A DNA stretch of 64,000 nucleotides, from the NCBI RefSeq assembly GCF_963676685.1, contig NC_092346.1, forward strand, positions 16,120,001 to 16,184,000. Direction: 5' to 3'. Positions 1 to 64,000 of this stretch are shown piece by piece (within the stretch, counting starts at the first letter, position 1; each line of letters begins with the position of its first letter). Position numbers and translations under genes: made by a program. The notes below the pieces were generated by a model. That model worked only from the letters and a program-made list of their open reading frames with translations, did not search any database and was not told the origin of the DNA. The stretch is from Mytilus edulis. Lineage: Eukaryota.

Positions 1-140
1 ATCTCTATCTCACATCTCCATATACCAACGTCCTAATCACCAACATTTCCCAAACAATGTATCTTTATACCATACAGTGTACATGCCCTCATCCGCATCT
101 TATTATATCCCACATTTCCTTATACCTCACATCTGCGGAC

Positions 141-533
141 TCAATTCTCCGTATCCCTACAAGAATCACGACCCAATTCTCCGTATCCCTACACGTACTT
201 ACGACCCAATTCTCCGTATCCCTACACGTACTTTCGACCCAATTCTCCGTATCCCTACACGTACTTACGACCCAATTCTCCGTATCTCTACACGTACTTA
301 CGACCCAATTCTCCGTATCCCTACACGTACTTTCGACCCAATTCTCCGTATCCCTACACGTACTTTCGACCCAATTCTCCGTATCCCTACACGTACTTAC
401 GACCCAATTCTCCGTATCTCTACACGTACTTACGACCCAATTCTCCGTATCCCTACACGTACTTACGACCCAATTCTCCGTATCCCCACACGTACTAATG
501 ACCCAATTCTCCGTATCCCTACACGTACTTACG
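141..533. repeat. Homogeneous 33-bp tandem repeat, ~12 copies (GACCCAATTCTCCGTATCCCTACACGTACTTAC)
   Basis: Near-identical copies are directly visible. They explain the 11-aa periodic ORFs 57..545 and 77..580. Confidence 0.95.
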
Positions 534-1432
534 CATATCTGCTAATACATGTACATGACTTTGTACATGACTTTCGTTAAACCCAACATCTCCGTATTCA
601 CCACATCTCCTTGTAACCATTATGTCCTTATATCGAACATTATCATACTTTTCAACTCTTTATACCCAACAACTCCTGATACCACATTTCTCCTTAGTGT
701 ACCTCACATATTCCTACCCCTATCTCTATATATATATTTATACCCAGCATCTCCTTATACCTAACATCTCTGTATACCTCACATCTCTTTATTTACAACA
801 TCTCATTATTCCTTAAATCTCTTTATACCCAACGTCTCCTTATACCTCATATCTTTGTATACATCATTTTTCCTTATACCTCACATCTCTTACTATCCAA
901 CATCTCATTATACCTCATATCTCTGTATACCTCATATTTCCTTATACCTCACACCTCTTTCTGTCTAAAACCTCCTTACACCTCATATCTCTTTATACCC
1001 AACATATCCTTATACCCCACATATCTTTCTATCTCACATCTCCTTATACCTCATTGTTCCTTATACCCCATATCTCTTTCTATCTCACATCTCCTTATAC
1101 CTCATATCTCTTTAAATCAAACATCTCCTTATACCTAACATCTCTGTATACCTCACATCTCCTTATACCTCATATCCCCTTATACCTCATAATCTTTAAA
1201 CCTCATTTCTCCTTATACCTCATATCTTTTTATACCCAACATCTCCTTATACTTCACATCTCTTTCTATACAACGTCTCCTCATACCTCATATCTCTGTA
1301 TACCTCATATTTTCTTACACCTTACACCTCTTTATATGTAACACCTCCTTAAACCTCATATATATTTCTATCCAACATCTCCTTATACTTCAAATCTCTT
1401 ACTATCCAACTTCTCCTTATAACTCTTATCTC

Positions 1433-1922
1433 TAAAATTGAGAATGGAAATGGGGAATGTGCCAAAGAGACAACAACCCGACCATAGAAAAAACACAACA
1501 GCAGAAGGTCACCAACAGGTCTTCAATGTAGCGAAAAATTCCCGCACCCGGAGGCGTCCTTCAGCTGGCCCCTAAACAAATATATACTAGTTCAGTGATA
1601 ATGAACGCCATACTAATTTCCAAATTGTACACAAGAAACTTAAATTAAAATAATACAAGACTAACAAAGGACAGAGGCTCCTGACTTGGGACAGGCGCAA
1701 AAATGCGGCGGGGTTAAACATGTTTGTGAGATCTCAACCCTCCCCCTATACCTCTAGCCAATGTAGAAAAGTAAACGCATAACAATACGCACATTAAAAT
1801 TCAGTTCAAGAGAAGTCCGAGTCTGATGTCAGAAGATGTAACCAAAGAAAATAAACAAAATGACAATAATACATAAATAACAACAGACTACTAGCAGTTA
1901 ACTGACATGCAAGCTCTCAGAC
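1433..1922 (+). mobile_element. Non-coding interspersed repeat (AAAATTGAGAATGGAAATGGGGAATGTG family) inserted into the minisatellite
   Basis: It splits a satellite unit (ATCTC^TGTATACC). Partial copies occur at about 5640-5873 (-), 11858-12000 (+), 38810-38935 (-), 61877-61940 (+) and 62587-62730 (+). Confidence 0.85.
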
Positions 1923-2978
1923 TGTATACCTCATTTTCCCGTATAATTCACATCTCTTTCTATCCATTTCTCCCTATACCTCATATATGTCTCATTTTTC
2001 CTTATACCCACATCACTTTCTATCTCACATCTCCTTATACCTCACATCTCTTTCTATCAAACATCTCCTTATACTTCACATCTCTTTCTATTCAACGTCT
2101 CCTTATACCTCATATCTCTGTATACCTCATTTTCCCGTATAATTCACATCTCTTTCTATCCACTTCTCCTTATACCTCATATCTCTGTATGTCTCATTTT
2201 CCTTATACCCCACATCTATTTCTATCTTACATCTCCTTATACCCCACATCCTTTTTCTATCAAGTAACATCTCCTTATACCTCATATCCCCTTATACCTC
2301 ATGTATCTTTAAACCTCATATCTCCTTATACCTAAAATCTCTTTCTATTCAACATCTCCTTATACCTCATATCCCCCTATACCTCATATATCGTTAAACC
2401 TCATTTCTCCTTATACCTCATATCTTTTCATACCTAACATCTACTTATACCTACAAAATCTCTTTCTATTCAACATCTCCTTATACTTCACATCTCTTTT
2501 TACCAACGTCTCCTTATACATCAAATCTCTGTATACTTCATATTTCCTTATACCTCACATCTCTTTCCATCTAACATCTCATTATACCCAACAGCTCCTT
2601 ATACCTGATATCCCTTTACAGAAAATTTCCATACCATTTCTCTTGGCCTACAATCCTTTATAAATCACATCTCTTTTTAATCCCTATACCCCACTAATAC
2701 TCCATATCATTTTGTACCTCATATCCTCTTATACCTCTCTTCTCCTTATACCTTATATTTTGATCTCACACTTCTCTTTATACCTCATTTAACACTTTAC
2801 CAACCATCTTCTTATTTTCATTAGTTTATCCCATGTCTCTTCGTACCCCATTTTCCCACTATACATCATATCTATCTATTTAACTCTATATCTGTTCTTC
2901 TCCTCATCTCCTCATTTATATCCCTAGTTCATAATTTATACCCACACCTCTTTATGTTCTTATGCTCTTTCCTGATAA

Positions 2979-4643
2979 TGCCCGCGTCACACTGTCCCGA
3001 TTTTTACGCCGATGGCAAAACGATTATGGAAATTTTCAAAATCGGGACTGGTCGTATCCAGATCGGGCTATTCGTTGTGCCATCTTTAACCATCGTAAAA
3101 CCATCGGCCACTTTTTCTAGCCTTCAGGGACAACTTCGGGAAGGTTCTAAATTTTTTAACATGTTAAAAAATCCCCGAAGGTGCGTCCGATGTTGAGGGT
3201 TCGTATTGAGTTCGTATCACCATCCTCAACATCGTAATGTCACCGGGAATGCATCTTTGAACATCGTATTGCATTCGTGTTTCCATCGTTTTCATCGGGC
3301 AGTTTTGACATTACGATGTCTACACGAATGAATCACGAAGCTACCCAAATGTCTTACGATGGCAACACGACTTCGTGAAGACCTCGTAATCCCGTCGTGT
3401 TGCCATCGAATAAAAGTACGAAGGCGACAAGATGGAACTACGACGGCAATAAATCCAGCTGAATGTAAGTTAATTTTCGCGCTAAAATACATTTAAAGTA
3501 TCATGCGCGATATGCACTGGTCAGTCTAATACGATAGTTAAGAAAGACGTTCACAAAACATGGAGCTCATATCATATGATTCTATGAGAACAAGAAATGC
3601 GACAGCGTTGTTTCTATTAATTCAAATGGAACAAGAAGAGCAGCTATTACAGGCTCAGGATTTACTTTTACAAGTTAAATATTATTTTTTGTCAATTTTT
3701 CATATCAAGTAACATAATGAAAATCATAAACGCGCCTCGTACACCAACACTGCAGGTACACGTATATAGGGAAATCAACTTTTTTTTCGTTATTCTGATT
3801 TTTTATGTATCGTCTGAGTTGTTGTCACACGAATGTTTATTCCATAACCATTTTGTTTTCTATATGTCATATTTTGCCGTATTTGTTGCTTTCCCCACAT
3901 CCTTCTTTTTGTCTATAGTATTATGATATTCTCCTGGAAAGAGCTCTTTTTGAATAAAAGGGATCAACGAACCCATTACCTTACCTTTAAGATAGATCAG
4001 TAAACATGGGCATAATTATGGGTGATTATTCAGACTAGTGCACACATTTTACAGTTCAAAAAAGGCAATGCCGAGCGTGGCATCCCCTCGTATGTAACAT
4101 ATTGGGGATAAATATGGACACTATATTTGTATATGACACATGCAGAAAATGGTAAATTGAATATGCATATTTGATACATAAACTATTTTTTTTAGAAATC
4201 AACCAAAACATTCAGTAACTGGAAATACCTTTAATATTGTCTTTAGAACCAGCAGGGAAAAAAATGAGCAACCAATTTCCTGTGTATTATGCTATTTCAA
4301 GCTGTTACAGTACACGACGTCTTTTAGACATTGTATGGACATCGCGCCATCATCGTAATCCATCGTGTAGCCTTCGTAATCCATCGTGTAGCCTTAGTGA
4401 TCCATCGTGTAGGCTTCGGCTGAGATATGAAGCTTAAATACCCGTCTTCAGTTAACCTTCGTTTGTCCATCTTTTGCTATCGTATATAATTTCGGCACTA
4501 TCGTATAGACTTCGTTATTCATCGTACTTGCTTCGGTCACTTTTTGGTATTTTAACGAGATCGGGACCAACTTCGTACGAACTTACAATTTTCGCATTCG
4601 GGTGTCCATCGTATATAAAAATCGGGACAGTGTGACGCGGGCA
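2979..4643. mobile_element. Non-autonomous PIF/Harbinger-like DNA transposon
   Basis: TIRs are TGCCCGCGTCACACTGTCCCGATTTTTA / TAAAAATCGGGACAGTGTGACGCGGGCA. TAA flanks both ends (2976-2978, 4644-4646), and a 3-bp TAA TSD is the PIF/Harbinger signature. CATCG/CGATG subterminal motifs are present and there is no transposase ORF. Confidence 0.85.
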
Positions 4644-6538
4644 TAAACGTATGCAACTATGTTGTGTTGAGTTTTAAAAGTAAAATAACAAAAATACCAA
4701 ACTTAAACGAAAAATTAAATAAACAAATCCCTTATCTAATGGCAAAGTCAAAGGCTCAAACACATCAAACAAATGCACAACAACTGTCATATTTCTGACT
4801 TAGTACTGACATTTCTTAATGTACAGTACTAGTAGTAAATGGTGGACTAAAGCTGGTTTTATAGCAGCTATATGTAACTAAACTTCCCACTTGTATGGCT
4901 GTCGCATACTATTCCACTATAATGAACAAAACAAAAAATAATGAAAACAATGTGTAAACAAGACAAACAGACATAGTATATCATGGTAAACATGTCGAAA
5001 AAAAAAAAGCGGTACAGCAGTCAACATTGTGTGATAATGTTGGTCATTATAAAAACAAAGAAACATCCTACAACAAAAAGAAAATGGCAAAATGACTTTA
5101 CATTTGGTAACTTTTGTCTTGTAACTTTAATATATTATCTTATGATTGCTACGGAAAATAGTCTTATCAAAAAGAGAAAGAGAAAAGTATAAGGCTTATT
5201 TTTGCCCTTTAACTTAAAAAACCCAAACTAAACAGTATTATAAATCTTAAAATTACACACAGGGAATTGATTGTACTAAAAAGCTTTTATTAAACAAATA
5301 CACCACTTTTATAGCGTACACACAATAGAGTTGTTCTGACAAATAGTTAGATATTGTACACTCAGTCTATATAAACTCGCCACAATAAATGTTCAAATGG
5401 TTTTCTTTTGAAGAAAACCATTTTTTTTTATTAATATTCGTGATTTTAGAGCTTCTTTAAAATTAATTTCAATTTTACTTAAATTACTATTGCATTTATA
5501 TACACCATAAATAGATCGTTCATTACAAATAGATTACTTTGCCGTCAAACTAGTTTTCATACAAAACGCCATTGTTCTTTTTTTTTAGGAGACTTAAACC
5601 CATTAAATATCTGTCGATTTCATGAACCTCTGGTCACTGTTAGTCCTGTTTGGTTTTTTTTAATTACGGTTTACTTATATGTTTCGGAGTGTAGTCCATT
5701 TTCGATGAACTAGTATATATACATATTTTTTTCAAGGACCATCTGAAGGCCGCCTCCGGTTTCGGTATTTCTTGCTGTGTTGACGACACATTAGTCGCCT
5801 TGGGCTGTTTTCTGCTCTTTGGTCTGGTTGTTGTCTCTTTGACCATGCCATTTCCTGTTTCCATTCTCAAATTTATTGAAATTTAAAATGCAATGATCCA
5901 ATCCCTCATGCTTCTAGTAACGAATGTTAAAATCTAACACATAAAATAACGGTTGTAGAATATATACAATAACTATATCTACGCGTGCGTTTACTTTTAC
6001 TTATTTTACTAAAACCACCTATCTTAGCCGGATACTCTTGTCAACTTTATTTATTTACTAGTAGAACATATTTTAACTACCTCAGCCGAGTATTGTTATG
6101 AATCTGGGTGCTTTCGCCAAAAATCAATTTCGCCCCCTATCACATTCGCAGGCAACACGTTCGTACCCCTTTTGTTGGTTTCGTGTTCATTAATCTTTAA
6201 TTGTGATTAAGTAAGTGTATTACCATACTGGTTTAGAAATAAGTTGTTTCTATTGTTTCAAAATGAAGAGACATTTTCAAAACGGAACCATGTTTCCTAA
6301 AGTGTACGTACGCTAGCTGACCCGATAACTATTTTACAGTGTAAATAAATTATTGTGCCTTTAGTATTACCGATTTCAGATGGAGACTGCTGAAGTAACT
6401 ACCGCTGTACTTTACTTATTTTCCTAGTATTTCCTACCTCACTCGGAGACTGAATTCTACTGGTTTGTTTACCTGTATTTCCAACCTTAGCTGATAATTA
6501 CTGAACTTATAGAATGTATCATATACTTATTTTTCTAG

Positions 6539-6608
6539 TGGTACCTACCTTCGCCGGATACTGTTACAGTTATTACTACAACTATTATTACTACTGCGAC
6601 ACCTACTG
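6539..6608 (+). CDS. Exon of CYYR1/Shisa-like membrane protein gene: signal peptide end and Tyr/Cys-rich ectodomain (VPTFAGYCYSYYYNYYYYCDTY)
   Basis: Acceptor ttttctag and donor gtaag. The phase-2 end joins in frame (TG+G = Trp) to the exon at 8609. The upstream ATG exon was not identified. Confidence 0.7.
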
Positions 6609-6934
6609 GTAAGAATGACTTTTTTGTATTTAAATAATATATTTCTAGAGCCATATATAGATTACCTTAGCGCTATTTTGCAAAACCGTTTGGAAATTTT
6701 TGGTCCTCAATGCTCTTAAACAATGTACTTAATTTGGCCTTTTCAACTTTTTTTTTTATTCGAGCGTCACTGGTGAGTTTTTTATGTAGATAAAACACAC
6801 GTCTGGAATTCACAATTTAAACCTGATATCTATTGAAAGTTATAAATAAATACACAATGAGCTCCTCCTATAATGGTATTCATAAAGAAACACGTGTAAT
6901 ACGATGTTATAAAGAAAAAAACCAGTAATGTTAC

Positions 6935-7478
6935 CAAATTTAATTCCACTGTTTATACATATTGATTAAATATGATTGGTTGAGACTATCCCACTTTGTC
7001 CTTGAACAAAATCTTTTTATTCCACTGCATGTTGATTTTGATAGCTGAATCAACATTTGATAGGTTAAAACTATCACACGTGACGTCGAACAAAACTTCA
7101 CATTCCCTTTGAACGTCGGGATTGTCTTGTGCGACGTTACCTGCGGTTAATGTTTCAATTTAACATTTTGATAGGGTTTGTTTTAAAAATTATTTCAAAT
7201 CTAAAAACAATTAGAAAAGAATAAATAATCAATGAACTGATTATCATTGTCTATGTTGTGTTTCGTAATAAAACAAAACGGATAAGAAAAAGAATATGTT
7301 GTAAATTTTATATTCAAGTGGATTAAAACATTCATTTCCCGTGGCTTCGTGAAATATAAAAAAATGTTCACCCTCAAAAAGTCATATTTCCCTCGGGCGA
7401 TGCCCTCGTGAAATATGATTTTTCTTGAGTGAACAAATCTTCATATATCCCTCAGGCACGGGAAATAAATGTATAATA
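6935..7478. mobile_element. Non-autonomous element ending in a ~155-bp imperfect palindrome (7322-7478)
   Basis: CATTCATTTCCCGTG...CACGGGAAATAAATG arms with nested ATATTTCCCTCGGGC/GCCCTCGTGAAATAT. A short inverted repeat TTCCACT/AGTGGAT bounds the body. Confidence 0.5.
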
Positions 7479-7723
7479 TTCTTTAAGACTAGGACAAGAT
7501 AACAAGTAATATACCAAACTTCTATACGTAAATTTCATTAATACATCTGCGATTGTAGGAGCCGTGGCACGACTGTCACAAATAAAAACAAATGATACTA
7601 TGGGAACTGATACTTTACAGCTAATTTCCTAATGGATGTAATGCACGACTTTGGTAAGCTTGCTTTTTTTGTATATTGTACAATTAGGTTAGGATAACAT
7701 CCAATTAAATTTAAATATACTAT

Positions 7724-8319
7724 TGTTACGGCCAGAAATCGCCTTTAAATTGTAGCCAACAAAAGACACAAATCAATAGTAAAATTTAACAATATTTATT
7801 ATACAAAAGTTTACAAGAAGTATTACACAAATATTATTGTCAACTTAACTGTCAAAATATGAGTCCAATCTTTTATCTTTATCTGTATCCGGATATCTTT
7901 TTGAATCCAATCTGAATATTACGTTCACTATTAAGGTCACAATCCAGTATGATGTTGTTTGTAGAATAAAAGTGTCAATCCAAATGCTGTGAATGCTAAT
8001 GTCTATCGATGTCTAAGTCCAAGTCCAAGAGTGTGTCTTTAACTTTAGTGTCTGTATATATATATAATTGTCATGGAAGATTCTAGAACAGTCTATAATG
8101 GAACATCCTAGAACATCCTAGAAAGTTACAACAGAAGTTTCTAGTAAAATGTAGAAGTTTATATAACGCATCTTTTATTAGGATCATTCTGGAAAGTTCC
8201 AATCATTCTGTAATTGTTCTAAACTGCACAGTTCTAAGATTTTTCTGTAAACAACTATCAGGCCACACAACACAAATCAGGCCAACATAAATAAATACAA
8301 TAATGACAATATCATTACA
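7724..8319 (-). mobile_element. Solo LTR (596 bp), Gypsy-like
   Basis: TG...CA termini (TGTTAC...ATTACA) and a 4-bp TSD CTAT at 7720-7723 and 8320-8323. On the - strand a TATA-like run (~8056-8066) precedes AATAAA (~7795-7800). Confidence 0.8.
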
Positions 8320-8608
8320 CTATATACAAGTTTAACTAATGCCTATATATATTGTTTGAAGATGTCCATTTTAATTTCAAAGATTAAATAAACATTTATG
8401 CAAACAAACTGAAAGCAAGCAAGCCAACCAAATTTTTTTTTCTACCAGCATTAGGAAATTAGTTGTTATGGAATCCATCACGTGACTTTTATAATTGAAC
8501 GGTATATTATTAGGGCAATCGGAAGTATTATGGGAGCAGTTATTGTGGGAAACGATACTTTAATAGACGCCATCACATGCCTTTTATAATTGAACGTTTT
8601 ATTATTAG

Positions 8609-8769
8609 GGCAATCGGAAGTATTGTGGGAGCAGTTATTGGAGGAATGATTGGATTGGTCATTGTCATAGTTATTGTTGCTGTATTATGTGGAGCATGTA
8701 AAACACGTGGTAATCGTGGAACAGTAGTCCAACCAGCACACACCACAACAGTCCAAACAGTATATCAGG
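8609..8769 (+). CDS. Transmembrane exon of CYYR1/Shisa-like gene (AIGSIVGAVIGGMIGLVIVIVIVAVLCGACKTRGNRGTVVQPAHTTTVQTVYQ)
   Basis: A hydrophobic helix is followed by Cys and basic residues. Acceptor tag, donor gtatgt. Lies inside ORF 8577..8846. Confidence 0.85.
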
Positions 8770-9129
8770 GTATGTATATATACAGTGGTCTCATACATTA
8801 TCACTACAACAGATCACTATGTATATATAGTGGTCTCAAACGTTAACACCACTACAGACCACACATCAAGTCAAGGTATGTATATATAGTGGTCTCACTT
8901 GTGAACTCTACAATAGGCCACACTTCAGGTCGGGGAATGTGAAAAGAGTGGTTTCATACGTTAACACTACAACAGTCCACACTTCATATCAGGAAATGTA
9001 TATACATGTCGTAGTCTTTCCATTGAACACTAGAAAAGCCTACACTACATGTCAGGGTATTCAGTGATTCAACAAAATAAACATGAATTCTACTGATTAA
9101 TTTAAGTATTAGTTATGCATACGTTAATA

Positions 9130-9280
9130 TTTATCATATATAGACCTTTGACGAGGTCAATACGTTATATATGGACCTGTTCAAATTATATTAACCGAGG
9201 ACAAAGTCCGAGTTTCAATATAATCTAACAGGTCACTATATAACGTATTAATCGAAGTCCATCTTCCTAATACATTATTT
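9130..9280. repeat. Palindromic MITE-like hairpin
   Basis: AATACGTTATAT..GACCTGTT..ATTATATT is mirrored by AATATAATCTAACAGGTC..ATATAACGTATT. Confidence 0.6.
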
Positions 9281-9423
9281 ATATATTTAATATAAAATGT
9301 AAGGAATTTCACTCAGAAAATGTATATATACAGTAGTCTTTCCATAAATTTAATTTAATCAAATATTTCAGTATTGGAATTTTTCTCCTTTGATAATTAA
9401 TGCTTTATTTCTTGTTTTAACAG

Positions 9424-9453
9424 GTCAACAACAACCGCCACAGTATAATCAAG
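9424..9453 (+). CDS. 30-nt symmetric micro-exon (GQQQPPQYNQ) of CYYR1/Shisa-like gene
   Basis: Acceptor ttttaacag, donor gtatgt, phase 1-1. Paralogous to the start of the last exon. Confidence 0.6.
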
Positions 9454-10659
9454 GTATGTATATAGAGTGGTTTCACACGTTAACACTACAACAGTCCATA
9501 CATCAAGTCAGTGTATGTATATAGAGTGGTCTCACCTAAATTCAACTCTACAACAGTGCACACTTCATATCAGGGTATGCATATAGTGTTGTATCAGCAG
9601 TTAACCCCACAACAGTGAAGACAATATATGAGGGTATGTATATATCACACATTAACACTACAACAGGCCACAACTCATTTCAGGATTTGTATATGTTGAG
9701 GTCTCAAGTTTTAACACTACAACGGTCCATACATCAATTCAGGGATTGTAAAAAGAGTAGTCTCACGCGTTAACACTACAACAGTGAAGACAATATATGA
9801 GGGTATGTATATATCACACATTAACACTACAACAGGCCACAACTCATTTCAGGATTTGTATATGTTGAGGTCTCAAGTTTTAACACTACAACGGTCCATA
9901 CATCAATTCAGGGATTGTAAAAAGAGTAGTCTCACGCGTTAACACTACAACAGTGAAGACAATATATGAGGGTATGTATATATCACACATTAACACTACA
10001 ACAGTCCATACAGCAAGTCAGGGTTTGTATATAGATTAGTCTCACAGGTTACCACTACAACGGTCCATACATCAAGTCAGGGTACGTGTATATAGTAGTC
10101 TAACACATAAACACTATAACAGTCCACACTTCAGGTCAATGAATGTTTACATAGTGCACGTGGTTCATACTTACACATTACAAAGGGACACACTTCAGGT
10201 CAGGGAATATAGATAGAGTCATCCTGCATGTTAGAAAATTGGTACCGTTAATTTTATTTTTTATTACCACTACAACAATCCACATTTCATATCAGAAAAT
10301 TTTTATAGAGTGGTCTCACACTATAACACTCCAACAGTCCACACTTCATATCAGAGTATGTATATAGAGTAGTCTCACACGTTAACAATACAACAGTCCA
10401 TACATCAAGTCAGGGTATGTATATAAAGTGGTTTTACACTTAAACACTAAAACGGTCCATATATATATATATTGTAGTCTCATACCTTAACACTGCAACA
10501 TTCCACACTTAAGGTCAAGAAATGTTTACATAGTGGTCTCACACATACACATTGCAACATTCCACACTTTCGCTCAAGACATGTTTACATAGTGGTCTCA
10601 CATATACACATTACAACAGGCCACATTTCATGTCAAAGAATTTATATAAAGTGGTACCA

Positions 10660-10940
10660 TTAAAACGTTTAATCCTGCTGCAAATGTTTGCACCTTTCCT
10701 AAGTCAGGAATCGGATGTACAATAGTTGTCGTCTGTTTATGTTGTTCATACGTGTTTCTCGTTTCTCGTTTTTATATAGATTTGATCGATGGTTTTTCCG
10801 TTTGAATGGTTTTACACTAGTAATTTTGGGGGCCCTTTATAGCTTATAGCTTTTTGTCGGTGTAGTGGTTTTATTTTATAAATTGTTACTTTGATGGAGA
10901 ATCGTCTCATTGGCACTCATACCACATCTTCTTATATCTA
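10660..10940 (-). mobile_element. Interspersed repeat family (AGATGTGGTATGAGTGCCAATGAGACAAC head)
   Basis: Homologous copies at about 26855-27112 (+), 37450-37630 (-), 59150-59240 (+) and 61950-62315 (-). Confidence 0.75.
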
Positions 10941-11444
10941 CACACTTTATATCAGAGTTTTTATATATAGTGGTCTAACACGTTAACACTACAACAGTCC
11001 ATATATTAAGTCAGGGTATGTATATAGAGTGGTCTAGCTAACATGTTAACACTACAACAGTCCATATATCAAGTCAGGGTATGTATATATAGTGGTCTCA
11101 CACGTTAACACTACAACAGTCTACATGCACTTCAAATTAGGGCATTCATATATATAGTGTTTCTCACCAGTAAACACCACAACATATCAGGGTATATATG
11201 TATCCCACGTTAACACTGCAACGGGGCACACTTCTTATCAGGAAATGTATATACAGTAGTCTTTCCATTGAACAGTAGAAAATCCCCCACACTACATGAC
11301 AGGATATTTATATTCAATGGTCCAACAAAATAAACATGCTAACTAGTAATTAGTTTCTAGCATTAGTGATGCATATTATCAAATATTTCAGTATTGAATT
11401 TTTTTTTATGATATAAAATAATGATTTCTTTTGCGTTTTAACAG

Positions 11445-11623
11445 GTCAACCACCACCACAGTATAATCAGTATCCTCCACCAGGTGGCGCAGTGTATCCA
11501 CCTGTACAAAATGCCGCATATCCACCACCAATGGGAGCTCATCCAGGTCAACCAGCTCCATCCGCTTTCGCTTACAACCAACCACCACCGCCATATTCGG
11601 GAACAGCACCACAGAAACAATAG
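11445..11623 (+). CDS. Last coding exon of CYYR1/Shisa-like gene: Pro/Tyr/Gln-rich tail with PPPY motif
   Basis: Acceptor ttttaacag. Translates GQPPPQYNQYPPPGGAVYPPVQNAAYPPPMGAHPGQPAPSAFAYNQPPPPYSGTAPQKQ then TAG at 11621-11623. Confidence 0.85.
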
Positions 11624-13849
11624 CTAGGCATTGCCATTGTTTTTTTAGTGACTGTTGTCTATCTATTATGTTGCCATACAAAACAGATTTTAAAGGACTT
11701 TCAATTCATCAATGTGATAACATTCTTTTCTACATGTGTTACTTTGCTGTGTTTCAATGTTTTATTTTTACGAAATAATATTTATTTCGGTAATAAAAGT
11801 ATATAAGAATGAGTATAGTACGTAGATCATTATCGTTTAAGACTCCTACGAAATAAATAAAATGAAATGGGGAATGTGTCAACAAGACAACAACCTGACC
11901 AAAGAGCAGACAACAGCCGAAGGCCACCAACGGGTCTTCAATGCAGTAAGAAACTACTGCACCTTGGGGCGTGCTTCGGCTGGCCTTAAACAAAAAATGT
12001 ATACATGATCGAATGTCTATCTTGATTAACTACAACGGCGTTATTGGGAAATTGGTCCAAATGCAAACACTAAACATTTATCTGCAACTGCAATAGAAAA
12101 TGTCTTTTGCATAAGACACCAGAGGTTTTGCAAAGGTACTTTTGATTATGCCAGGTTGAATCCAACCAAGTCAGGAATATGACAGTTGTTATTCATGTGT
12201 TAGATGTGTTTCGGCTTTGATTGTACCTTTTGAATATGGTGTTTCCGTTTGGAATTTTCCTCGGAGTTTGGTATCTTTGATATTTGACTTGCTTTTTACA
12301 TACTGTATCAACATTGCACTCACCATCTGATGATCTACTTTAAAACGTCATGATTTACAAATTTGGTATCGTGGAATCTTGACTGCAAATAAATTGAAAC
12401 ATATGTTAAAACTCTCTCCATTAAGGAACAATGATATGTGTTCTTTCAGTGATGTATCTTGCATTAATTCATTTCATTAACTCATTTCACGTTGACTTAA
12501 CAATATCAAGACCGAAGCAGTAAAGATGATATTTAAGAAAGGTAAATGTGTATAAGAAGAAATATTGTCCCAACCGTACAATGTATGTCTTATTCTAACT
12601 TTAAATCAATCAACTATTATTCTGACCTAATCTTGAGTACTTAGCGACAACGCCAGGATAAATTTGTAAGTCCCCGACCAATCCAAAAACTGTTTTTAAC
12701 ATTGGTCGTAGATCAACACAAATAAAAAAAAGATCCGCTTATACGACAAATACAGTTCGAAACAAATATCCGTTTGAAATTTATCTATGTCAATTACAGA
12801 AGTAAACGCGTACTCTCAAACAATGACTTGGAAAGCAGAAGTAAGTTCACAAAACAAAATGGTCTAAATAAAAAATAAAGAACAAAATACACAAAAAAGC
12901 AAACATATTTTCGTGATCATTAACAATAAAACTTCTGAGGACATGATACAAACAATTCAATGGGAATATTTGTTCCAGAATGGTAAGATTTAAAAACATT
13001 TTCTTTAACAAAAATGTATACGTCAAATACGAAAAGTAGCATGAGTTCCAACGAGACAACTCTACATCCAAGTCTCAATTACTATAAATAAATATAATAG
13101 GTCACAATACGGTCGTCAATACTGAACCTTGCCTCACACTGAATAACAAACTAGAAATGACTATAATGATTGTAAAACCATCGGCATAATCAATATATTA
13201 AATGAGAAACGAAACACACGTATGTACCACAAACAAAATGACACCACAGAACATGACACCACAGTTCATGACAAGTTCATATTAAAAGAATAAAATAAAA
13301 AGTATTAAAAGAATATTTGGTCTAGTTTATGACACGTCTTTGTAATAAGTGTATATCATATGGGTTAATTAAAAACCCAAATATACATGAATCTTTGTAT
13401 TATTGCGATCTTTAAAGAAATCAAATATTTTAGATGGGAAATATTAAGAGAGGATTTTCTTTTTTGTGAAAAAAAGTTATGACAAAAATATGAATATAAT
13501 TGAATTTTATTGACATTTAAAGATTGTAATAATTTAATGATTTGTTTACATGTAACTATGCAACCATTGAATGCTAAATTATACCGTCATATCAAATATA
13601 CAGACCATGCAAGACCCTCGTGGACAGTCAAGATCATCAAACATCAACTAGTAGTAGTACACATGTTGTCCTATAAATAAAGACTTGTTAAATAGATTAA
13701 TGAAATGTTTTTAAACATTCTAACAACGTTCACCAACACGGTTTTTCAGATGTCATAACATTAACATGCACACTATGATTAGATATGTTTGAAACGAAAC
13801 GAAGCTACGTATTTGCATGTTTGTGCCCTGTTTATTATTTATTTTAGAC

Positions 13850-14082
13850 TTTGTTAAAATATGTCTGCATGTTGATTTATATTTACGAATGTTGTCCTTG
13901 TACCGATGATAAAATTTAGTGAATGTTTTGACAAGTTTGTGATATTGGAAACCCATGGTGTAATAATTTTTCAGTAACACAGATTTCTTTCGTTAAAATC
14001 AAATGCGTTGTTACATACACAAGCGATTCTAACAAGTTGAGATATATAAATACCATAAGATAGTGACAAGGGAACGCCACCA
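13850..14082 (-). pseudogene. Frameshifted fragment of a retroelement RT C-terminal/thumb region (Penelope-like)
   Basis: The - strand reads GGVPLSLSYGIYISQLVRIACVCNNAFDFNERN, then with frameshifts EKLL..GFQYHKLVKTFTKFYHRY. This resembles the SQxxR thumb motif of PLE RTs. Confidence 0.6.
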
Positions 14083-15201
14083 GCTAGTTTGGATACATGT
14101 TTTACATTGTTATAAATAAAATATGAGAATTTGATTCAAATCTGTGAACATAAATTTGACAGCTAGTGTCCCTTTAATGAAGATGGGCACAGCAATTATC
14201 TATATTTGAGAATTAGTATATTTGATACGCAAAACTTCCAACGCCCTTACTGAATTAATGTTAGCACACAAACATATTATAGAACGAAAGGTCACTGTAA
14301 AATGGTAAATGGAACATACTTTTGCCATTTCCTTCACACGACAGCTACGGGTGAAAACAATTAAACCTTTGCAATAGCAAAGCATGGTTGGGATACACTG
14401 ACGTGGAACGATGAGAGAAATTTCGCACAAAAGAAACACAATGGTATGAACACCCTCCCAACTCAAAATAAGCATCGTTATGAACTAAGAGAATCGTAGG
14501 ATTTAATCAAATTTTAAACAAAAAAACTCATTCGGAGGGAATGTGTTTCTATTTCTTGAATGTTGAAAATTAGTACCAACAATCAATTCAGAACTATTCT
14601 TTAAATTTATAAAAAATAAAACATGCGTTAGAAGTGGCAACTTTATCGAGAAACCTTGACATTTTTAAATAGTATAGTGGGTTGATTAACAACTGGTCTT
14701 TGTGTTATTGTTCCCCTATCAAATGTTCGAAATTGGCAACAATTAGAAAAATGAAATATGTTTCGTTAAAATTTAAAAATATACTGAACATAGTCGAGAT
14801 TTAAAGATTACAATGATTAAATGACAGCCTAAGTTTACTGAACTATTGAATTTTGAATATTTGTCGTATAATTACACAGTTTTTATGTTGAGAACTGCTT
14901 AATACGACTTGAAGAGAGAACAAACAAAACTGCAGTAAAGATGTGAAACAAAAGAGGGACGAAAGATACCAGAGGGACAGTCAAACTCATAGTTCTTATC
15001 AACAATATCATTATGTACAAGTTTTCGGCTTTGAAACATTGATTTATCATACAGATACTGACAAAGAATTGCTTCATTCCTTTTATTGTAACAAAATGTT
15101 GAACGTAAGCACACAATTTCTGATTACTAGGTTGTAAATACACTAAAGACGAAATATCCAACAATTTATATAGTGACATTGACACAGAGGTTAAAACACT
15201 T

Positions 15202-15500
15202 AAAACAAGAATGTGTCCCCAGTACACGAATGCCCCACTCGCACTATCATTTTCTATGTTCAGTGGACCGTGAAATTGGGGTGAACCCTCTAATTTGGCA
15301 TTAAAATTAAAAAGATCATATCATAGGGAACATGTATACTAAGTTTGAAGTCGATTGGACTTCAACTTCATCAAAAACTACCTTGACCAAAATCTTTAAC
15401 CTGAAGCGGGACAGACGGACGAACGAACGGACGGACGGACGAACGGACGCACAGACCAGAAAACAAAATGCCCCTCTACTATCGTAGGTGGGGCATAAAA
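15202..15500 (-). mobile_element. Helentron/HINE-like (DINE/Pearl-type) non-autonomous element
   Basis: Subterminal inverted repeats ATGCCCC/GGGGCAT, a (GACG/AACG)n microsatellite, a small terminal hairpin, and insertion in a T/A run. Confidence 0.7.
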
Positions 15501-16496
15501 AACAATGACTATAAATACGAACATCCGACGTATGTTTCATCTGCGGTAAAATAATCAATGGCACATGATTGAAAGCAGGAGGCTTAACTTTGCACATGAG
15601 AAAAATTATGGTCTTAAATTTTTTTTCAAAATTTAAAAATACATAAAAAAGCCAACATATTTTTAAATTTAAGGATCAATAAAAATATAATTTTTCTGTA
15701 CACACATAATTCGATGGGCATATATTTTCCGGAATATTGACGTTTTAAAATATTTTCATTAACTGAAAAATACTTTTTATTTTGAGAGTAAACAGTATTG
15801 CAATTATAAAAATAAACATGTAGACTCTATCGTATGAGAAGTCTTGGTAACTAGTTTATATCATGGGTTGATTTAAATAAAAAAATATACATGAACATCT
15901 CTTGTAGCAATGCTATCTGTGAGGAATTCAAATTTATGTAAGTAATAAGAAAAGGGTCTCTTTTTCGTAATAATGTTCTGTTTACTTGTAACTATGCATC
16001 AATTGAGTGCTTTAAAATTATACAGTCATATCAAATATACCGACTATGCAATCCCTAATGGAGAGTGAAGGTCACGAAACACCCACTACTTATAGTTATA
16101 TCAATATTGACTTGTTAAAAAATAATAATGATATGTTTTAAACACTTTAACAACGTAGTTTTACTAAAGATAGTCACTGAGGGGTCATAATATCGACAGA
16201 CACAATGGAGTGAGATGTATTTGAAGTGAGTTACGAACAAGCTGAAAGACATTTGAAAGGCAATTATTAATTAATTTGTTTTAAACCGTGACATTTTTTT
16301 GCAGCACATGTTTACTGTACCTTTAGTTTTCTACACCTTTAGATACTATACATTTATCTATTATATACATTGATAACATTTTAATTTATAATCGCTTTTT
16401 GGCGATTGACACAGTTATTGGCTGCAAAAGATAAGTATATTTTTTTGTTTTTTGTTTGTTACACACCAACTACATCGATCCTAACTGATTTATATA

Positions 16497-16845
16497 CTGT
16501 GGATTCATTTGTTTTCTAGGGTATCAATTCTCGTGGATTGAGAAAAAAATGCATTTTCGTCGTTTTTTGATTTCGTGGTATTGTCTCTGCATTTAACGCC
16601 TATTGAAAAAAAAGTAAAATCACAAAAATACTGAACTTAGAGGAAAATCAATTCGGAAAGTCCATAATCACATGGCAAAATCAAATAACAAAACGCATCA
16701 AAAATGAATGGACAAGAACTGTCATATTCCTGACTTGGTACAGGCATTTTCAAATGTAGAAATTTGTTATTCGTTGAACATTGGAAATCGTGGTTCAGCT
16801 GTTACCACGAACATTAATATTCAATGAATAATAATGAATGCACAG
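16497..16845. mobile_element. Tc1/mariner-type MITE carrying a nested repeat fragment (~16610-16760)
   Basis: TA-CTGTGGATTCATT ... AATGAATGCACAG-TA. Confidence 0.65.
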
Positions 16846-17775
16846 TATCAGAAACACCAAAATATGATAGAAAAAATGGTCACAGAAAAATTATGATTAA
16901 TGGAGCTTTATTTGTGCATCTTGCTAACACGACATCTACGGTTGAAAACAAGTATTCGTTGTAAAACATACAATCTATTACAGTAGTAAAGTCTCATAGT
17001 AATACACTGGCGTGGAAAGATTAAAATGTTTCGCACAAAAAAAAACATAGCGGTCTAAACCCCCGCCCCAATCCCAAGACAAATTAGTATGTTAAGAATT
17101 GAGGGGACGATACAATTTAATCACATCTTAAAACAAACACATAATTCGGAGGAAACGTGTGTTCTTTTAAAAATGTTGAGATTTAATACAATTTATTTTC
17201 GGAATTACTATTCAAAATTTAAAAATAAACCATGTTTTAATTTTACGTATTTGCACTATTTCATGGACACAACTCAACATTTCTGTAATAGATGTCCCAC
17301 GAGGACGCAGTGTATCAGTGTCATATCAACCCGATGGCTGGAGGCCAGAGTGTGATCTAACACTGACACACCAAGTCCGAATGGGATAAGTATTTTACAT
17401 CCCAGTTGTTTTAGATTAGACGAAAAACCATTTATAATTCACAAAACCATTATATTATACTTTATATATTACTATGTAATGTATACCAATTATGACCCCC
17501 GAACACGATGATTTAATATGAAACCATGTCAACTCGCTCCATTGGCCAATCGGCCCACACTAGCTCGCCACTATATAAAAAAATCCCCCAACTCTTGTTT
17601 ACCGACTCGCCCCACTTTTGAAAAAGTGTAAAATCAAATTAAACAATCAGTCTGGCAACTCACTTATTTACGAAAAGGGTTAAAACACCACTAAATAGAG
17701 GCCTGCCAACTCGCCCCACTTATGAAAATATCTTGCTTCCTTTATGTATGTTTAATTACTTTTAGTTGGTAACCA

Positions 17776-17847
17776 GTCGTCCTGGTGTAGTTGTATGTGT
17801 CGTGGGTTGATATGCTAAAGGTCTTGAGTTCGAATCCCAGCATAGAC
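17776..17847 (+). other. Degenerate tRNA-derived sequence (SINE-head-like), not a functional tRNA
   Basis: A-box-like TGGTGTAGTTG and B-box GAGTTCGAATCC at tRNA spacing. The stems do not pair fully. Confidence 0.55.
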
Positions 17848-18267
17848 ACTGGATTTTTTCTACATAAGTTTTGACAGATAGTCAAGTTAATTATAAGTTT
17901 TATAGTGGATTTGACATTCCCGCCAAAATGTTACAGAACGAAGGAAAGCAAGCAAAACAAAGAAACTCCAGCTGGGGTGATCTGGCAGGGGGATCCGGCT
18001 CAGATCACCCCTGGTAGAACAAAGGAGCTGGGATGTAAAATTGAGAATTTGTTTTCAAGTTCTAATTTTATGAATTATTTTTACTTACCAGTCAAGGAAT
18101 ATACATAAGGATTATCTCCCTTACAACGTTCTCATAACTCGCAACACCTGGATGATTTCAAATTCTATCTAACATTGATCATACGGGTGAAGGCCTCCTC
18201 AGTTTATCGGCTGGAACAAAATATTCCTTATACCGAAAATTATTTATAACTGGGGAGGTGGTGCGAG

Positions 18268-18380
18268 CCTTGACTGGTAAGTAAAAATAATTCATAAAAT
18301 TAGAACTTGAAAACAAATTCTCAATTTTATATATATCATATATATTTTTACTTACCAGTCAAGGAATATACATAAGGATT
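18268..18380. repeat. DIRS internal complementary region (ICR)
   Basis: It is the reverse complement of 18036-18095 joined directly to the reverse complement of ~23430-23488. Confidence 0.9.
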
Positions 18381-18636
18381 ACTACTGATTTCAAAGCAGT
18401 CTGAACCTTAGGAGGAGTGTTATAAATAAATTATCTCACCTGAAGAGACTTTCTACAACACATCTAATAACAGAAAACTTCTCTGTGATTCTTTGTCATT
18501 TCAACTTCATCATAAGTTCAAATGCAGTTCATAGTTAAAAACATATAAAAAACTTCCACCATATAAAAATGCTTCCACCAATAACATTTTAATGAATAAC
18601 AAAAAACATGCTGTGCAACTCGCCGAAAATATCAAC

Positions 18637-19630
18637 TTAGTCTATTTTCTGTAACACAATTACATCTAATTCACGCAAATAAAATCTACTAAAGGTAGAT
18701 TCCGAACTCCAATCTGCAGATTCTAAGATCGAATTGATAGATGCTCCTTTAAAGAATGCCCAAGTCGGACCAATAGCTTTTGTAGAATGTGCATGTATTT
18801 TCCCTTTTTTCCCTGAAGATTCAGAGTCAGAATAAGCCTGTTTAATAATTTGAACAATCCAATGTGAAATTGTCTGAGAGGTAACTGGTTTGTGAGGTTC
18901 ACATAAAGCTAAAAATAATTTCCTTCTTTGGTCCTGCTGTAATTTTTTTTCGCAACGGTTTTGTTTTATCTAAATATTGTAACAAACTTTTCCGTGGATC
19001 TAAAGAGGTATTCTCAGTGTATGTAGGTACGAAAATTTTTGCTCCAAAATGTTTCTCCCTATCCTGTTTGGCTAGGCCATGTCTTATAAACGTAATTCCT
19101 TTAGTCTGTATTCTCATGGAGCCTTCATCCGTTCTTAGTGCCTGCAGATAGCTACATCTCCTGAATGTAGTAATGGCAGTTAAGAATACAGTTTTTAAAG
19201 TCAAATCTTTTAAACTCATTTGTTCAACATTGTCAAAAGGACTATTTTCTAACATTCTTAAAACTATGTGCAAATCCCATTCAGGTAATAGTTTTGCAAC
19301 TGGAGGTCTTGTATTGAAAACACCTTTAATCAATCTAATTATTTTAGGATGTTGTCCAATTTGGAAATTATCTATAGGAGGTAATACTGTGGACAACATT
19401 GAGCGATATCCTGCAATCGTTCTGTATTGCAAACCACTATCAAATAAATATGATAAAAAATCAGCTATCTGACTTAAAGATATTTTATAGGGATCAATTT
19501 TCCTTGTACTACACCAGCTATTGAACCTTTTGAATTTTGAGCAGTAATCTTTTTGAGTCCCTTCCCGCCATGAGGCGGATAGTAACTCTCTAACCCCTTT
19601 AGAAAAGCCTTCTGTTGTAAACTTTGATAG
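18637..19630 (-). pseudogene. DIRS tyrosine recombinase (frameshifted)
   Basis: N-terminal SAM-like part (WREGTQKDY..F..WC) and LTLKTVFLTAITTFRR are in ORF 18899..20371. After a frameshift near 18950 it reads IHAHSTKAIGPTWA...ADWSSESTFSRFY, stop at 18637. Confidence 0.9.
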
Positions 19631-21625
19631 AAGCCATGCAGTCAGCTTGAAAACTTGTGGATTGGGATGATAAATCCGAGTTTTCGGTTGACATAACAAT
19701 TCTGAAATTACTGGTATCCTGATGGGAACTGCTATCAATAATTGAAGCAGCTCTGGGTACCAATGTCTCCGTGGCCATTGGGGAGCTATCAACAAAATCT
19801 GACACTGGTACTGCCTCATATATTGCAAGCCTTTTGGGATCAGACAGATTGGGGGATAAGCATAGGCGTACATTCTCTCCCATGAAATTGTCAAAGCATC
19901 CAGAGCTAAAGCTTTCTGATGTGGGATCCATGAACAAAAAATTTCTGTCTGACGATTGTCTATTGAGGCAAATAAATCTATGAGAGGAGTCCCCCAAATT
20001 TGAAATAGATTTTGAACCACAAGTTTGTTCAGAGACCATTCTGTATGTTGAATTTTGGTTCGACTGAGTTGGTCTGCTAAAATGTTCAATTTTCCAGTTA
20101 TATGAGCAGCCTTCAATCGAATATTGTTTTGAATTGCAAGATTCCATAAATCCCATGTTTGGTAGCAAAGAGTGGGCGATTTCGTCCCCCCTTGTTTGTT
20201 TAATATATATTGGACCACTGTGGTATTGTCCGATCTTATCAGAACATATTGACCTTTCAACTGATTTAGGAAGTGTTTCAGCGTTAAAAACACTGCTTCC
20301 AATTCTAGGGAATTTATATGTTTCTTGCTCTGCATTTCTGACCATTCCCCTTTAAAAATTTGATTGTTCATAAAACCCCCATACCCGGTTTTGGAAGCAT
20401 CTGTCGTTATATATGGTGACAGAAGTCTGAGCCAGTTGAAAATATTGGCCTCTCAGCGTGTTTGCTGAATTTTTCCACCAACTGAGATGTGATTTCAGAT
20501 GTGGTGTAACTGGGATCTTTATGGACAGATCTTGACAACTTGGTCTCCAAAATGAGAGGAGATGTAGTTGAATAGGTCCCATGAACAAGCGTGCATTCGG
20601 AATTAACTCTATGCAAGATGCCATTATGCCTAGTAATTGTAGGAAGTGAAATGCTGACACTGCATTCCCTGATGAAAGAATTAATATCGCCATATTCAGT
20701 TTGGCTATTCTTTCCTGAGTTGGGCAAACAAGCCCCTTGTCCAAATGAAACTGCCCCCTAGGTATATCAAGTTTTGAGTTGGTACTAGACTTGATTTTTC
20801 TCTGTTGATAAGAAAACCTAGTGACATTAGGAGATCGAGACATTTCTTCCGATCTTGATATAATTGATCCTTGTTTTGATTGACTACTAACCAGTCGTCT
20901 AGATAGACTGCTAGTCTCACATTTTGAGTTCTCAGAAACGCTGCTACTACCGAAACCATTTTTGTAAAGACTCTCGGAGCAGAAGTTGGTCCGAAACAAA
21001 GAACTTTCCACTGATAACACTGGTTCTGAACAGAAAATCTGAGAAATTTGCGATGTTTCTGAAATATTGGGATGTGTAAATAAGCATCGCTTAGATCTAG
21101 AGAAATGGCCCAGTCTCCTATTTTTACTAAATTTAATACTTTTGTGAGAGTGTCCATTTTGAAATGTATTTTCTTGAGATACCTGTTGAGGGGTCTGAGA
21201 TTTATTACTGGTCTCATTGTCCCATTCTTTTTGGGGACTAGAAAAAATGTACTGTAGAAACCTGTTGCTGCATCTTGCTGGCGAATAGGTTCTATAGCGT
21301 CTTTTTCTATAAGAGTATTTATTTCTTGGATTAAAATATCCGAGTCTTTTAAAGACACAGAGGTTTTCCGTATGCCTGTCCAAAATGGCATTTTTAGAAA
21401 CTCTAGTTTGTAACCCTCTGTTATTACTGACAAGACCCATTGATAGTCTGTTATTTTTTCCCAATTGTCCCGAAAAAATCTTAGACGACCCCCAACTGGT
21501 ATCTCGGCCTGATTCTGATAAATTATTACCTTCAACTCTGAGTCAGCTACTGTTTTTCTTTGGGATCCGAAAAGAATTCCAGTTGCCACCTGCTTTCTTT
21601 TCTTTATCTTTTTTCCCAAAGTCAT
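19625..21625 (-). pseudogene. DIRS pol: reverse transcriptase, RNase H and DAM-like methyltransferase domain (frameshifted)
   Basis: RT motifs FLVPKKNG.MRPVINLR, SLDLSDAY, FGPTSAPRVFTK and YLDDWL. RNase H motifs HINSLELEAV, SDNTTVV and NILADQLSR. MT motifs DLFAS and YAYPP. Split over three ORFs. Confidence 0.92.
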
Positions 21626-21847
21626 CAGTCTTATTGTCGTTCTGGAACTTCCTGGGAGCAGATCTCACAGAAGATTTATTATAATTAAAACCTGAGCGTT
21701 TATCAGCTGAATTAGCATTGTTATAATTAACATGAGTAGAACTATTATTAGAACTATATCTAGGAGCTTTATTTTGCCAATCTTGACGCACCTGAGTTGA
21801 TTCAAACTTTCTCTTATTATTGTTTTTCTACTCTGGTAACAGATCGT

Positions 21848-23221
21848 CTAGTTTTTACGTTGTTCTTTACGTTTCTCAAGTTTGTCTTCCAAACCTTTAC
21901 CAAATACACCCTCATTCGAAAGAGGTAAATACAACACTTTAGCCTGTATATCTTTCAAGTTATTTAAACCAGACTCAGTAGCTTCAGCTTTCCTGCGTAT
22001 CATATGGTTAAACGCCCCTGTGCGTCCTACCTGATCAAGAGACTTTGTCGGAATGGCAAACAAGTCCTTCACCATTTGACAAGTTTCATCACTTACATTT
22101 TCATTTTCAACCCTCTCTAATAAGGTTCCTAATGTTTGTTGCATATACAACACTGATATAATACTCATACGTGAAGCCACCTGCCCTTGATAGGCTAGAT
22201 TTTCTATCTGTTTTAAAGGTTGAGTAACCAATTGCTTGTGTTTGTCCCATGACTTAACACTATTTGTACCATGAACAGTTCTTATCATTTCATCTAATAA
22301 ATCATCCAAACTGGGTACTTGCAAAAAGCTTTTAGATTTATCATTAACCGGAAAACAACTACGGTATTCATCTTTAAAAGCAGTAAGTTTCTCTGGATTT
22401 TTAGTTCTCCAGGAACGTTCTAGAATTCTAACCTGCGCTTCATCAATGATCAAGCCACCTGAATTATCAGACGATTCTGAAGGAATATCTTCCTTGTAAA
22501 GCTTAGACAATAAATTTAAATTATCTGACTGCTTGTCTACAGTTTTATTGTTATTATTATCAATGTTACTTGTTTGTCTCTGATTTGACTGACTTTCAAC
22601 ATTGTTATTAGTTATAGTAGGTTGAGTTTGTAGATATTGGCTAAATCTTTCAACATTTCTAGATTTAATGCCAGCCTGAGAATAAACACTAACAGGACTA
22701 CCAAGGCCACGAGAATATTCATCCTCTGATGAACATAGACCAAGTAAATCAGCCTTTTCACGACTGTCTATATGAAGAGAAATTTCTGACCTATTGTCAA
22801 AATCAACATTTCTAATAATTTTAGGACTTCCCAAGTCCTCATCAAGATTTGCATTCAAAGAAATTACCGGTCTACGCTCCCCTGTACTTGGGACGTTATC
22901 CGAACTTTGTTCTTTCTGCGTGGCTAAACCACCAGATTGAGAAATGTCTGCAACAGTCGAACTACCTGTAGTAGCACATGACTTGTTCAAAACTGCAAAT
23001 AACATATCTATTTTCTTATCAAACCTGTCTTCCATACTGGTTAACTTATTCTCAAGTTCAGCCGTCTTCGACACGCGTTTCTTTTTCTTTGAAGAAGAGT
23101 CTTTTGTTGTCCTCGCCATTTTTTCCACGAGAAAATCACCCGTTGGTGTTTCACCTGCACTATCTGAATCTAAATTTTCAGCATTTGCGTCAGCAAGTGA
23201 GTGTCTATACTCTTCATCCAT
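21848..23221 (-). CDS. DIRS ORF1 (gag-like), 457 aa; C-terminus frameshifted into 21543..21791
   Basis: First long ORF after the ITR. Ends with the DIRS-gag-like LPLSNEGVFG motif followed by a basic tail. Confidence 0.8.
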   Translation of the reverse strand: MDEEYRHSLADANAENLDSDSAGETPTGDFLVEKMARTTKDSSSKKKKRVSKTAELENKLTSMEDRFDKKIDMLFAVLNKSCATTGSSTVADISQSGGLATQKEQSSDNVPSTGERRPVISLNANLDEDLGSPKIIRNVDFDNRSEISLHIDSREKADLLGLCSSEDEYSRGLGSPVSVYSQAGIKSRNVERFSQYLQTQPTITNNNVESQSNQRQTSNIDNNNNKTVDKQSDNLNLLSKLYKEDIPSESSDNSGGLIIDEAQVRILERSWRTKNPEKLTAFKDEYRSCFPVNDKSKSFLQVPSLDDLLDEMIRTVHGTNSVKSWDKHKQLVTQPLKQIENLAYQGQVASRMSIISVLYMQQTLGTLLERVENENVSDETCQMVKDLFAIPTKSLDQVGRTGAFNHMIRRKAEATESGLNNLKDIQAKVLYLPLSNEGVFGKGLEDKLEKRKEQRKN

Positions 23222-26200
23222 CGTCCAATATGAACGGACGATAATATCAAACGTACATAAATAAAAATTTCAACGACGAGACTATACTAGAAAGTCTCAA
23301 AGTGAGAACGTCTTATTTTGTTGCCGCCGAAAGATAAACTGAGGAGGCCTTCACCCGGATGATCAATGTTAGATAGATGTTTGAAATCATCCAGGTGTTG
23401 CGAGTTATGAGAACGTTGTAAGGGAAATAATCCTTATGTATATTCCTTGACTGGTAAGTAAAAATATATATGATATATGATATAAAATCAGTGCACATGA
23501 CATGTTTGTTAACAATCGAATACTTTTTTATACGAACTTACCTTGGTGCCATTGTCACAACTTGATTTATTTCACTTTATTTCACTTGGCTGGGCGGAAT
23601 AATCGAATATGCGAAATTCATGAAATTATAGAGGATTTTGTATTTCGTAATTACCATTTTAAATATATGGAACATTATCAACGTGTAGAACGCTAGATGT
23701 GGGGTGTCGGCTATGTTTTACATGGTGGTGCGGTTATAAAACGGAGAAAAACGATAAAGGCAAGTTAAAGTATCAACATTTCTTGTTTGGGAATTGTTAG
23801 TACAAAATAATGTATTGCACCGAACCATAATCTATTTCCAGCATACAGAATTAGACATTTTCATTGGTCTGTTTTCTCAAACATTCTTCCTAGTTTTCCG
23901 TGTTGCAGATTTTTAGGCTTCATATGCAGGTTTTCAGGTAAACAACTACTTTTGACAATATGGTTTATAGAGAAATAAATTCATATCATGGAATGGTTTT
24001 AGATGGAAGTAACGCACAATTGATCAACTGACAGGTAATCGATCACAAATATATACGAGTACAACAAACGAACGTACACAATTTGGAGAACTTTTAAGGA
24101 ACTTTTAAGGAACGTAAACTAATTATGCACATTGGGGGCATGCTAAAAATTGTTATATCATTACATTAAATGCCTGTTGTTTGGATTATGGCACCTATCA
24201 ATGCAATAGCTCGTCCCTAATTGGCATCTGATTGCTGTGTTGTCAAAATCTGTGAACCGTATGTTTAGCTGATTTAATTCTTATGACAAAGATTTTAATA
24301 AAGTTTGCTCATTCTTGTTATCTGCTGGACAACACAAAAGAGTTTATAATTAACATTACAATATATAATACTTTAAAATTTTTACGAATCTGGGAATATT
24401 TAGGTAAATTTACGCGGGGTCAAATTTTCGCGTGTCCTTAGCTACAGCGAACAAAGCGAAAATTAAAAACACGCGAAAAAAACCCGATATACGGTAATAG
24501 ATAGAAATGTCAAAAAATTGATACATAAATAAAGACAATAGTAGGATACCGTTGTTCAAAAGTCATGAAACGATTGAGAGAAAACAAATCACGGTTACAA
24601 ACTAAAACCGAGAGAAACATATCAACTATAACAGGAAAACAACAAAACAACAGAACATGTGCTGCAAAAATGAAACTACAATGAAACATACATAGAAACG
24701 AACTATAAGATAACAACTGCCATATTCCTGACTTGGTACAGGACATTTTAAGAAGAAAAAAACGTGGGTACAACGTCAACATTGTGTTTTAATCTTAATC
24801 ACTATCAAAACAAACACATATGTAACAAAGAAACACAAAAAGGGTATACAGACAAAGCACAGACGCAAAAATAAAAGACGTTTATGTTGCTCGATTCCAA
24901 ACATTGTGAAGCATGAATTAAAAACCAATTGAAAATCCTTGAACTAAACAGTGGCGAAAAAAGCTGTGCCATATAACACTTTAGTTATCTATGCCTAAAT
25001 TTAAAGTCCTTAGTGTTCAATATAATATGATATTTAGTAAAAGTTCAGAAAATGTAAGTCACAATGATATTAAATGTCACTTAAAAAATGCTGTCTACTT
25101 GACTGGTGATAACTTCGGAACACCTCTTTCGATGATGTTTAGGTATAAATTAGATACAGACCAAAACCATTATAAAACTCTCAAATTTATCTTTAACGTC
25201 TAAGTTTTATAGTTTATTGTAAAACTGTGTCATATTTTTTCAAGGATTGCTTGGCCATTCCTATTTCGAGTTTTGTATCAGTTGACACTGAATACTTACA
25301 CAGTTATAGTTGAAGGGGCATTTGTTGTTAAATTCGTGCTCATCGATTTTAATAAGATTTTTATATTTGATTTATAACTTTATATCCGAATTATAAAAAA
25401 GTATAAATTAAACAATTTACATTGGACGAACTTGATAACATATATCAACATTTCGTATGTAATTTACTATTAGCATGTCGTAATGTTCTATTTGTTAATT
25501 TGTGTATTTCTCTGTCCTGAATGTTCTTCCGTTTATTTGTATATGTAGTCCTGTGATGTAATTTTGTCATTTTAGTGTTATATTTAACATTGCCATAAAT
25601 ACTGGAGGTTTAGCTAGCCACACAACCAGATTCAACCGAGCATTTTTCCTTAACATGTCCTGTTCCAAGTCAGGAAAAGGCAATTGCTATCTTATGATTC
25701 CTTTCCGCTTATATTTGATGTGTTTCCCTCAGTTTTAGTTTGTAACCCTGATTTGTTTTCTCTCATCGATTTATGACTTTATAACAGCGGTATACTATTG
25801 TTGCGTTTATTTTGTTCAACCATCGAGGTGACCTCCGAAGATTGCAGACAGTCATTTTACCCTATATAAACATAAATAGAGATATAAATAGAAAGCGAAC
25901 TCGTGTAACTGAATTTTTCTAACTCCGTTTGATTTCATACTATAGGTTAAACGTACATATTAATCATCGCGTATGAGAATAAGTTTTCTGGGATCGAATC
26001 AGTGAAATAATTGATTTATCCATGTTTATATTTTCATTGCTGACATTTTTTACGCTTAATAAATGAACACGTCTAATTCATGCGTAAACATCTGTAGCTA
26101 AGGGGTTAAATTGAAGGTCACATGCATACGGTTTCAATGACGTCAAATTATTTCTTATATCGTATTGTGACAAAAATTTAACCAAACTGTCTGCTTATAG

Positions 26201-27264
26201 CGAATTATTATTTGAATTTTTCACTGTCATTATTGATTAATAAAATCATTTTAATTTTTGTTTATTTCGTAGCTATTGCCTCCTTAAGAACCTTCACACA
26301 TCTTCATGTACGAAAATGTAGATACTGATAGATTGTCTTTAAGTGTATTAAATTATTAATACCTATTTAATTGTGTTATTCAAATACTAAACCAATTTCT
26401 TTTTGTGACCTGGAATTGCATTTAAAAATTCGTGTGACGTATTGACCTTACTGAATAGAGAAAACGAGTGTTGGCCTACATTGATCAAATTTGTAGATTG
26501 ATTCGTAATTATATTGTGTAGCTTTATATTTAAATTTCTCATTGAGTACAATAATGTTCAGGGATAGAGACATATAAGGTATGTTATTTTTTTACAATCT
26601 TTTTTCGATAAAGGAAATTCTGGAAAATTATCATTATATTTTTTCTGTTATTTTTAATTAAGTGAATACGATGGGTATACGCTATCAACAAACAACTTCT
26701 ATGTATAATGAACATGTCTATGTTGTACTATATACGTGAAATTATTTATGGGCTATTTTAACATCGAGATGACCGTGATGGCATTCAGATGTATTGCTAT
26801 CGCCTAGAATTGCACACGTAACTTTAGTTTTGGATTGTAATCGGTCTATAATAGATATAGGAAGATGTGGTGTGAGTGCCAATGAGACAACTATCCATCC
26901 AAATAACAATTTTAAAAAAGTAAACCATTATAGGTCAATGTTCGGCCTTCAGCACGCAGCCTTGGCTCACACCGAACAACAAGCTATAAAGGGCCCCAAA
27001 ATTACTAGTGTAAAACCATTCAAACGGGAAAACCAACGGTCTAATCTATATACTATTAGAATAAAAAAACGAGAAACGAGAAACACGTATAAATTACATA
27101 AACAAACGACAAATACTTTAAACATGATAAATACGCGGAAACTAACTAATGCAAACGAAAATCCCTTATTATCGTTTGCTATAAATACATCTCTTTAATG
27201 AATACAGATAAAAAATACTTTTGTTTAGAACCTAAATTAATCATATGACAATGTTTTATCGTTA

Positions 27265-27600
27265 GTCTAAACACCAACCCAACAATGTTAGATCTATAAA
27301 TTTGCTTTCGCAAATGTTTTGTTTTTCCCTCGCCGGGATTCGAACCCATGCTACTGAGATATCGTGACACCAAATCGCCTGCACTGTAACCGGCGGGCTA
27401 GACCACACGACCACCTGGGCTTCAGAAAATGAAGCTTTTGGTGGCCGGGTGTTACCTTTCCACGTCAGTTTTAATCTAGCGTCGTACTACAGTACATGAT
27501 ATATAAGGCATGAAGCTGTTATTTTTTACAGATCAGCTAAATCATCTATAGTAAAGGATCCTAGAAATTAATGTAAGATACAGTCACAGACATAATTATA
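27265..27600 (-). mobile_element. Truncated copy of the ~440-bp Pol III-box (tRNA-like) repeat unit
   Basis: Its reverse complement matches 30291-30627. It is cut just after TTTAGAC. Confidence 0.85.
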
Positions 27601-27608
27601 ACTATATA

Positions 27609-29014
27609 TGTAACACTCAAAAACCTGTCCTTCCCCCCAAACGTGTCCAAATCACGTCACTGAACTGTAAAACTTGTCTTGTTGCAAAAGGGCGCCAAAG
27701 CGTGTCATTTGTATAAACGCCCAAACGTATCCAATCCCCCAAACGTGTCCATATCAAGCGTAATTTGGTTATTGATATTTCATTAACGTATACTAATTTT
27801 ACCATTTCATTAAAATTAAAGATAAGCTACGTTAGTACTTTTTTAAACCGGCAGTATAAACTAAGTAAAAGTGGGGGCGACATTCCGGCTATGTCGTATG
27901 TAAATTGTAAGCAAATTAGTTAAATTGTATTATTACCTAATAAAGAGTATTGTACGGTTATCTGGTAAACTTTCCTTTCTCTGCGCATTAAAACATTTCT
28001 CTCTAAATATGCATGAAATACTGGCAACGGAACATTGCGCAATCAACAGTCTAAAATTAATTTAAACAGTAGAACTGCAAAAAACATTAAAACTTGTATG
28101 TTCTCTCTAAATATGCATGAAATACTTGCAACTGAACAATACGCAATCATTAGTTTAAAGTTAATTATTACAGTACAATTGTTAAAACATGAAAACTGGC
28201 AAAACTATTGTTCGCTCTTAATATGCACAAAGTACTTGCAACTGAACAATACGTAATCAACAGTCTAAAGTTTATTTATACAGTACAAATTAAATTTGCA
28301 ATTAAAACCGGGGTAAATCACATAACAATCATATTTATAAAAAAGAATCTATAAAACCAATGCATGACATATTTGGCACTGGACGTTATGTCTCTTTATC
28401 GTGTGTTTTTAGTGATGCTGGAAACCTTCAATTTATTAAAAAAAAAACAGATAACTAATTTATGATTTGATGAGCTTTTATAATACACACAAATTCAAAT
28501 GGAGAACCGTTGATAAAGTGAAAAAATGCTGCTGAAAGCCTGACGTAAAATAATTGGATAAATATAAAAGGCATCATCGGAGTTTATAAGTACAAATTAA
28601 TTTACAAAGTTAACGATTAATGCAACGCTAGAATTTTTCGTATGTTCGCTCTAAATGAGTATGAAATACTTGCAACTGGGCAATAAGCAATTTCAGTCAA
28701 AAGTTAAATCACAATTACAGATTAAATTTGGAATTATGTTAATCATTTAAAACCGGCATTGCACTAACTAATGCTAATAAATGACAACTTCATCACCTGT
28801 GTGCCCCATAATAAAATTGCCGTAAACGTTATCAGCGATTTCAATTTAGGAGATACATGTATTAGCGCTAACAGATGTGAGACGTGCTGGCGTGTTATAA
28901 TGGACACGTTATGGCGAATAACAATATTATCGGACACGTTTGGGGGTTTTGAAATCGGACACGTTTGGGGAGAATAGACACGTTTGGGGGAAGGACACGT
29001 TCGGGAGTGTTACA
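27609..29014. mobile_element. Non-autonomous TIR element in (TA)n with subterminal CCCCAAACGTGTCC repeats
   Basis: TGTAACACTC ... GAGTGTTACA termini flanked by TA, mirrored subterminal repeats, and an internal ~100-bp repeat (starts ~27997, 28100, 28210, 28643). Confidence 0.75.
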
Positions 29015-29025
29015 TATATATATAT

Positions 29026-29644
29026 GGTTCGAATCCCGGCGAGGGAAGAACAAACAATTTGCGAAAGCAAACAGATCTAACATTGTTGGGTTAATGTTTA
29101 GACGAGTTGTATATACATAATGTACACAGCCATGTATCACCATCACTGCTGGTGATCCGATGGATAAATCTGTTGTAAAGTTGTCACTGGCTCAGACGTA
29201 CTTATAAATATAATTATTTTCTGTGACTGTATCTTACATTAATTTTTAGGATCTTTTTCTATAGATAATTTAGCTGATCTGTAAGAATAACATCTTCTTG
29301 CCTTATATATCATGTACTGTAGTGCGACGCTAGATTAAATCTGACGTGGAAATGTAACACCCGGTCACCGAAAGCTTCATTTTTTTTATGAAGCCCAGGT
29401 GGTCGTGTGGTCTAGCGGGACGGCTACAGTGCAGGCGATTTGGTGTCACGATATCTCAGTAGCATGTGTTCGAATCCCAGCGAGGGAAGAACCAAAAATT
29501 TGCGAAAGCAAATTTACAGATCTAACATTGTTGGGTTGATGTTTAGACGAGTTGCATATACATAATGTACACAGCATGTATCACCATCACTGCTGGTAAT
29601 CCAATGGATAAATCTGTTGTAGAGTTGTCACTGGCTCAGACGTA

Positions 29645-29647
<3 letters not shown>
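29026..29647 (+). mobile_element. 1.4-mer head-to-tail tandem of the ~440-bp Pol III-box unit, flanked by (TA)n
   Basis: B-box GTTCGAATCCC at 29027 and 29468 gives a period of 441. Tail-to-head junction CAGACGTACTTATAAATATAATTAT at ~29200. Confidence 0.85.

Positions 29648-29694
<47 letters not shown>
29648..29694. repeat. (TA)n microsatellite (others at 30162-30185, 30727-30758, 35282-35299)
   Basis: Directly visible. Confidence 0.95.
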
Positions 29695-29696
<2 letters not shown>

Positions 29697-30724
29697 TACG
29701 TCTGAGTCAGTGACAACCCTACAACATATGTATCCATCGGATCGCCATCAATGATGGTGATACATGGCTGTGTACATAATGTATATAGTACGCCGCTAGA
29801 TTAAAACTGCATGGAAAGGTAACACATGCCCACCGAAAGCTCTTTTTTTGAGAGCCCAGGTGGTCGTGTGGTCTAGCGGGACGGCTGCAGTGCAGGCGAT
29901 TTGGTGTCACGATATCACAGTAGCATGGGTTCGAATCCCGGCGAGGGAAGAACCAAAAATTTGCGAAAGCAAATTTACAGATCTAACATTGTTGGGTTGA
30001 TGTTTAGACGAGTTATATATGAGGGAAGAACCAAAAATTTGCGAAAGCAAATTTACAGATCTAACATTGTTGGGTTGATGTTTAGACGAGTTGTAGAACC
30101 AAAAATTTGCGAAAGCAAATTTACAGATCTAACATTGTTGGGTTGATGTTTAGACGAGTTGTATATATATATATATATATATATAACTCTTCTAAACATC
30201 AACCCAACAATGTTAGATCTGTAAATTTGCTTTCGCAAATTTTTGGTTCTTCCCTCGCCTACAAATTAATGTAAGATACAGTCACAGAAAATAATTATAT
30301 TTCTGTGACTGTATCTTACATTAATTTGTAGAATCCTTTACTATAGATAATTTAGCTGATCTGTATCAATAACATCTTCATGCCTTATATATCATGTACT
30401 GTAGTACGCCGCTAGATTAAAACTGACGTGGAAAGGTAACACATGCCCACCGAAAGCTCTTTTTTTTGAGAGCCCAGGTGGTCGTGTGGTCTAGCGGGAC
30501 GGCTGCAGTGCAGGCGATTTGGTGTCACGATATCACAGTAGCATGGGTTCGAATCCCGGCGAGGGAAGAACCAAAAATTTGCGAAAGCAAATTTACAGAT
30601 CTAACATTGTTGGGTTGATGTTTAGACGAGTTGTATATACATTATGTACACAGCCATGTATCACCATCATTGATGGCGATCCGATGGATACATCTGTTGT
30701 AGGGTTGTCACTGACTCAGACGTA

Positions 30725-30727
<3 letters not shown>
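29695..30727 (+). mobile_element. Rearranged array of the same unit: inverted tail, partial copy, two re-primed sub-repeats, inverted pieces and a full copy (30291-30727)
   Basis: 29695-29787 is an inverted tail; 29786-30013 is a + copy; 30021-30093 and 30094-30161 are repeats; 30186-30296 is inverted; 30291-30727 is the full unit. Confidence 0.85.
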
Positions 30728-30760
<33 letters not shown>

Positions 30761-30924
30761 GTCTAAAAATAGCAACAATCAACATTCAATCTAATTAAGC
30801 GTGGATCAGTTTGTGAAAATAAACTGATACAGTTACTGAATTAAAATTATATAAATGTCTAAGAATATAACTAAAACACACTAATTGATACATTAAAAAG
30901 TTCTATTAGATGTTAAATAGAAAT

Positions 30925-30963
30925 ACGCAATATTTCGCTAAACAAATTAGCTTCATCAGGCGT
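30925..30963 (-). ncRNA. Minimal type I hammerhead ribozyme (PLE-associated)
   Basis: Reverse-complement copy of 35172-35210. Confidence 0.75.
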
Positions 30964-31179
30964 GTGCATCTCTCAAGGTGAAATCGGATGCATGACAGAA
31001 AAATATTTTTGTAGCTTAATCTATACAAGATTTGAGGGATGGGTGTAACATATTAATTCGGTCATAAAATATGTTTGTAGCTACAACTACATGAAGTTGG
31101 AATAAAAGTTTAACACATTTATAGATGTTCGATTAATTGTATGAATTTTTATAAATTAATTTGTATGATTTCAAGATAA

Positions 31180-32843
31180 CTATGGTTTTGATTTGCTTTG
31201 AAATCTTTTTTCGTCTCTCTCATTGAGTCCATCAGGTTCAAGAGTTCGTAACTGGTGCATCCAAAATCTCTCTCTTTTTTGTCTTCCTTGTGTATCCCAA
31301 TTTTGATTTTTCTCAATGATTTGAAATGTGATGTTTTCAAAATCATGTCCTGCTCTTAAAAGGTGTCTTGTAATTGGGCAGTTCCTTTCTTTTGTATAAA
31401 ATGACCGATGGTTATTTAGTCGGATGTTAAATGGGGTTTCTGTTTCACCAACATATTGTAATTTGCAAGTTCCACACGTTAGAACATAAATGCAATTTTG
31501 CGTTTTGCAATTTGATGTTATAAATATGTTGTAATTTTTCTTTGTGACTGTGCTGATGAACTGGGTTTCTATATTTGCGACTTTGCAGCACTTACAATTG
31601 CCCCTTCCGCATTGTTTATAACCTCCGATTGTTGATATCTCCCGTTTAGATACTTTGGATGATACTAGAATATCTTTGAGGTTTTTTGGTCTGCGGTAAG
31701 CCATAACGGGAGGTGATGGAAAAATCTCGCTTAAGGAAGGATCATTTTCAATAAGACGCCAGTGTTTGTGGACAATTGATGAAATATTTGTCAGATGAGG
31801 ATGAAAGCTAACCACAAACGGGATTTTATTTGTCTGGGCCGTCTTTTCTTTGTATTCAAGTAGGTTTGTTCGTTCTTTTTCGTTTGCTTTTCCGAAAGCT
31901 TCTGAAATACTTTTGTTCTTATAACCTCTTGATTTGAGTTGCTGTCTGAGTTGCCCTAAACGATGGTTTAACTTTGATTCCGATGAAAAAATCCGTTTTA
32001 ACCTGATGGCTTGGCTGTACGGAATGCTCCGGGAGCAGTGTTTCGGGTGACAACTCTTCGGAGAGAGAAATTGGTGTTTATCAGTTTTTTTGGTGTGAAG
32101 GTCTGTTGTCATGACTCCGTTTTCTAAAGTTATGGTGGTGTCGAGAAACGCAATTTTCTCATTTGAAACTTCAGATGTGAACTTGATCGATTGATGAAAG
32201 TTGTTACAGAAATCGAGAAATTCTTGCAGGCGTTCTGCAGTTTCGTTCCATTTGATGTCGATGTCATCAATATAACGGAGCCAAGACAAGGGTTTGTATG
32301 GTACATTCGAAAGGATGCGTTCTTCGAGACTCCCCATGAAAATGTTGGCAAAAGAAGGTGCCATTTTGGTTCCCATACTGGTACCGTCAACCTGCAAGTA
32401 GTGCTGGTCGTTGAATACAAAATTGTTGTTTTCAAGCACTAGTCTCAGCAACTGAACCAGACAGTCTGTTGGGGGATGTTTATCCTTACGATTGTTCCAT
32501 ACCTGTTCACAAGCGACTATTCCTTCATTTTTGGGAATATTTGTGTACAAAGAAAACACATCCATCGATACCAAAATTGTGTTGTTTGGTAAGGGGTTTA
32601 ATGAATCCATTTTCTTCAAATAATCTGTAGTATCTTGAATGTAAGATGGCATTGTTCTAACATGTGGTCTGAGATGGTAATCCACGAATTCAGATATTTT
32701 TTCGGTTGGATGGCCATTTGCAGATACTATCGGTCTTCCCGGAATCCCTTCTTTATGGAGTTTTGGGAGCAAGTAAAATCGACCGGCTGTGCAGGTTTCA
32801 TCAGGTCGTAGATAGTCGTACGTGTCGTCATCAATATGTTTTT
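31180..32843 (-). CDS. Penelope-like RT + GIY-YIG endonuclease, N-terminally truncated
   Basis: LPKLHK, GRPIVS, GTSMG, RYIDDI, IPYSQAIR, CGRGNCKCC and CIYVLTCGTCKLQYVGET motifs. ORF 31180..32772. Confidence 0.92.
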
Positions 32844-34955
32844 CGCCTAAAAGAACATTTTAATAGGCAACACAAAAAAACCTTACAAGAAGCCGGAATG
32901 AATGATTCGGAATATGAGAGTGATAAAGAGGACAAGTGCATCCCAAGATTTAAAAAGAAAAGCGAATGGAATCCACCAAGGAGTAAGAACGACAATTTAG
33001 AATCCTTTATATCATCAATTAAAACTGAAGTAAAATCATCAGTCAGTGGCAAACGTTTAAGGAATCTCTCTGAACAAGAAAGCCAGGCCATAAATAATTT
33101 AAAAAGCCGTGATGATATTGTTATTAAACAAGCAGACAAAGGAAGTGCAGTTGTAGTGATCAACAAAACCGACTACATTGAAGAAGGGAATCGTCAGCTT
33201 ATAAATACAAAATTTTACAAACATTTAGAAAGTGATCCTACAAAAGAAATAAGTAAACAAATTAATGAGGTCCTTTCAGACATGAACAGCAAAAAACATA
33301 TTGATGACGACACGTACGACTATCTACGACCTGATGAAACCTGCACAGCCGGTCGATTTTACTTGCTCCCAAAACTCCATAAAGAAGGGATTCCGGGAAG
33401 ACCGATAGTATCTGCAAATGGCCATCCAACCGAAAAAATATCTGAATTCGTGGATTACCATCTCAGACCACATGTTAGAACAATGCCATCTTACATTCAA
33501 GATACTACAGATTATTTGAAGAAAATGGATTCATTAAACCCCTTACCAAACAACACAATTTTGGTATCGATGGATGTGTCTTCTTTGTACACAAATATTC
33601 CCAAAAATGAAGGAATAGTCGCTTGTGAACAGGTATGGAACAATCGTAAGGATAAACATCCCCCAACAGACTGTCTGGTTCAGTTGCTGAGACTAGTGCT
33701 TGAAAACAACAATTTTGTATTCAACGACCAGCACTACTTGCGGGTTGACGGTACCAGTATGGGAACCAAAATGGCACCTTCTTTTGCCAACATTTTCATG
33801 GGGAGTCTCGAAGAACGCATCCTTTCGAATGTACCATACAAACCCTTGTCTTGGCTCCGTTATATTGATGACATCGACATCAAATGGAACGAAACTGCAG
33901 AACGCCTGCAAGAATTTCTCGATTTCTGTAACAACTTTCATCAATCGATCAAGTTCACATCTGAAGTTTCAAATGAGAAAATTGCGTTTCTCGACACCAC
34001 CATAACTTTAGAAAACGGAGTCATGACAACAGACCTTCACACCAAAAAAACTGATAAACACCAATTTCTCTCTCCGAAGAGTTGTCACCCGAAACACTGC
34101 TCCCGGAGCATTCCATACAGCCAAGCCATCAGGTTAAAATGGATTCGTTCATCGGAATCAAAGTTAAACCATCGTTTAGGGCAACTCAGACAGCAACTCA
34201 AATCAAGAGGTTATAAGAACAAAAGTATTTCAGAAGCTTTCGGAAAAGCAAACGAAAAAGAACGAACAAACCTACTTGAATACAAAGAAAAGACGGCCCA
34301 GACAAATAAAATCCCGTTTGTGGTTAGCTTTCATCCTCATCTGACAAATATTTCATCAATTGTCCACAAACACTGGCGTCTTATTGAAAATGATCCTTCC
34401 TTAAGCGAGATTTTTCCATCACCTCCCGTTATGGCTTACCGCAGACCAAAAAACCTCAAAGATATTCTAGTATCATCCAAAGTATCTAAACGGGAGATAT
34501 CAACAATCGGAGGTTATAAACAATGCGGAAGGGGCAATTGTAAGTGCTGCAAAGTCGCCAATATAGAAACCCAGTTCATCAGCACAGTCACAAAGAAAAA
34601 TTACAACATATTTATAACATCAAATTGCAAAACGCAAAATTGCATTTATGTTCTAACGTGTGGAACTTGCAAATTACAATATGTTGGTGAAACAGAAACC
34701 CCATTTAACATCCGACTAAATAACCATCGGTCATTTTATACAAAAGAAAGGAACTGCCCAATTACAAGACACCTCTTAAGAGCAGGACATGATTTTGAAA
34801 ACATCACATTTCAAATCATTGAGAAAAATCAAAATTGGGATACACAAGGAAGACAAAAAAGAGAGAGATTTTGGATGCACCAGTTACGAACTCTTGAACC
34901 TGATGGACTCAATGAGAGAGACGAAAAAAGATTTCAAAGCAAATCAAAACCATAG
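32844..34955 (+). CDS. Penelope-like RT + GIY-YIG endonuclease (uninterrupted, native N-terminus missing)
   Basis: RLKEHF, IVIKQADKGSAVVV, LPKLHK, RYIDDI, the Cys-rich linker and GIY-YIG-type CIY..YVGET..R..NH..E..GLN. The first 46 aa of ORF 32706..34955 come from the inverted arm. Confidence 0.93.
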   Translation, partial: RLKEHFNRQHKKTLQEAGMNDSEYESDKEDKCIPRFKKKSEWNPPRSKNDNLESFISSIKTEVKSSVSGKRLRNLSEQESQAINNLKSRDDIVIKQADKGSAVVVINKTDYIEEGNRQLINTKFYKHLESDPTKEISKQINEVLSDMNSKKHIDDDTYDYLRPDETCTAGRFYLLPKLHKEGIPGRPIVSANGHPTEKISEFVDYHLRPHVRTMPSYIQDTTDYLKKMDSLNPLPNNTILVSMDVSSLYTNIPKNEGIVACEQVWNNRKDKHPPTDCLVQLLRLVLENNNFVFNDQHYLRVDGTSMGTKMAPSFANIFMGSLEERILSNVPYKPLSWLRYIDDIDIKWNETAERLQEFLDFCNNFHQSIKFTSEVSNEKIAFLDTTITLENGVMTTDLHTKKTDKHQFLSPKSCHPKHCSRSIPYSQAIRLKWIRSSESKLNHRLGQLRQQLKSRGYKNKSISEAFGKANEKERTNLLEYKEKTAQTNKIPFVVSFHPHLTNISSIVHKHWRLIENDPSLSEIFPSPPVMAYRRPKNLKDILVSSKVSKREISTIGGYKQCGRGNCKCCKVANIETQFISTVTKKNYNIFITSNCKTQNCIYVLTCGTCKLQYVGETETPFNIRLNNHRSFYTKERNCPITRHLLRAGHDFENITFQIIEKNQNWDTQGRQKRERFWMHQLRTLEPDGLNERDEKRFQSKSKP

Positions 34956-35171
34956 TTATCTTGAAATCATACAAATTAATTTATAAAAATTCATACAATT
35001 AATCGAACATCTATAAATGTGTTAAACTTTTATTCCAACTTCATGTAGTTGTAGCTACAAACATATTTTATGACCGAATTAATATGTTACACCCATCCCT
35101 CAAATCTTGTATAGATTAAGCTACAAAAATATTTTTCTGTCATGCATCCGATTTCACCTTGAGAGATGCAC

Positions 35172-35210
35172 ACGCCTGATGAAGCTAATTTGTTTAGCGA
35201 AATATTGCGT
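35172..35210 (+). ncRNA. Minimal type I hammerhead ribozyme (PLE-associated)
   Basis: ACGC-CTGATGA-A-GCTAA(TTTGT)TTAGC-GAAA-TA-TT-GCGT. Stem I is ACGC/GCGT, stem II is GCTAA/TTAGC, and stem III is a minimal palindrome (AATATT). Confidence 0.75.
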
Positions 35211-36054
35211 ATTTCTATTTAACATCTAATAGAACTTTTTAATGTATCAATTAGTGTGTTTTAGTTATATTCTTAGACATTTATATATATATATATATAA
35301 GTAAACAATCGTGATCATTGATAATATATATGCACACGTACCGAAAAATTGTGTTAAAGCATGCGGAATAATATCTCAAGAAGGTTTTGCGACAATGCCG
35401 GCAAGGACCGATAACTCTGTAATTGTTTTTGCGGGGAAATATGAATGCCTACTCATGTCCAATCTTTTAGAAAATCGAATTTTTACAGAAGAGTGTCCAC
35501 CATGCACTTGCACTGCAATATTATTAGAAAAGTAGAACAGAATGATTTACAAATTGATGAACATATTATATACATGTTACTGTTTTATTAATATAATATA
35601 TAACAACAAACTTGTGAAACTAATTTGTATCACTACAATATAATAGTTATTATGGTGAAGTTGAATTTCCTGGCATTGATTCATCATCCACGCACGAACT
35701 TGTCTCAGAAAAAAATATATCTGTGTACATTAACCTCAGTTTCAGGTATTGAGTTGATTTTTTTTCAGTGACAAGTGCCTTTGACCATCCACAAGAACTT
35801 GCGGTCATTCAAAATTTACTACAATAAAAACAATATTCCAATACCATATTACTGTGTTTTTTTTATTGGTAAACTTTTAAAATGAGTTTTGTATTAAGAA
35901 TTGATAGGTTTATACGCATCGCATCTGAATTTTTTGGTTCGATAAACAACATCATTGTAAAGTTGGGATGTTCTATTACGTTGTAATCAATTTTCTACAT
36001 GTGCTGTATAATTGTGACACAATGTTGAGTATTCTGTCTTATAAATGTTTCAGA

Positions 36055-36239
36055 ATGAAGACAATGTACTCTAAAGTAGCAGTTGGTCTACTTATCATTG
36101 TAGTGTATACTGATGTGGTATTACTTTGTCCAAACAACTGTTCCTGTTACAAACTCCAAGATGGTCGTCACCGTATAGATTGCAACAATCAAGGATTTAC
36201 TTCAATTCCAAGGAACTTTCCAAATGACTCATCCATAAT
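36055..36239 (+). CDS. LRR protein gene, first coding exon: signal peptide + LRRNT
   Basis: MKTMYSKVAVGLLIIVVYTDVVLLCPNNCSCYKLQDGRHRIDCNNQGFTSIPRNFPNDSSI with the CPxxCxC..C pattern. Phase-2 GT donor at 36240. Confidence 0.9.
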
Positions 36240-37034
36240 GTAATATGTTTTCTTAGTCTTTCACCCTTAGCTATTATTTAAAAAGTATTTTAACACACAA
36301 AAGAATGATGATCAAAATATGCTTTTTCTGTAAAAAACAAAAGTCAATAAAAATAAAACAAACAAAAACAATTGTTTGTAGAAAGATATACAACACCATA
36401 TCATATGCCAAACAGGTGTCATCCAAAGTCTTTACAGAGAAGACATCTCAAGAGTTAACATAGAAGAAATGGATTTAAACGTGGTAATTACTATTCAAAT
36501 GATCCAAAATAATGCGGAGGACAAATTTGAAAATTAGTGTCAATCACCTGTTTTTAAAATAGTTCTGACCCTTAGAAATATCAATTATATAGACATTTAC
36601 ATTGTAAGCGCTCTCAAAGGAACATTCCATGTTTATAGGAGTGTTATGAAATTCAGAAATTCATGTCGATCACTCAGTAAAATAATTGAATTATGATCAC
36701 TAAAATTGAAAATATCGGAAGTAAATATAATGTGGGAGGACAATTGTTTTAGAATATTAGCAACTTTACCAAAAAAATATTTTTGCTAAGGAACATACAC
36801 GAACTGCAAAAATGTAAATGTAAAAAATGTTAGTACTTTACTTGTGGTAGCAAGTGTAACATTGGTTGAGAGAACCAAAATTAGGATCAAGATATACAAT
36901 TAAACAAATATTTAATTTCAATTGTTCATTTGTTCATTTTATCCGTGTAATTGTAATAATATTAAATTAGTAAATCTGAAAATAAAGATTGTGATTAATG
37001 TTAATTTTAAAAAATTTAACCCATATGATCTAAT

Positions 37035-37148
37035 TACATGTATGGTCAGCTCGTACTGGACCATACGTGTATGGTCGGACCGTACGAGTATACGTATACG
37101 GTCCGGACCGTACGCGTATGGTCCAAATACTCATATGGTCTGGAACAT
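37035..37148. repeat. Short element made of nested palindromes (GACCATACGTGTATGGTC, GGACCGTACG..TACGGTCC)
   Basis: Directly visible. Confidence 0.7.
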
Positions 37149-38329
37149 TTATAAACTTAATTACGTGCTGTAGTGTTCTTTTATTTGTCTTTGTGAATTA
37201 TCACTTTTAATGATTATTCCATTCTATGAAATATCCCTTTGGCGCTTTTTTTGTCATGATGTTATTTGCAAGATATGCTCCTTTTTTGAATACCGGTCTG
37301 TCATTTTTGCTTTAGTCTCTCCTGATATTTGTGTTTGTTTTGATAGTGATTAGGAATATATTTTAACATCTTTGACTGCTGTACCTCTATTTATTACATT
37401 TTTACCTATTATGTCTTTGTTTTGTTCACATATTGTTGTCAATATAATGGATTTCCCGTTTGAATGGTTTAACACTAGCAATTTTGGGGCCCTTTATAGC
37501 TTTTTGTTCGATGTGAGCCAAGGCTCCGTGTTGAAGGCCGTACATTGACCTCTAATGGTTTACTTTAATAAATTGTTATTTTGATGGAGAGTTGTCTCAT
37601 TAGCACTCACACCACATCTTCCTATATCTATTTATGTGACTGTCATACTGAGACTGAGAGGTTTAGCAAGCAATAAAACCAGATGTATCAATAATTTGTA
37701 TAGGGTTGACAATTGTTTTCTATTCGTTTGATTGGTTTATGCTTTTGAATTTGAATTTTGATAAGGGACGTTCCGTTTCAGATTTTCTTTGGAGATGGGA
37801 AGTTTTGTGTTTGAACGGGGCAAATGTCAATTTTTACAGAAAAATCTATTTTTGGTCTATTTTTTTATGTATAAATTACTGCTTTGGAATAAGACTCGAC
37901 ACAAATAGTTCTATCTAACTTTTTATCATGTTTTTTAATCAACTTCAAAGATTTCTTATCTTTAAAAATTTAACTTAAAAAAATCGGTACAAAAAATGAA
38001 TGTACTTATACAATTCTGATTGGATAACTATTATCCAGATTACAAACAATAACACAATTATCAATCTTTTGATATAAATGATATGAAAATTTCAGCTGTC
38101 AATAATTCTTTATTTTCGTTTTTACTTTTCAAAACATATACCTATTAATTTAATCATGTTACATGTACTCTTCAAGCTCCAGATTTGTATCGGTTGATCC
38201 GTATAATCTGTGTTTAATTTTTTTTTTATAATTTGTAATGTTAATTTGATTCATGTTCTACAGTTTTTAAAGGATAAAGCATTGACTGATTTTTTTTATT
38301 GATACAATTTGGTATGCATCTGGTAATAA

Positions 38330-38626
38330 TTTTATTTCGGATGTAACTCGTCTTCTGATTGGCTGACGTTATTTTTTATCAGCCCATAGACATAATTTAG
38401 TCATGTGACCGTGACGTCATCAAAGTTTTTTCATGGTTTTCTACGGTTTAAAATGGACTTTAGAATTAAATTATAAGAAATGACTGTAATATTTTTTCTG
38501 TCTATTCGAAATAACATAAAAAATGTTGTGCACACTGTTAAATAACCAACTACGCGTTATTCAGTTTGCACCAAATTTTTTATGTTATTTCTTCATAGAC
38601 AGAAAAAATATTACAGTCATTCCTTA
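38330..38626. mobile_element. Non-autonomous element ending in a ~150-bp palindrome (38475-38626)
   Basis: AATGACTGTAATATTTTTTCTGTCTAT ... ATAGACAGAAAAAATATTACAGTCATT arms. Confidence 0.65.
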
Positions 38627-39265
38627 AATAAAAAAAAAATATTTCTATTCATTTAATATGTTGATAAGTTGAATTACCAATATTACAACTGGATCACAGA
38701 TTTTCGTATTATCAATTAATGCTGCGTGATATAGTTTTTTGTCACAAATACCAAATTCATGATTGGTACACATTTTAGCATATCGAAACTAGAACTAATT
38801 TATATTTAGAGGGCAGCTGAAAACCGCCACCGATTGCGGGAATTTCTTGTTGTGCTGAAGATCTATGATGGACTATTATCTGCCCTTTGGTCGCGATGTT
38901 GTCTCGTTGACATATTTCCTATTTCCATTCTCAATATTATTCACATATGATTTGTCATAGTATGCATACTTCTATCAACTCATTATCTTCGATTTTCTAT
39001 CATGTATACGTAAGGAATAAAACATCAATATCAGAAGTTTTGCATGTATTCTAATACACTGTTTGACAACAAATGAAAAAGATAATTAATACGGTAAGAC
39101 TACATCATACAAAAACGGTAATACCACAAACATTTTGAACTTAAGGAAAGCTTCATTTCTTCTCATTGTCAAAGTTGAACTGAGAATTGTGTTTCCACTC
39201 TCTCTGTTTCTAATGAAAATGAATGCACTGGCAATTGAAAGTTGTATTTCTTTTATGTATTACAG

Positions 39266-39337
39266 AAGTGTGGATCTTAATTATATTACCACAATTGAGG
39301 AAGGAGCATTTCAAGATATGCAATTATTAACAATCGT
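39266..39337 (+). CDS. LRR exon 1 (SVDLNYITTIEEGAFQDMQLLTI)
   Basis: 72 bp, cag/gtaagt, phase 2-2, typical LRR consensus. Confidence 0.9.
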
Positions 39338-39929
39338 GTAAGTATTATTTAGTTGTGTTTTATATAAACATTTGGTTATCTATTGAATGTATATATATTT
39401 TCAGGTTAGTGCTTAGCGACGGGAATACAAATTTGTATGAAACATAAAAAAGTGATGCGTATATATTTTTTTATTTATAATGTTAACGCTTGCAATTATG
39501 CATATCTACAAAATCTTGAATTAGCCGTCTGACTTTTAAATACGGTTCATCATAAAGTATTGATCATGCAGGCAATACAATGTATATGATCTTTTTGTTT
39601 AGTCAACAGTTATTCACCTGCAATTAACTAAGTTATAAAAGTATCTCCATACATGATGCTTCATTTCTTAGATGCCATTGCTGATGTACGGGTAGCTCCA
39701 ATGATATCCCTGACTAACGCATTACTTGTTACTGGTTGCTGCAAATGAAATACGGAAAAGTTAAATATTGCAGTTTAAGGAAATGATTATTTGTCGAAAT
39801 TTCATACAGTTAAATTTGAACTTGATTTTTTTATTGGTTATATATATTGTTTTGAATGGTTCATTAATATAGATTTAATCATCGTTTGCACAATTTTATG
39901 TTTAAGCAGAATAAAATTTTATGTTTTAG

Positions 39930-40001
39930 CTCAATCTGGTTAAGTGAACTATCAACCATTGAGACTGGTGCATTTAGAGCTTTGCCAAATCTTATAAACA
40001 T
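39930..40001 (+). CDS. LRR exon 2 (SIWLSELSTIETGAFRALPNLIN)
   Basis: 72 bp, tag/gtaagt, phase 2-2. Confidence 0.88.
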
Positions 40002-42219
40002 GTAAGTATTTTTCATTTCTAAACGTTTTCAGTATAACCGGTATTCTATATTAGCAACAGGCATGTCCCTATTGAATATGATTGTTTAAAAAAAAGGAAA
40101 CAGTCCAGAATAATTATCTTTGTCTTAAAAAATGAATGTTTTCACAGCTGATTATTGGATGAAATATTCTGAAAGTAATTTTATATTATAAAGTTTTATT
40201 AAAAAGGGACAAACGATACCAAAGAGACAATCACACTCATAAATCGAAAGTAAACTGACAATTACGTGGCTAAAAAAGTTAAAGACCAACAGACAAACCG
40301 GCAAACAGACAAACAGACAAACAAATCAAGAACAATAAAAAAAAAAACCCAACATGGAACACTACAGACTGAGCTAAAAAACTAAAAATGGGGTTGATCT
40401 CATATGTCCGGAAATATAAGCAGATTCGACTCCATATTTTGAGGTCATTATGTTTCTTGTGTTAGTACGGACCCGATAATATGTCTTATTCGATGATATT
40501 CCATTTCGGTCAACCGAATTCGTAAAATTAACCAAAAAATGATTTCAAATTCACCACTTGGAACTCTCTGCCAAGGAAATCTTGATATGAAAGTCAAGCC
40601 CTGAAATGTCGTATCAACTTAGAGAGGGGGAGGGTGTGTGAGAAATGTTTTTGAACACGAAAGAAGTTTTCTTGTTATACCAAACATATGTTTTCCGGAA
40701 TATGGTTACTCTAAATGAACTCTCAATTAGTTTAATTATCTAATTACAGTTCATACTTACCCGTTTTGCAATTGCTGTATCACCCCTTGCATCTATTCCT
40801 CTAGTCGCGTCTTATCATGTGTGTTGGTAAAGTTTTGTGATCCTAATAAGGCTGTTTGGTGGTATTTTTTTGTTTGTTTGTAAGATTAACATTCACCATT
40901 TTTTTGGTTTGAATTAGTGTTGTAGTTTTAATACGTATAAGTTGTATCGGGCCTATTCGAAGTTTCTATCAGAAGTGCCGTATTTTTTGTTATTTCATTC
41001 TTTACAGAAAATGAATCAATTTGGTCGAAAAAAATAGGGGGTCACGGACCATTTCAGCTCAAAATTCACTTTTAAACATGTATGTAAAAAGGACCATTTT
41101 TCAATTAAATGATAGAGAAAATAAAGGTGTTGACATATTTTTATCGGAATATCAAAAAAACGTTCTACGGCACTTGGTCCAAAACTGAAATATAAAAAAA
41201 ACGGAAATATATAGCTTCAAAGAGTGAGAAAATAAAAAAACATTGGTCACCGATAAGGCAAAAAAAAAAGATTTTGCCTTAAAACCCAAATTTTGGCGGG
41301 AAATGGGGAAAATGTGTGAAATGTCATTTTGAGCCTTTAAAAGATACACATAAGAACGAAAATAATCTTTTAGTGACATAAATACAACGATTTAACATTT
41401 TATATCAATCAAAATATTTAAAAAAAATAGTTTCGACAAATACTTTTCGTGTGCATTGTAATTCATGCGTTAAATTATGCGCAGTCGAATAGTTCCGATC
41501 CACCTTAAGTAACTTTAAAATTTGCGCAGACATAATACTGATATTGTTTATTGGTCAATCATCAACTAGATTTAATTAACGATATTGATATTAATTTTGG
41601 ATTGAAGAATAACACATGTCATTTTGCATCCAGCGTTTAGGAAAGTATATGTATTAAGTCCAGGACTTTTCTGAAAAAAAATTGTACGAGTTACTAGAGT
41701 TGTATTATAACTGTTGATCGTTTTGCAATTTTTGAATGTAAATGAAAAATTCGTGTATGAAGTAGCGCAATTTATATTTGTGTATATGACGGTTTGATTT
41801 TTATAACCATTTATCTGTCCAAATATCCTTTAGTTATATCAGCCTCAGACACTTGTTTTGTCAAAGAAAATGATAAATCGAAAATCTTATATAAATATTC
41901 ATTTACGTTTCGATAATGAAGTTTATCGACATGTTGTATTTATTTGTATGCATCAATTGTGCCCATTTTAACTGCGCATAGCAGACTTGTTTCTATTCTG
42001 TTATTAATCACAAATTATTGCAATTGAAAACCCGTCTAAATTCCAATGCACATAAAAAAAAACCACTTACACCAAATAATAAAATGACCAGAGGTTATAG
42101 AATTATAACACACAAACAATGAGACGATTAATGAACAGCTGCGACTATATAAATGCATCAGGAAATCAATATTGCAATAAGTCATATAATACAGACAAAC
42201 TATCGTTTATTCATTACAG

Positions 42220-42291
42220 AGACTTGTACACAAATCGGATAACTATATTAGAACCAGGAACTTTTAAAGACTTACCACGGCTAGCTTCGAT
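42220..42291 (+). CDS. LRR exon 3 (DLYTNRITILEPGTFKDLPRLAS)
   Basis: 72 bp, cag/gtatgt, phase 2-2. Confidence 0.9.
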
Positions 42292-44858
42292 GTATGTATA
42301 CATTTTTTTAAAACATGTTATTTACTTGTTATCCACATATTTGTTTTTACACAATAACATATTTTTAATAAAGCTGTTTTACTATCTCTATTCTCTCATT
42401 CTACTTACAGTCAATTTATTTCAAATAAAAAACAAACAAAATATTCAGCCAAAAATATTTGGTGAGCGTTTTTGGGTTCACGAGTTGTATTTTCTTTAAG
42501 AAAAAAAATGTTTTTTTTCTCTTCTGGAAACTATATTAATTTAGTATTCCTTTTACAAGGTGTTTGATATACTCAATATCTTATTCCATTAACAGTGTCT
42601 TATTTTACATCAAAATCAAAAATAAATTCCGTAAAAAATATTTGGTGACCGCTCAGCGTTGTAGGGTTTGCGAACTGCTTTTCTTTTTTTAAAAGATCGC
42701 AACTTCTTATTTATTAATTTTTCATTATTGTTTTCTTTTTTAAAGGAGTTTAGACTATTGTACACTGTTTATTTTAAGTTTTTACTGACAAGTGTTGTTA
42801 TAATCAGTTCAATAGTTTTAGAAAAATATAGTATAATAAAAAAACGACATTTATAGCATATCGGAAAAAAATCTAAATCAAGCTGCATCTCGATAGAATA
42901 TCGTGTGGACCAATAAAAGATCAAATATTTAATAAATGTTTTGTTGGAACTAACATTTATTCATAAGTGACAGAAATGTGATAATAGATGAGTAATTGAA
43001 GTCTTCAAGCTAAATGAACTGTCCATATAAAAGCTTACTGACTAAATGTTGGTTTATATACGTCTTCAGGGTGAACTTAAATTTACGCCGCGTTTTGGAG
43101 TGAGACACAAAAAGCTTCTCTTCAAATGAACAATGTCTTGAAAATGCTTTGAAAAAGGATTTCATTAACTTAAAACTGTATAGTTTCGAAATTATTGCTG
43201 AGGGAATTTTTTTTTATCATAGCAAAATATAAGAAATAAGGAGAAAAATTCAGAAAAAGCTCCCCAACTCACTGAGTGTGGCTTTCTCTGTGTATTTATA
43301 TGAATGGTTCAGCCTATTTCAAAGCAATTTTCTCATAAAATGTGTTTTGAGACTAAATCCGTTCTAAATATTTCATTTTTGTAATATTTAACTGAAACAA
43401 CATAAAATTTGACAAACAAGAGTACACCCAAGACCAAAGGTTTATGAACAGCTTTTCCTGTGTACGTTTGACAACGAAACCCATTTAAGGTGTTATACAT
43501 ATAGTATCCCCTATAAGTATTTGTTATTTTTGCACTCTTCAAAAAAATGTGTGAAATTTATCTTTGTTTTAAATACTTGGCATGAATAAAGTTTCATCTT
43601 GTCCAGTACTTTAGAAAAAAAATCACATAATGTATATAAGAAAATAACCATCGCAGAAAGTTAACCAATCAAATGTCCACCCTTTTTCCTTCCTGTGTAC
43701 AAGCTTAAGCTACCATGATATCTCAAGTTTCAAAAATTTGTATAGAAATACCAAATAAAAAAAAAATGGTGTTTTGAAAAACTCAAGATATATTTCTATA
43801 ATACAGATTAATGCAATGAAATGCAGGGAAAATTTCATACAACTGTGAAATTCAAAGGTGACGTACCATGATTAGGGGTTATTTCACATATATGATGTTC
43901 TATTTTAGTTTTATCGAAAAATGCCTTCAAAAATGTGCATGTCAAAATATAATGTTCATAATCTTCAAAGACATAACAAAATATAAAGAACATCTAGTTA
44001 CTTTCCAAGAGAAAAGTAATTTTCATCTTAAAATTTACAAGTAATTCTCTTATATATAGTTAGAGATAAAGAACCGAATTTGTTCTCTTTTGCATTTTTT
44101 TTGCTTCTGAAATTTTCTAACTTAAGCATTTGGTCCCATTTTTTGAAATCCTATTGGTTTCTCTTCATATCAATTTAGTCGGAAAATGTAAATGTCTAAG
44201 GATGCTTTTTTTAAATTGATACCATAAAAATGCTGAATTCCGAGGAAAATTCATAAAGGAAAGTCCTTAATTAAATGCCAAAATTAAAAGTTCAAACAAT
44301 CGATCGAATGGATAACAACTATCATATTCCTGACTTGCCACAGACATTTTCTTATGTTGAACATTGTGAATAAAACCTGGTTGTATAGCTAGTTAAACCT
44401 CTCACTTGTATGCCAGTTGTATCACATTCCATTATATTGAAAACAATTTGTGAACAGAACAAACAGACATAATACATTGTAATAGGTCGTATAAATCGTA
44501 AAAATGTTAAAAATAGGGGTACAGCAGTCAACATTGTGTTATAATCTTAATCACTATAAAAGAAACATAAAAGAAACACATTCAGGCATATAGACAAAGC
44601 ACATTAGCAAAAATTAAAAACAAGAATACAAAACAAATTAACAAATCACACTTACCCAATGACGGGATGTGTTATAAGTGCAAAACCACGTCATGTGCAT
44701 CAAAGAAACACAAAAGGGCAATAAGACAAAGCACATCAGCAAAACATAAGAACAAACATACAAAAGGTTTATAACAACACAAGGACGAGGTGTATAAGTA
44801 CCGGGCCACTTCATATGTATCAAAGAAACAAAAAAAGGCATATAGACAAAGCACTTAA

Positions 44859-45451
44859 GGTGGTATTGGTGTCTTCCTCCATCTTGGATTGTAAAAAACG
44901 GGAAACAAAGGTCCAGATTTTCTATCAAGTTAGCAAAATGTGATGCAGGAATGCAGATATTAAATGTGAATTTTTATTGAAAAGAACCAATTTATAAGAA
45001 TACAACTTATAAATATTAATACTTTTGCAAATATTGATTATTTTTTGTTGTTTATAAAAAAAAAGAAATTGTCATTTTAAGGGGAGGTAACTCTAAAACA
45101 GTGCATTTTCTGAAGGATTCTACATGGAATTTTTCTATTTTGAATTTTAGCCGGAAAAAACATACGGTGACCCTATCTTTTCTTTTTTGATATTCTCAAA
45201 GCATTGTTTGAAAGCTATCTTTTGCTTAAGTATTTAACAATTCTATCATTTTGTTTAGTTTTTAATCCCAAAATGGTGTTTTTTCCTGTATAAACCATAC
45301 AAAATGTGTCATTTTGTCACGTCCTGTAGCTTGAAAAAATACGCGGTGACCTATCATTTTTATTATATTTTTCAACATATATCAATAGATATTACGTTTT
45401 GGCGAAGTATGAACAAATTCTATCATTTTTATTTTAAACTCCCATACCACC
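44859..45451. mobile_element. Non-autonomous Kolobok-like DNA transposon nested in an older repeat (~44220-45600)
   Basis: TTAA-GGTGGTAT ... ATACCACC-TTAA. A TTAA TSD with purine-purine termini fits Kolobok. Confidence 0.75.
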
Positions 45452-46308
45452 TTAAGCAAAAATGAATAACAAGAATACCTTTTGTTTTACAATAGCACAA
45501 CAACACAATGACGGGATGCATAAGTACATAGTCACGTTAACCAAAAGAAAGACTAAACATTAAAAGTTATATTCATATCGACAAAAAAAAAAAACTATAA
45601 CTACGTTATTAAGATGGTAAACAATGTCAATACCAAGAATCTAAACTTTGAGACCATCACATATTGTTTGTGAAGTTGAAACGGAATTTTTATCAACACG
45701 GTCTTGGTTTCTTCCGAGACGTTCTTTGACAATTCCCTGGTTTCCTTTTCTATTGTTATATTTAGATTCGGAGTCAGTAGCAACTTTTGTTTTATTTTTT
45801 TTAATGGATTTTTTTTTAGTTTGCTTTTCTTCATTGTCAATGAATTGGTACAACTACTTTTACTCTTTCTATTGTGTTGTTCCATATACAAATATTGATA
45901 TGACGTAACATAACTGCTATTTGGTAGGATGAATGATTAAACAATGATAATCTTACCTAATATAGTTAATTTTCCTTTATTCCAGTGTTTTGTTCAGATT
46001 TTTTGTACTGTGTTTGTTTATTTTAATTTCATTCCAAAATATATTCCCATACTTCACTTAGTTCTTAACTGCACTGAATGTTTTCAACTTCATCGTAACA
46101 AGACTCTTAATCACCTTGCCAAATTCCCTTTTTTCTATTTCTATTCATCTTTAAGTAATGGTTTTAATATCAATTTTAATTTGAAAAGTATTAAATATTT
46201 TATCTTGCTTTAATCTACATGCCAAATCAAGCCAATCTTCAATATATGTTTGTAAAAAAATTATTTATCAACCTCAATACATATTTTTGAAAGCAAAATT
46301 TCCATTCT

Positions 46309-48544
46309 TGTCCAGTGCACGATGATTAATCAATATTGTAGACATCGCAATATCTTCAATTTTATCAACACGATATTGTGTCAACATTGTTTACATTGTT
46401 TGAACCCTTATATATTGTTTACATCGTTGACATCGTTAACATCGCGATGTATACAATCTAGAAAAAAATATAGTGTTTACATTGTTTCCATCGCGATGTA
46501 TACAATGTTAACACGACGTTGTGTCAACATCGTATACATTGTTTGAACTATAATATATTGTTTACATCGTTGACATCGTTAACATCGCGATGCATACAAT
46601 GTTAACAATATGTTATGTCAACATCGTATACATTGTTTGAACCTTTATATATTGTTTACATCGCATAAATCGTTAACATCACGATGTTTACAATGTTGAC
46701 ACGATGTTGTGTTAACATCGTATACTTTGTTTGAACCCTTATATATGGTTTACATCGTTGACATCGTTTATATCGCGATTTATACAATGTTAAAACGATG
46801 TTTTGTCAACATCGTATACTTTGTTTGAACCCTTATATATTGTTTACATCATTGACATCGTTAACATCGCGATGCATACAATGTTAACAAAATGTGTCAA
46901 CATCGTATACATTGTTTGAACTATAATATATTGTTTACATCGTTGACATCATTAACATCGCGATGTATACACTGTTAACATGATGTTATGTCAACATCGT
47001 ATACATTGTTTGAACCTTTATATATTGTTTACATCGCATACATCGTTAACATCACGATGTTTACAATGTTGACACGATGTTGTGTTAACATCGTATACTT
47101 TGTTTGAACCCTTATATATGGTTTACATCGTTGACATCGTTTATATCGCGATTTATACAATGTTAAAACGATGTTTTGTCAACATCGTATACTTTGTTTG
47201 AACCTTTATATATTGTTTACATCGCATACATCGTTAACATCACGATGTTTACAATGTTGACACGATGTTGTGTCAACATCGTATTCTTTGTTTTAATCCT
47301 TATATATGGTTTACATCGTTGAAATCGGTAACATCGCGATTTATACAATGTAAAGACGATGTTGTGTCATCATCGTTTACATTGTCTTAACTCTTATATA
47401 TTGTTTACATCGTTGACATCGTTAACATCGCGATGTATACAATTTTAACATGATGTTGTGTCATCATCGTTTACATTGTCTTAACTCTTATATATAGTTT
47501 TTACATCGTTGACATCGTAGGCATCGTGCTGTATACAATGTTAAAAAGATTTTATGTTTACATTGTCTACATCGTCATATAAACTATGTTGACACTATTT
47601 TGTGTCAACTAGAGCTATAACATCACATTTTTGTTAAAAGATTTGTTATCAAAAAACATAAAAATCCAAACTGTATACATGTAATCCACAAACTTTATTG
47701 AATAATATCAATGAATAAAAAAACTTTTTGTTGAATATTGTCAACATCACAATGTATACGATGTGAACGATGTTAATACAAAGGTATAGACTTGGTACAC
47801 ATTGTTTATACGATGTTGACGATGTAAATGATGTATAGACGATATTGTCAACATCACGATGTAAACGATGTTAACGATGTAAACAGAAAGTTATAGAGTC
47901 GATATACAACATAAACACGACGCGATATTGTCAACATTGCGATGTATACGATGTGAACGATGTAAACACAAAGGTAAAGACTTGGTTCACAACATCTATA
48001 CGATGTTGACGATGTAAAAACGATATTGTCAACATCACGATGTGTACGATGTGAACGATGTAAACACAAAGGTATGGACTCTATATTCAATATAAACACG
48101 ATGTTGACACGATATTGTTAACATCACAATGTATATGATGTGAACGATGTAAACACAAAGGTTAACACTTGGTTCACAACATCTATACAATGTTGACAAT
48201 GTAAAAACGATATTGTCAAGTCACGGTGTATACGATGTAAACGATGTAAACACAAAAGTAAAGACTTGGTTCACAACATCTATGCAATGTTGACAATGTA
48301 AAAACGATATTGTCAACATTACGATGTATACGATGTCAACGATGTAAAAAGAAAGTTATAGAGTCGATATACAACAAAAACACGATGTTGACACGACATT
48401 GATAACATCACGAATATACGATGTAAACAATGTAAACACAAAGGTACAGAACATATAGATAGGATACAATGTAAACACAATAATGACACTATAAAGTTGA
48501 CATTGCGATGTTGACAATAACGACAAAACATCGTGCACTGGACA
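46309..48544. mobile_element. TIR element whose two arms are expanded into opposite-orientation satellite arrays
   Basis: 16-bp TIR TGTCCAGTGCACGATG / CATCGTGCACTGGACA. The left arm is a ~88-bp tandem unit built of ACATCGTTGA-like 10-mers; the right arm has the same motifs inverted. Confidence 0.75.
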
Positions 48545-51134
48545 TACTTCAAAATTTCCTTAAAGAATAGAATTTACAATTCATAAACGCACATACTAGT
48601 GAGTGGAATGCCTTTGTAAAATCTGAAAAAGGACATGTTGAATTTCTGAATAGTCTGCATAGTTTTACTATGTTGGATGTGTCTAAAGTTGAACCAAATA
48701 TATCTGGTTTTACATATCTTTTTTTATGCAAGAAAATATGTAATACTTTTTGTAATATTATCTAAATAAACTCATCATAGAAAACAGGATTAAATTGTGA
48801 ATTTAATTATTTTCTTACACAATAATATGCATTGTTTTTCTCTTTTGATATTAACAATAGTTCAAACAAGTCAAAACGAAATGACCATACCCAATAAAGT
48901 TTAAGGCGCGTTGTCTACAATAGAAATTTATTAAAGATGCAACAAGTACAGTTGATCTTCTTATAATAAAAACGTCAAAGGCAAATAAGTCCTTGTATTA
49001 TTTATCTTCTTATGTATCCTTTCCAAATCGTTTTGCTTTTAAATTTGTGATGGTATTTTAATATCGATATAGAGTGACATTGAAGTTGTTTTAATTACAA
49101 AATTATTGTAATGTAAATCTATAAAGAGTACACCCTTAATTTGAGTACATTATCAGTATGGAGCACACACAAAAAGCCTCTCACTTCATTGCAAGTTTGA
49201 GAAGAAATCCTTGCAAAACAAACTAACGACCAAATCCCAACTGTGAATCGTAGAAAAAGCAATGGATTTATATCAATTAAATAAATCTACCAAAAAAAAA
49301 ACAAAACCAAACATGTACTGGCATAATGTAGCTTGATTGATTGATTGCTGGTTACCTACCGTCAAATGTCAAGTAATTAATACACGGTCAGGACAAAAAC
49401 AAATGAACAATAAACACAATTGAAGGAAAGCCTTAAATTAGAAGCATTCTGGATGAATGTCGATGATACTTTATAAAATGAGGGTTAATTGGAAACACGA
49501 GGCATCGGATTTAACAACCCCACTTTTATCGGTCATGACTTCGTACTAGAACGTCACACACAAACAAACGTCCATTTTTGCAATGATTCTGACCTCTATT
49601 GACCATAGTTATATTCCCAAGTCACCAAGAATTCAGCGCGACAATTACACTGAGGTTAAAACAGTTTTCAGTAATGTCTTGGTTAGTGTTTCTGTCCTGT
49701 AGGAAGATGTTTTGGTGAAAGACGACGTTTGTTCGTTTGGCGCACATTTGTAAATAGCAGATATAACAAGTAATTGATCTGATCAACGACAAAACATCGT
49801 TTGCCTCAAGTTTTGCATTTAAAACAATCTAAATATGTCTATTTGAAAAGAGACAAAGATATATGATAAAATACCAGCACAATAAACAGGACATGTAAAA
49901 ACTTACACTTTTAGCTGATGAGCAACACTATATGTTTCAATTGGTCATGTTGGTACACCATAATATTTGTATGATCAAGGCACCTATTTAAACAAAAGAA
50001 ATATGATTCGTTCTTCTGTACTGAAGTCTTTTTGTTTGATTTCTTTCATCTAAACAATGTTTCTATTGAAAAACACTTGATCATATTTTTTCACAGATGG
50101 CCTGGTGTATAATTCACAAATAATTCTGAACATATATTTACCTTTGTACAAGGGAATTTTTTAAAATACATTAAAACAAGGCAATGTGCATAGGCTTGTC
50201 GGTATTTGATAAAGTAGGCATAAAATCATAACAGTGGTAATTTTTGCGTTGAATTAAATTTTTGTTTTAATTTACCAGGTTGAATGACATACCTTTCTAA
50301 AACATATTCAAAGCACTGTAACACCAGAAACATCTTCAAAATGTAGTAAGAATGTAATTTTCGTCTTTTGTTCCATGTCAAAATCAAATAATTGTAAACT
50401 AGAAATTGTCTTTTTAAAACTGAATAAATGAATACATAACTAATTTAGTGTGTGTTGTTTTTTTCTTTGAAAAATAACCGTTGACTATATCTGATGTCAG
50501 TACCTGAGTGCTGACTACTGAACCACAGTAGTGATACCCGAGTAGACACTATTTCCACCAGCAGTGACATTGACCCAGTGTAATCTTTCATCTCGAGTTC
50601 GATGGGATTGATGCGTTCAGCGTAGTCACAAAACATTGTATTATACAATAGCTTAGGATTGTTTACTTTATGCTTGGAAATTAAAGTTCCACTTCATCAG
50701 GCACAGCTGGTTTGAAATAATTGTTTGACTTGGGTAGACATATTAAAGATAAGCAAACAATAAAGTACAGATAATTCAAAAAATGCAATACAATTTTTAT
50801 AGGATTGTTTTCATTTGTATGCTAAACATGAATTTCCCCTCGTCCATTTTCATTCAATTTTATTACTTATAACGAATGGTTAAAAATGGATAATTAGAAT
50901 AAAAGTTACAAACTATATCATCAGTTATTAAAACGGACAATGTTACATATTTTGCATTCAAGAAATTAGTTACAGCCCAATAGTTACAGATCAAAATAGA
51001 TATGAATTAGGGCATACGTAAGAGGTCGAAATATATCATTCAATTTCGGCTACTGGTAAGAAGCGTTAGAAAAAGAAAACTGCATTGCATCCAATAAAAA
51101 AACATATAATTTCTGTGTCTTTATTTCATTTCAG

Positions 51135-51206
51135 AGAACTGGGCAGGAATCAGTTAGTAACAATACAAAAAGGAACGTTTGTAGACCTACCAGCTCTCAC
51201 TTTATT
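51135..51206 (+). CDS. LRR exon 4 (ELGRNQLVTIQKGTFVDLPALTL)
   Basis: 72 bp, cag/gtatgt, phase 2-2. Confidence 0.9.
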
Positions 51207-51700
51207 GTATGTATATAGTTTTACTGATTTATATTAAGTCAAGGTTATATATAAAAGATGTTAAGGGGAAAAAAATATGTGCTTTATTCAAGTTACTTAA
51301 AAAATATGACTTTAAGATTTGTGTTTCTTTCAACATCAAGGAGGAAATGCAAAGATAAAGGCGAATTTTTTTTTTAGATGTATCTATTCTTTTGACCTTA
51401 GGTGGCGAATATAAGATAACAAATACGCAGCTCAAAACGAAGTCGTAGTCAACAAATAATTCAGTTTTTGATGAATTTATTTAGATCTCAAAGTGTATAA
51501 TATACGCATATTGTTCGTTGTTTTTAATTATTTTCTCAAAGTTTAAATTAAATTTTCTTAGTTTTATATGAATCAGATGATGAATGAGTAATATAATTCG
51601 TAAATATACAGGGAATATTTTGATGCGAACGTTATATAATCCTTCTCCGGTTTTAGGCTAACATCAAAATCATTTGTAGTATAACCATATTTTGCTTCAG

Positions 51701-51772
51701 AGATTTGTCAGTCAATCAGATAAAATCTATAGAGGACGGAGCATTTCAAGACCTATCAACACTATATAGACT
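51701..51772 (+). CDS. LRR exon 5 (DLSVNQIKSIEDGAFQDLSTLYR)
   Basis: 72 bp, cag/gtatgt, phase 2-2. Confidence 0.92.
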
Positions 51773-53204
51773 GTATGTATACATAACAAAAATATTTTAT
51801 CGGAAATTCGAAATTTTCACTTTGACCTTATTACCTGATATTTTCAATATCATGGACAGGACTTAAAAATATTAGACAATAACGTCATGTACATTGTATC
51901 AATGCAGTATTTCACATGTTCTTGTTCCTCCGCTTCAATTTATCAATGAAACGCACGCAGACATTACTTTGTATTCCATTCTATTGATGTGTTTTGTCTT
52001 TTGATTTTTATATTTCGCAGGGGTCTTTCCGTTTTGAATTTTCCTTGGTATTTTTGTAATTTTCCTTCTCTAAAGTGCTTTAAACAAGAGGAAGACCTAT
52101 CAGTTCTCATGGTGCTATATCTACTGTATGTAAATATTTTACCAAAATTTTATTCAAAGTTTATATGAAAAGTGAAGATGTTGTTTGTAAATGAATTAAA
52201 AATGACACACAAGACATACTGTATACTGTATATGTTGGAAAGGGAAAAAATAAATAGAATGTATAGGTTTTATTTATATGTTTAGAAAATAACATGAATA
52301 ATGTGATAAAAACAAAATCTTTATTTTTTTATAGTTCAATGTGTAAGTATCGTTAGCACTGTTGAATTAATAAAAACAATTTATGGTTCATAAAACATTT
52401 TTGTCAGGTTATTATTCTTAACTGCAAATTTGCATGGGATTGTATGTGAATTGTGGAACGTTTTGATTACAGGCAGTTAAGGTCATCAGTATGGCCATAT
52501 CACGATCAGGGTCATGATCAATTATCAAAAATGATTGTTTAATAATAACCAATTGACCAATATGGGTTAGGTTCAATGTATCTGTTCACATTTGTTTATA
52601 TTAGCCAGCTTTCTCGCACTAAATGACGCCATATTTTTTTTATTTTTTTTTTAAAGAAAAGGGAAAATTTTGAATTTCCAACCTCCCTATATAGCTAGTT
52701 TTTAAGTTAATGATTTTGAATTTCATACGACGATGTGTTCAATCTTCTATTGTTCAATATTTGTTTGTTTATAATTTTTTTTAATGTGTTTATTGATGGT
52801 AGCTGTATTTATTCCCAAACTTTGCAAGTTTTATTTTTTTTTTCAGTTTTAGATTATTACATTATTCTTTATTACAGTCAGTTATATAATATATTATGGT
52901 TTCTGATTCCCAAATGAACCAAAAAAAAAAAGAAATGTGTGCTGAAATGAAGACATGACAGGACAAACAAATTTGGTCTGCTATCAAAAGTCAAACCAAA
53001 CCTGTTCTTATAAAAGTTAACTTTGGTTTGGTCCATGATAAAGTTCTCTTGTAAACAGGACTGTGTTGATTGATGAATGTTACAAGAGTATAGATTTCCG
53101 ATCAGTGAAAGTTTACGATCTTTGTCTTTTTTATGCGAAAACAAATATCAGCTACGCCACCAGTAAAATCTGTATAATAGCAAACGTGTCCCCATTTTTT
53201 TTAG

Positions 53205-53455
53205 GTCAGACCGGACCACAAGTATAGGCTGGTCCGGTCAAGTAGACCTGTCCACATGTCTGTTCTAGCAGACCTGCCCACATGTCTGGTCAAGCAGACC
53301 TGCTACATGTCTGGTTCGGTCAAGCAGATATGTCCACATGTCTAGTCTGGTCGGGCAGACCTGTTTACAGGTCTGGTCTGGTCAAGCAGACCTATCCACA
53401 GATTTGGTCTGGTCAAGCTGGCTCGTCTGCAGGTCTCATCTGGTCTGGTCTAGAT
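53205..53455. repeat. Degenerate ~26-31 bp tandem repeat (CTGGTCAAGCAGACCTGTCCACATGT)
   Basis: Directly visible. Confidence 0.7.
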
Positions 53456-53615
53456 TAACTGTCTTGGGAAGAGGTTTGCTGTATCTCACTTGTCATCAGG
53501 ACTGGTCTGCAGCAGTCCTAAAAAGATAGACATGCGGTCTGGTCTGATAAGGATAAAGTTAACTTACAGGACTGCATTCATCTGTACATACAATAATTTT
53601 CATTATGTTTTCCAG

Positions 53616-53687
53616 ATATTTGTCCTTAAATGAAATAGCTACACTACAGAAAGGAGTTTTTCAAGGCCTATCACAGCTTCAAGAATT
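53616..53687 (+). CDS. LRR exon 6 (YLSLNEIATLQKGVFQGLSQLQE)
   Basis: 72 bp, cag/gtatgt, phase 2-2. Confidence 0.92.
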
Positions 53688-54642
53688 GTATGTTAACATT
53701 TTGCAGTAGTTCATTCTGGTGTTGAAGAAAAAACTAAAAATAGAGTCAAGTAGTTGGTAGTGGATATTGCAAATATATCCACCAATATTTATAATACATG
53801 TATAAAAACCTGTTAAAGACAACAAGCTAAGAACTTGCATAATATTCATTACGGGACACTCCAATAAAGGCATTCGGGTTCACATATATCTCTGTCTTGG
53901 GAAGAGGTTTGCTGTATCTCACTTGTCCTCAGGACTGGTCTGCAGCAGTCCTTAAAAGATAGACATGCGGTATGGTCTGCTAAGGATAAAGTTAACTTAC
54001 AGGTCTGCTAAAATGTTCCCAAGTAATCATATATCTAAAAATAGAGTCAAGTAAATGGTAGTGGATATTGATTAAGCAAATATATCCACCAATATTTATA
54101 ATACATGTATAAAAACCTGTTAAAGATAACAAGCTAAGAACTTGCATAATATTCATTACGGGACACTCATGTAAAGGCATTTGGGTTCACATATTTCCTT
54201 TACGAAATTATCATTTACGTAGTTGCTAAGTATTGACAAAACCCAAGAATTCAAAACCGTCTTTTCTTAAAGACAAAACATTATATAGTCTTTTTCATAG
54301 ACTGTTGAATTAAAAAAAGAAAAAACGTTCGCTTCACTATTGTTGTTTTATTATAAATGTAACACTGTTATGTTCATCGCGTTGTATGTGAGTACTTTCA
54401 GTTTGAAAATTTATGACAATTATTTAAGAATATTCAGTATAATAATTTAAAGAATACACAGCCGAGAACGTGATAGATAGAATGGTTACACCCGATAAAC
54501 ATTGTCAACCTTGGCTTTCTCAGGGTTTGCTCAAGTAACCTATTCCCCAGTTTTACACCGAGTCCAAAAAAAAATATATTTTTATGATATGGACCTCAAA
54601 AGGATTTTATAATGCAACTTAAATAAATACATTTCTAGCTTT

Positions 54643-55904
54643 TTATTAGCTCACCTGGCCTAAAAGGCCATGTGAGCTTTTCTCATCACTTGGCGTCCGT
54701 CGTCGTCGTCGTCGTCGTCTGTCGTCGTTAACAATTTTTCAAACATCTTCTCCTCTAAAACTACTGAATGGATTTGAATGAAACTTAAAATAATTGTTCC
54801 TTAGATTATCCTGCACAAAGTGTGTGCTTCGATTTTTGATCCGTCAAAAAACATGGCCGCCGTTACTTAAAATAGAACATAGGGGTCAAATGCAGTTTTT
54901 GGCTTATATCTCAAAAACGGAAGCATTTAGAGCAAATCTGACATGGGGTAAAAATGTTCATTAGGTCAAGATCTATCAGCCCAGAAATTTTCAGATGAAT
55001 CAAACAAACCATTGTTGGGTTGCTGCCACTTAATTGGTAATTTTAAGGAAATTTTGCAGTTTTTGGTCATTATCTTGAATATTATTATAGATGAAGATAA
55101 ACTGTAAACAGCAAAAATGATCAGCAAAGTAAGATCTACATATAGGTTAATATGACCAAAATTGTCAATTGATCCCTTAAGGGGTAAATGTCCTTTAATG
55201 ACAATTTTTCACAATTTGTTCATCATATTTGCTAACTTTAAAAAATTTTCTCCTCCGAAACTACTGAATGGATTTGGATGAAACTTAGCATGATAGTTCC
55301 TTAGATTATCCTGCACAAAGTGTGTGCTTCGATTTTTGATCCGTCAAAAAACATAGCCCTTACTTTAAATAGAACATAGGGGTCAAATGCAGTTTTTGTC
55401 TTATATCTCAAAAACGAAAGCATTTAGAGCATATCTGACAGAGGTAAAAATGTTCATTAGGTGAAGATCTATCAGCCCTGAAATTTACAGACGAATCAAA
55501 CAAACCATTGTTGGGTTGCTGCCACTTAATTGGTAATTTTAAGGAAATTTTGCAGTTTTTGGTCATTATCTTGAATATCATTATAGATAAAGATAAACTG
55601 TAAACAGCAAAAATGATCAGCAAAGTAAGATCTACAAATAAGTTAAATATGACCAAAATTGTCAATTGACCCCTTAAGGGGTTATTGTCCTTTAATGACA
55701 ATTTTTTTCACAATTTGTTCATATTTGCTAACTTTAAAAAATCTTCTCCTCTAAAACTACTCAACCAAATTCAACCAAACTTCATTTGAATGATCAGTAG
55801 GGTGTATAAAATAAAGTTTGTGTTTTATTTTCTAATTCGTCAAAAAACATGGCCGAAGGCATTGTTTACCAGGTGAGCGATTCAGGCTCTTGAGAGCCTC
55901 TTGT
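54643..55904 (+). mobile_element. Helentron/HINE-like non-autonomous element with ~500-bp internal tandem cores
   Basis: Subterminal IRs GCTCACCTG...CAGGTGAGC, a (GTC)n microsatellite, core repeats starting ~54741, 55243 and 55738, and a 3' hairpin AGGCTCTTGAGAGCCT. Confidence 0.85.
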
Positions 55905-56197
55905 ATTGTTACACAAATGGTAAACTTATTTTCATCCCTTAATGGACCCCTGATTTTGGAGAAAGTGTTCCATGATGAAATTGACATTATACAAAATATA
56001 GCTTTGTTACTATATTTAGGAAACTGTGGTATGTTATTGTTGCTTGTGTTGAGTATCCTTACTTTAAAATATGGTGGCAAAGACGTTTCTATCGGCAAAT
56101 TTATACAATTACTTTGAATAAACCAAACAACCTAAATGAAGAGGCACCTGTCATTTTTTGTCAGTTATTTTTGTGTCAGAATCGCATGGAGTGTGGT

Positions 56198-57078
56198 CAC
56201 CGTGTATCATCGTACAGCGGATGTAGGTACTAACCAAGCGGGCGTGAGCGATTTTGATTTTACACGGTAACGAAAATCTTTGTTTTGTTCACATAATATC
56301 AATGTGTACTTCAATCTAAACATAGTTGCTGTTTTAAGAAATGATTTGGTCGTAGGTTGATGGTTAGAGATGTCTCATTATTTTCCCAAATCAAGAGGGA
56401 TTACTAAAACATTGTAAAAGCATGTGCAAATACTTGCCAAAGAAGTTGGCCCTCGTCTCATCCGATATAATTCTATATATTCATTGCAACTCTTTTTCTG
56501 ATAGAAGGTCAATGTGTGTGTGTAATAAGTATAGCTGTAATAATTGGCATTGAAATCTTTCATACATATGTTATTTTTCGATATTTTAACCCTTAAAAAG
56601 TGTTGTGTACGGTGTTTAGCTGACCACATAAATCCTTATGTACGGTGCATAGTTATGTTGTTGTACACCGTACACAAAAACATTATTTTTATACTCGCTT
56701 TTTACCCAAAATGTTTCAGGGAATGAGTAATCATAGGTAGGTTTATGATTGGTGACTATCACTTTTGCCCTGTATTAGGTTTCTTTCAGATAAAACATGT
56801 AAATGTCTCCACAACTGTATCGAAATTGAAAGTTGGTGTTGACATTCACAACTATTTGTGCATGTACAAGTTAATTGTTCTTAGTAGAATATCAAATTTG
56901 TTTTATGAATAGTAAAAAATCGATGCGAAAATTATTTGGGAGCAGGAATTTCAAATGTTGAGAAATGTACATTGAATATTGATGAAGCAAAACAAAGATT
57001 TTCGTTACCGTGTAAGGTCAAAATCGATCATGCCCGCTTGCTTAGTACCTATATCCGGTGTACTGATGATACACGGTG
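56198..57078. mobile_element. Non-autonomous Transib-like DNA transposon (881 bp)
   Basis: ~100-bp imperfect TIRs start CACCGTG. 5-bp TSD GTGGT at 56193-56197 and 57079-57083. Confidence 0.8.
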
Positions 57079-57382
57079 GTGGTTCAATAATTTGTAAACA
57101 TAATTAGACGGACTTTTCCATGGATAGTTGAGACAAATATAAAATAGTATAAAATCCAGTAGACATTGATATTATACGGAGTTGTTAATAAAAACTCTGA
57201 AACGTTTGTACAACCGTCTTTCTTTTTAAGTCATAATATTTATCAGTCGAAATGCATACCTTGAATAGATAAAAGTTAAAGTTTGTACATGAATGTATGT
57301 GCTTGTTGTTGATTATGATATACGTATATGCATAATTTGGGTTAATCGTTAAATTTAAGGATTGTTCACAATTTATTTTCAG

Positions 57383-57454
57383 ATATTTGTCCGGAAATTC
57401 GTTGACTATGGTCAATAATAGCACCTTTGAAACCCTCACTAGCTTAATCTATCT
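57383..57454 (+). CDS. LRR exon 7 (YLSGNSLTMVNNSTFETLTSLIY)
   Basis: 72 bp, cag/gtaagt, phase 2-2. Confidence 0.92.
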
Positions 57455-57981
57455 GTAAGTACAAATATTAAAAAAGATCAGCAATAATTTGAGAATCTAT
57501 CATTACTTTGTTCCAGACACTTCAAACGTATGTCAAACGTGTTAGTGAGAAACTAGATAAAGCATTTCAACTTTAAAAAAAAGACTATATATGGAAAACG
57601 AATTTTATCATCTCCCCAATATGATAAAATGTTCGAAGAAAAAACAGAGTTGTCTTACTGTAATCATAAATAGGTTATAACAAACAATTTTTTAATTATA
57701 GCTTAACTAACATTAACACAACTTTTGACTTAAAACAAATGTTACTGTATTTATTAACAAGGACTTACGCCAACTACTAATCATATTCGATATTATTACT
57801 TTTATGACAATATATCAAGATGCTAACGTTATTGTTCCTTTTTTTTTTTCTTTTAGTCATCTTAAATTTTGATTAATGAATCGGGCATTATATTGGCTGA
57901 TTTTTGGATGTTTTGCGTGTCAGGAATTTATTGATATCGCCCATCGTTTTATTTAGAACTAAAATTATATGTTTCTTTCAG

Positions 57982-58053
57982 GCTATTGACTGACAATCTA
58001 ATAACTACAATACAGCAAGGATCATTTCAAAACCTTTCATCACTTGTCACGCT
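57982..58053 (+). CDS. LRR exon 8 (LLTDNLITTIQQGSFQNLSSLVT)
   Basis: 72 bp, cag/gtatgt, phase 2-2. Confidence 0.92.
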
Positions 58054-60464
58054 GTATGTAGATAATGTGTTTTAATATTTAATTAAGAAGTAATGAAAAA
58101 CAAAATAAGAGTCAATTTCACCCTTAAGCTTGCTGAACCAATTGGCTATTTATATATTTATTGATTAAAGATGTAGTATGATTGCCAATAACACAACTCT
58201 GCAACAGATACATAGTGACGTAAATGTAATCAATGCAACTACATGTTTATGTCATTGTACGGTCTTTTAAAATAAGCAAAAACAATATCACATAGTAAGC
58301 AAAAATATGCCATGAAATGACAATTGTATGACAAACACATACCGCAGGGGAAAAAACTGCTTAATGTATTATGCAAAAACATCAACAGAAACAAATATAC
58401 AGAGACAAACGAGAAACACTGAATTAACGGCTACGGATAGTTCATACATTATGTGTCTTGGTAAATCATGTTAACGGGCGACCAACATTTCTCTTAACCG
58501 GGAAAGAAGTGCAACAGCACAACATAATAAAAAAAATAACACAAAAAAAGCAAAAAACAATAGACGACAATCTTGTCTTATGACAGGCGTATGTGGATAT
58601 GACGGAGTTGAATAAGTTTTCAGGTTACCAACCCAAACCCTTCCCCTTAACGTTGACAAGGGCGAATCCGTACGATATAAGAACAAACTATAAAATGCTG
58701 TTGAAAATGGGCTTAACATATCAAATTGACACCATAAAAAACCACAATTACAAGTAACAAAAAACACTGAAGACAACGTAAAAGTCACGCAGCTACTGAA
58801 GATTAATTGAAAGCAAACACACAATTATAATCAATCACTAGACATCTAGCATCCAAAATATTTAGTGTAAATTCACAGATATATACCTTGTGAAATGTTA
58901 ACTATAAGTATCGACTGTTTTTTTTTAAATCAATGAACAAGTCGTTATTAAAACTGATAAAAACAATAATCAAAGATATATTTATAGAGTTGAATATATA
59001 CTGTTGTATGAATTTCAGTCTCCTCTTTTCTCATTTTTGGGGGTAAAAGGAAGGGGGCATAGCGTTATCAGTTTATTGTTGAGTTTGAAAGTACATTTAG
59101 TATTTTCGATTCTTAATTAATTGTAATTTGTCTAAACTTCTAATATAATATAAAAAAGAAGATTTTGTATGATTGCCAATGAGACAATTATCCACAAAAG
59201 ACCAAAATGACACAGACATTAACAATTATAGGTCACCGTTAGTTTATTTATAGGATCGGTATATTCTCGTACATATACATGTTCTACGTTCGCCATAATG
59301 AATCAATATTTGACGCCTGCGCTCTTCATTTTCTGTTTTCACAGTATATCAACTGAAAAACACCAAAATGGGGATAATTGGTGTACAGACAATTTAAGGT
59401 TCTCCTGTTGAGTGCTTTAGTTTGTATCTTGTCTTGCATTATAAATATTTGGTTTTTAGATAACCTCTTTCTTTTCTAACTGTTTTTTTTAATGGCTTAT
59501 GAGTAATATATTTTTTTTTCAGAATTCAGATATCAATGTATACTTATAATCCTGGTACCTTTGATAACTATTGTTACTTTACAAATATAAACAAGCAAAA
59601 TAAGGAAAATGATCCAAAACTTCATAGCTGAATGGATCACACATCAAGCAGCATCTCATATACAGTTGGTGCAGATCACGCATTAGCAATCATACCATAT
59701 CTTCTAATTTATATATAACACGTAAACGACTTGGAAGTCTGCATTAACCACACACTTTTATAGATTAAAACAAAGCTTACACGCGTTCCTTATATATACT
59801 GCTACGTAAATTGTTCCTAGACGCATTCTTTAAAGTTCTGCTGTGGCTACCTAGATATCAAAATTTGCTTCATTGAATGCTGCGTCCTTGGTTGTATAAA
59901 ATGTCAATACCTGATATTTTCTAGTGAATAAATTTTGTAATGTTTTCCGTCTGGTTTGCTGGCATTGATGTAAAATTGCTCAAACACTTCATTCAAACGA
60001 ACTTTGCCGCATTCTACAAATTTAATGTCCTATTACGTTTCCCTCAGATATTCTGTTATTTTGTTTTCAGTCTTTTTGTTTCAATGGAGGATTTTTACAT
60101 TATTTCGAATTCTCTGAGGCATTAATTTTCCCATCAATTCTGCCGAAACTTATTTTTATTAGATCAATGGTATAAGGGAGATAATTCAAATTGACCAAAT
60201 AAAAAAATGTACTTAAAATTTATTTTGACAATATCAGCCAATAGAAATACTTGAATTCACTCTAAATCAGCATAATATTGATCACTTTATTCTTCTGTAT
60301 TTTTTGTATATCTTAGTTATGGTATTGCATGGACAATAAGTTTTTCAATTAATTGAAAGATAAGAATAAGAATGTTTTAGTTAAAGCTGTCATTGTATTT
60401 GTGTATTAGGTTAAAGAATTATGTATTGTTATGTCTTTAAAACTGAATGTTTGGTAACCCAGGA

Positions 60465-60685
60465 TAGGGTGCCACATGTGAAGCAGGATCTGCTCACCCT
60501 TCCGGAGCACCTGAGATCACCCCTAGTTTTTGGTGGGGTTCGTGTTGTTTATCCTTTAGTTTTCTATGTTGTGTCGTGTGTATTATTGTTTTTCTGTTTG
60601 TCTTTTTCATTTTTAGCCATGGCTTTGTCAGTTTGTTTTAGATTTATGAGTTTGACGTTCCCTTTGGTATCTTTCGTCCCTCTTT
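60465..60685 (-). mobile_element. Interspersed repeat (AAGAGGGACGAAAGATACCA family)
   Basis: Homologous pieces at ~14950-14990 (+) and ~40200-40480 (+). Confidence 0.7.
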
Positions 60686-61396
60686 TATGTTGTTAAGAAT
60701 GGAATCAAAAAGAAATAATCAAGCCTTTTTTATGAAGGTATAAATCTGATAATGCCATGTCTGTTTTTTTGTCCACATATTGCTATCAATATAATGGAAT
60801 TTTATGCGACTGTCATACAAGTGAGAGGTATAGCTAAATTTGAATCAAGGTTTAAACTTTCATTTCCGACCTAAGGAAATGTCTATACCATTCATTTGAT
60901 ATGTTGTTATTTTTTTATTTTGCCATTTGGTAAGTGACATTCCGTTAGGCATTTTCCTTGGAGATCGGCATTTTTGTTGGTTTACTTTTACGTTAAAGCC
61001 CAGGAACGTGCAATTAAGTGTAAATACATGTGTGTTGCTAGTTTACTTCAGATATCGTGAACAATACATTTCGTACCTGCTATCTGAAAAGGCACAGAAC
61101 TACTTGTCGTCATTTTGATGCTTTTATTTTCTCAAACATATTTGTTGAGAATACATATACTGTCTTCATTCCCACTGAATCACAATTCTGAAGTTGATGC
61201 ATTTCATATATATTCTTTAAATAGTCTATCGAGCTACTATGAGCTATATTTTATTTATAATGTTGTCATAATATATGTAAAATGCTTATTTGATAAAACG
61301 TAATGTTTCAATGTAATGTGAGAGTTGGTGAGCATTATATGTGTATACAAATACTTGAGTAATATGATAATAACTTAGGCTTTTCCACTTTTTCAG

Positions 61397-61468
61397 AAAT
61401 ATGATAGGAAATAAATTGACATTTGTCAAGAATGACACTTTTGAACATAACATCAAATTACAATATCT
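61397..61468 (+). CDS. LRR exon 9 (NMIGNKLTFVKNDTFEHNIKLQY)
   Basis: 72 bp, cag/gtaagt, phase 2-2. Confidence 0.9.
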
Positions 61469-63778
61469 GTAAGTACACAATTCATATTGAACTCTTTTTT
61501 TATGCAGTTTTATAAAATTTGATTTTACTTACTTCTTTTTTGTCTTTAATTCTGATATTAGTGAATTGAATGTCTGATGAACAAAACATTTTTTAGAGAT
61601 GATGCGGATTTTTAATGTCTGTCCGATTGTGACGTCGAATCCAATGTCCCGTGTTCAGGGAGTACCACGCTCTTTGCACGTAACAAGCTCTTTTTGAGTG
61701 GTCCATAAGTAACCGGTTGTCTGGCAAAATTATTTCATTCTGGATTTGGCTTTTATATATCTTTCTGTGGTTTATATTTAACTATTTGGTAATTTGGTTT
61801 TAAAGATTTAACTTTTGTCTAAAATCTGTAAGAATTCATCATTTCAGCAATTTATGAAATTAATGTTTTATAGTATAAAATTGGGAAAGGAAATGGGGAA
61901 TTTGTCAATGCGACAACAACCCGACTATAGAGCAGACAACATGTACTTTTATGACGTAATGTTACACCACTGTCTAAGGTTAGGATGAAGGTTGGCACTA
62001 TGTAAAACGTTCAAACCCGCCGCATTTGTTAGCACCTGTCTTACGTGTGGAACTTGGTGTTCCATGGTTGTCGTTTGTTGATGTGGTTCATAAGTACTTC
62101 TTGTTTCTCGATTTTTTTATAGATTACACAGTTGGTTTAATGTTTGAATGGTTTAACACTAGTCATTTTTTAGGCCCGTTATAGCTTGCTAGTCGGTGTG
62201 AGCGAATGATCTGTGTTGAAGGCCGTACATTGACCTATAAAGGTTTACTTTTACAAATTGCGACTTTGATGGAAAGTTGTCTCATCGACATTCATACCAA
62301 ATCTTCTTATATCTATTAAAATTTGGGTTAAACACTTAAACATGTGGTTGAATGAAACTAATGGTTTAGTTTTCATCTATATGTTCGAACGAATCGGTAA
62401 ATAAAATGTTCTAAATTACTTAGTATAGGAATAAGAGATAATTATAAACAATATTCAAATATATAAACATAACATTATTTAAAAACAGGATTAAAAAAAA
62501 AAGCATTTGAATTCACCGAAAAAAAAGTACAGAGAGATGTGTGAGTTTACACATAATTGATTCATTTTTACCTTATTATCTGCTAGTAAAAATTGAGAAT
62601 GGAAATGGGGAATGTGTCAAAGAAACAACAACCAACCCGACCATAAAGCAATCAACAGTCAAAGGCCACCAATGGGTCTTCAATGCAGAAAAAAACTCCC
62701 GCACCCGGAGGCGTCCTTCAGCTGGTCCCTGTATTGTAGTTTTCGAAATGTATACTACAATAGATCAGATTGGAAATAACATAATATTTTCAGCTTTTAT
62801 TTTTATTAGTTTAAGGTTTCATTACAGTTAAACAGATACATTCATGACAAAACCTCCCACTTCTAGATGCTGACACAAATCAATAAAATTTACAAACAAG
62901 TAGTAGTTCGGGAAATTTCGTTTGCTTTGTTTAAAAAATGCATGTTTAACACTTGGCATTCAAATTTGTATTGCTTACCCAAAATACATCTTTATCAAGT
63001 CGATATTTAAAAATCCTTACAGGTTTTATAGATAAAGAAATATTTTACCAGTAGTTCAAAGTATATCTTAAATGTTTCATTTATATGTTTGCACATTAGA
63101 ATTTTGTACGAATTTACTGAGCAATGCACAAGACCGTACTAGTACGTATCTTTCTGGATTTGTATTTGAATTATATGTATTGTTTAAAGATGAAAACGGA
63201 AATATATTGACATGTACAACCGTAGGTGACAGTAGTTGCGAATATTTGTTGTTAACTTTTTTATTGCCTCGACATAAACTAATCCACCGTGTGCTATAAC
63301 GGTGAAACCTCACTACGAGTAACATTACAGACAGGTATGTGCATTTTCTTTATGTCGTAATATAAACAGCTATACCTATTGACAAACAAACGTATAAGAA
63401 TAGTGTGCGATTTCATTTCTAACTGATTTCAATGTACATGTATATATTATAAAGTGTTCTGAATGTGAAAGTTATAATAAGAAAACAGGTCTAAGAATAT
63501 TCACCTGGAGTGTGTAATACATTAAAGAACGAACATTACATTATTTATAGATTTTATTAGTTTGTCAATTGCATTACGATTCTGTGATATTCCGAATACA
63601 ATCCCGTGTTTGTCGAATTTTTATAATGTATCTCATCCGTATACCTCTCTTTTATATTAAGCTACTAGCGGTGGGTTTTCAAGTACTGCTTTGGTTCACA
63701 TTATCAAAGTGGAATAAAAAAAGGAAGATGCATCAGAATTAATTCGTTAACTTCTTATTATTATCTAAACCCAAACAG

Positions 63779-63924
63779 ATATATTGATATGGTATGTGAT
63801 TGTAACGTTCCCTTTTGGTCCTGGCTAAAAACAAAATCGTTTATCGTCGAGAAAGTTTCCTGTTTGGATTTTGACAGGATTTTACTGTCAAGTCTTCAAG
63901 AAAGCGATTTGGATAATTGTACAT
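63779..63924 (+). CDS. LRRCT exon (YIDMVCDCNVPFWSWLKTKSFIVEKVSCLDFDRILLSSLQESDLDNCT); gene continues past the window
   Basis: cag acceptor in phase 2, CxC...W...C...C cap pattern, and a phase-1 gtaagt donor at 63925. Confidence 0.88.
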
Positions 63925-64000
63925 GTAAGTATTTTTTATGACGATACATAATGTTTAACAAAAACTAATGGCATTTACATGTGAGTTATAAGTAACAAAT

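What the first reader, a model, noticed from the sequence alone, without database searches (positions are those of the whole stretch)
27265..30760. Candidate non-autonomous partner of a Penelope-like element: ~440-bp non-coding Pol III-box unit that inserts into (TA)n like a PLE
Seen: a non-coding unit with A-box (TGGTCGTGTGG) and B-box (GGTTCGAATCC) occurs as a partial+full head-to-tail tandem (period 441 bp), as copies preceded by an inverted piece of themselves (29695-29787, 30186-30296), and as short re-primed repeats. Nearly all copies end in (TA)n, none has a poly-A tail or TSD, and the array abuts a (TA)n-terminated PLE that shows the same inversion pattern. Established: partial tandems and 5' inversions are typical PLE insertion structures, whereas ordinary tRNA SINEs are LINE-mobilised monomers. 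Inference: this is a SINE/retrozyme-like RNA parasite copied by the PLE RT-endonuclease, possibly from a multimeric or circular RNA template. I cannot tell whether it has already been catalogued.
Basis: partly seen in the sequence, partly recalled or inferred. Interest (0 to 1): 0.85.

Follow-up and report, generated by a model that had tools for sequence, protein, structure and literature searches.

The report
tRNA-bearing tandem retroelement riding Penelope-like machinery
A 441-base non-coding repeat with a tRNA-derived promoter-like piece has spread to thousands of (TA)n sites in this mussel-type genome as head-to-tail and head-to-head arrays, the insertion signature of Penelope-like retrotransposons, so it is most likely a non-coding parasite of those elements.

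Summary
The unit is a 441-442 bp non-coding repeat. It has at least 834 candidate places for the young subfamily (97-100% identical) and 3582 for an older one.

In a census of 59 complete arrays:
- 36 are longer than one unit (arrays running off their locus reach at least 7.6).
- 5' starts are scattered along the unit.
- 47 end at one of two fixed points, both TA-rich spots of the unit; 39 of those run straight into (TA)n.
- Head-to-head inverted junctions are common. There are no poly-A tails.

This is the published insertion anatomy of Penelope-like elements (PLEs).

The neighbouring PLE encodes RT plus a C-terminal GIY-YIG nuclease, has a CX4CxxC linker, and belongs to a young family with 99-100% copies. 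It shows the same inversions and ends in TTAGAC-N5-(TA)n. It shares no other sequence with the unit.

The tRNA-like part has an invariant B box and an A box, but no cloverleaf. A hammerhead look-alike upstream of a T-run is non-canonical.

PLE-dependent tandem elements are already published (retrozymes, Chlamys MRC1), so this is a new variant of a known kind. The scan has met this family before on other DNA of this genome.

The parts
27265..27600 (-). Older (91%) unit copy, unit positions 100-435. It lies head-to-head with the plus-strand copies across a TA spacer that is now split by a MITE-like insertion.
29026..29109 (+). 5'-truncated unit starting at the B box (unit 354-441), joined head-to-tail to the next unit.
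29110..29554 (+). Full unit (1-441), 93% identical to the young consensus.
29556..29646 (+). Partial next unit (about 1-103) ending at the second 3' end, ...GACGTACTTA.
29647..29694 (.). (TA)24 shared by two opposed 3' ends.
29685..29787 (-). Inverted 3' piece of the unit (1-103) joined head-to-head to the next plus copy.
   Evidence: (I5, I9)
29788..30014 (+). 5'-truncated unit (about 213-440) carrying the T-run hairpin, A box at 29869-29879 and B box at 29928-29938.
30021..30161 (+). Two short reiterated 3'-terminal pieces (unit 369-441 and 375-441), each ending at ...GACGAGTTG.
30162..30186 (.). (TA)n between opposed 3' ends.
30185..30301 (-). Inverted pieces (unit 366-440, then 98-141) forming the head-to-head junction with the next copy.
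30287..30736 (+). Young (98-99%) copy, unit 97-441 plus 1-103. It carries a hammerhead look-alike (CTGACGT at 30423-30429, GAAA at 30452-30455), T8 at 30460-30467 inside the hairpin GCTCT/AGAGC, A box at 30487-30497 and B box at 30546-30556.
30727..30758 (.). (TA)16 at the 3' end of the array.
30739..30771 (-). 33-nt fragment of the PLE 3' tail abutting the same (TA)n.
30848..32846 (-). Inverted 5'-truncated copy of the PLE, identical to the forward copy. The 530-aa ORF contains RVT_1 and GIY-YIG.
32847..35300 (+). Forward PLE copy. [quoted passage not shown] A minimal hammerhead candidate lies at about 35165-35215. The 3' end is ...TTCTTAGACATTTA followed by (TA)n.

Best explanation
The 441-nt unit is a non-coding, non-autonomous retrotransposon. 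It is copied into (TA)n microsatellites by the reverse transcriptase and GIY-YIG nuclease of a Penelope-like element. The most plausible donor is the young Neptune-type family next to it.

Proposed mechanism:
1. The nicked (TA)n target primes cDNA synthesis by annealing to one of two UA-rich tracts inside the unit RNA. One follows ...UUUAGACGAGUUG; the other follows ...CAGACGUACUUA.
2. Synthesis then runs through the same unit-length sequence one to at least eight times.
3. It stops at a random point, often after a strand switch that leaves an inverted 5' piece.

The unit carries a tRNA-derived A/B-box module. It is preceded by a hairpin whose loop is a T-run, so in an array each unit could give one unit-length Pol III transcript whose ends pair with each other.

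Shown: the insertion anatomy, the copy numbers, the two 3' ends, the (TA)n association, the co-active PLE, and the strongly self-paired RNA.

Inferred: trans-mobilisation by a PLE, which PLE it is, Pol III transcription, and a circular or re-used template.
For: **Genome-wide anatomy**
- 834 candidate places for the young subfamily and 3582 for the older one, mostly tandem with period 441-442.
- Census of 59 complete arrays: 36 exceed one unit; 36 end at ...GACGAGTTG and 11 at ...GACGTACTTA; 39 of these 47 are followed directly by (TA)3 or more; 5' starts are spread over the whole unit; 19 have (TA)n at the 5' flank and many others are head-to-head junctions.
- Both 3' ends coincide with TA-rich tracts of the unit.
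- Short reiterated 3' pieces occur here and in L039.

**Arrays born as repeats of one template**
- Within arrays about 90% of variable sites are singletons.
- Several arrays carry private variants shared by all their units.
- No common upstream sequence and no ORF over 107 aa lies 5' of the long arrays.

**Match to published PLE structure and targets**
- PLE structure is 5' truncation, partial tandems and an inverted 5' copy; (TA)n is a known target (PMC8557442).
- Non-autonomous PLE dependents with multicopy head-to-tail insertions are published in the same paper.

**Candidate partner**
- RVT_1 plus GIY-YIG and a CX4CxxC linker.
- 1073 candidate places, many at 99-100% identity, with recurrent head-to-head pairs.
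- 3' end TTAGAC-N5-(TA)n, against TTAGAC-N6 and TCAGAC-N6 in the unit.
- YAGAC occurs within 14 nt of other (TA)n flanks in 7 of 78 cases, against a 1.7% background.
- PLE fragments abut unit arrays in L019/L030, L016, L034 and L046.

**RNA features**
- B box is exact in 104 of 110 distinct units and most of its columns are invariant in the 19-unit alignment.
- The T-run is at least 4 nt in 85 of 88 young units.
- The hairpin around the T-run shows compensatory change, GCTCT/AGAGC to GCTTCA/TGAAGC.
- MFE z-score is -4.4 on the plus strand against -3.3 on the minus strand, and the plus strand is more stable in 19 of 19 units.
Against: - No RNA or read evidence could be obtained, so transcription, strand, ends and circularity are untested here.
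- The unit shares no significant sequence with the neighbouring PLE beyond a 6-nt motif next to (TA)n, whereas published non-autonomous PLEs usually share the 3' end.
- The full 5' region of the PLE could not be fetched.
- The tRNA-like part is not a foldable tRNA. ARAGORN is negative even at 90% thresholds, and Rfam tRNA gives no hit at E up to 10. The A/B boxes are therefore promoter-like by sequence only.
- Covariation support for the rod-like fold is weak: 2 doubly compensated pairs of 104, and a covariation term of +1.85.
- Arrays made from read-through transcripts of older arrays would look the same as arrays made from circles.
- My array sample is biased towards long, young copies.
Confidence: 0.65

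Rival explanations
1. It is a true retrozyme. The CUGAcGu...GAAA-AGCU motif just upstream of the T-run would be a working, non-canonical or dimeric minimal hammerhead. It would cut multimeric transcripts to unit length, the units would be ligated to circles, and PLE RT would copy the circles. The tRNA-like part would be a passenger or a promoter.
For: - The motif sits where a type I hammerhead would cut, immediately 5' of the tRNA-like head.
- GAAAGCT, which contains a palindromic AGCU like the helix III cap of minimal PLE hammerheads, is present in 86 of 88 young and 18 of 22 older units.
- Some subfamilies read CTGACGA, a canonical CUGANGA.
- AAAA upstream of CUGA could pair with the T-run as helix I.
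- Mytilus has abundant hammerhead retrozymes expressed as circRNA (PMC7229834).
- The unit RNA is highly self-paired.
Against: - The successful young subfamily has U at core position 9: 84 of 88 units read CTGACGT.
- Only 5 of 110 distinct units match CTGANGA...GAAA.
- In the consensus fold the CUGA is paired to the tRNA-like head inside a long stem.
- Rfam finds no ribozyme, even in a dimer covering the junction. Rfam also misses the PLE's own minimal motif, so this counts for little.
- There is no visible resemblance, by eye only, to the published Mytilus retrozyme clone.
Confidence: 0.15
2. It is a dispersed short satellite spread at the DNA level. The routes would be extrachromosomal circles re-integrating at fragile (TA)n, or capture by a DNA transposon or Helitron. 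No reverse transcription would be involved.
For: - Tandem units, small dispersed arrays and an association with unstable (TA)n tracts.
- Bivalve satellites are often dispersed and tied to mobile elements (literature listed).
- No RNA evidence was obtained here.
Against: - One end of the arrays is fixed and the other is variable, a polarity expected from 3'-primed cDNA synthesis and not from circle integration.
- Head-to-head junctions and reiterated short 3' pieces copy the anatomy of the coding PLE next door.
- Within-array variation is star-like, not the partial sharing expected from repeated unequal exchange.
- No terminal inverted repeats or Helitron ends flank the arrays.
Confidence: 0.1
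3. It is an ordinary tRNA-derived SINE mobilised by a LINE, and it later became tandemised locally.
For: A and B boxes are present with tRNA-like spacing. Bivalves have many tRNA SINEs (PMC10294476).
Against: - The tRNA-like part lies inside the inserted unit, not at its 5' end.
- Arrays start anywhere in the unit.
- There is no poly-A or LINE-type tail.
- 36 of 59 arrays are multimers, and all canonical ends are at (TA)n.
Confidence: 0.04

Closest known systems
Metazoan non-LTR retrozymes (Cervera and de la Pena 2020, PMC7229834; Li, Clavereau and Pollet 2026, bioRxiv 10.64898/2026.07.22.740005)
   Same: - Non-coding tandem units of 150-450 bp, from dimers to multimers.
- Low G+C (40.5% here).
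- Highly self-paired RNA.
- Co-existence with PLEs, which are proposed to mobilise them.
   Different: - No canonical type I hammerhead; only a look-alike with U at core position 9.
- Carries a tRNA-derived A/B-box module and a T-run.
- No visible resemblance to the published 350-390 bp Mytilus retrozyme clone (by eye only).
- circRNA was not tested.
Non-autonomous Chlamys PLE dependents such as MRC1 of Chlamydomonas (Craig et al. 2021, PMC8557442)
   Same: - Non-coding.
- Pseudo-LTRs and multicopy head-to-tail insertions.
- 5' truncation.
- Microsatellite targets.
- Young and active together with autonomous PLEs.
   Different: - Those share their 3' end with the autonomous family; here only TTAGAC plus (TA)n is shared.
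- The host is an animal.
- The putative partner has a C-terminal nuclease.
- A tRNA-like module is present.
tRNA-derived SINEs
   Same: Small, non-coding, with A and B boxes of a Pol III type 2 promoter, and dependent on an RT encoded elsewhere.
   Different: - The head is not at the 5' end of insertions and does not fold as a tRNA.
- No LINE-type tail or poly-A.
- Insertions are tandem multimers with inverted 5' pieces.
Neptune-type Penelope-like elements (for the neighbouring coding element)
   Same: RT plus C-terminal GIY-YIG, a CX2-5CxxC linker, a (TA)n target, an inverted 5'-truncated copy, and a minimal hammerhead-like motif near the 3' end.
   Different: Clade placement was not tested by phylogeny. 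The hammerhead candidate is not detected by Rfam.

Membership tests
Metazoan non-LTR retrozyme | Short (150-450 bp) non-coding units in tandem, from dimers to multimers, with low G+C | tested here: met
   441-442 bp units. 36 of 59 arrays are longer than one unit, and arrays running off their locus reach at least 7.6. G+C is 40.5%.
Metazoan non-LTR retrozyme | A type I hammerhead ribozyme in every unit | tested here: not met
   - No Rfam ribozyme hit in a monomer or a dimer.
- The strict CTGANGA...GAAA pattern is absent from the finding region and present in only 5 of 110 distinct units.
- The look-alike has U at position 9 and is paired in the consensus fold.
Metazoan non-LTR retrozyme | Expressed as unit-length circular RNA | not testable with these tools
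An earlier agent's note (s1-834038) reports head-to-tail RNA, which I did not verify.
Non-autonomous PLE dependent | PLE insertion anatomy: 5' truncation, partial or multicopy tandems, an inverted 5'-truncated copy, and a microsatellite target | tested here: met
   compared with the description in PMC8557442.
Non-autonomous PLE dependent | 3'-end sequence shared with an autonomous PLE family | tested here: inconclusive
   Only T(T/C)AGAC-N5-6-(TA)n is shared. The local alignment score is below the shuffle mean. The YAGAC motif is enriched next to other (TA)n tracts. Other PLE families of the genome were not compared.
Non-autonomous PLE dependent | No coding capacity of its own | tested here: met
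   No meaningful ORF lies in the unit, and no ORF over 107 aa lies upstream of the long arrays.
tRNA-derived SINE | 5' head that is recognisably tRNA-related, with A and B boxes | tested here: inconclusive
   The B box is exact and the A box matches 9 of 11 positions of the consensus as I recall it. No cloverleaf is found by ARAGORN at default or 90% thresholds, and there is no Rfam tRNA hit. The module is internal to the inserted units.
tRNA-derived SINE | Monomeric insertions with a LINE-derived or A-rich tail and target-site duplications | tested here: not met
   The insertions are multimers, have (TA)n ends and no poly-A. Target-site duplications cannot be read inside (TA)n.
Classical satellite DNA | Long homogenised arrays at few loci, evolving by unequal exchange | tested here: not met
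   There are hundreds to thousands of short arrays across the 14 large contigs. Within-array variation is star-like.

The most novel reading that the evidence does not exclude
This would be the first Pol III-type (tRNA-promoter) partner of a Penelope-like element: a retrozyme that has replaced its hammerhead.

- In an array, each unit would be transcribed from its A/B boxes and stopped at the next T-run. Alternatively it would be cut out by RNase P at the tRNA-like head.
- This would give a unit-length RNA whose paired ends favour circularisation or end-to-end template jumping.
- PLE RT primed from (TA)n would then roll around it to make the multimers.
Probability: 0.3. Interest if true: 0.8.

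Novelty: new variant of a known kind. Interest (0 to 1): 0.6.

Why it matters
PLEs are the least understood major class of retrotransposons. Their tandem and inverted insertion products, and their microsatellite targeting, have no established mechanism.

This family offers a small, very abundant and recently active non-coding substrate with two discrete initiation sites and a clean polarity. That makes it a natural reporter for PLE reverse transcription.

If the tRNA-like module really drives or processes the RNA, two things follow:
- Retrozyme-like parasites do not need a ribozyme.
- SINE-type Pol III elements can exploit PLEs as well as LINEs.

The family also matters for annotation. Pipelines that discard tandem repeats, or that require a 5' tRNA head and target-site duplications (as in PMC10294476), would probably miss it or mislabel it as satellite.

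Tried and rejected
- **Rfam.** Scans of 10 kb, of the monomer and of a canonical dimer gave only hairpin-artefact miRNA hits, with no ribozyme and no tRNA. Rfam also fails on the PLE's own minimal hammerhead candidate, so its silence is weak evidence.
- **ARAGORN.** Nothing at default or 90% thresholds; noise everywhere at 70-80%.
- **Source tRNA.** A pattern search of the genome for a tRNA resembling the head, using my recollection of tRNA-Glu, returned only a unit variant. The source tRNA is unidentified.
- **Unit against the PLE.** Smith-Waterman alignment against the PLE 3' UTR and the whole PLE scored no better than shuffles. The unit is therefore not a deletion derivative of the part of this PLE seen here.
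- **Arrays as the 3' repeat region of a longer autonomous element.** Rejected: there is no shared upstream sequence or ORF.
- **Read evidence.** Expression, RNA ends, circular junctions and long-read support for the local assembly are untested.
- **More genome sequence.** The full-length PLE 5' region and an unbiased copy census could not be obtained.
- **Literature.** Three 20-21-nt words of the unit occur in no searchable paper. Repbase and Dfam could not be queried, so I cannot say the family is uncatalogued.
- **5' starts.** A mild excess just after the T-run (8 of 59 at unit positions 277-299, about 3 expected) is post hoc and only a lead.
Full report
**Setting.** The window is G000:C3:16120001-16184000 of a 1.37-Gb assembly with 14 large contigs. 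Other notes of this scan call it a mussel genome, which I did not verify. The sequence is AT-rich and eukaryotic in style.

**What is at 27265-30760.** Reading the sequence, TRF, the repeat finder and a local BLAST with a canonical unit agree on the layout. I phase the unit so that it ends at ...GTTTAGACGAGTTG (position 441).
- 27265-27600: an older minus-strand copy (unit 100-435, 91% identical).
- 27606-29020: an unrelated MITE-like element with about 43-nt inverted ends.
- 29026-29646: a plus-strand run of partial, full and partial units (354-441, 1-441, 1 to about 103).
- 29647-29694: (TA)24.
- 29685-29787: an inverted 3' piece (unit 1-103), joined head-to-head to the next item.
- 29788-30014: a 5'-truncated plus copy.
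- 30021-30161: two short reiterated 3' pieces (369-441 and 375-441).
- About 30162-30186: a (TA) tract.
- 30185-30301: inverted pieces.
- 30287-30736: a young copy (97-441 plus 1-103).
- 30727-30758: (TA)16.

The B box and the A-box-like word occur only in these copies and far above chance.

**The neighbour.** From 30848 to 35300 lies a PLE made of a forward copy preceded by an inverted 5'-truncated copy. The arms are 1999 nt and 100% complementary.
- The protein has CGRGNCKCC (CX4CxxC) just before the nuclease. Craig et al. describe this linker for Neptune/Nematis and Naiad elements and link it tentatively to (TA)n targeting.
- The family is young. It has 1073 candidate places, many at 99-100% identity, and many form the same head-to-head pairs.
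- A CTGATGA...GAAA motif at 35176-35202 can be drawn as a minimal PLE-type hammerhead. That drawing rests on my knowledge of the type. Rfam does not call it.

**Genome-wide behaviour of the unit.** A search of the assembly gave 834 candidate places for the young form, with scored matches at 97-100% identity and mostly spaced 442 bp apart. An older subfamily gave 3582 candidate places, also tandem.

I fetched 16 ten-kb loci and used the 3.4-kb loci returned by the searches. From these I compiled 59 arrays that are complete at both ends.
- Length: 23 are shorter than one unit, 13 span 1-2 units, 17 span 2-4 units and 6 span at least 4. Arrays running off their locus reach at least 7.6 units.
- 3' ends: 36 end at ...GACGAGTTG and 11 at ...GACGTACTTA. 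Of these 47, 39 run directly into (TA)3 or more.
- 5' starts are scattered over the whole unit.
- 5' flanks: 19 are (TA)n. Many of the rest are head-to-head junctions with an inverted copy.

Both 3' ends lie exactly where the unit itself has a TA-rich tract: TATATACAT after position 441 and TATGAATATAAT after position 103. The simplest reading is that the nicked (TA)n target anneals to these tracts and primes cDNA synthesis inside a longer template.

Copies are mostly multimers, there is no LINE-type tail, and the tie to (TA)n is strong. My sample is biased towards long young copies, because the search ranks by score.

**How the arrays arise.** I compared 108 full units from 35 arrays.
- Within-array divergence (median 0.7%) is half the between-array value of 1.35%.
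- About 90% of within-array variable sites are singletons.
- Several arrays carry private variants present in all their units.

Arrays therefore look as if they were born as repeats of one unit-length sequence and then mutated independently. They do not look as if they grew by repeated unequal exchange. This fits rolling reverse transcription on a circle or repeated re-use of one template. It does not exclude copying a read-through transcript of a homogeneous parent array.

The 5' flanks of the long arrays share nothing with each other and hold no ORF over 107 aa. The arrays are thus not the 3' repeat region of a longer coding element.

**The RNA-level features.** Nineteen non-redundant units (mean column identity 91%, alignment A1) show several things.
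- Most columns of the B box are invariant, and the A-box region is conserved.
- The 3' motif TTTAGACGAGTT is nearly invariant.
- The most variable stretch is the hairpin whose loop is the T-run.

That hairpin changes from GCTCT/AGAGC to GCTTCA/TGAAGC with compensation. Otherwise covariation is weak: 2 doubly compensated pairs of 104, and a covariation term of +1.85.

The unit RNA is strongly self-paired. The z-score is -4.4 for the plus strand and -3.3 for the minus strand. The plus strand is the more stable in 19 of 19 units.

When the unit is phased from just after the T-run, its two ends pair with each other.

The tRNA-like part is not a tRNA by ARAGORN or Rfam. It keeps a T-arm, part of an acceptor stem and the two boxes, so I call it tRNA-derived with moderate confidence.

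A T-run of at least 6 in 83 of 88 young units would stop Pol III. If Pol III is the polymerase, transcripts cannot exceed one unit, and multimeric cDNA would then need a circle or template jumping. This chain is inference.

**The hammerhead question.** Just upstream of the T-run the unit reads CUGAcGu, a stem, GAAA and AGCU.
- Some subfamilies have the canonical CUGAcGA, but only 5 of 110 distinct units match the strict pattern.
- The successful young subfamily has U at core position 9.
- In the consensus fold the CUGA is paired with the tRNA-like head.

I treat the motif as a look-alike or a relic, not as a demonstrated ribozyme. To the eye the published Mytilus retrozyme clone bears no resemblance to the unit; it was not aligned.

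**Which PLE.** The unit and the neighbouring PLE share a target, an insertion anatomy and recent activity. They also share T(T/C)AGAC five to six bases before the (TA)n. They share no other sequence.

Another PLE family seen next to an array (L034) lacks the motif. YAGAC is five-fold enriched next to other (TA)n tracts in my loci: 7 of 78, against a 1.7% background. This hints at a recognition or initiation motif used by one PLE lineage and its dependents.

PLE fragments abut unit arrays in several loci. That is expected if both use (TA)n and each insertion brings new (TA)n with it. Partner identity is plausible, at about 0.45, and not shown.

**Comparison with what is known.**
- PLE structure and (TA)n bias: Craig et al. 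2021.
- Non-autonomous PLE dependents with multicopy head-to-tail insertions: same paper.
- Metazoan retrozymes as tandem hammerhead units probably mobilised by PLEs, with abundant circRNA in Mytilus: Cervera and de la Pena 2020.
- Retrozymes related to PLE pseudo-LTRs: Li et al. 2026.
- A curation guide already calls such elements a possible new type of SINE.

What I did not find in the searchable literature is a PLE-type tandem element built around a tRNA-derived Pol III module without a working hammerhead. Repbase and Dfam were out of reach. Hence my rating: a new variant of a known kind.

**Earlier notes of this scan.** The same family was noted on other DNA of this genome (s1-834038, s1-834036, s1-834675, s1-838099). 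Two follow-ups reached conclusions that match mine, and one reports head-to-tail RNA, which I could not check. Two notes on this window (s1-835508 and s1-835509) concern the 3' motif and the rod-like fold. I tested both.

**Limits.** There are no reads. No further genome sequence could be fetched. There is no eukaryotic repeat database. The census is biased.

Noticed in passing
window 27606-29020: A MITE-like element with about 43-nt imperfect inverted ends (GTAACACTC...). It has subterminal 19-nt GGACACGTTTGGGG repeats and internal 104-110-bp tandem repeats. It is inserted into the TA spacer between two head-to-head unit copies.
   Followed up: partly
window 35165-35215 (twin at 30920-30970, minus strand): CTGATGA-stem-GAAA followed by AUAU in the PLE 3' region. 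It can be drawn as a minimal dimeric PLE-type hammerhead and resembles the published Mytilus retrozyme ribozyme in layout. Rfam does not detect it.
   Followed up: partly
window 26983-27035 and 37448-37500: A 53-nt inverted repeat (94% complementary) brackets the whole unit-plus-PLE cluster. It is probably two copies of another dispersed repeat in opposite orientation.
   Followed up: no
window 30739-30771 and 30772-30847: A 33-nt fragment of the PLE 3' tail abuts the unit's (TA)16. About 75 bp of unassigned sequence follow before the inverted PLE copy begins. This may be the 30-40-bp 'tail' extension described for PLE insertions, or an aborted insertion.
   Followed up: partly
L033:6790-6890: A G/C-rich homopolymer-like filler (cccctcccccctcccccc) lies at a head-to-head junction between two unit arrays, unlike the clean junctions elsewhere.
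   Followed up: no
L046:8645-8700: A unit array's (TA)n is followed directly by GGGTTA repeats. This may be an interstitial telomere-like tract next to an insertion.
   Followed up: no
L033, L034, L036, L039 (flanks of (TA)n tracts): Other unidentified sequences end in T(T/C/A)AGAC(T/G)-N0-5-(TA)n. This suggests further element families share the same 3' signature.
   Followed up: partly

Follow-up and report, generated by a model that had tools for sequence, protein, structure and literature searches.

Paired stopping sites common to a Penelope-like element and a small tandem repeat of Mytilus edulis: a probable signal for internal starts of reverse transcription

In a 64,000-nt stretch of the Mytilus edulis genome (NC_092346.1, positions 16,120,001 to 16,184,000; hereafter the window), a Penelope-like element (PLE) and a 442-bp tandem unit (the small unit) lie tail-to-tail on one (TA)n run, and both end at a TTAGAC or TCAGAC word close to it. 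The locus raises the question of why a coding element and a non-coding repeat should end in the same manner, and why each of them has two such ends. The PLE features are the following (positions are those of the window).

32843..35287, +: PLE arm, 5'-truncated, Neptune-type, with reverse transcriptase (RT), linker C-X4-CxxC and GIY-YIG (frame ends at 34955); ends at end 1
30759..32846, -: PLE arm in inverted orientation, from the same insertion; ends at end 2 and bears the 96-nt tail
35172..35210, +: putative minimal type I hammerhead-like motif (pattern and fold); mirror copy at 30925-30963, -
35273..35301, +: PLE end 1, TTAGAC-ATT-TA seed passing into (TA)n
30847..30862, -: end-1 motif (TTAGAC 30862-30857), read through in the - arm
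30803..30830, -: PLE hairpin 1 (GT-AT...AT-CC, 8 bp), 32 nt downstream of the end-1 AGAC
30759..30766, -: PLE end 2, TTAGAC-AT-TA seed (TTAGAC 30766-30761)
30727..30758, no strand: (TA)n on which the small unit and the PLE meet tail-to-tail, each by its end 2

The large element has a single ORF that combines RT with a GIY-YIG endonuclease at the C terminus (Pfam RVT_1 and GIY-YIG), and the protein sequence of the latter contains the CCHH motif. Its pLTR structure was seen in tandem at locus L185 and inverted, with a one-sided tail, in 14/14 pairs. Together with the minimal hammerhead motif, recognized by pattern and fold, these are the features of an EN+ Penelope-like element; Rfam gave no report for the hammerhead-like motif over the region. 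A CX2-5CxxC finger in the RT-endonuclease linker marks the Neptune (or Nematis) clade (PMC8557442). The C-X4-CxxC linker found here agrees with this, and the element, a young one, is of Neptune type by this finger; the protein tree covers the families of this genome.

Ends 1 and 2 of the PLE are 96 nt apart, and 43/43 true ends fall on one or the other. Among 44 copies, end 1 is the stop in 19 and end 2 is reached in 23, one of which continues into the element; the remaining two carry an internal change, one stopping at end 2 and one at end 1. A full-length PLE extends about 80 nt beyond end 2 to its ATG, which implies that both sites are internal start sites and not 3' ends of the RNA. A preliminary description of the window had taken the sites for a 3'-end motif; the fixed ends were correctly seen, the position at the RNA 3' end was not. 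Intact frames of 911-959 codons occur in family A or B at loci L210, L216 and L217. Sense RNA reads crossing PLE end 2 were not seen among the 39-83 PLE reads of each run, which come mostly from stubs.

The small unit occurs in arrays of up to 8 units, and two exact patterns count at least 4,662 units in the genome. Its copies and features in the window are listed below.

27265..27606, -: older copy, breaking right after TTTAGAC
29027..29650, +: older subfamily, 1.4 tandem units, ends at end 2
29695..29787, -: short arm ending at end 2
29763..30165, +: arm paired with 29695..29787, ends at end 1; two short re-starts come after it, both again halting at end 1
30186..30291, -: arm paired with 30291..30726, ends at end 1 (AGAA variant)
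30291..30726, +: young subfamily, arm of a head-to-head pair, ends at end 2
30311..30336, +: hairpin 2, which in tandem copies lies 37 nt downstream of the end-2 AGAC (also at 29229)
30385..30392, +: internal TA seed without AGAC, almost never an end (control)
30423..30459, +: hammerhead-core-like text (CTGACG[T/A]...GAAAGCTC), function doubtful
30456..30473, +: short stem with a T-run loop, directly before the tRNA-like head
30472..30565, +: tRNA-like head, by sequence
30622..30637, +: end-1 motif TTAGAC-GAGTTG-TATATA, read through
30658..30682, +: hairpin 1, 36 nt downstream of the end-1 AGAC
30716..30730, +: end 2, TCAGAC-GTACT-TATA

The head contains motifs that we take to be A-box-like and B-box-like, also present in a sister family, and the stem before it is preserved, both of its sides having changed, in subfamilies and in that sister family. 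ARAGORN and Rfam gave no tRNA match for the head, and Rfam across the region returned neither a tRNA nor a hammerhead, only sub-threshold hairpin matches from inverted repeats and TA runs. The core text reads CTGACGA in 1,710 units and CTGACGT in 2,952 (exact patterns), all copies in the window having the T form; stem II is only 1-2 bp long, the predicted fold is not a hammerhead and the sister family is without the core. A working hammerhead retrozyme was considered for the small unit and became less credible, the core not being kept in the sister family and no hammerhead fold being predicted. Its RNA is abundant: each of three runs gave 3,956-6,111 stranded reads, and in all three 355-456 reads per run span the unit junction, where a circle and a multimer would look alike. 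Identity within arrays exceeds the mean between arrays, which fits rolling-circle copying and later duplication alike.

The end motifs of the small unit are TTAGAC at 30004 and 30150 and TCAGAC at 29636 and 30716, the two sites being 94 nt apart; the unit has two AGAC words and both are its ends. A set of 82 regions of contig C1 was selected with an anchor that lies about 210 nt upstream of end 1; of the 102 arrays in it, 77 stop at one site or the other (65 and 12) and 25 have other stopping points. The end windows make up 12.7% of the unit (enrichment p about 1e-47), and only 16/102 of the 5' ends of arrays lie inside them. Within tandem arrays the sites are mostly intact, as 210 and 201 run-through copies show. 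An apparent accumulation of 5' ends in the stretch between these sites is accounted for by the query, and the anchored set did not clearly show it. The TTAGAC and TCAGAC sites given in the preliminary description were all re-found, with the tail of the - PLE arm reaching the second TTAGAC as described, over 96 nt and not about 90, and its estimate of about 95 nt between the alternative ends of the small unit being close. The copy at 27265 does break right after TTTAGAC, and there is no TA run there. Chance similarity, allowed for in that description, is far surpassed by the enrichment of breakpoints at the motifs, which it had suggested as a check and which holds for the 77/102 arrays and the 43/43 PLE ends.

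Across families the motif reads (T/C/A)AG(A/G)C-N1-6-TATA, and the TT that was first proposed before the TA run is not general. Genome-wide, 1,834 junctions lie at end 1 of the small unit and 1 at an equally good internal seed, thus the TA seed alone is not enough. The G of end 1 is read as A in 23/172 terminal and 2/201 internal copies (p 9e-7), and the junctions support annealing of the target end through the seed. The earlier proposal of priming by annealing to (TA)n is thereby upheld for the seed; AGAC itself cannot anneal to (TA)n. That proposal covered the AGAC/TA motif correctly and missed a further component, since each site has its own covarying G(T/C)AT-stem-ATCC hairpin 31-39 nt downstream. 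For hairpin 1, 93% of cells are paired (slid controls 6-45%), and 5/7 pairs are altered on both sides among 9 sequences. Hairpin 2 lies past end 2, in the PLE 33 nt beyond it and visible only in full-length copies (L185 region), and was found in PLE-A, B, the small unit, S4 and the sister unit, against 4/1,807 unrelated AG(A/G)C sites. A strict ATCC test of hairpin 2 was failed by 2/4 PLE-A copies and the sole A1 copy, and its pair 3 is mismatched in 40 small-unit copies. As the copied end does not reach as far as the second hairpin, it is most likely on the RNA template that the signal acts. Common structure around AGAC itself was looked for and not found. When a model was trained solely on PLE modules, it placed the small unit in register, with a score of 19-24 bits (E 0.3-1.9) that does not reach significance alone.

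The module is present in one PLE clade and in several passenger repeats, and another clade is without it. AG(A/G)C stands at 8/8 ends of families A1, A2, B and L348, which were picked by protein similarity and not by the motif, and at 0/6 ends of clade C/D/E, where a different motif, TGTACA, recurs after each of the two ends of clade C/D. A tree of 9 proteins from this genome's families places the AGAC families A, A1 and B together on a single supported branch. PLE families with protein identity as low as 52% retain the motif; the conservation of AGAC claimed in the preliminary description thus extends that far, albeit as a clade-specific trait that tolerates AGGC. Families G, F, S4 and the sister units entered through an AG(A/G)C filter and are not independent, and end 1 of S4 is without a clean TA seed. 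The distant relatives H (37%), L344 and L345 have a similar hairpin at a spacing to the end that is not the same. In metagenome loci, 41 screened of 57, the module was found in 3, two near this genome's families and L348, the others being without it.

In head-to-head pairs, each site is used by one arm in 14/14 PLE-A pairs, a count that omits one locus with an arm running on, and in 9/11 pairs of family B (counted by eye). The small unit obeys the pairing rule of the PLE: 13/15 pairs have one arm per site (p 2e-6 against 26% expected), where 3 duplicated loci are excluded; at another 17 junctions an arm stopped elsewhere.

We consider it probable that these two sites, at which both elements stop and which combine AG(A/G)C, a TA seed and a hairpin further downstream, are internal starts of the PLE RT on (TA)n-primed RNA, and that the small unit is a passenger with the same pair of signals. 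The insertions lie in (TA)n and end at the two sites. The GIY-YIG endonuclease would cut AT-rich DNA, the 3' end of which primes, as is established for PLEs. As the junctions suggest, the target end may then pair with the UA seed, copying beginning 1-9 nt downstream of AGAC. The protein would bind to the hairpin that lies 31-39 nt downstream, and AGAC would be a second determinant, specific to the clade. One RNA would offer two modules, so that nicks on both strands could each be extended from a different module; joining of the two cDNAs at their far ends would yield head-to-head arms with the tail on one side only. Transcription of the small unit would proceed from its tRNA-like head, probably yielding a circle or multimer, and this RNA would likewise be copied into tandem arrays. 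Two internal RT start sites that require downstream RNA were found in vitro by Frangieh 2024 (PMC11167929); initiation is reported there with no homology to the DNA that is cut, which differs from the seed annealing that we infer here.

It is improbable, in our judgement, that the ends are instead made on DNA, by an endonuclease that reads AGAC-N-TATA in a cDNA intermediate or tandem precursor and resolves it there. Craig 2021 (PMC8557442) attribute the tail to resolution by the endonuclease, the tail of Drosophila Penelope is needed for endonuclease recognition (cited by Frangieh 2024, PMC11167929), and (TA)n beside existing ends often receives new copies. However, covarying hairpins with G-U pairs suggest a single strand, the product end never contains hairpin 2, the G-to-A change at junctions fits a primer annealing to RNA, and resolution of this kind sits poorly with the run-through copies that keep their array-internal sites mostly intact. 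Quite improbable, too, is a start fixed by the hairpin alone through distance, AGAC being an unread relic of common descent. The tight spacing (31-39 nt), the tolerance of AGGC, the few ends that are AGAA or AGAT and the hairpin without AGAC at the ends of distant relatives would all suit it; AG(A/G)C nevertheless stands at both sites of families whose surrounding sequence has diverged, and the only two AGAC words of the small unit are both ends. We think it very unlikely that the sites are RNA 3' ends, formed by cleavage or termination, from which copying begins: a T4 tract about 20 nt past end 2 of the small unit would accommodate termination, but the PLE ATG lies about 80 nt beyond end 2, and small-unit reads cross both sites with no listed pile-up of molecule ends (in fragmented libraries, which are poor at ends). 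That only the TA seed counts, the AGAC likeness being accidental and another enzyme moving the small unit, can hardly be maintained, as the short motif and AT-rich genome that might produce such a likeness leave unexplained both the single junction against 1,834 at an equal seed and the equal spacing, hairpins and one-arm-per-site rule of the PLE and the small unit.

Beyond internal initiation at the paired sites, we tentatively suggest, as a possibility slightly less likely than not, that a duplicated, clade-specific start module (motif, target-matching seed and anchor hairpin) loads two RT subunits per RNA, so that both nicked strands are extended into inverted arms with a one-sided tail, and that the 442-bp unit is the founder of a class of SINE-like PLE passengers with a tRNA promoter, independent of ribozymes and probably circular, which evolved or captured the entire module. 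If so, about 60 nt of module would be enough for any RNA to serve as a template in (TA)n-targeted insertion. The PLE clade with the module likely spreads this abundant, highly transcribed tRNA-headed repeat. PLE reverse transcriptases are the closest relatives of telomerase, and a concrete signal of sequence and structure bears on how such an enzyme chooses two internal starts and forms inverted arms with a one-sided tail. The signal has compensatory changes and a natural negative control, and is directly mutable in the published in vitro assay.

For PLEs, a tail on one side and initiation inside the RNA have already been published. In the literature searched, which includes the main text of the retrozyme paper PMC7229834, there was found neither this sequence signal, nor a tRNA-headed PLE passenger, nor the pairing of a PLE clade with a tRNA-headed repeat. 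The published PLE tail systems (Frangieh 2024, PMC11167929; Craig 2021, PMC8557442; Arkhipova 2013, PMC3846280) are alike in their two fixed ends, the tail on one arm of inverted insertions, starts within the RNA downstream of the hammerhead, AT-rich targets and the need in vitro for RNA past the start. They differ in a tail of 30-40 nt, compared with 87-96 nt here, and the accessible parts of these papers name no signal for the starts such as the motif, target-matching seed and own hairpin of each start described above. Animal non-LTR retrozymes (Cervera and de la Pena 2020, PMC7229834; Li 2026, bioRxiv 10.64898/2026.07.22.740005), which have been proposed to move via PLE enzymes, are likewise short tandem non-coding units with abundant RNA, as the small unit is. 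They measure 350-390 bp, compared with 442 bp for the small unit, which has a tRNA-like head and a doubtful hammerhead, a start signal in common with the PLE identified here, and a resemblance to the PLE end region in the module only. Non-autonomous elements of Chlamys, e.g. MRC1 (Craig 2021, PMC8557442), are also head-to-tail PLE passengers with the 3' end features of their partner; they match it by plain sequence similarity, whereas the small unit, with its tRNA-like head, matches by a degenerate motif-plus-hairpin module. tRNA-derived SINEs and Pol III-promoter TRIMs (Martelossi 2024, PMC11481361; Kojima 2024, PMC10886601), the main texts of which do not contain the word Penelope, resemble the small unit in being non-coding passengers with a tRNA-like head and the recognition signal of their partner. 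The small unit is not a monomer copied from the RNA 3' end by a LINE, as a tRNA-SINE is, because its ends are internal to the unit, its arrays are tandem and its inverted pairs are of the PLE type. The partners of these SINEs and TRIMs are LINEs or LTR elements (PMC11481361, PMC10886601), in contrast to the circularly permuted arrays, internal starts and PLE-type inverted pairs of the small unit.

Copies of PLE-A, a young Neptune-type Penelope-like element (PLE) with RT and GIY-YIG domains whose head-to-head arms lie at window 30759-35287, end at two fixed sites, end 1 and end 2, each made up of AG(A/G)C and a TA seed. Among 44 copies traced from an upstream anchor, two with internal changes and one locus set biased to copies reaching end 1 being included, all 43 true ends fall at one of these sites, which are 96 nt apart; the adjoining (TA)n runs measure 8-88 nt. 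The youth of the element is indicated by the best 40 matches to its 3' region, all 100% identical. A full-length copy (L185) contains the hammerhead motif and both end sites and goes on ~80 nt beyond end 2 to the ATG, and family B copies likewise continue past both ends; the end sites are thus internal to the element.

Several copies of a non-coding 442-bp tandem repeat, the small unit, adjoin the PLE in the window, which corresponds to G000:C3:16120001-16184000. It is abundant in the genome (3,257 candidates; two exact patterns match 1,710 and 2,952 units). In a set of pattern matches on one contig (C1), taken by position with the anchor lying upstream of either site, 77 of the 102 arrays stop at one or the other. 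Together the sites make up 12.7% of the unit, while the 5' ends are scattered (16/102 within the same windows). Breakpoints are therefore enriched at the motif in both elements, as the preliminary description had proposed, and every motif position it gave is confirmed in the window sequence. The small unit carries its own control, a third TA seed without AGAC that is as long as the end seeds and occurs in hundreds of examined copies and in RNA: genome-wide, runs into six TA pairs start from end 1 1,834 times versus once from the internal seed. A trace of priming persists at the junctions: an A stands in place of the G within the small-unit seed in 23 of 172 terminal copies versus 2 of 201 internal copies, as expected if a (TA)n primer pairs across the G. 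At window 30021-30165, short re-starts stop again at end 1, which suggests repeated priming at one site. Elements also accumulate tail-to-tail within one (TA)n (window 29650-29695 and 30727-30758; L341 and L342), so that every insertion apparently leaves a new (TA)n target behind.

In head-to-head pairs of PLE-A the two arms use different sites, end 1 for one arm and end 2 for its partner, without exception (14/14). By-eye counts give 9 of 11 pairs obeying this rule in family B and 4 of 5 in the other clade. Small-unit pairs obey it in 13 of 15 cases (16/18 before three duplicated loci were dropped), a count that leaves out 17 of the 35 junctions found, in which an arm ended elsewhere. This obedience is the strongest sign that a PLE enzyme moves the small unit.

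A GIY-YIG profile search of the genome, surveyed in 30 loci and 40 regions out of 150 matches, yielded further TA-targeting PLE families. The proposed conservation of AGAC across subfamilies holds for A1 (80% identity), A2 and B (52%), which have AG(A/G)C at both ends, the sites being 89-94 nt apart, and fails for C, D and E (about 33% identity), whose two ends lie 36-40 nt apart and at which no AG(A/G)C was found. A, A1 and B group together with good support in a midpoint-rooted tree built from nine proteins encoded in this genome. The whole module (motif, seed and downstream hairpin) is present in a locus from another sample, L348. Families F and G, the S4 repeat, the 476-bp sister of the small unit and another tRNA-like repeat were selected by a motif filter and serve as illustrations, not independent tests. 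In clade C/D, on one run-through copy each, a different word, TGTACA, follows shortly after each of the two ends, so that carrying a downstream signal in duplicate may be a general feature.

Related repeats and neighbouring elements
L211, L170: PLE clade C/D; tail 37-40 nt; TATA..TGTACA after each end; ATG some 25 nt beyond end 2
L184 region (C12:1128042), L242, L172: tandem repeat of 476 bp, sister to the small unit at about 60% identity
L178 1-640, L169, L203: family S4; canonical hammerhead text and two-site module
L233, L008: third repeat with a B-box-like motif; ends in TAGGC before (TA)n
window 18033-23488, - strand: probably DIRS-like element; RT and tyrosine-recombinase-like frames; terminal repeats split or inverted
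window 26849-27112, 37448-37632, 62068-62318: other dispersed repeat family, about 260 bp

All families carry a hairpin that lies between the two sites, 31-39 nt downstream of AGAC, and is closed by G(T/C/A)-AT and AT-CC. Across nine PLE-type sequences 93% of its cells are paired and 5 of 7 pairs have changed on both sides, while slid controls are 6-45% paired; a shuffle test is inflated by the relatedness of the sequences. A covariance model built on the PLE-type sequences alone matches the small unit in register, albeit weakly (19-24 bits), and indicated a second match beginning at end 2. PLE-A, B, the small unit and S4 do have another hairpin of this form 31-37 nt past end 2, and a looser version occurs in A1 and the sister unit; such a hairpin is found at 4 of 1,807 unrelated AG(A/G)C sites. 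The end region is thus a duplicated module. No copied end includes the second hairpin, so it can act only on the template or a precursor. In the distant PLEs L150, L151, L344 and L345 an AT-stem-ATCC hairpin is kept downstream of the hammerhead, at a different spacing to the end.

Beside the observed ends, pairing rule, control seed and conservation, we propose as most likely that the PLE protein binds the hairpin of each module, that the seed anneals to nicked (TA)n, and that copying begins just downstream of AGAC, which would itself have a role in initiation. Two modules on one RNA would serve the priming of two strands, generating inverted arms and a one-sided tail. Counting against this mechanism are the weak covariance-model scores of the small unit, the quarter of its arrays that end elsewhere, the imperfect second hairpins of some copies, and the initiation without homology described for the Poseidon element in the available text of PMC11167929.

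The small unit has a tRNA-like head with A-box-like and B-box-like motifs, assigned by the general box consensus; neither ARAGORN nor Rfam gave a tRNA match in it. Directly before the head stands a short stem with a run of T in its loop, maintained through changes on both of its sides. Small-unit RNA is abundant and from one strand in three stranded runs from a single study, at 3,956-6,111 reads out of 7-9 million records, and less abundant in a fourth run (508 reads); the reads span the whole unit and cross the unit junction. Transcription would presumably be by Pol III. The small unit contains text resembling a hammerhead core, and about one unit in three has the canonical form. The sister has the tRNA-like head, both AGAC sites and the hairpins, and lacks the hammerhead core; for this reason, and because stem II is minimal, the small unit was not classed as a retrozyme. 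S4, with its hammerhead text, two-site module and a repeat period of 557-569 nt at two loci, is possibly a true retrozyme using the clade of PLE-A.

Neither a motif-seed-hairpin module nor a tRNA-headed PLE passenger was found in the openly accessible literature text that was searched. The tail, internal initiation, the TA bias and non-autonomous PLE passengers are already in print, a tail on one end only being described for PLEs in the accessible parts of PMC8557442 and PMC3846280. The internal position of the PLE end sites agrees with the lizard Poseidon element, for which, according to the same available text (PMC11167929), two internal RT start sites were measured in vitro.

Follow-up and report, generated by a model that had tools for sequence, protein, structure and literature searches.

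Among described systems, the schistosome repeats SM-alpha and Sj-alpha, in the account given in parts of PMC6765202 and PMC8490949, resemble the 442-bp unit analysed here in being short tandem repeats that combine an internal promoter of Pol III type with a type I hammerhead, and, as we propose for the mussel unit, in having each unit transcribed from the one upstream. SM-alpha measures 335 bp against 442 bp here, and the mussel unit differs from it in a minimal, palindromic hammerhead with weak stems, in the dominance of a form whose core position A9 has become U (A9U), in its targeting of (TA)n and in two fixed 3' ends. A Pol III-type promoter joined to a hammerhead is described in those sources for schistosomes; the mussel family would add an independent second one. 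Parts of PMC7229834 portray metazoan non-LTR retrozymes, those of Mytilus galloprovincialis among them, as short tandem repeats with a GC content below 45%, highly expressed as self-paired RNA, in all of which our unit is alike. The same source proposes Penelope-like elements as retrozyme helpers and reports that the ribozyme is blocked in some mussel circles. The 442-bp unit is longer than the reported retrozymes (350-390 bp), lies slightly above the 170-400 nt range and, unlike them as far as that account goes, has A and B boxes; its circle, moreover, is one that we infer. Its arrays consist of tandem dimers to multimers with GC below 45%; a canonical hammerhead in each unit was not found, the A9U form being dominant and the canonical form confined to older and to minor lineages. 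With a dominant form that departs from the required core and a circle that is deduced, the unit is not classed here as a strict retrozyme.

Elements linked to reverse transcriptases provide further comparisons. The minimal hammerheads of Penelope-like elements, predicted in the relevant part of PMC4209133 to act weakly and as dimers, likewise have GAAA, a two-base palindromic bridge, UH and a short stem I; their stem II has 7-8 pairs versus 2 in the unit, which also differs from them in having no extra base after A9 and in its non-coding tandem context. Non-autonomous Penelope elements of the MRC1 type from Chlamys (PMC8557442, in part) are similar in their head-to-tail multicopies, microsatellite targets and inverted pieces, but they share 3' sequence with their helper, whereas the unit shares a short motif and the two-end spacing only. 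Helenus TRIMs of bivalves (PMC10886601, in part) are small non-autonomous elements with tRNA-derived A and B boxes that can form arrays; unlike them as there described, the unit lacks paired LTRs, a primer-binding site and a fixed 5' end, and its polar ends lie in (TA)n. Literature searches returned no description of the 442-bp family, which may match a repeat in Repbase, in Dfam or in the supplement of PMC7229834.

In the window (the whole 64,000-nt stretch of DNA that was analysed), the family and its insertion ends are laid out as follows.

27265 to 27599, minus strand: older partial copy, unit 4-340, 91-92% identity
29026 to 30286, no strand assigned: more tandem, partial and inverted pieces of the family (29026-29678; 29663-29787, inverted; 29763-30170; 30175-30269, inverted)
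30287 to 30729, plus strand: one full 442-bp unit of the youngest (A9U) subfamily, 98-99% identical to units of head-to-tail arrays genome-wide
30620 to 30642, plus strand: first fixed 3' end, with an AGAC...TATA motif; putative start of reverse transcription (61 of 111 ends)
30713 to 30729, plus strand: second fixed 3' end, with an AGAC...TATA motif (21 of 111 ends)
30727 to 30758, no strand assigned: (TA)16 target microsatellite

The preliminary description had bounded the unit at 30380 to 30727; a DNA search of the genome moved its start to 30287 and set its length at 442 bp. In the 1.37 Gb searched (14 large contigs), the window unit as DNA query gave 837 candidate places, of which 40 were scored and were mostly head-to-tail arrays, and an older copy as query gave 2,595. 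Exact patterns, which yield lower bounds, counted at least 1,282 young A9U copies and at least 303 copies with a canonical core, more than 1,500 counted altogether. The loci fetched for closer analysis were picked by pattern and DNA searches and are thus biased to copies that keep the middle of the unit; the longest array among them runs head-to-tail for 8.2 units. Among the 111 insertions that span 0.3 unit or more and whose 3' end can be seen, 61 stop at unit position 349-363 and 21 at 438-442, two sites ~90 nt apart, and (TA)3 or longer abuts 67 of the 82 that end at either site. The 5' ends are variable and scattered over the unit, and 29 of the 111 insertions hold at least two hammerhead sites. 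Ends with this polarity match target-primed reverse transcription that starts at internal sites, on a template longer than one unit. The 442-bp repeat is very probably a (TA)n-targeted, tandem, non-autonomous retroelement.

Units of the same array are more alike than units of different arrays (2.48 differences within versus 3.89 between, for 53 units in 14 young arrays; 2 of 5000 permutations), and in several young arrays one private variant is present in every unit. Such likeness fits the repeated reading of one circle; it also fits later duplication or a homogeneous source array. One 7.8-unit array (C11:71198209-71201672, L026/L027) carries two private variants that recur every three units, as might follow from a trimeric template or from the duplication of three units at once. 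A separate subfamily (L043-L049) consists of single truncated copies (unit 86-355, 77-80% identity) whose core is broken (CUCAGGA in most) and whose B box has decayed; it seems to have spread on its own, with 1.5% internal divergence in 5 copies.

The middle of the window unit holds a ribozyme motif, a promoter-like region and a predicted fold that overlaps both.

30385 to 30392, plus strand: TATA-like motif inside the RNA, without a PSE-like partner (read depth, comparison by eye)
30395 to 30512, plus strand: rod-like MFE fold, predicted to bury the hammerhead; helices 30395-405/30502-512, 30409-419/30487-497 and 30440-451/30477-488, hairpin 30456-473
30419 to 30463, plus strand: minimal type I hammerhead motif, predicted cut after 30459 (descriptor, copy alignment); stem I AAAA/UUUU, CUGACGU at 30423-30429 (A9 to U), stem II GG/CC, GAAA at 30452-30455, palindrome AGCU
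30460 to 30467, plus strand: T8 run, which supplies the 3' side of hammerhead stem I, forms the loop of the inner hairpin and may act as a Pol III terminator
30472 to 30566, plus strand: tRNA-Leu-like region with A box at 30479-30489 and B box at 30546-30556, no cloverleaf (tRNA alignment)
30575 to 30594, plus strand: hairpin with a GAAA tetraloop (MFE fold; no recurrent covariation)

The type I core reads C3 U4 G5 A6 N7 G8 A9, G12 A13 A14 A15, U16 H17, with A9 required, and natural hammerheads with a two-pair stem II exist (PMC3088659, in part). The window copy departs from this core at position 9, where it has U: it reads CUGACGU where older copies in the alignment read CUGACGA. The earlier statement that no canonical hammerhead core is present is thus literally true of the window copy, but it passed over a variant that is one base away. 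Across the family the order is AAAA, CUGACG(A/U), GG...CC, GAAA, GC, U, C, UUUU, with the palindrome AGCU as stem III, and the motif directly precedes the tRNA-Leu-like A/B-box region. As exact matches, the canonical core CUGANGA...GAAA occurs in the 303 copies counted above, against 0 for a reversed-pattern control; of 5000 shuffles, 1 satisfies the whole descriptor (3 if any base is allowed at position 9), which is found in 31 of 116 distinct sampled copies. By group, it is complete in 22 of 39 old canonical copies (5.1% from their own majority), in 8 of 14 young canonical copies (2.6%) and in 0 of 36 A9U copies (0.9%). Since the A9U group is the least diverged, the loss of A9 is recent and lies in the most successful lineage: the young pattern has 1,282 A9U copies versus 8 canonical ones. 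Old copies that fit the descriptor do so in a non-palindromic register.

Stem I comprises four A-U pairs, stem II two pairs, and stem III would form in a dimer only, via AGCU; stems I and II are marginal. No covariation was seen within the hammerhead stems of the sampled copies, and the excess invariance of the core is not significant (11 of 22 versus 70 of 209 positions, p 0.097, in 45 copies that were not fetched by pattern). The MFE prefers the rod, in which bases of stems II and III are paired elsewhere, and the rod is predicted to be a resting, non-cutting fold that hides the ribozyme. Loop II could pair nine of its ten bases with the stem I bulge, an arrangement that might support the active fold. 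We consider measurable cleavage by the A9U motif doubtful.

Other ribozyme assignments were tried. Permuted hammerheads (the non-circularly permuted orders SGC, CSG and GCS of the blocks C, G and S, with three stems; PMC10085705, in part) were rejected, as the contiguous type I order alone fits in 4 units, on both strands and as circles. Rfam gave no ribozyme or tRNA match in the window or in 4 loci with canonical copies, its microRNA-like matches being AT palindromes below cut-off, and twister, hairpin and HDV-like ribozymes were set aside informally on short motif counts. A genome search with Rfam Hammerhead_1 recovers another repeat family, not the 442-bp unit: 0 of 15 such loci share anything with the unit beyond a TA-rich 20-mer, and no B box lies near their motif. 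That other family is probably the published mussel one.

A and B boxes of tRNA origin, as expected of SINEs and SM-alpha-like repeats, were recovered in three copies, whose alignments to genomic tRNA-Leu(AAG) reach a modest score of 57-59 that exceeds all 300 shuffles (maxima 45-51); the tRNA-Met control scored 37-50 against shuffle maxima of 49-56. The tRNA-like part starts 12 nt past the T run, and its A box, TGGTCGTGTGG, aligns to 30479-30489, upstream of the 30487-30497 first proposed. The earlier view that the sequence does not form a tRNA cloverleaf was borne out (ARAGORN 0; no Rfam match at this place). A U6-type promoter had also been suggested upstream; the TATA motif in question, 87 nt upstream of the tRNA-like part, lies within the RNA at full read depth and has no PSE-like neighbour. 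Comparison by eye with the upstream regions of 1 U6 and 5 U2 genes, a weak test, found no PSE-like element at U6 spacing before the TATA; a TGAAA-containing element precedes the U6 and 3 of the 5 U2 genes and is absent at the TATA motif. At one locus (L018) the TATA motif of the 5' junction serves as microhomology with (TA)n. At the loci L031-L042 and L073-L078, the U6 genes stand in a 733-bp tandem array and the U2 genes in ~1,180-bp arrays, with two upstream promoter types among the U2 loci. Runs of T8 and T4 should stop Pol III. Initiation by Pol III at the internal A and B boxes is the simplest promoter arrangement and must involve reading through both the T4 and the T8; no clear transcription start step was seen in the reads, and we put transcription by Pol III at about an even chance.

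All five motifs quoted in the preliminary description lie where it had placed them, and its two long helices, T-run hairpin and GAAA hairpin are all in the MFE fold of 30380-30727 (-118.4 kcal/mol, z -3.54, a stability that none of 100 shuffles reached). The rod it proposed stands for ~30395-30512 and does not extend to the whole unit, which when folded as a circle is branched, with 67% of bases paired (z -5.2 for the plus strand and -3.2 for the minus strand, 60 shuffles each). The change between GCTCTT/GAGAGC and GCTTCA/TGAAGC in the inner hairpin is real; its three compensated positions are not independent events, being subfamily differences inherited by many copies, and amount to few events. 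Selection on structure is weakly supported: in an alignment of 90 copies (89 of the 116 distinct ones plus the window copy, with 27 near-identical young ones omitted), double changes are real but thin. In this alignment 92% of the cells pair. Changes on both sides occur at 8 of 45 pairs, a tally that 281 of 500 shuffles also attain; the number of double-change cells (77) and the covariation score exceed all shuffles, yet they come from three pairs only, 30404:30503 and two in the T-run hairpin, which set subfamilies apart. One pair of the inner helix is mismatched in the youngest lineage. A metagenome pattern scan for distant relatives gave five hits, four unrelated and one a 99% identical copy, and because it yielded no distant relative no cross-species covariation was obtainable.

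Expression was assessed in three stranded RNA-seq runs of one study, ~6% of each being scanned, from an organism (organism B) that shares 0.96 of words and is labelled apart from the likely source of the DNA. Unit reads numbered 4,696, 5,977 and 3,844, or 539, 724 and 524 per million, with sense depth ~10-100 times antisense. As first mates map to the minus strand, the RNA is likely the plus strand, the same strand as the hammerhead and the A and B boxes. Read depth is unbroken over all 442 nt, including the unit junction and the predicted cut; junction-spanning reads number 679, 901 and 480, against 46, 80 and 62 that continue into (TA)n at the first end, and the share of reads that leave the element into flanks is 0.08-0.09. 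An old-subfamily allele at unit 248 occurs in 22 of 1200 sense reads (2%) versus 25 of 137 antisense reads (18%; p 5e-14) and ~51% of DNA contig depth. The scarcity of old alleles in sense reads, compared with antisense reads and DNA, identifies the sense RNA as something that the young lineage makes specifically; neither DNA carry-over nor passive read-through accounts for it. Most expressed molecules are without A9, which is intact in 11%, 15% and 15% of sense reads, and a change at unit 163 that breaks the second stem II pair is found in 22-34% of them. The preliminary suggestion of a structured, possibly self-processing RNA thus holds up as to structure, expression and a possible route of processing, and its exclusion of a hammerhead does not. 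One family thereby offers a natural canonical-to-A9U series with both forms expressed, which bears on whether circles and spread need cleavage.

The form of this RNA is harder to read, since the junction reads fit circle and multimer alike. No pile-up of read ends was found at the predicted cut, and nowhere does 1/5 of the molecules start or end. The stretch from the T run to the tRNA-like start is covered at 55-75% of neighbouring depth. In a gut metatranscriptome the unit appears as one closed 471-nt contig at depth 171, and in a marine one as a 427-nt contig (depth 4) that extends from the T run round to 15 nt short of it; the latter, a single weak record, fits a cut monomer. We lean towards an RNA that is mainly circular rather than a linear multimer. 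Two further signals were set aside: a depth dip at unit 150-183 steps down 20-30 nt before the predicted site and may reflect structure or variant clipping, and an enrichment of intact A9 in RNA over DNA was considered but not established, because copies with the unit-163 variant escape the exact patterns and alleles are not phased in DNA contigs. Environmental DNA and RNA sets of marine, gut and coral origin also contain the unit (L136; runs X15-X20), once as a closed contig, and in environmental metatranscriptomes its RNA could pass as a viroid-like agent.

Directly beyond the (TA)16 of the window lies a candidate for the helper.

30760 to 35287, no strand assigned: young Penelope-like element as an inverted pair (30848-32846, minus; 33289-35287, plus) with an 88-nt tail at 30760-30848; candidate helper (protein domains, genome search)
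35172 to 35210, plus strand: minimal hammerhead in the Penelope-like 3' untranslated part, with a canonical core and the palindrome AUAU

This element has intact reverse transcriptase and C-terminal GIY-YIG domains and a C-x4-C-x2-C linker; such a linker is associated in a part of PMC8557442 with microsatellite targeting; as a point against this helper, the same source has Naiad elements likewise target (TA)n. The element has 927 candidate places in the genome, and 40 matches that are 100% identical over 319 nt (2 of them from the window itself) show that it is young. Its 3' ends lie directly in (TA)n at 10 of 20 loci, continue into the tail at 9 and differ at 1; the two ends are 88 nt apart versus ~90 nt in the 442-bp unit, and all four ends carry AGAC a few bases ahead of TATA. 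Two internal starts that define a tail are described as unique to Penelope-like elements in the part of PMC11167929 that deals with them. The 442-bp unit combines two internal 3' ends with 5' truncation, tandem and inverted pieces and a microsatellite target, as Penelope mobilisation would leave them. Three of 20 Penelope-like loci have a unit within 1.5 kb, a proximity that a shared target would explain as well, and 3' sequence common to the unit and the window's Penelope-like element amounts to 10-11-mers only (E of at least 0.19). On balance a Penelope-type helper probably copies the 442-bp unit. For the helper of animal retrozymes, PMC7229834, in the part that treats it, proposes Penelope-like elements without a direct signature; here a two-start tail pattern stands beside a young candidate helper, which makes the link testable in vitro.

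Our preferred reading, with a probability of roughly 0.55, is that the window unit belongs to a non-autonomous retroelement which couples a tRNA-derived region to a minimal hammerhead and is likely copied from a circle into (TA)n by a Penelope-like reverse transcriptase. The A and B boxes of one unit would drive Pol III into the next, reading through the T runs; in the multimer, pairing of AGCU palindromes would join two hammerheads for a cut after 30459, a slow one where the copy is A9U; the 442-nt monomer would be sealed by an RNA ligase of the host, and the product would refold into the rod, hiding the ribozyme and keeping the circle intact. A Penelope-like protein would nick (TA)n and start cDNA at one of the two internal sites, and the reverse transcriptase would roll round the template to leave 5'-truncated arrays of 1-8 units. 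A bolder version, which we hold only tentatively, sees a tRNA-headed circle among the animal's more abundant RNAs, a best lineage that dropped A9 yet circularises, and Penelope-tail ends that name the class of the copying enzyme; circles would there form either by a ribozyme-free route or through an A9U hammerhead that is rescued by dimerisation and by loop II kissing the stem I bulge over nine pairs.

The same element and helper could also operate with the hammerhead as a dead relic and an uncut linear multimer from the arrays as template, with no circle at all. This would account for A9U in 1,282 young copies versus 8 canonical ones of that pattern and for the even depth through the cut site, and it has a precedent in an anole element whose hammerhead mutants insert unimpaired and whose uncut RNA is the main substrate (PMC11167929, in part). 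Private variants present in all units of an array, however, fit one unit reread, the closed single contigs in environmental RNA point the same way, and reads that cross into flanks are few (0.08-0.09); we judge the relic unlikely. Circles might instead arise without the ribozyme: host tRNA-processing nucleases and ligase could work on the tRNA-like part or the rod, or Pol III could terminate in the T run and its product be ligated. Here the T run only 12 nt ahead of the tRNA-like part, the predominance of A9U in RNA and the one depth-4 contig that begins at the T run are set against the lack of a cloverleaf and the pairing of the D-arm region within the rod; a terminate-and-ligate product would, moreover, lack the bases between T run and tRNA-like start, which are still at 55-75% depth, and such routes appear quite improbable.

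Far less can be said for a DNA-level satellite or Helitron-like repeat that spreads by unequal crossing-over or rolling-circle DNA replication and is passively transcribed. It would read the helices as DNA inverted repeats repaired by template switching, and it would fit the tandem arrays, their internal homogeneity, the one period-3 pattern on C11, the thin covariation and the closeness of the rod's 5' arm to the tRNA-like D-arm region in inverted form. It is very unlikely: fixed 3' and variable 5' ends with inverted pieces, a hammerhead motif on the transcribed strand beyond chance, and RNA with strong strand bias and skewed alleles all tell against the DNA-level account, which end polarity and allele skew largely refute. 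The TATA motif, stable fold and high expression might suggest a host gene for a non-coding RNA that uses a U6-type external promoter and represents a new class of ribozyme, the preliminary description taken at its strongest. Such a gene is hardly credible with a TATA motif that lies within the RNA and has no PSE-like motif at U6 spacing, with copies dispersed and truncated, and with a known hammerhead to account for the motif.

Elsewhere in the window, short inverted repeats rich in GGACACGTTTGGGG at 27603-27760 and 28925-29020 flank ~1.3 kb and adjoin unit copies; they are possibly the ends of a DNA transposon. Overlapping ORFs at 18637-23269 (minus strand) resemble what we take to be a DIRS-type retrotransposon (gag-like, RT, RNase H, tyrosine recombinase), and 36040-36243 and 42101-42499 (plus strand) are presumably exon-like pieces of a leucine-rich-repeat protein. 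Tandem repeats of 33, 17, 59, 94-98 and 496 bp occupy parts of the window at 138-2606, 8700-11300, 46400-48500 and 54737-55761.
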